The notes under the pieces are model-generated. The model was not told the origin of the DNA. It did not search any database and saw nothing but the letters and a program-made list of their open reading frames with translations. Below, piece after piece: positions 1 to 20,355 of a stretch of 20,355 bases of DNA. A program made the position numbers and the translations under genes. This DNA is from Paramoeba atlantica. Its lineage: Eukaryota > Protista > Discosea. Positions within the stretch are counted from its first letter, which is position 1; the number at the start of each line of letters is the position of its first letter. The stretch lies in NCBI GenBank assembly GCA_977017575.1, contig CDRNVI010000125.1, forward strand, positions 1 to 20,355, read 5' to 3'.

Positions 1-193
1 AAACTGATAACTGCCCACTAAAACCGCCAGAGATGAATGCATAAAAATCATCATGTTCTCCCGGTTCCACATACACTTTTTCCGCAGCACTGGAAGAGAG
101 TGCTCCGTTCGTACTTTTGCCCTGTTGGTTACAACCTACAAAAAATAGGGTAGCAGCTGCCAGTGCAAACATTAAATAGTTTGATTTATTCAT
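1..193 (-). CDS. nosZ: Sec-dependent (clade II) nitrous oxide reductase, 5' part, runs off the window edge
   Basis: Not in the ORF track. Manual translation from ATG at 193 gives MNKSNYLMFALAAATLFFVGCNQQGKSTNGALSSSAAEKVYVEPGEHDDFYAFISGGFSGQLSV. This is a lipobox signal with no twin-Arg, followed by the VYVxPGEHDxFYAFxSGGFSGQ motif typical of the Bacteroidota NosZ N-terminus. Confidence 0.9.
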   Translation of the reverse strand, partial: MNKSNYLMFALAAATLFFVGCNQQGKSTNGALSSSAAEKVYVEPGEHDDFYAFISGGFSGQLSV

Positions 194-215
194 TGTTATT
201 GTTTTAAAAGTTATT

Positions 216-796
216 CTATTCTTTTGGCGGTAATATTACTTTGTCAACTACATGCACAATGCCATTACCTGCTTCCACACTAGCTATAATTTTTGCACCA
301 CCGATGTAAACATCATCCCCTTGTACCTCAACCTGCACATTTTGGTTATTGGCCTGCCCCAGTTTTTTGAATTTCTTCAGAAATTCTTTGGAGTATTTCC
401 CGGTGTTACATGGTATTGTAAAATGTTGGCCAGCGTTGCTTTGTTCTCTGGTTTGACCAGATTTTCCACGGTTCCTTCGGGTAAAGCATTAAAAGCCTCG
501 TTGGTAGGTGCAAAAACCATTAGAGGCCCTGCGTTGACCAAGGCATTCTCAAGTTCCGCCGCTTGTACCGCCGCAACTAGAGTGGTGTGATCTTTGGAAC
601 CTATAGCTATATCCAAAACATTGGGTGTGGCCTCATCGTCTTTGAGAAAAGCTTGCCCTTGTTTTTTTGTTTCTTGCTTTGATGCCACCTGTTGGGTGGA
701 AGAGTTCGATGAATTGGTTTCGTTTTTACAGCCTATCAATAAGCAGACTGCAAGGAACAAACCAGTAAAAAAATTAATGTTGGCTACTAACTTCAT
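216..796 (-). CDS. Fasciclin (FAS1) domain lipoprotein, apparent 1-nt deletion frameshift near 394
   Basis: The track ORF has a lipobox (LLIGC), the H1 motif LMVFAPTNEAF and ILQYHV. Adding one T (GGA AAT [T]AC) continues the frame as YSKEFLKKFKKLGQANNQNVQVEVQGDDVYIGGAKIIASVEAGNGIVHVVDKVILPPKE, stop 216-218, which supplies the missing H2 motif NGIVHVVDKVI. Confidence 0.88.
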
Positions 797-805
797 ACAT
801 ATTTG

Positions 806-1312
806 TTATAGGGTTCTAAAATATTCGAGCACGGCTCGGGCCTGATCCTCTGTCAGTCCCTGATTGGCCATGGGAGATCCATTAAATTCAATTAAAAGTT
901 CTTTGGCAAGAGCATCTTCTTTTACCATTCCTTCTGGATTCAATATCATGTTCATAACCCATTCCGGGGAGCGCCTTTCCAAAATTTCGTTGGGAGCGGG
1001 ACCTATAAATTTTTTCCCAACCCGATGGCATGCCAGACACATTTGGTTATATACTGCTTCCCCTTCGGCAACTAGGTCTTGATCTATGGTTTCATCCAAT
1101 TTTATGGATTTGATGGGGCCTACACCTTTGCTAGAAAGATCAATTCTTTCGGAAGGCTTGATGCTGTTGACCTCAACTTCTGGGGTAGGTTGTTCCGTGG
1201 CAGTTTTTTGTCTTTCGACTTGAAAGCCCTCTTTTTGCTTGTCTGCTTTTCCACCACAACCTATAAGTAGGGTTAGGAGAAAAAGTGCAGTACTTTTTAC
1301 AATAATTTTCAT
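806..1312 (-). CDS. c-type cytochrome lipoprotein of the nos cluster
   Basis: Single heme motif CLACH, IGP turn, distal PMANQ Met ligand, lipobox LLIGC. Co-oriented upstream of the fasciclin gene and nosZ. Confidence 0.9.
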   Translation of the reverse strand: MKIIVKSTALFLLTLLIGCGGKADKQKEGFQVERQKTATEQPTPEVEVNSIKPSERIDLSSKGVGPIKSIKLDETIDQDLVAEGEAVYNQMCLACHRVGKKFIGPAPNEILERRSPEWVMNMILNPEGMVKEDALAKELLIEFNGSPMANQGLTEDQARAVLEYFRTL

Positions 1313-1370
1313 CCGTTTTCAGTTGTTAGAATTCGAGACCAAAATTATTGTGTGTTCGTTAGGCAGAATA

Positions 1371-1382
1371 TGATAAAAATCA
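1371..1382. promoter_or_regulatory. FNR/Crp-like palindromic box TGAT-AAAA-ATCA
   Basis: Perfect TGAT-N4-ATCA in the divergent intergenic region between the cytochrome c/nos operon and the Rrf2 gene. Resembles the FNR consensus TTGAT-N4-ATCAA. Confidence 0.55.
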
Positions 1383-1437
1383 CATTTAGGATAAAAAAGT
1401 CTTTTTATTATTGCCTTTGTAATCATGATGAGGTAGC

Positions 1438-1869
1438 ATGCTTTCCAATTCAGCCAAATATGCTTTAAAAGCCGTCCTTTTTTTGGCTTTGCATACCAAT
1501 GAAAATCAAAAAATGATGGTCAAGGATATCTTTGACAGAATTAATGTGCCCCAATCTTATTTGGCCAAACTTTTGCAGGAGTTGTCAAGACGGGAAATTA
1601 TATCCTCTGCTAGAGGACCTAAGGGAGGCTTCTACGTGACCGATAAAAACAAAGAATTGCCCTTGATCAAAGTCATTAATGCCATTGACGGGGAAGGACG
1701 TCTACGATCCTGTATGCTTAGTATAAATGAATGTGATAGTGAAAATCCTTGCGCGTTGCATGATTTAGTTGGGAATGCCAATAGTTTTTTTATCAAAAAC
1801 ATGGAAGAGACCACTATTGATGACCTTGTTACCAATGTAAAGGAGGGAAGAGCCTCACTTCCTCTTTGA
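1438..1869 (+). CDS. Rrf2-family transcriptional regulator (IscR/NsrR-like, probably Fe-S binding)
   Basis: N-terminal wHTH (SYLAKLLQEL...GPKGGF) and three Cys in CMLSINECDSENPC. Confidence 0.92.
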   Translation: MLSNSAKYALKAVLFLALHTNENQKMMVKDIFDRINVPQSYLAKLLQELSRREIISSARGPKGGFYVTDKNKELPLIKVINAIDGEGRLRSCMLSINECDSENPCALHDLVGNANSFFIKNMEETTIDDLVTNVKEGRASLPL

Positions 1870-1899
1870 TAGTAGCAGAAAAAGGCTTTCTACAATGTA

Positions 1900-3087
1900 C
1901 TATTGTTCTGTACTGAATTTATAAATGCAAGAAGAGGTATAGGTTTCCGTTGGTTCCAAAATTGTACTTGGAAAGTTGGCCTGATTTGGAGAGTTGGGGT
2001 AGTGCTGGGTTTCAAGACAAAAAGCCCCTCGTTTTAGGTAAGGTTTTCCATTTTTCCCCATAACAGAGCCATCCAAGAAATTACCGCTATAGAATTGAAT
2101 ACCAGGTTCGCTGGTATACACTTCCAGCACTCGACCGGATAGAGGTTCTGTTACTCGAGCCGCAAATTTCAACCCTTCCCCATTTAAAGGAGCGGCATTC
2201 AACACAAAATTGTGATCGTAACCATCTGCTATTCTCAGTTGTTCAACATCCAATGCAATGTCTTTGCCAATCAACTTTTCAGTGGTAAAATCCATTGGAG
2301 TATTCGATACCGAAGCAATTTCACCGGTAGGAATAAGGTTTTCGTTGACAGGAGTATAATGGTTGGCGTTGATTTCAACAATATGATCATCAATGGTACC
2401 TTCTCCTTCTCCTTTTAAGTTGAAAAACGAATGGTGAGTTAGGTTAACAATGGTCTTTTTATCTGTTGTTGCTTTATAATAAATTTTTAGTTCGCCTTCG
2501 TCCGTTAGTTGATACAATACTTGCACCATCAGATTTCCGGGATAGCCTTCTTCTCCGTCCGGTGATAATCTGGAAAATTGGATTTCATTTTCTGTAGCAT
2601 GGTCAACCGTCCAAACTACATTGTCATATCCTTGGTTTCCACCATGTAAATGATTAGGGCCATTATTCTTGGCTAGTGGATAGTGTACACTGTCCAATGC
2701 AAATTTTCCACCCGCTATACGGTTCCCATATCTGCCAATGGTGGCCCCAAAATATGCAGTTCCAGGTTCGTTGTAAGCTTTCAAACTACTACGACCAAGA
2801 ACAACATCGGCGAACACTCTATTTTTATCAGGAACCGAAAGTGAAATTAAGCGTTGCCCAAAATTTGTAAAACTAGCTTGTAGTCCAAATTTGTTCCTTA
2901 AAATATATAGATGGATGGAATCCCCGTCAATAACTTGTTCAAAATTCTCAGGGTTGATTGGGCTGACCATGTTTGTGGGTTCGTGTTTGGGTGTGGTTTC
3001 GACGCCTAGTTTATCCCCTCTTTTTTTACACGAACATAACAGTATTATGCACAACAAAAGTATATGGGAATAAGTGCGAATCGACAT
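1900..3087 (-). CDS. galM: Aldose 1-epimerase (galactose mutarotase), lipoprotein signal
   Basis: Motifs GRYGNRIAGG, NHLHGG, NLTHHSFFNL and CLETQHYPNSPN; N-terminal LLCSC lipobox. Confidence 0.95.
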   Translation of the reverse strand: MSIRTYSHILLLCIILLCSCKKRGDKLGVETTPKHEPTNMVSPINPENFEQVIDGDSIHLYILRNKFGLQASFTNFGQRLISLSVPDKNRVFADVVLGRSSLKAYNEPGTAYFGATIGRYGNRIAGGKFALDSVHYPLAKNNGPNHLHGGNQGYDNVVWTVDHATENEIQFSRLSPDGEEGYPGNLMVQVLYQLTDEGELKIYYKATTDKKTIVNLTHHSFFNLKGEGEGTIDDHIVEINANHYTPVNENLIPTGEIASVSNTPMDFTTEKLIGKDIALDVEQLRIADGYDHNFVLNAAPLNGEGLKFAARVTEPLSGRVLEVYTSEPGIQFYSGNFLDGSVMGKNGKPYLKRGAFCLETQHYPNSPNQANFPSTILEPTETYTSSCIYKFSTEQ

Positions 3088-3243
3088 TTATAGGTTGCTA
3101 AACAAGGGACTAAAAGTAATTAAAAACTCCAAAAAACTTAGGAGGCCAATTTAATTAAGACCAATTTAATTGTTAGATATGCAACTGTTCGGTGAGTTCT
3201 GTAACCTGTTTAACGACGGTTTCCTTGGATAATTTAAGAACAT

Positions 3244-3268
3244 AAAAATCCCGGCATGTGCCGGGATT
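3244..3268 (-). terminator. Intrinsic terminator downstream of tRNA-Lys
   Basis: 10-bp inverted repeat aatcccggca-tg-tgccgggatt (3247-3268), followed by a T run on the minus strand. Confidence 0.8.
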
Positions 3269-3281
3269 CCATTTTTATTTG

Positions 3282-3354
3282 TGACCTGACTGGGGCTCGA
3301 ACCCAGGACCCTCTCCTTAAAAGGGAGATGCTCTACCAACTGAGCTATCAGGTC
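3282..3354 (-). tRNA. Bacterial tRNA-Lys(UUU)
   Basis: Fully paired GACCTGA/TCAGGTC acceptor stem, TAGCTCAGTTGGTAGAGC D arm, CT-TTT-AA anticodon loop, GTTCGAG T loop. Confidence 0.97.
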
Positions 3355-3394
3355 TTGCTTATATTGAGCATTAAAATATTGCTCTAAGCGGGTG

Positions 3395-3402
3395 CAAATA
3401 TA
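3395..3402 (-). promoter_or_regulatory. Bacteroidota sigma-A -7 element for tRNA-Lys
   Basis: TATATTTG on the minus strand matches the TAnnTTTG consensus, about 40 nt upstream of the tRNA. Confidence 0.65.
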
Positions 3403-3437
3403 ATATCATTAATCTATTTTACAAGATGATTTAATGA

Positions 3438-3445
3438 TAAATTTG
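3438..3445 (+). promoter_or_regulatory. Bacteroidota sigma-A -7 element for aroK
   Basis: TAAATTTG matches TAnnTTTG, about 32 nt upstream of the aroK ATG. Confidence 0.55.
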
Positions 3446-3477
3446 TGTTTTTTTCAAATCGATTTTATTTCACATAA

Positions 3478-3993
3478 ATGAAAGTAGTTCTAGTAGGTTA
3501 TATGGCAAGTGGAAAGTCCTCTGTTGGGAAACTGTTGGCCAAGGATTTAGGATTGGAATTCATTGATTTGGATACCTATATTGAAGCGCAACAACAAAAA
3601 TCCATAAAGGAGATTTTTTCGGAAAAGGGAGAGATATTCTTTAGGAAATTGGAACACCAAATGTTGTCGGATGTCCTGACCCAAAAAAAATCCATCCTAC
3701 TCTCTACTGGCGGTGGTACGCCCTGTTATGGAACCAATATGGAAACCATTCTTCAAAACTCAGATCACTCCATCTATTTGCAACTACCCGTTTCGGCTTT
3801 GGTGGAACGTATTGAAAAAGAAAAGGACCAACGTCCTTTGGTGCGCGAACTTGGCATTGATGAACTTCCAGAATTTGTTGGCAAACACCTGTTTGAAAGA
3901 AGATCCTATTATTCACAAGCCAAACATGTGTTGGATTGCAATGGTAAATCAATTCAAGAAGTGTTGGACGAAATAAAGACCACTTTACTCTAA
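3478..3993 (+). CDS. aroK: Shikimate kinase
   Basis: P-loop GYMASGKS, DLD, GEIFFR, STGGG, RPL motifs. Confidence 0.96.
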   Translation: MKVVLVGYMASGKSSVGKLLAKDLGLEFIDLDTYIEAQQQKSIKEIFSEKGEIFFRKLEHQMLSDVLTQKKSILLSTGGGTPCYGTNMETILQNSDHSIYLQLPVSALVERIEKEKDQRPLVRELGIDELPEFVGKHLFERRSYYSQAKHVLDCNGKSIQEVLDEIKTTLL

Positions 3994-4481
3994 ATAGACT
4001 GCATCATTTTTGGATTGAAACTCCACTCGAATATGCTCATTTAAGGAAGTAGACAGGGAAATACCTTTGTAATCGGCCTTAATAGGATATTTTTTGTGAT
4101 TTCTATTGACCAGTACCGCAGTTTTCAATTGCTTGATAGGAGTTTTTAAAAAATGATGTACTCCATAGATTAATGTAGTCCCGGAGTTAAGCACATCATC
4201 CACTAACACAATGGATTTGTTTTGGTAGGCATCCTCGGTAATGGATGTACTTACCCCGCTTGCCAAGGGATTTTTTTTATCCATCTTCAAATGGCAGAGC
4301 ACAATCTCGGCATCTGTGATTCTTTTAAGGACTGTGGCTATTTTTTTTGCAAAGTTAAGTCACCCCCTTCAATGCCGGCAACAACAATTTCCTTCTCGTC
4401 CACATTGGCCTCATAAATCTGATAAGCAATACGCTTTACGGTATGTTTTATTTGGTCGTGGGTAAGTATGCGGTTTAACAT
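3985..4481 (-). CDS. Type I phosphoribosyltransferase (PyrR-like), apparent 1-nt deletion frameshift near 4361
   Basis: ATG at 4481 gives MLNRILTHDQIKHTVKRIAYQIYEANVDEKEIVVAGIEGG. Adding one G joins it via GLNFAKKIATVLKRITDAEIVLCHL to track ORF 3985..4302, which has the PRPP-binding VLVDDVLNSGTT. The repaired length is 165 aa. Confidence 0.88.
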
Positions 4482-4518
4482 AAATCCTTTTTAAGGTAAC
4501 CAAAGATAAAAAAACAGA

Positions 4519-4892
4519 TTATTCAGATTCGTCTATATAGCCGTCAATATCCCTTCTATCCTTTTTAGTAGGTCTTCCCAACCCCCTTTTTTCTATAATG
4601 GTCCTTAGCCAATTTTAGTAGCTCGTTGTTCTGGAAAGCTTCCTTTGGAGTGTTATCCTTTCTATAAATATCCACCAATTTGGCACCAACACGACTTTCT
4701 GGAATATCCAATACGGTAAGTTGATAATCTATCTGGTTTTTTCTTAGCTGAATGGTATCCATCTGATAGACCTCTCTAGAAGCCTTTACCCACGCTACCG
4801 TTGATTCGCACTTGCCCTTTTTTAACAGCTTGGGCAGCAACGTTTCTTGTTTTGTAGTATCTAATACACCAAAGATATTTGTCAATGCGCAT
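4519..4892 (-). CDS. hslR: RNA-binding S4 domain protein (Hsp15 family), two apparent 1-nt G insertions near 4790 and 4578
   Basis: ATG at 4892 gives MRIDKYLWCIRYYKTRNVAAQAVKKGQVRINGSV, the classic Hsp15 start. It then shifts into the track frame KASREVYQMDTIQLRK..., and after a second shift ends GRPTKKDRRDIDGYIDESE, stop 4519-4521. The repaired length is 123 aa. Confidence 0.85.
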
Positions 4893-4969
4893 AACTCTGC
4901 AAATCTTTGTTAATGCAATGAACAAAAATAGTGGAAAATTGTATCTTGCGCAGCTAAATAATGTACTTG

Positions 4970-5191
4970 ATGAAGCACGGGATTTTTGTTTTTTTGTTTA
5001 CAGCAGTATTATTTTCTTCCTGTAGCAATGATGATGGTGGGCCAAATGTTGACACGGTACCTCCAAGATTGTTGGCTGAGGTATCCCCAGAAAATGATGA
5101 GGAGATCAGGGAGTTTTTGCAGACCCACTTTTATAACTACGAAGAATTCATGTCTCCACCTGCCGATTTTGATTTTAGAATCAAGATTGAT
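4970..5191 (+). CDS. Lipoprotein, probably FKBP-type peptidyl-prolyl isomerase, truncated at the junction
   Basis: MKHGIFVFLFTAVLFSSC lipobox, then PPRLLAEVSPENDEEIREFLQTHFYNYEEFMSPPADFDFRIKID, which I recall as the N-terminus of flavobacterial FKBP lipoproteins. The residues after 5191 are antisense mitochondrial read-through. Confidence 0.65.
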
Positions 5192-5202
5192 GTTTTCATC
5201 AC

Positions 5203-5517
5203 TTATATTATTTTTTTTCTCGATGATCTATTATTAGTCTTTGATCGTTGATTATACATAGGTAACCCTCTAATACGTTTATAACCAAAATAAGAACCAT
5301 TAACTATTTTTTTCATAATATTATTATATCTAATATGTTTAATTTGTTCCTTCCTTTTAAAAAAATATAACAAATTTTTTTCTAACTGTTTTAATAAACC
5401 TTTATTATTAATATTTTTATAAGATTTATTATATAATAAACCAAATTTAAATAATATTATAGATAATAAAGATAAACCAATATTATAATTATTAATTATA
5501 TAACGTTTTATATTCAT
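5203..5517 (-). CDS. rps13: Mitochondrial ribosomal protein S13
   Basis: C-terminal GSYFGYKRIRGLPMYNQRSKTN matches the uS13 motif G(S)YRGxRHxxGLPVRGQRTxTN; ends the r-protein cluster. Confidence 0.9.
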   Translation of the reverse strand: MNIKRYIINNYNIGLSLLSIILFKFGLLYNKSYKNINNKGLLKQLEKNLLYFFKRKEQIKHIRYNNIMKKIVNGSYFGYKRIRGLPMYNQRSKTNNRSSRKKII

Positions 5518-5522
5518 ATTTT

Positions 5523-5711
5523 TTATTGTTTATTTATAATACCCATTTCATATAAATAATTTTTAACTTGAAGTCAATTATTATCGAAAATTAATTTTAA
5601 ATTATAATTATGTATATAAATTAAATTATAATTATAATTTAATAATACCTTAAAACTTATTGCTGAATTAATAAGTTCCTTTTTTTCAATTTTTTTTAAT
5701 ATATAATTCAT
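5523..5711 (-). CDS. Unidentified orf62 between rpl6 and rps13 (weak uL18-like candidate)
   Basis: Open only with TGA=Trp: MNYILKKIEKKELINSAISFKVLLNYNYNLIYIHNYNLKLIFDNNWLQVKNYLYEMGIINKQ. It fills the spacer, overlaps the rpl6 end by 44 nt and stops 5 nt before the rps13 ATG. Confidence 0.3.
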
Positions 5712-6207
5712 TTTTTTCTTTTATTCCTTTCAATTTATATGCATTTAATTTTCTAAATTGTTTTATTTCCACAGATACTTTTTTTAACAAAAAATAAGAA
5801 TTACTAAATAAAAAAAGATTTCTTCTAGATCTAGATTTAACTAAAATACCTTTAGGTATATTATAATAAATCAAATGATTATAACCTATATTAAATCTTA
5901 ATTCATTATCTTTTCAAATAGTCATAGTAAAACCTAAACCTATAACATTTAAAATTAGGCAATAACCTCTTATCAAATCAATTAAATTTTTTTTTATATA
6001 TCTTTGAAATAAACTATAATATTTCTTTCTTTTAATAATTAATGTTTTATTATTTAATATAAATATATTTTTTTGATTAAATAAAGTTAAGATAGTTAAA
6101 TCTATATTTTTTTTATAATTACTTATTATATTTTCCATAAAAATATTATTATTATTATGTATAATATTTAATAAAGAACTTTTTCCTAAATATAATTTTT
6201 TTTTCAT
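5668..6207 (-). CDS. rpl6: Mitochondrial ribosomal protein L6
   Basis: Two track ORFs join through TGA (5914-5916) as Trp. Motifs GYCLILNVIGLGF, NIGYNH and RKLNAYKLKGI. 179 aa; the last few codons are uncertain. Confidence 0.88.
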
Positions 6208-6210
6208 TTA

Positions 6211-6603
6211 TTATAATATATTTTTATATAATAGATGTACTTTTAATAAGGCTTTACCACCACTTTTTATAATATAAGCTTCATCGTGTGTTAACAAACC
6301 TTTATTACTACTATAAAAACAAGGATTAAAATAAAATTTAGAAAAATTTTTATTAAAAGTTTTAAATTTTAAATATTGTTTATTACCTCCTGAAGATAAT
6401 TGTTCTAAAAAAATTAAAGGCTTATTATTATAATATTTTAATGTTATTTTTATTTGGTATTTATTACATATTATAAAACTATTTATCAAATTTAATTCGT
6501 ATAAACGTGATAATATAGGTAAATACTTTTTTTTTAATGGTATATATAAACTTTTTAAATTAGCTATATACCCATTATTAATTTGACTACAAAAAAAATT
6601 CAT
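6211..6603 (-). CDS. rps8: Mitochondrial ribosomal protein S8
   Basis: SQINNG, LSSGG, SSNKGLLTHDEA...GGK motifs; spc-operon position. Confidence 0.9.
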   Translation of the reverse strand: MNFFCSQINNGYIANLKSLYIPLKKKYLPILSRLYELNLINSFIICNKYQIKITLKYYNNKPLIFLEQLSSGGNKQYLKFKTFNKNFSKFYFNPCFYSSNKGLLTHDEAYIIKSGGKALLKVHLLYKNIL

Positions 6604-6606
6604 AAC

Positions 6607-6876
6607 TTATCAAGATATTTTTTTTAAACCATTAATTTGTTTCATATTAAGAGATTCTTTTATATTCATTCTAGATAAAGAAAAATCTCGAAAAACAGAT
6701 CTCTTTAAACCAGTTTCTATACAAAAATTCTTTCTTAAAATATTCTGTATAGGAAAATTCAAAAAAAATATTTTCTTTTTCCTATATATTTTTAAAATTT
6801 TTAATAATAATACTAATGTATTATTATTATTATATATTCTTTCATTTTTATAATTTTTTAAAAAATATTTTTTCAT
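6607..6876 (-). CDS. rps14: Mitochondrial ribosomal protein S14
   Basis: NFCIETGLKRSVFRDFSLSRM...GLKKISW. The terminal Trp is TGA followed by TAA, matching the conserved uS14 ending KxSW. Confidence 0.92.
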
Positions 6877-7405
6877 GTAATTTATTATTATTATTATTAA
6901 AATTTATAATAAAATTTAATTTAAAAATTAAATTATTTACCAATATATCTTCATCACTATTTAATCCTAATAAAAAATTAAAATTTTTTAATTCTATTAT
7001 ATATTTATTTTCTTTTCTATAAATTAAACTACTTTCATTATTTTTATCTAATAAATTAAAAATAATATTATATAAATAATTTAAATTAGAATAAATATTA
7101 TTTTTTCTTAAACTTAATCCTAAAACTATATAATAAGATAAATTATTACGTCTTGATCTAACAGAAAAATTACGTAATGTCTCTTTTTGTATTTTTATAA
7201 TAGAAACTCTTTGATTAAATAATTTTTTAAATAATTTATTTAAAATAAGATACCTTCTAACTATATTACCATCTGAAGAATATAATTTAACTTTTACATC
7301 AACTTTATCAATTTTTGATAATTGATTAAAACTCATTATATTCAATTTACTAATGTTATCCTTTTGTATTATATTTAAATTACTTTTGAAATCTATACTT
7401 TTCAT
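6848..7405 (-). CDS. rpl5: Mitochondrial ribosomal protein L5 (divergent)
   Basis: Lies between rpl14 and rps14; SKIDKVDV and LSLRKNNIYSNL resemble uL5 segments; 185 aa. Confidence 0.75.
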   Translation of the reverse strand: MKSIDFKSNLNIIQKDNISKLNIMSFNQLSKIDKVDVKVKLYSSDGNIVRRYLILNKLFKKLFNQRVSIIKIQKETLRNFSVRSRRNNLSYYIVLGLSLRKNNIYSNLNYLYNIIFNLLDKNNESSLIYRKENKYIIELKNFNFLLGLNSDEDILVNNLIFKLNFIINFNNNNNKLHEKIFFKKL

Positions 7406-7409
7406 ATTT

Positions 7410-7766
7410 TTATATTATACTTTGCATCAATAAGAAAACTTTACGGTTTATAAATCTTAAAAATTTTAAACTAATACCAAATAATTTTGTACCTAAAGGT
7501 AATTTTTTTTTATTTATCAAAACAACAGCATTATCACTAAATTTATAATAATTTATATTTTTTTTTAAATTATATTTAGTTCTAATAATTAAAGCCTTAT
7601 ATAATTCTCCTTTTTTTATTCTTTTTTTAGGATTATTTGTTTTAACAGTTATTAATATTTCATCACCAATAGATCCATATTTTTTTCTTTTATAAATTCT
7701 TATACATTTTACAATACGTGCACCAGAATTATCACTACAATTTAAATAACTACCTACTAAAATCAT
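7410..7766 (-). CDS. rpl14: Mitochondrial ribosomal protein L14
   Basis: LNCSDNSGARIVKCI, GDEILITVK, FSDNAVVL, PLGTKLFG. Confidence 0.95.
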   Translation of the reverse strand: MILVGSYLNCSDNSGARIVKCIRIYKRKKYGSIGDEILITVKTNNPKKRIKKGELYKALIIRTKYNLKKNINYYKFSDNAVVLINKKKLPLGTKLFGISLKFLRFINRKVFLLMQSII

Positions 7767-8206
7767 TTTTCTTTATTATAAACTAATTTAAATTTAATAT
7801 TTGATTTTAATGAGGCTAATTTAACAATTCCTTTAATATATTCTAATAATTTTTTTTTATCATTATCATTTAATATAAATAATTTATTAGAAAAACCAAA
7901 TTCAATAAATATTTGACCTTTTGATATATTAAAATAATATTCATTTAATGCACCCTTACCTTTACCCATTCTAACACCTATAGGTTTTGATGTATTTTTA
8001 AAACTTGGATGAAAACGTATAAATAATTTAGTAAAAAATTTTAATCTTTTTTTTAAAAAAAATAATAAAGCCTTAAATTCATTATTATATAGTATACCAC
8101 CTTCTAAAAAATATATAGCAAATTGACCATTATATATTTTTTCTATCGAATTTTTAGTATTAGAATAATTTAATATTAAATGTTTTTTGACAAAAATTTT
8201 TTTCAT
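7757..8206 (-). CDS. rpl16: Mitochondrial ribosomal protein L16
   Basis: TSKPIGVRMGKGKG motif. With TGA=Trp the frame extends two codons (WF) to TAG at 7757-7759. Confidence 0.93.
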
Positions 8207-8254
8207 TTCTATTTATTTCTTAATAAATCAACTTTTTTTCTCTTTTCTTTCTTT

Positions 8255-9445
8255 TTATATTATAGAAGATAAATACACTTTTCTAACATAACTCATTTTT
8301 ACACCACAAACACCATACCGCATAATTAAAATAAACTGATTATAACTTAAAGGAGAATTTATATTACTTGGTGAAATAGCACCAAATTGTTTAATAAACT
8401 TTTTATTTCTTAACTTTTTTTTATATCTCCCTGCATAACCTATTTTAAAACCTATAATACCTCTTTCATTTTTTAATTTATTATGTAATAAATAAGCATA
8501 ATGCTCTATTTTATAACCTACACGCAATCTTCATAAAATTAGCTTATATAAAGAATAAGTAGAATAATTTACTTCTTTTTTATCTATAAAATTAATTATA
8601 GGATTATTAACTTTAAAAATTTTTTTTATAAAAAACGATAAAAAATTTTTTAATATAAAAATAAATTTTTTATCTAAAGTTAAATAATTAGTATTTTTAA
8701 TATATTTTAATCTATTTAATCAACGATTAGTTGGAATTCTTAATAAATTAAATCATTTATATTTAAAAATAAAATTGTTTAATCTTTTATTATTTTTATA
8801 AATATAAATATTTTTATATTTATAAAAATATTTAAAATTATTAAAATTATTTATTGATTTTTTTTTTCATATATTTTTAAATATTTTCTTTCTATAAAAC
8901 CCTCTACAAGACTTATTATAAAATAAATAATATTTATTATTATGCATGTCTCAAAAAAAATAATTAAATCAAACATATTTTTTATTTTTATAAAAATTTT
9001 TTCTTTTACTATAAAAAAATTTACGTAAAAAATTTAATATATATTTTTTTTTTTTTTTTTCTTTTAAAAAATTATATTTTTTTTTTCTTTTTGACTGTTT
9101 ATACTTTAAAAAAGATTTAAATATATATTTTTTTGACTGATTATAATATTTTTTTAATTTATATTTTTTTGACTTAATATCATTAATTAAAAATTTATTA
9201 TCATCATTTAATAAATTTAAATTTATTATCATCATTTTATATGTTTTAATTATATTTAACGGTAATATTTCTAAATTTAACTTGTTTCAATTAATTATAA
9301 CTTTAATTCAATTATAAAATTTAATAATATTATAATCTTCTAAAAAAAATAATTTATAATTTTTTTTTGTAATATTATTTCAAGACGAAATTCAATATTT
9401 ACTTTTTGATAATCTATATGTTATTGGATTAACTAAATGTCCCAT
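8255..9445 (-). CDS. rps3: Mitochondrial ribosomal protein S3 (396 aa)
   Basis: Traced codon by codon as one frame under table 4, from MGHLVNPITYRLSKSKYWISSW (ATG 9445) through track ORF 8969..9235 to the C-terminal GFKIGYAGRY...YGVCGVKM. Confidence 0.9.
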
Positions 9446-9447
9446 AA

Positions 9448-9726
9448 TTATTTTTTCTTTTTCTTTATACGTTTCTTTTTCTTTTTATCTTTTATTAATA
9501 TATTTTTTGAAAAAAAAAAATAATTAATCATATAATTAACCATACTATCTATAATTTTAATTGGAATAAAATAACGACCATTATATACAGTTAATCTTTT
9601 ATTAATCATATAATTTTTTATTTTAAAACCTTTTACTTTTAACTTTAATCAAATAAATTTATCTATTTTTGAAAAATTTAAAAAATAAATAATATTTTTA
9701 ATATTTTTAATATTATTTAAATTCAT
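9448..9726 (-). CDS. rps19: Mitochondrial ribosomal protein S19
   Basis: Not in the track. Table-4 translation: MNLNNIKNIKNIIYFLNFSKIDKFIWLKLKVKGFKIKNYMINKRLTVYNGRYFIPIKIIDSMVNYMINYFFFSKNILIKDKKKKKRIKKKKK, with the VYNGRxFxPIxIxxxMV motif. Confidence 0.85.
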
Positions 9727-10455
9727 TTTTTTTTTTTTTCTTAGTTGTAGGTACAAATTTTAATACACGTCTTGTAAAATTTGGACAATCGACTCATGGA
9801 GAAGTTTTACCTCTACCACCACCATTAGGGTGATCTACACAATTTTTTGCTACACCTCTAACTGTTGATTTTTTACCTAATCTTATATTAACACCCGCTT
9901 TACCTTTTTTTATTAAATTATGCCCTCTATTTGATACAATACCTATCATAGCTTTATTATATTTAAAAATTAATTTTTCTAAACCAGAAGGAAATCTTAT
10001 TAAATAATAATTTTCATTTATTTGTGATATTAATAAACAAAAAGAACCTGCAGATCTAGCTACTTTACTTCCTTTTTTTTTTTTAATTCCATACAAGATA
10101 TAAAAGAACCAAATTTTATATTTACTAAAGGATATGTAGAACCAACAATTTTATCTACTGAATTTAAAACCATACCTTCTTTCAAACCTTCGGCTGCTAA
10201 AATATAAGATAAAAATCCATTTTTATAACATATTAAAGCTATATTTGCAGATCTATTAGGATCATACTCAATTCTTAATACCATTGCAGGTATATCAACG
10301 TAAGTTCTAAAAAAATCAATTAATCTATATTTCTTTTTAACTCTAGTTCCCTTTGATTTAACTGTTTTATGACCCATATTATTAACTCCTGCATAATTTT
10401 TTAAACCAAATGTTAAATATTTTATTGTTTTTGACTGTTTTTTCCTTTTTAACAT
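9713..10455 (-). CDS. rpl2: Mitochondrial ribosomal protein L2, apparent frameshift in the A12 run at 10073-10084
   Basis: N-half has IEYDPNRSANIALI and YILAAEGL; C-half has VARSAGSF and VRGVAKNCVDHPNGGG...SPW(TGA). The 3' end is uncertain. Confidence 0.92.
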
Positions 10456-10458
10456 ATA

Positions 10459-10878
10459 TTATTTTTTTCTTTTAAATCTAATATTAGTATAATTTGCTTC
10501 TATTAATCTATACATATCATTTTTTTTTTTTATAGATAAACCTTTATTATTATATACATCTATTAATTCATTTTGAATACGTTCTTGAAATTTTCGCTCA
10601 GTTCTAGAATTAATAGATCTAACTATTAATTTAACAGAATATGGTATAGAATCTTTTGATTTTAAAATATGTGGTATTAATAATTTTTTACCTCCTACTT
10701 TTTTAATATAACAAAACATTCTAATGAATATATTAGTTTCTATTTGTTTAAAAAAAGTATTTAAACAACCATATATTTTTTTTATATTAATAAAAATTTT
10801 CTCTAAACTTAATATAATTCGTTGTTTTTTTCCTTTTCTTATTAATAATTGTATTAAATATTTTATTCAATTATTCAT
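10459..10878 (-). CDS. rps7: Mitochondrial ribosomal protein S7
   Basis: ATG 10878 gives MNNWIKYLIQLLIRKGKKQR..., in frame with the track ORF (KKVGGKKLLIP...KKKNDMYRLIEAN); directly follows rps12. Confidence 0.88.
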
Positions 10879-11281
10879 CTTTTAAAATCTTTCCTTCCTT
10901 CTTTTTTTTTTTCAAACCATATTTAGAACGACTTTTATTTCGTTCTTCACGTTCTCAATTACTAAAATCATATTTTCCTTTTATCAATTTATAACGTACA
11001 CCTGGAATATCTCTAGCACGTCCTCCTCTAATCATAACAACTGAATATTTTTGTAAATTATGACCTTGACCTGGTATAACTGCTATTAATTTTTTACCTG
11101 TTGATAACCTTATTTTTGCTACTTTTCTTTTAGCGGAATTTGGTTTCTTTGGACTAACACTATTTCTAATTTCAATACAAACACCCTTTTTTTGTGGACA
11201 AGAATCTAACAAAAGAACTTTTGTACGTCTTTTTTTTTTTACTCTGCCTTTATTTCTTATTAATTGATTTAACGAAGCCAT
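10871..11281 (-). CDS. rps12: Mitochondrial ribosomal protein S12
   Basis: [32 protein letters not shown]. Reading TGA (10955-10957) as Trp recovers the conserved RSKYG. Confidence 0.97.
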
Positions 11282-11649
11282 AATTTATATTTAAATATTA
11301 TTAACGTATTAATAATTTTTTTTTCATAATTGAATTTCATTAATTCATTAAATAAATAATACTTTTTATTTAAATTTAATAACAAACTATTATTTATTTG
11401 TTCTAAAGTTCCTTTACTATATAATTTATTTTTATATCATAAAAATAATAATTCATCATTATTTAAAAGATTAGTAAAATAATCTTTAAAATATTTCTTA
11501 TTAATAATTAGAAAATATTTAATATTAACAAAAATTTTATATAATAAATTAATATTAGATAAATTCATTATGTTTAAATAAATTTGTTCAAAATTATTAA
11601 ACGATTTATATTGATTTACATAAAAAAAAGCTATAATATTATTATTCAT
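11269..11649 (-). CDS. Unidentified orf126, candidate divergent ribosomal protein L10
   Basis: 126-aa frame under table 4, tightly packed between rpl11 and rps12, the position of rplJ in the ancestral rplK-rplA-rplJ-rplL-rpoBC-rpsL order. Confidence 0.4.
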
Positions 11650-11655
11650 ATTTTT

Positions 11656-12111
11656 TTATATAATTTTATTAATTTGTAAATTTGATATAGAAAAAAAACT
11701 ATTTTTAAATCGCAATTTTATTCAATTTTGATTTAAATTATTATATAATTTAAATCAATAATAATTACGCAATATAACAATATCATATAGACTTCTTAAT
11801 GTAATTGAATTTTCCATAATATTTTTATTAGTTAAACTCATAATATTTCAAACCAATTTTAATAAAGTACTAAAAGAAGGTCCTTTTATTAAAAAAACAA
11901 ATGATTTATCAGTATATAAAAATAATCTAACATATATTAATAAATCTTCCGATCTATATATAAAAGTTTGTTTATTAAATTCATTACAAAATTCTTTGAT
12001 TTTCTCTCTATTCATATAAGGACTTAAATTAGGTCCTATATTTAAATTTTCAAAAGCGGCACCTCTAGAATTAATTCTTAAATTAAAAAATCGATTTAAT
12101 TTTTTTTGCAT
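11656..12111 (-). CDS. rpl11: Mitochondrial ribosomal protein L11
   Basis: GAA...IGPNLSPY...IKEFCNEFNKQT...SFVFLIKGPSFSTLLK matches the uL11 N-domain; extends through TGA codons to 151 aa. Confidence 0.88.
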
Positions 12112-12144
12112 ATATATAATATTTAATATTATATTAATATTTGA

Positions 12145-13329
12145 TTAACGATCAACCTCCCCAAAAACTATATCTAAAGTACCTATAATAGTAACAACGT
12201 CGGCTATCATATGTCCTTTTGATAATGTATCTAATAATTGTAAATGATTAAACCCTGGTGCTTTTATCTTACATCTTACCGGTCTATTTAATCCTCCCGA
12301 AACTAAAAAAACACCAAATTCCCCTTTAGGAGCTTCTATAGATCTATAAACATCATTAAAAGGTATATTAACACCTTCTGTAAATAATTTAAAATGATGT
12401 ATTAAAGATTCCATAGAAAACTTCATTAATGATCTTGAAGGTATAGTTAATTTATTATTGTAATTTGAAATAGGACCTTCTTTTAAATTATTTAAAAGTT
12501 GTAAAATTATTTTTAAACTCTCATGCATTTCTTTTAATCTAATTAAAAATCTATCAAAACAATCACCTTTATTTCCTATATAAGATTTAAAATCAACTTC
12601 ATTATATAATTCATAAGGTTCACTTTTTCTAATATCTCAAGGAATACCAGATCCTCTTAAAATAACTCCACTACAACCTCAAGTTTGTGCTTGATTATAA
12701 TCTAATATACCTACATCAACTAAACGTTGCTTTCATATTCTATTTCTATTTAATAATTCTTCCATTTCCATTAAAGAGTTAATAAAATTTTGTGTAAATT
12801 TATATAAATCATCACAAAAAGACATAGGTATATCTTGACTAATACCTCCTGGTCTTATATATGCTGCATGCATTCTAGCACCTGATACCCTTTCGTAAAA
12901 TTCCATTAATTTTTCACGTTCTTCAAAAAGTCATAAAAAAGGTGTCATCGCTCCAACATCTAACGCATGTGTAGTTAACCCTAAAATATGATTTAATATT
13001 CTAGTTATTTCACCAAAAATCATACGTATCATCTTTGCTCTTATAGGTACATTAGTAGAACTTAAAGTTTCTACAGCTAATGAATAACAATGTTCTTGAG
13101 CCATCATAGATACATAATCTAATCTATCAAAATAAGGTAAAGCTTGTATAAAAGTCTTATATTCTATTAATTTTTCAGTACCTCTATGTAATAATCCTAT
13201 ATGAGGATCAGCTCTTTCTATAATTTCACCATTTAATTCTAATATTAATCTTAAAACTCCATGAGCTGCTGGATGCTGTGGTCCAAAATTAATTGTAAAA
13301 GTTTTTATTTTTTTAAATATTTTATTCAC
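12145..13329 (-). CDS. nad7: NADH dehydrogenase subunit 7 (49 kDa), GTG start
   Basis: [50 protein letters not shown]. Four in-frame TGA at conserved Trp sites. 394 aa. Confidence 0.98.
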
Positions 13330-13333
13330 GTTT

Positions 13334-13924
13334 TTAAAGTATATATTTTTTATTTAATAAAGGATTAGTAAAACTATATGATCTCATATTTTGCATTAAT
13401 TCAATAGGCTCATAAATCAAATATTGTTTATCTTCATCATACCTTATTTCTAAATAACCATTTAAAGGAAAATCTTTACGAAACGGATAACCTTCAAAAC
13501 CATAATCGGTTAATATACGTCTTAAATCTTTATGACCCATGAAAAAAATACCATACATATCTCAAACTTCACGTTCTAACCAATCGGCACCTAAATAAAT
13601 ATCAGTAATAGATCTTATAACATCTAATTTATCACAAGATACAGAAATAATTAATCTAGAATTATAATCTATACTTAATAAATTATAATCAATTTCAAAA
13701 CGTTTAGCTCTATCAATAAAATCACTACAGCAAATATCAGTTATTACCTTATATCTTAAAAAAGTATGCTTATTAAAAATATTTAAAACAAAACCTAAAT
13801 AATCTTTTGATACTAATTTAATTTTAATAAATTCATCTGTTATTTTTATATGCGAAATATATTTAATTAGTAAATTTAATATATAATTTACAGCATAATT
13901 ATTACTATTTTTTTTTAATAACAT
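13334..13924 (-). CDS. nad9: NADH dehydrogenase subunit 9 (30 kDa)
   Basis: WLEREVW(TGA)DMYGIFF...[21 protein letters not shown]; two track ORFs join in frame; 196 aa. Confidence 0.97.
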
Positions 13925-13936
13925 ATTTTTTTTTAT

Positions 13937-14260
13937 TTATAATATATATAATTTATATTTTTTAATATTACTAATTTTATATTTTAAAAATAGATTAAAA
14001 GGTGAAGTAACAAAATATAATTGATTTAATCGTATATTTTTATACCTATAATATAATAAAAAACTTTCCATATTTAAATATTGTTTTTTATTAAAATTTA
14101 TAATTAATCCTTTAATATTACGTATATATACATTCTTATATAATCAATAAAAATACTTTAATTCAATAGATATATTATTATTTAATTTTTTTTTATATTC
14201 TATAGATAATAAACTTAAAAAAGAATTATCTAAATAATTTATAATTTTTTTCTTTTTCAT
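13937..14260 (-). CDS. rpl19: orf107, probable divergent ribosomal protein L19
   Basis: Not in the track. MKKKKIINYLDNSFLSLLSIEYKKKLNNNISIELKYFYWLYKNVYIRNIKGLIINFNKKQYLNMESFFIYYRYKNIRLNQLYFVTSPFNLFLKYKISNIKKYKLYIL. The ordered motifs IKGLII / ESFFIY / YFVTSP / KKYKLYIL parallel bL19 FEGVVI / SSFTVR / FPLHSP / RRAKLYYL. Confidence 0.62.
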
Positions 14261-14263
14261 TTA

Positions 14264-14845
14264 TTATTTTCTTCTTCTCTTTTTCTTTCTTATACCATTA
14301 TGAGCTTTTGATTTTATAAAATTAATAAATTTTAAATTATAAGGTGTAGTCTCAAATAATTCTTTTAAATTTCTCAAAATTTTACGAGTATAATATTTAT
14401 AAATTATATTTAATATGAATCATTTTTTCATATATAAATATTTAAAATCAATTTTTGAAGCTACAATTAATGAATTTAAAGCAAAATATGTTTTTTTTAA
14501 TGATTTTTTATAATAAAAACCACATGAAAAATTTTTTATTACATTACCATTAATATGCGAAAAATTTAAATAAGTATTTTTTCTAAATTTTAATATTAAA
14601 TTAATAGTACAAAATTTCAAAGATAACCAATCTAATTTTGAACCCTTTAAAAAATTTTTTAGTATATTAATAAATAAATATCTTTTTTTAAAAAAAGATA
14701 ATTTTGCTGCATATATATACTTGCTTTTTAATTTTATATTAAACCTTTTTTTATATAATCAAGTAACTGAAGGTAATTTAAATCTATTAATTTTTATTAA
14801 TTTAATTTTTCTATTTTTTATTAAACTTTCTTTTTTTTCAAACAT
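14264..14845 (-). CDS. rps11: Mitochondrial ribosomal protein S11 with long basic N-terminal extension
   Basis: GNVIKNFSCG...KKTYFA and the C-terminal KAHNGIRKKKRRRK (uS11 PHNGCR motif). First in-frame ATG after a TAA is 14845; a possible true start is 14935. Confidence 0.85.
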
Positions 14846-14962
14846 ATTTGTATTATTTCTTTCCTTAATTTTTCTATTTTTTTAAACTTTTTCTATTTTT
14901 TTAATTTTCTTTCTTTTTCTTTTTAATGATTCCATATATAATTAAATTTAATATAAGTTTTA

Positions 14963-15035
14963 TGTGGAGAATTGGGTTTGAACCAATGACCTAAAGCTTT
15001 TCAGGCTTTCGCTCTACCTACTGAGCTACCCCCAA
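14963..15035 (-). tRNA. trnF: Mitochondrial tRNA-Phe(GAA), U1:C72 mismatch
   Basis: AAAGC-CT-GAA-AA-GCTTT anticodon arm; acceptor TTGGGGG/TCTCCAC. Confidence 0.93.
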
Positions 15036-15068
15036 AAACTTTTTTTAATTACAAATTATTTTTTTATA

Positions 15069-15157
15069 AGGTAAGTATGGGATTCGAACCCATGATATTA
15101 TATGAATAATATATCGATTTAGCAGATCGACACCTTCAACCACTCGGTCAACTCACC
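15069..15157 (-). tRNA. trnS: Mitochondrial tRNA-Ser(GCU)
   Basis: TCGAT-CT-GCT-AA-ATCGA anticodon arm, long variable arm, fully paired acceptor GGTGAGT/ACTTACC. Confidence 0.93.
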
Positions 15158-15164
15158 TAAAATA

Positions 15165-15280
15165 TGATTTGTATTAATATAAATTATACACTCTTATAAA
15201 AAATTTTTACGAGAATATAATTTAATATATAATATTTTAAAGGGGTTCGATAAGCTTACCTTTAAAAAAATATAAATTTA
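15165..15280 (-). rRNA. Candidate divergent AU-rich mitochondrial 5S rRNA
   Basis: About 115-120 nt spacer after rns, holding the stem TTTAAAGG/CCTTTAAA around a loop containing AAGCTTATCGAAC (loop C-like CGAAC), plus a second imperfect hairpin at 15183-15221. Confidence 0.42.
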
Positions 15281-16808
15281 TTTTCCATCCAGCGGCAGGT
15301 TCCCCTACCACTACCATGTTACGACTTCACCCTGATTACTATCAATACATTCAAATTAAATAATTAATAATATTTTATTAAAAATTAATTATCTCCAATA
15401 GATTAAAAATAATTAATAAATATAAATTATTAATTATAATTTTTCCAATATTAACAACTTTCTTGGCGTGACGGGCAGTGTGTACTAGATTTGGATCCCA
15501 TTTCACCGAAACATTCTAATTTTCGATTACTGACGATTTCAACTTCATATTTTTATTTTCAAAAAATAATCCGAACTATAATAATCTTTATAATTTAAAT
15601 AAATTTCACAATTTATTTTTTTTTTGTAATTATTTTTGTAACACGTGTGTAGCCCAATTCATCAGGGCCATACCTACTTGACGTCCTCCTCTATTTCATT
15701 TAATATATAATTAATAATACAATATAATAAAATATAATAATATAACATATAATAATATAACATATAATAATATAATAATATATCATATATTTTATTATAT
15801 TGTAAGGATTACACTCGTTACAGGACCTAACCATACATATCACTACACGAGCTGACGACAGCCATGCGACACCTGCTTAAAAAAATTATATAAAGTTTAC
15901 TATATTTATTATAATTTTTTTCAATCTAGAATTGGTAAGATTTTATGCGTTATATCAGATTAAACCACATGTTCCACCGTTCGTACCAAATCTCAGCCAC
16001 TTTCTTTGAGTTCAAATCTTGCGATCATACTCCCCAGGCGGGATGCTTACGCGTTAGCTAAACCACAAAAATATTTCCTACAGTTAGCATCCATCGTTGT
16101 CTGTATGGACTACAAGGGTCTCTAATCCTCTTTGATACCCATACCTTCGTACTTTAGTGTCAGTATAAATCTAATATATAGCTTTCACCTTCTGATAGTC
16201 TCCATAGTATCATAAAATTTCACCTTTCCTCTATGAATACTATATATCTGAATAATACTCTTAGTTTACTAATATATAATTTATTCATTATTACTAATAA
16301 CGCCTTTAAAATTATATTATTAAAAAATAAACCACTTATCATACGCTTTACGCCCAGTAATGCTGAGTAACACCCGCATCCTCCGTATCACCGCGACTGC
16401 TGGCACGAAGTTAGTCGATGCTTATTCTTAAGTTTAACCTCATTATGCTCACTTAAACAAGAATTTTTTCAATAAATTGTCATAATTCAGGTAGTTTCGC
16501 TGAATCAAGCTTTCGCTCATTGTTCAATATTCCTCACTGCTGCCTCCTAATGGAACTTGGGCCTTTTCTCATTCCCAATGTGGTTGTACCTCCTTCTAAG
16601 ATCAACTAAGAATTATCGGCTTGTTAGTCTATTACACCTCCAACTACCTAAATCTTTATAAACCAGTTTATAATATAAACATAATTATAAGTCCCGTTTT
16701 TATATATTACTCACCCTTACGCCATTAATTTTAAATTTTAAATTTTAATTGACTAGCATGTGTTAAGCGAACTACTAGCATTTACTCAAAGCCAGAATAA
16801 AACATACA
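15281..16808 (-). rRNA. rns: Mitochondrial small subunit rRNA (ends approximate)
   Basis: Universal motifs on the plus strand: tgttacgactt, gacgggcagtgtgtac, acgagctgacgac, gtatcaccgcgactgctggcac, gccagaataaaac. The 3' end reads GGAUGGAAAA with no anti-SD. Confidence 0.97.
15737..15777. repeat. 15-bp tandem repeat (ataatataacatata) x2 plus partial, inside an AT-only rns expansion
   Basis: Copies at 15737-15751 and 15752-15766, partial copy from 15767. Confidence 0.7.
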
Positions 16809-16875
16809 AGTATTTATATATAATATATTATATATTATATAATTTACATAAATTTTTTCCTTTTTTTTTATATTA

Positions 16876-16964
16876 AGATTATGGTGGGATTCGAACCCAC
16901 GGTATAATTAAAATTATACGATCCTTTTCAAGAGGATTACTTTAAACCACTCAGCCACATAAAC
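16876..16964 (-). tRNA. trnS: Mitochondrial tRNA-Ser(UGA), U2:U71 mismatch
   Basis: ATCCT-CT-TGA-AA-AGGAT anticodon arm, long variable arm; acceptor GTTTATG/CATAATC. Confidence 0.93.
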
Positions 16965-16978
16965 TTATTTTTATACAA

Positions 16979-17051
16979 CGACCTGGGCAGGATTCGAACC
17001 TACATCTGATTGGTTAACAGCCAATTATTTTACCATTGAAACTACCAAGTA
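16979..17051 (-). tRNA. trnN: Mitochondrial tRNA-Asn(GUU), U1:C72 mismatch
   Basis: ATTGG-CT-GTT-AA-CCAAT anticodon arm; acceptor TACTTGG/CCAGGTC. Confidence 0.93.
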
Positions 17052-17065
17052 TTGTTTTACAAATT

Positions 17066-17124
17066 ACAAACTTTAATTTAAAGTTTGTTGTTTTATTACA
17101 TATAATATTTTCAAAATATTATAT
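17066..17124. repeat. Two adjacent perfect inverted repeats downstream of rnl
   Basis: ACAAACTTTA-ATT-TAAAGTTTGT (17066-17088) and ATATAATATTTT-C-AAAATATTATAT (17100-17124). Confidence 0.7.
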
Positions 17125-17179
17125 ATTTTATTTTTTCTTATATAGAAATTTTTTTTCTTTTTTCTTTTTTCTTTTTATA

Positions 17180-18921
17180 AATTAGATTGATTCTTAAAAT
17201 TATTTAGCTCAATCCTTCACAGGACTTACACACATAACTTAATTTCGTAATAATCTTTTACAATCAATACTTTTAAAATATTTTAGGATAATCTTCTTAT
17301 ATCTGATTGAATTCAATAATTATATTATTAATATTTAGCTACTCGACTATGCAATTATAATTACAACCGATTTACCAGTGATATTCCTTCTCCAGTCCTT
17401 TCGTACTAAGATAAGATTCCTTCAATTTTAATTAATTAATAGTAGATAGGAACCGAACTGTCTCACGACGTTCTGAACCCAATTCAGGTGCCACTTTAAA
17501 AGGCGAACAGCCTTACCCTTGGAACATTTTTCTTAACCAGGATGTGACCAATCGACATCGAGGTGCCAAACAACCCCGTCGATATCTTCTCTCCGGAGTC
17601 ATAAGCCTGTTATCCCTAGCGTACCTTTTATCCGTTGAGCAATATATTTTCCATTCAATTATATTGGATCACTATGACCGACCTTTTTAATAAAAAAGAT
17701 CTCTGTTTGATTTGTAAATCTCACAGTTAAGTAATTTTTAGCCATTACACGCCAAAATTTTCTAATAAAATTTTAATTACCTTTGTACACCTCAGTTACA
17801 TTTTATGAGGTCTCCGCCCCAGAGAAACTACCAAATATATTCTGTCAATAAAAAATTATTAAGTTTTAAAAATTAAATTCAAACTATTCCAAGATTATCT
17901 AAACAATTAACTAATATTAAAATTTTAAAACGATTAGTTTGTATCCTATAAATTTAATTTTTAATAACAAAATATAACTGCAGTAAAGGTGCATAGGGTC
18001 TTTCCGTCTAGCTATTAATACGCTGCATCTGCACAGAGAATTCAATTTCGCTAATATAATACCGGAGACAGTAGGATAGTCGTTACACCATTCATGCAAG
18101 GTCGAAACTTACTCGACAAGGAATTTCGCTACCTTCGAACCGTTATATTTACAGCTGCCGTTTACTATTCATTCTATATAAAGCTAATACATTAAATAAT
18201 ATATTAACAATAACAATTACCTTTATAGCACCGGGCAGGTGTCAGACCTTATACATCATTAATTAATTTTGCAAAGTCCTGTGTTTTTGTTAAACAGTCG
18301 CCATCCTCTATTCTGTTACATTTTTATATACATATAATGTATATATAAAAATACTCTTTCTCCCGAAGTTACAGAGTTAATTTGCCGAGTTCCTTCGATA
18401 TTATTCAATTATTCATCTTAGTATTCTCTACTAATCCTCCTGTGTAGGATTTAGTACGGTTTTATATATTAGTATTCTTTCTTGAATTTATTTTTTAAAT
18501 ATTTCAATCAATATATTCGAATATATCACACAATGTTTTACTATATTTATTAAAATTTGATCCTAAAATATTTAAAAAATAAACTGTCATCTACTAATAA
18601 CGTTAAAAATATTATGTTATCCTTATAACTCTTTAACTACCCTTCAATTATTACTATCATATTCATTTTAGGGACCGATTAACCTAATGCAGTTTATCTT
18701 GACATTAGAAACCTTAGATTTTTAGATGATAATGTTTATAACATTATTTTTGCTACTTATGCCAGTATATTCAATTTTAATTTTATAATTTAACAATTTT
18801 TTTTTTCTTTTATAAAACGTTCTACTACCAATATTATTATTTTAAATAATATTTTATAATTTCGGTATAATATTTATTTTCGTTATATTTTTGTATATAA
18901 ATATCTATCAATAGTGAGCTG

Positions 18922-18955
<34 letters not shown>

Positions 18956-19950
18956 CTACCTCCTATTCATTGTTAATATTATAATATACTTTTTAACTTA
19001 ATATTAATTTAGAAACCTTAATTTATAATCTGGGCTCTTTCCCTCTTGATATACAACCTTTTCGCCATATATCGAAATTAAAATTTTTACTTTATATTTA
19101 TTTGAAGTTCATATGGATTCAACAACCCAATATGGTAGCTCTACCTTATATAAATTTAAATTTCATCTCTACTTAAATAGATTTCGTAGAAAACCAGCTA
19201 TCTCCAAGTTTGATTAGCCTTTCACCCCTAATCATAGGTCATCCCAATATATTGCAACATAAACGGGTTCGATCCTCCATTAATATTTAATTAACTTCAA
19301 TCTGCCCATGACTAGATCACTTGGTTTCGGGTCTAATTATTATAACTATAAATATATTAATTACAATTAAAAAATTTAATAATTTTTTATTTTGCTACAA
19401 TAATTAACTCACTGACCCATTATGCAAAAGGTACCTTTTAACATATAATTATTTATGCTTAAAGTGCTATTTAGTATTAAATTTCAAAATCTATTTCAAC
19501 ATTTTTAAAAAATTTCTTTTCATCTTTCCTTCACAGTACTTTTTCACTATCGCTCAATAATAATTCTTTAGCCTTTAGAGATGGTACTCTAATCTTCAAA
19601 CAAATTTAGTTTTTATTTTACTCAAAACCAATAATAATAATAAAAAATAACAAGACTATTACTTATTTTGTTAATTATTCCAAATTATTATATTTTTTAT
19701 TTATATTATTGTTTAATTTAGCTATTTTATTTTCGCTCGCCACTACTAATAATATCATTTTTATTTTTTTTAACTAATTACTAAGATGATTCAATTCATT
19801 AGATATTCTTTAATTATTTAATTTAATTGGGTTTTCCCTTTAGATACGTGAATATTGAAAAATTATTATTATTTTACTTTCACATTACGTTTTAAAACGT
19901 CTATAAACTTATTATTGGCAAGATATCCGTTTAATACTATTTTAAATTTA
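17180..19950 (-). rRNA. rnl: Mitochondrial large subunit rRNA (ends approximate, no evident intron)
   Basis: Peptidyl-transferase-centre motifs cgaactgtctcacgacgttctgaaccc, gaccaatcgacatcgaggtgccaaac and aggaatttcgctacctt. The 5' domain motifs are at about 19790-19935. Length is about 2.8 kb. Confidence 0.97.
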
Positions 19951-20012
19951 TAAAAAAATTTTAAAATGATTTGTTTAAAAATTATTCAACATTATTATAT
20001 ATTTTAATCAAA

Positions 20013-20093
20013 TGGAAGTGGTAGGATTCGAACCTACGATGTATAAATACAATAGATTTACAGTCTACCGCTTTACCGCTCAGCCACACTATA
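20013..20093 (-). tRNA. trnY: Mitochondrial tRNA-Tyr(GUA), mismatches at pairs 1, 2 and 3
   Basis: GTAGA-CT-GTA-AA-TCTAT anticodon arm; acceptor TATAGTG/CACTTCC. Confidence 0.93.
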
Positions 20094-20101
20094 AAAAATT
20101 A

Positions 20102-20175
20102 TAATTGGTATAGGACTCGAACCTATATCTAATGATTTAGAAGATCATAATTTTAACCAATTAAACTAACCAATT
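20102..20175 (-). tRNA. trnR: Mitochondrial tRNA-Arg(UCU)
   Basis: ATGAT-CT-TCT-AA-ATCAT anticodon arm; fully paired acceptor AATTGGT/ACCAATT. Confidence 0.92.
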
Positions 20176-20202
20176 AAATACAAAACAACAAAAATAGGTT
20201 GA

Positions 20203-20355
20203 TTAAGTATATAAGATTAAGAAAGCCATCATTAGGGCAAACAGAGCAATTGCTTCTGTTAATGCGAAACCTAATAAAGTATAACCAAATAAATCGTTTT
20301 TAATTGTAGTATTACGTGAATAAGCAATTAAAAAAGCTCCAAAAACTATTCCTAT
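20203..20355 (-). CDS. atp9: ATP synthase subunit 9 (c), 3' part
   Basis: [50 protein letters not shown], containing the proton-carrying Glu in LGFALTEA. Confidence 0.96.

Follow-up and report, generated by a model that had tools for sequence, protein, structure and literature searches.

A blunt join of Allomuricauda chromosomal DNA to protist mitochondrial DNA in a contig of the Paramoeba atlantica assembly, an almost certain artefact of laboratory work or assembly

The stretch of DNA analysed here, called the window in the following, comprises 20,355 bases (contig CDRNVI010000125.1, positions 1 to 20,355, of the Paramoeba atlantica assembly GCA_977017575.1) and consists of a bacterial and a mitochondrial segment. 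The bacterial segment at positions 1-5191 belongs to the chromosome of an Allomuricauda sp. (Flavobacteriaceae) and is 99.9% identical to OZ220751.1, the chromosome of an uncultured Allomuricauda sp. with a length of 3,459,028 bp. The alignment contains 0 mismatches and five one-base indels and ends exactly at 5191. This reference was found by scanning species-representative genomes with the aldose epimerase, for which the protein match was 100%. The same chromosome is contained in the ENA assembly ERZ24900291, a public metagenome assembly, as contig ctg4026c, in which the final “c” is the assembler's suffix for circular contigs. The segment carries genes for proteins of the Pfam families fasciclin, cytochrome c, Rrf2, aldose 1-epimerase, shikimate kinase, and phosphoribosyltransferase, as well as an S4/HSP15-like gene. 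A tRNA-Lys gene at 3281-3354, located 1.8 kb from the join, is the sole bacterial tRNA gene in the window. In the Allomuricauda chromosome, a nos-type cluster (nos_propeller and two NosL-domain genes; L043:8917-13188) adjoins the cytochrome c and fasciclin genes beyond window position 1, and its predicted products suggest nitrous-oxide reduction in the bacterial associate of the amoeba.

At the right end of the bacterial segment, the 5′ part of a lipoprotein gene is located on the plus strand (4961-5191; 77 codons from the first ATG, with the called start at 4970). The deduced protein is cut after ...RIKID, and the intact protein goes on with TIAGANADK.... In the closed chromosome the gene is whole and encodes 324 aa when counted from the first ATG and 321 aa from the called start. 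The chimeric ORF, taken with either start, was on record nowhere; this is a weak negative which covers other assemblies only, as the assembly of the window itself seems not to be indexed. In the same look-up, the intact 321-aa lipoprotein served as positive control and was found in the Allomuricauda chromosome, the match being to the called start, and the 324-aa form gave no record. A 30-mer spanning the junction was absent from JGI metagenome contigs, an expected result to which little weight can be given.

The mitochondrial segment covers positions 5192-20355, and all of its genes lie on the minus strand. It was assigned by identity to contig ctg3923c of ERZ24900291, by Rfam and ARAGORN searches, and by ORFs translated with code 4. 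This contig has a length of 39,429 bp, is circular by name, and uses code 4. The comparison with the window covered positions 5192-6841, with an identity of 100%, and 6881-15516, with an identity of 99.96%; across all compared mitochondrial contigs the corresponding values are 100% and 99.94-99.97%. The content of the segment includes a ribosomal-protein cluster, rpl11, nad7, nad9, six tRNAs, and the rRNAs, of which both the SSU rRNA (15277-16813) and the LSU rRNA (17173-19953) are detected in full length by Rfam on the minus strand. Among the six mitochondrial tRNAs (14963-20176), two are tRNA-Ser with a long arm and one is a tRNA-Tyr with a length of 83 bases.

Next to the join, a complete gene with a TAA stop is located at 5203-5517 on the minus strand (5206-5517 without the stop). 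No Pfam family was obtained for its product, and the gene is taken as rps13 from its position and a C-terminal motif. The exact product is also encoded on four contigs, namely ERZ24894578 ctg2721l (36.6 kb), the circular ERZ24900291 ctg3923c, ERZ26167977 ctg8206_4.78x_l, and a Logan contig of run ERR14835899. In all four, a spacer of 3 bases separates rps13 from a following ORF of 1159 codons that begins with ATGAAAAC. Of this ORF, no more than the first 8 bases are left in the window (5192-5199, minus strand), at which point the four contigs run on into the ORF. The native gene order beyond it is cob, nad3, atp6, nad4L, nad5, and nad11. The ORF itself (L040:10319-13798) contains nine in-frame TGA codons, has no Pfam family, and might represent a ribosomal-protein gene that has been fused or expanded. 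In the linear contig of ERZ24894578, cob and nad5 are each called in two pieces (L039:14418-15567 and L039:17567-19586) and are whole in the ERZ24900291 circle; the splits are probably due to homopolymer errors.

The small circle combines genes for the respiratory chain, ribosomal proteins, rRNAs, and tRNAs with the use of UGA for tryptophan, as in a protist mitochondrion of the amoebozoan type, and its predicted gene set is rich and normal for the mitochondrial genome of a protist. A related mitochondrion is present in a different sample (ERZ25074695 ctg243506_2x_l, 12,555 bp). It shows 83-88% DNA identity and the same gene order, so that a sister species of the host appears to have been sequenced as well. 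At the place of the 1159-codon ORF, the contig of this relative harbors ORFs of 306 and 911 codons.

The two segments meet at 5191|5192. The earlier note on this DNA had placed a junction at about this position, with a drop to extreme AT, a switch of the genetic code from table 11 to table 4, a lipoprotein gene cut in frame after RIKID, and a mitochondrial gene cut just behind its start at 5199. All of these observations are borne out. Bacterial homology stops exactly at 5191 and mitochondrial homology starts exactly at 5192 in the alignments to both parents, which defines the junction to the base. Compared separately, the left half is a flavobacterial chromosome and the right half is a mitochondrial circle of the protist type. 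The GC content is 39.2% in 1-5191 and 21.0% in 5192-20355, and it falls across the join from 0.34-0.50 to 0.08-0.30 in bins of 50 bases. The interrupted genes are those described above, the lipoprotein gene on the left and the 1159-codon ORF on the right.

The change of the genetic code is equally distinct. In 17 right-hand ORFs (two ORFs overlapping 6842-6880 were left out of the codon counts), TGA occurs 29 times in frame, compared with five occurrences of TGG, and the only stops are TAA (n=15) and TAG (n=2). Both nad7 (402 codons) and rps3 (409 codons) are whole when translated with table 4 and broken with table 11. The left-hand ORFs are ordinary table 11 genes: no in-frame TGA was found in the four ORFs checked, and the Rrf2 gene terminates with TGA.

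A three-way comparison of the window with the bacterial reference and the four mitochondrial contigs showed that the join is blunt, with 0 bases of microhomology and 0 bases of filler. The window reads ...AAGATTGAT|GTTTTCATC... across the join. Past the breakpoint, the bacterial reference continues with ACCATAGC, and ahead of it the mitochondrial references read ...ATCATGTA. Not a single base at the join is common to both parents and not a single base has been added, which rules out filler as well as the remnant of an adapter and the duplication of a target. The check for adapter remnants proposed in the earlier note was thus negative. The window is also free of N letters. The join is therefore not a scaffolding gap, and this origin was rejected.

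The lack of an integrase, an IS end, a tRNA att site, and a target duplication, as stated in the earlier note, holds at the join. In the window and 6 kb of reference flank, we found no integrase, IS element, att-type tRNA, terminal repeats, or duplication associated with it. The neighbours in the bacterial reference (genes for an outer-membrane beta-barrel protein, transketolase, and tRNA-guanine transglycosylase) likewise include no mobile genes. An insertion by a mobile element or by site-specific recombination, which would come with element genes or repeats, was rejected since neither is present. The contig ends within mitochondrial DNA, so only a single junction is visible, corresponding to one end of any putative insert.

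Apart from the join, the window differs from its references by small errors of its own. All five differences in the bacterial segment are changes of homopolymer length, and one-base homopolymer errors unique to the window were located at 403, 3248, 4361, 4586, 4791, and 10084, positions at which the closed reference circles are clean. Several of them disrupt genes, namely at least three in the bacterial segment as well as mitochondrial rpl2. The deletion at 403 (GG for GGG) truncates the fasciclin gene to 142 codons, compared with 196 in the reference, and the one-base deletion at 4361 shortens the phosphoribosyltransferase gene from 168 to 124 codons. The S4/HSP15-like gene comprises 114 codons in the window and 158 in the reference. 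In the mitochondrial segment, a run of T10 at 10084 splits rpl2 into two frames, whereas the run is T11 in each of the three reference assemblies, in which rpl2 is a single gene of 247 aa. In addition, a two-base change at 11186-11187 leads to K in the QKRGVC stretch of rps12, where the three references encode R. The R of this stretch is conserved in S12 proteins generally. The contig of 20 kb thus carries about one homopolymer error per 1-4 kb. Errors that occur only in the window and break genes indicate that the consensus depth of the sequence was low or nil, and the profile resembles that of one accurate long read or of a contig with very low depth.

Further observations come from the parent genomes. 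Both are present in ERZ24900291 as separate closed circles, ctg4026c and ctg3923c, and both are uninterrupted at the breakpoint. Two further assemblies of this mitochondrion, one contig of a Logan run, and the relative with 83-88% identity in ERZ25074695 are colinear through the mitochondrial breakpoint. An insert in the bacterial recipient was not found in independent assemblies and samples on record, and the closed chromosome has the intact lipoprotein gene. A biological signature in the form of a duplication, a recombinase site, or a mobile-element end is missing at the join. Since both partner genomes are closed and uninterrupted circles from the same sample, the join, although present in the contig, almost certainly arose as an artefact in the laboratory or during assembly. 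The earlier note had preferred a chimera over real integration, and this preference is supported by the intact parent circles, the blunt and non-homologous join, and homopolymer errors resembling those of a single read.

The contig is, very probably, an in vitro ligation chimera that was kept as an orphan contig. During library construction, a sheared fragment of the Allomuricauda chromosome would have been joined end to end with a sheared fragment of protist mtDNA, most likely by blunt or A-tail ligation ahead of the ligation of adapters. The hybrid molecule would then have been sequenced as one long read or as very few reads. As it matches neither parent genome, the assembler may have left it as an orphan contig of 20 kb. 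Decontamination may have missed this contig because host mitochondrial DNA makes up three quarters of its length. We infer the ligation step and the support by a single read from the structure of the join and the error profile. Between 0.02 and 3.17% of the reads from ligation-based long-read libraries have been reported to be chimeric, with differences between kits, and the same study cautions that chimeric reads may mimic lateral DNA integration (PMC8495745).

Other origins of the join were weighed against ligation. Template switching during long-range PCR or multiple-displacement amplification (MDA) of a low-input library could also create a hybrid molecule, and amplification steps have been named as a source of chimeras (PMC8495745). 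The small size of the runs, 55-202 million letters, would fit low-input protist libraries. However, template switching normally needs a few shared bases, and there are 0 at the join; furthermore, the inverted or foldback structure typical of MDA is absent, as each half is colinear with its reference. We therefore regard an amplification chimera as improbable. A pure mis-join by the assembler, with no chimeric molecule behind it, is very improbable. Overlap detection can go wrong in sequence as extremely AT-rich and low in complexity as the right side, but overlap and graph assemblers need shared sequence, the parents share none at the breakpoint, and no Ns mark a scaffold gap. With nothing shared on which an overlap assembler could act, the contig is most simply explained by a physical hybrid molecule from which one read or more was obtained.

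A real but rare junction formed in vivo, by illegitimate end-joining of amoeba mtDNA to the chromosome of a flavobacterium that lived alongside the amoeba or served as its food, or by the converse event, can hardly be credited. The same applies to the variant in which Allomuricauda lives with or inside the amoeba and the junction is confined to a small minority of cells and hence absent from the consensus circles. Non-homologous end joining also gives blunt joins and both organisms co-occur in all four runs studied, but the closed bacterial chromosome and the mitochondrial circle of the same sample are both uninterrupted, neither a second junction nor a duplication nor a mobile-element gene is present, and the break destroys a bacterial gene along with a mitochondrial ORF that looks essential.

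The co-occurrence of the two organisms, also put forward in the earlier note, was confirmed by the word content of four runs from one study. Each run holds 85-97% of the sampled words (2700-7700, half of them bacterial and half mitochondrial), which means that both DNAs are in every library. A marine Allomuricauda with a closed genome thus accompanies an amoeba-type protist in four of four sequenced libraries. The feature lies in the DNA precisely as the earlier note has it, but the contig is almost certainly chimeric and the join no product of biology. The main use of the result lies in quality control. In the protist assembly, the contig should either be split or be taken out, since it could be mistaken for a case of lateral transfer involving a bacterium and a mitochondrion.

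Ligation chimerism as the preferred origin can be compared with chimeric long reads from ligation libraries of PacBio and ONT (PMC8495745). As in those reads, unrelated parents abut without shared bases, the two halves match their parents almost perfectly, and the error profile resembles that of low depth. In contrast to those reads, the chimera described here persisted into an assembly as a contig of its own. Regarding the biological setting, the genome project of Paramoeba pemaquidensis (PMC5601477) is similar in that a culture of a marine amoeba contained abundant associated bacteria, and many contaminating bacteria have been reported in cultures of a related amoeba. In that project, thousands of bacterial scaffolds were discarded and one host mitochondrial scaffold of 48,522 bp was obtained (PMC5601477). 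Compared with this length, the circle described here has only 39,429 bp and comes from a different organism. Unlike the bacterial scaffolds of that project, the present contig is a hybrid and not purely bacterial. This hybrid nature is probably the reason why it escaped filtering.

The mitochondrial partner, on the other hand, is best compared with mitochondria of the Acanthamoeba type, with which it shares a circle of about 40 kb, UGA as a tryptophan codon, genes on one strand so far, and unsplit full-length rRNAs. The mitochondrial genome of Acanthamoeba, a work of Burger et al. from 1995, is reportedly a circle of about 40 kb with UGA for tryptophan, rich in ribosomal-protein genes, and equipped with nad7, nad9, and nad11. 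Many ribosomal-protein genes and the same three nad genes are found here as well. The differences are a lower GC content, ranging from 11 to 27% in windows of 500 bases, and the 1159-codon ORF following rps13. From the gene content we infer an affinity to amoebozoans of the Acanthamoeba type.
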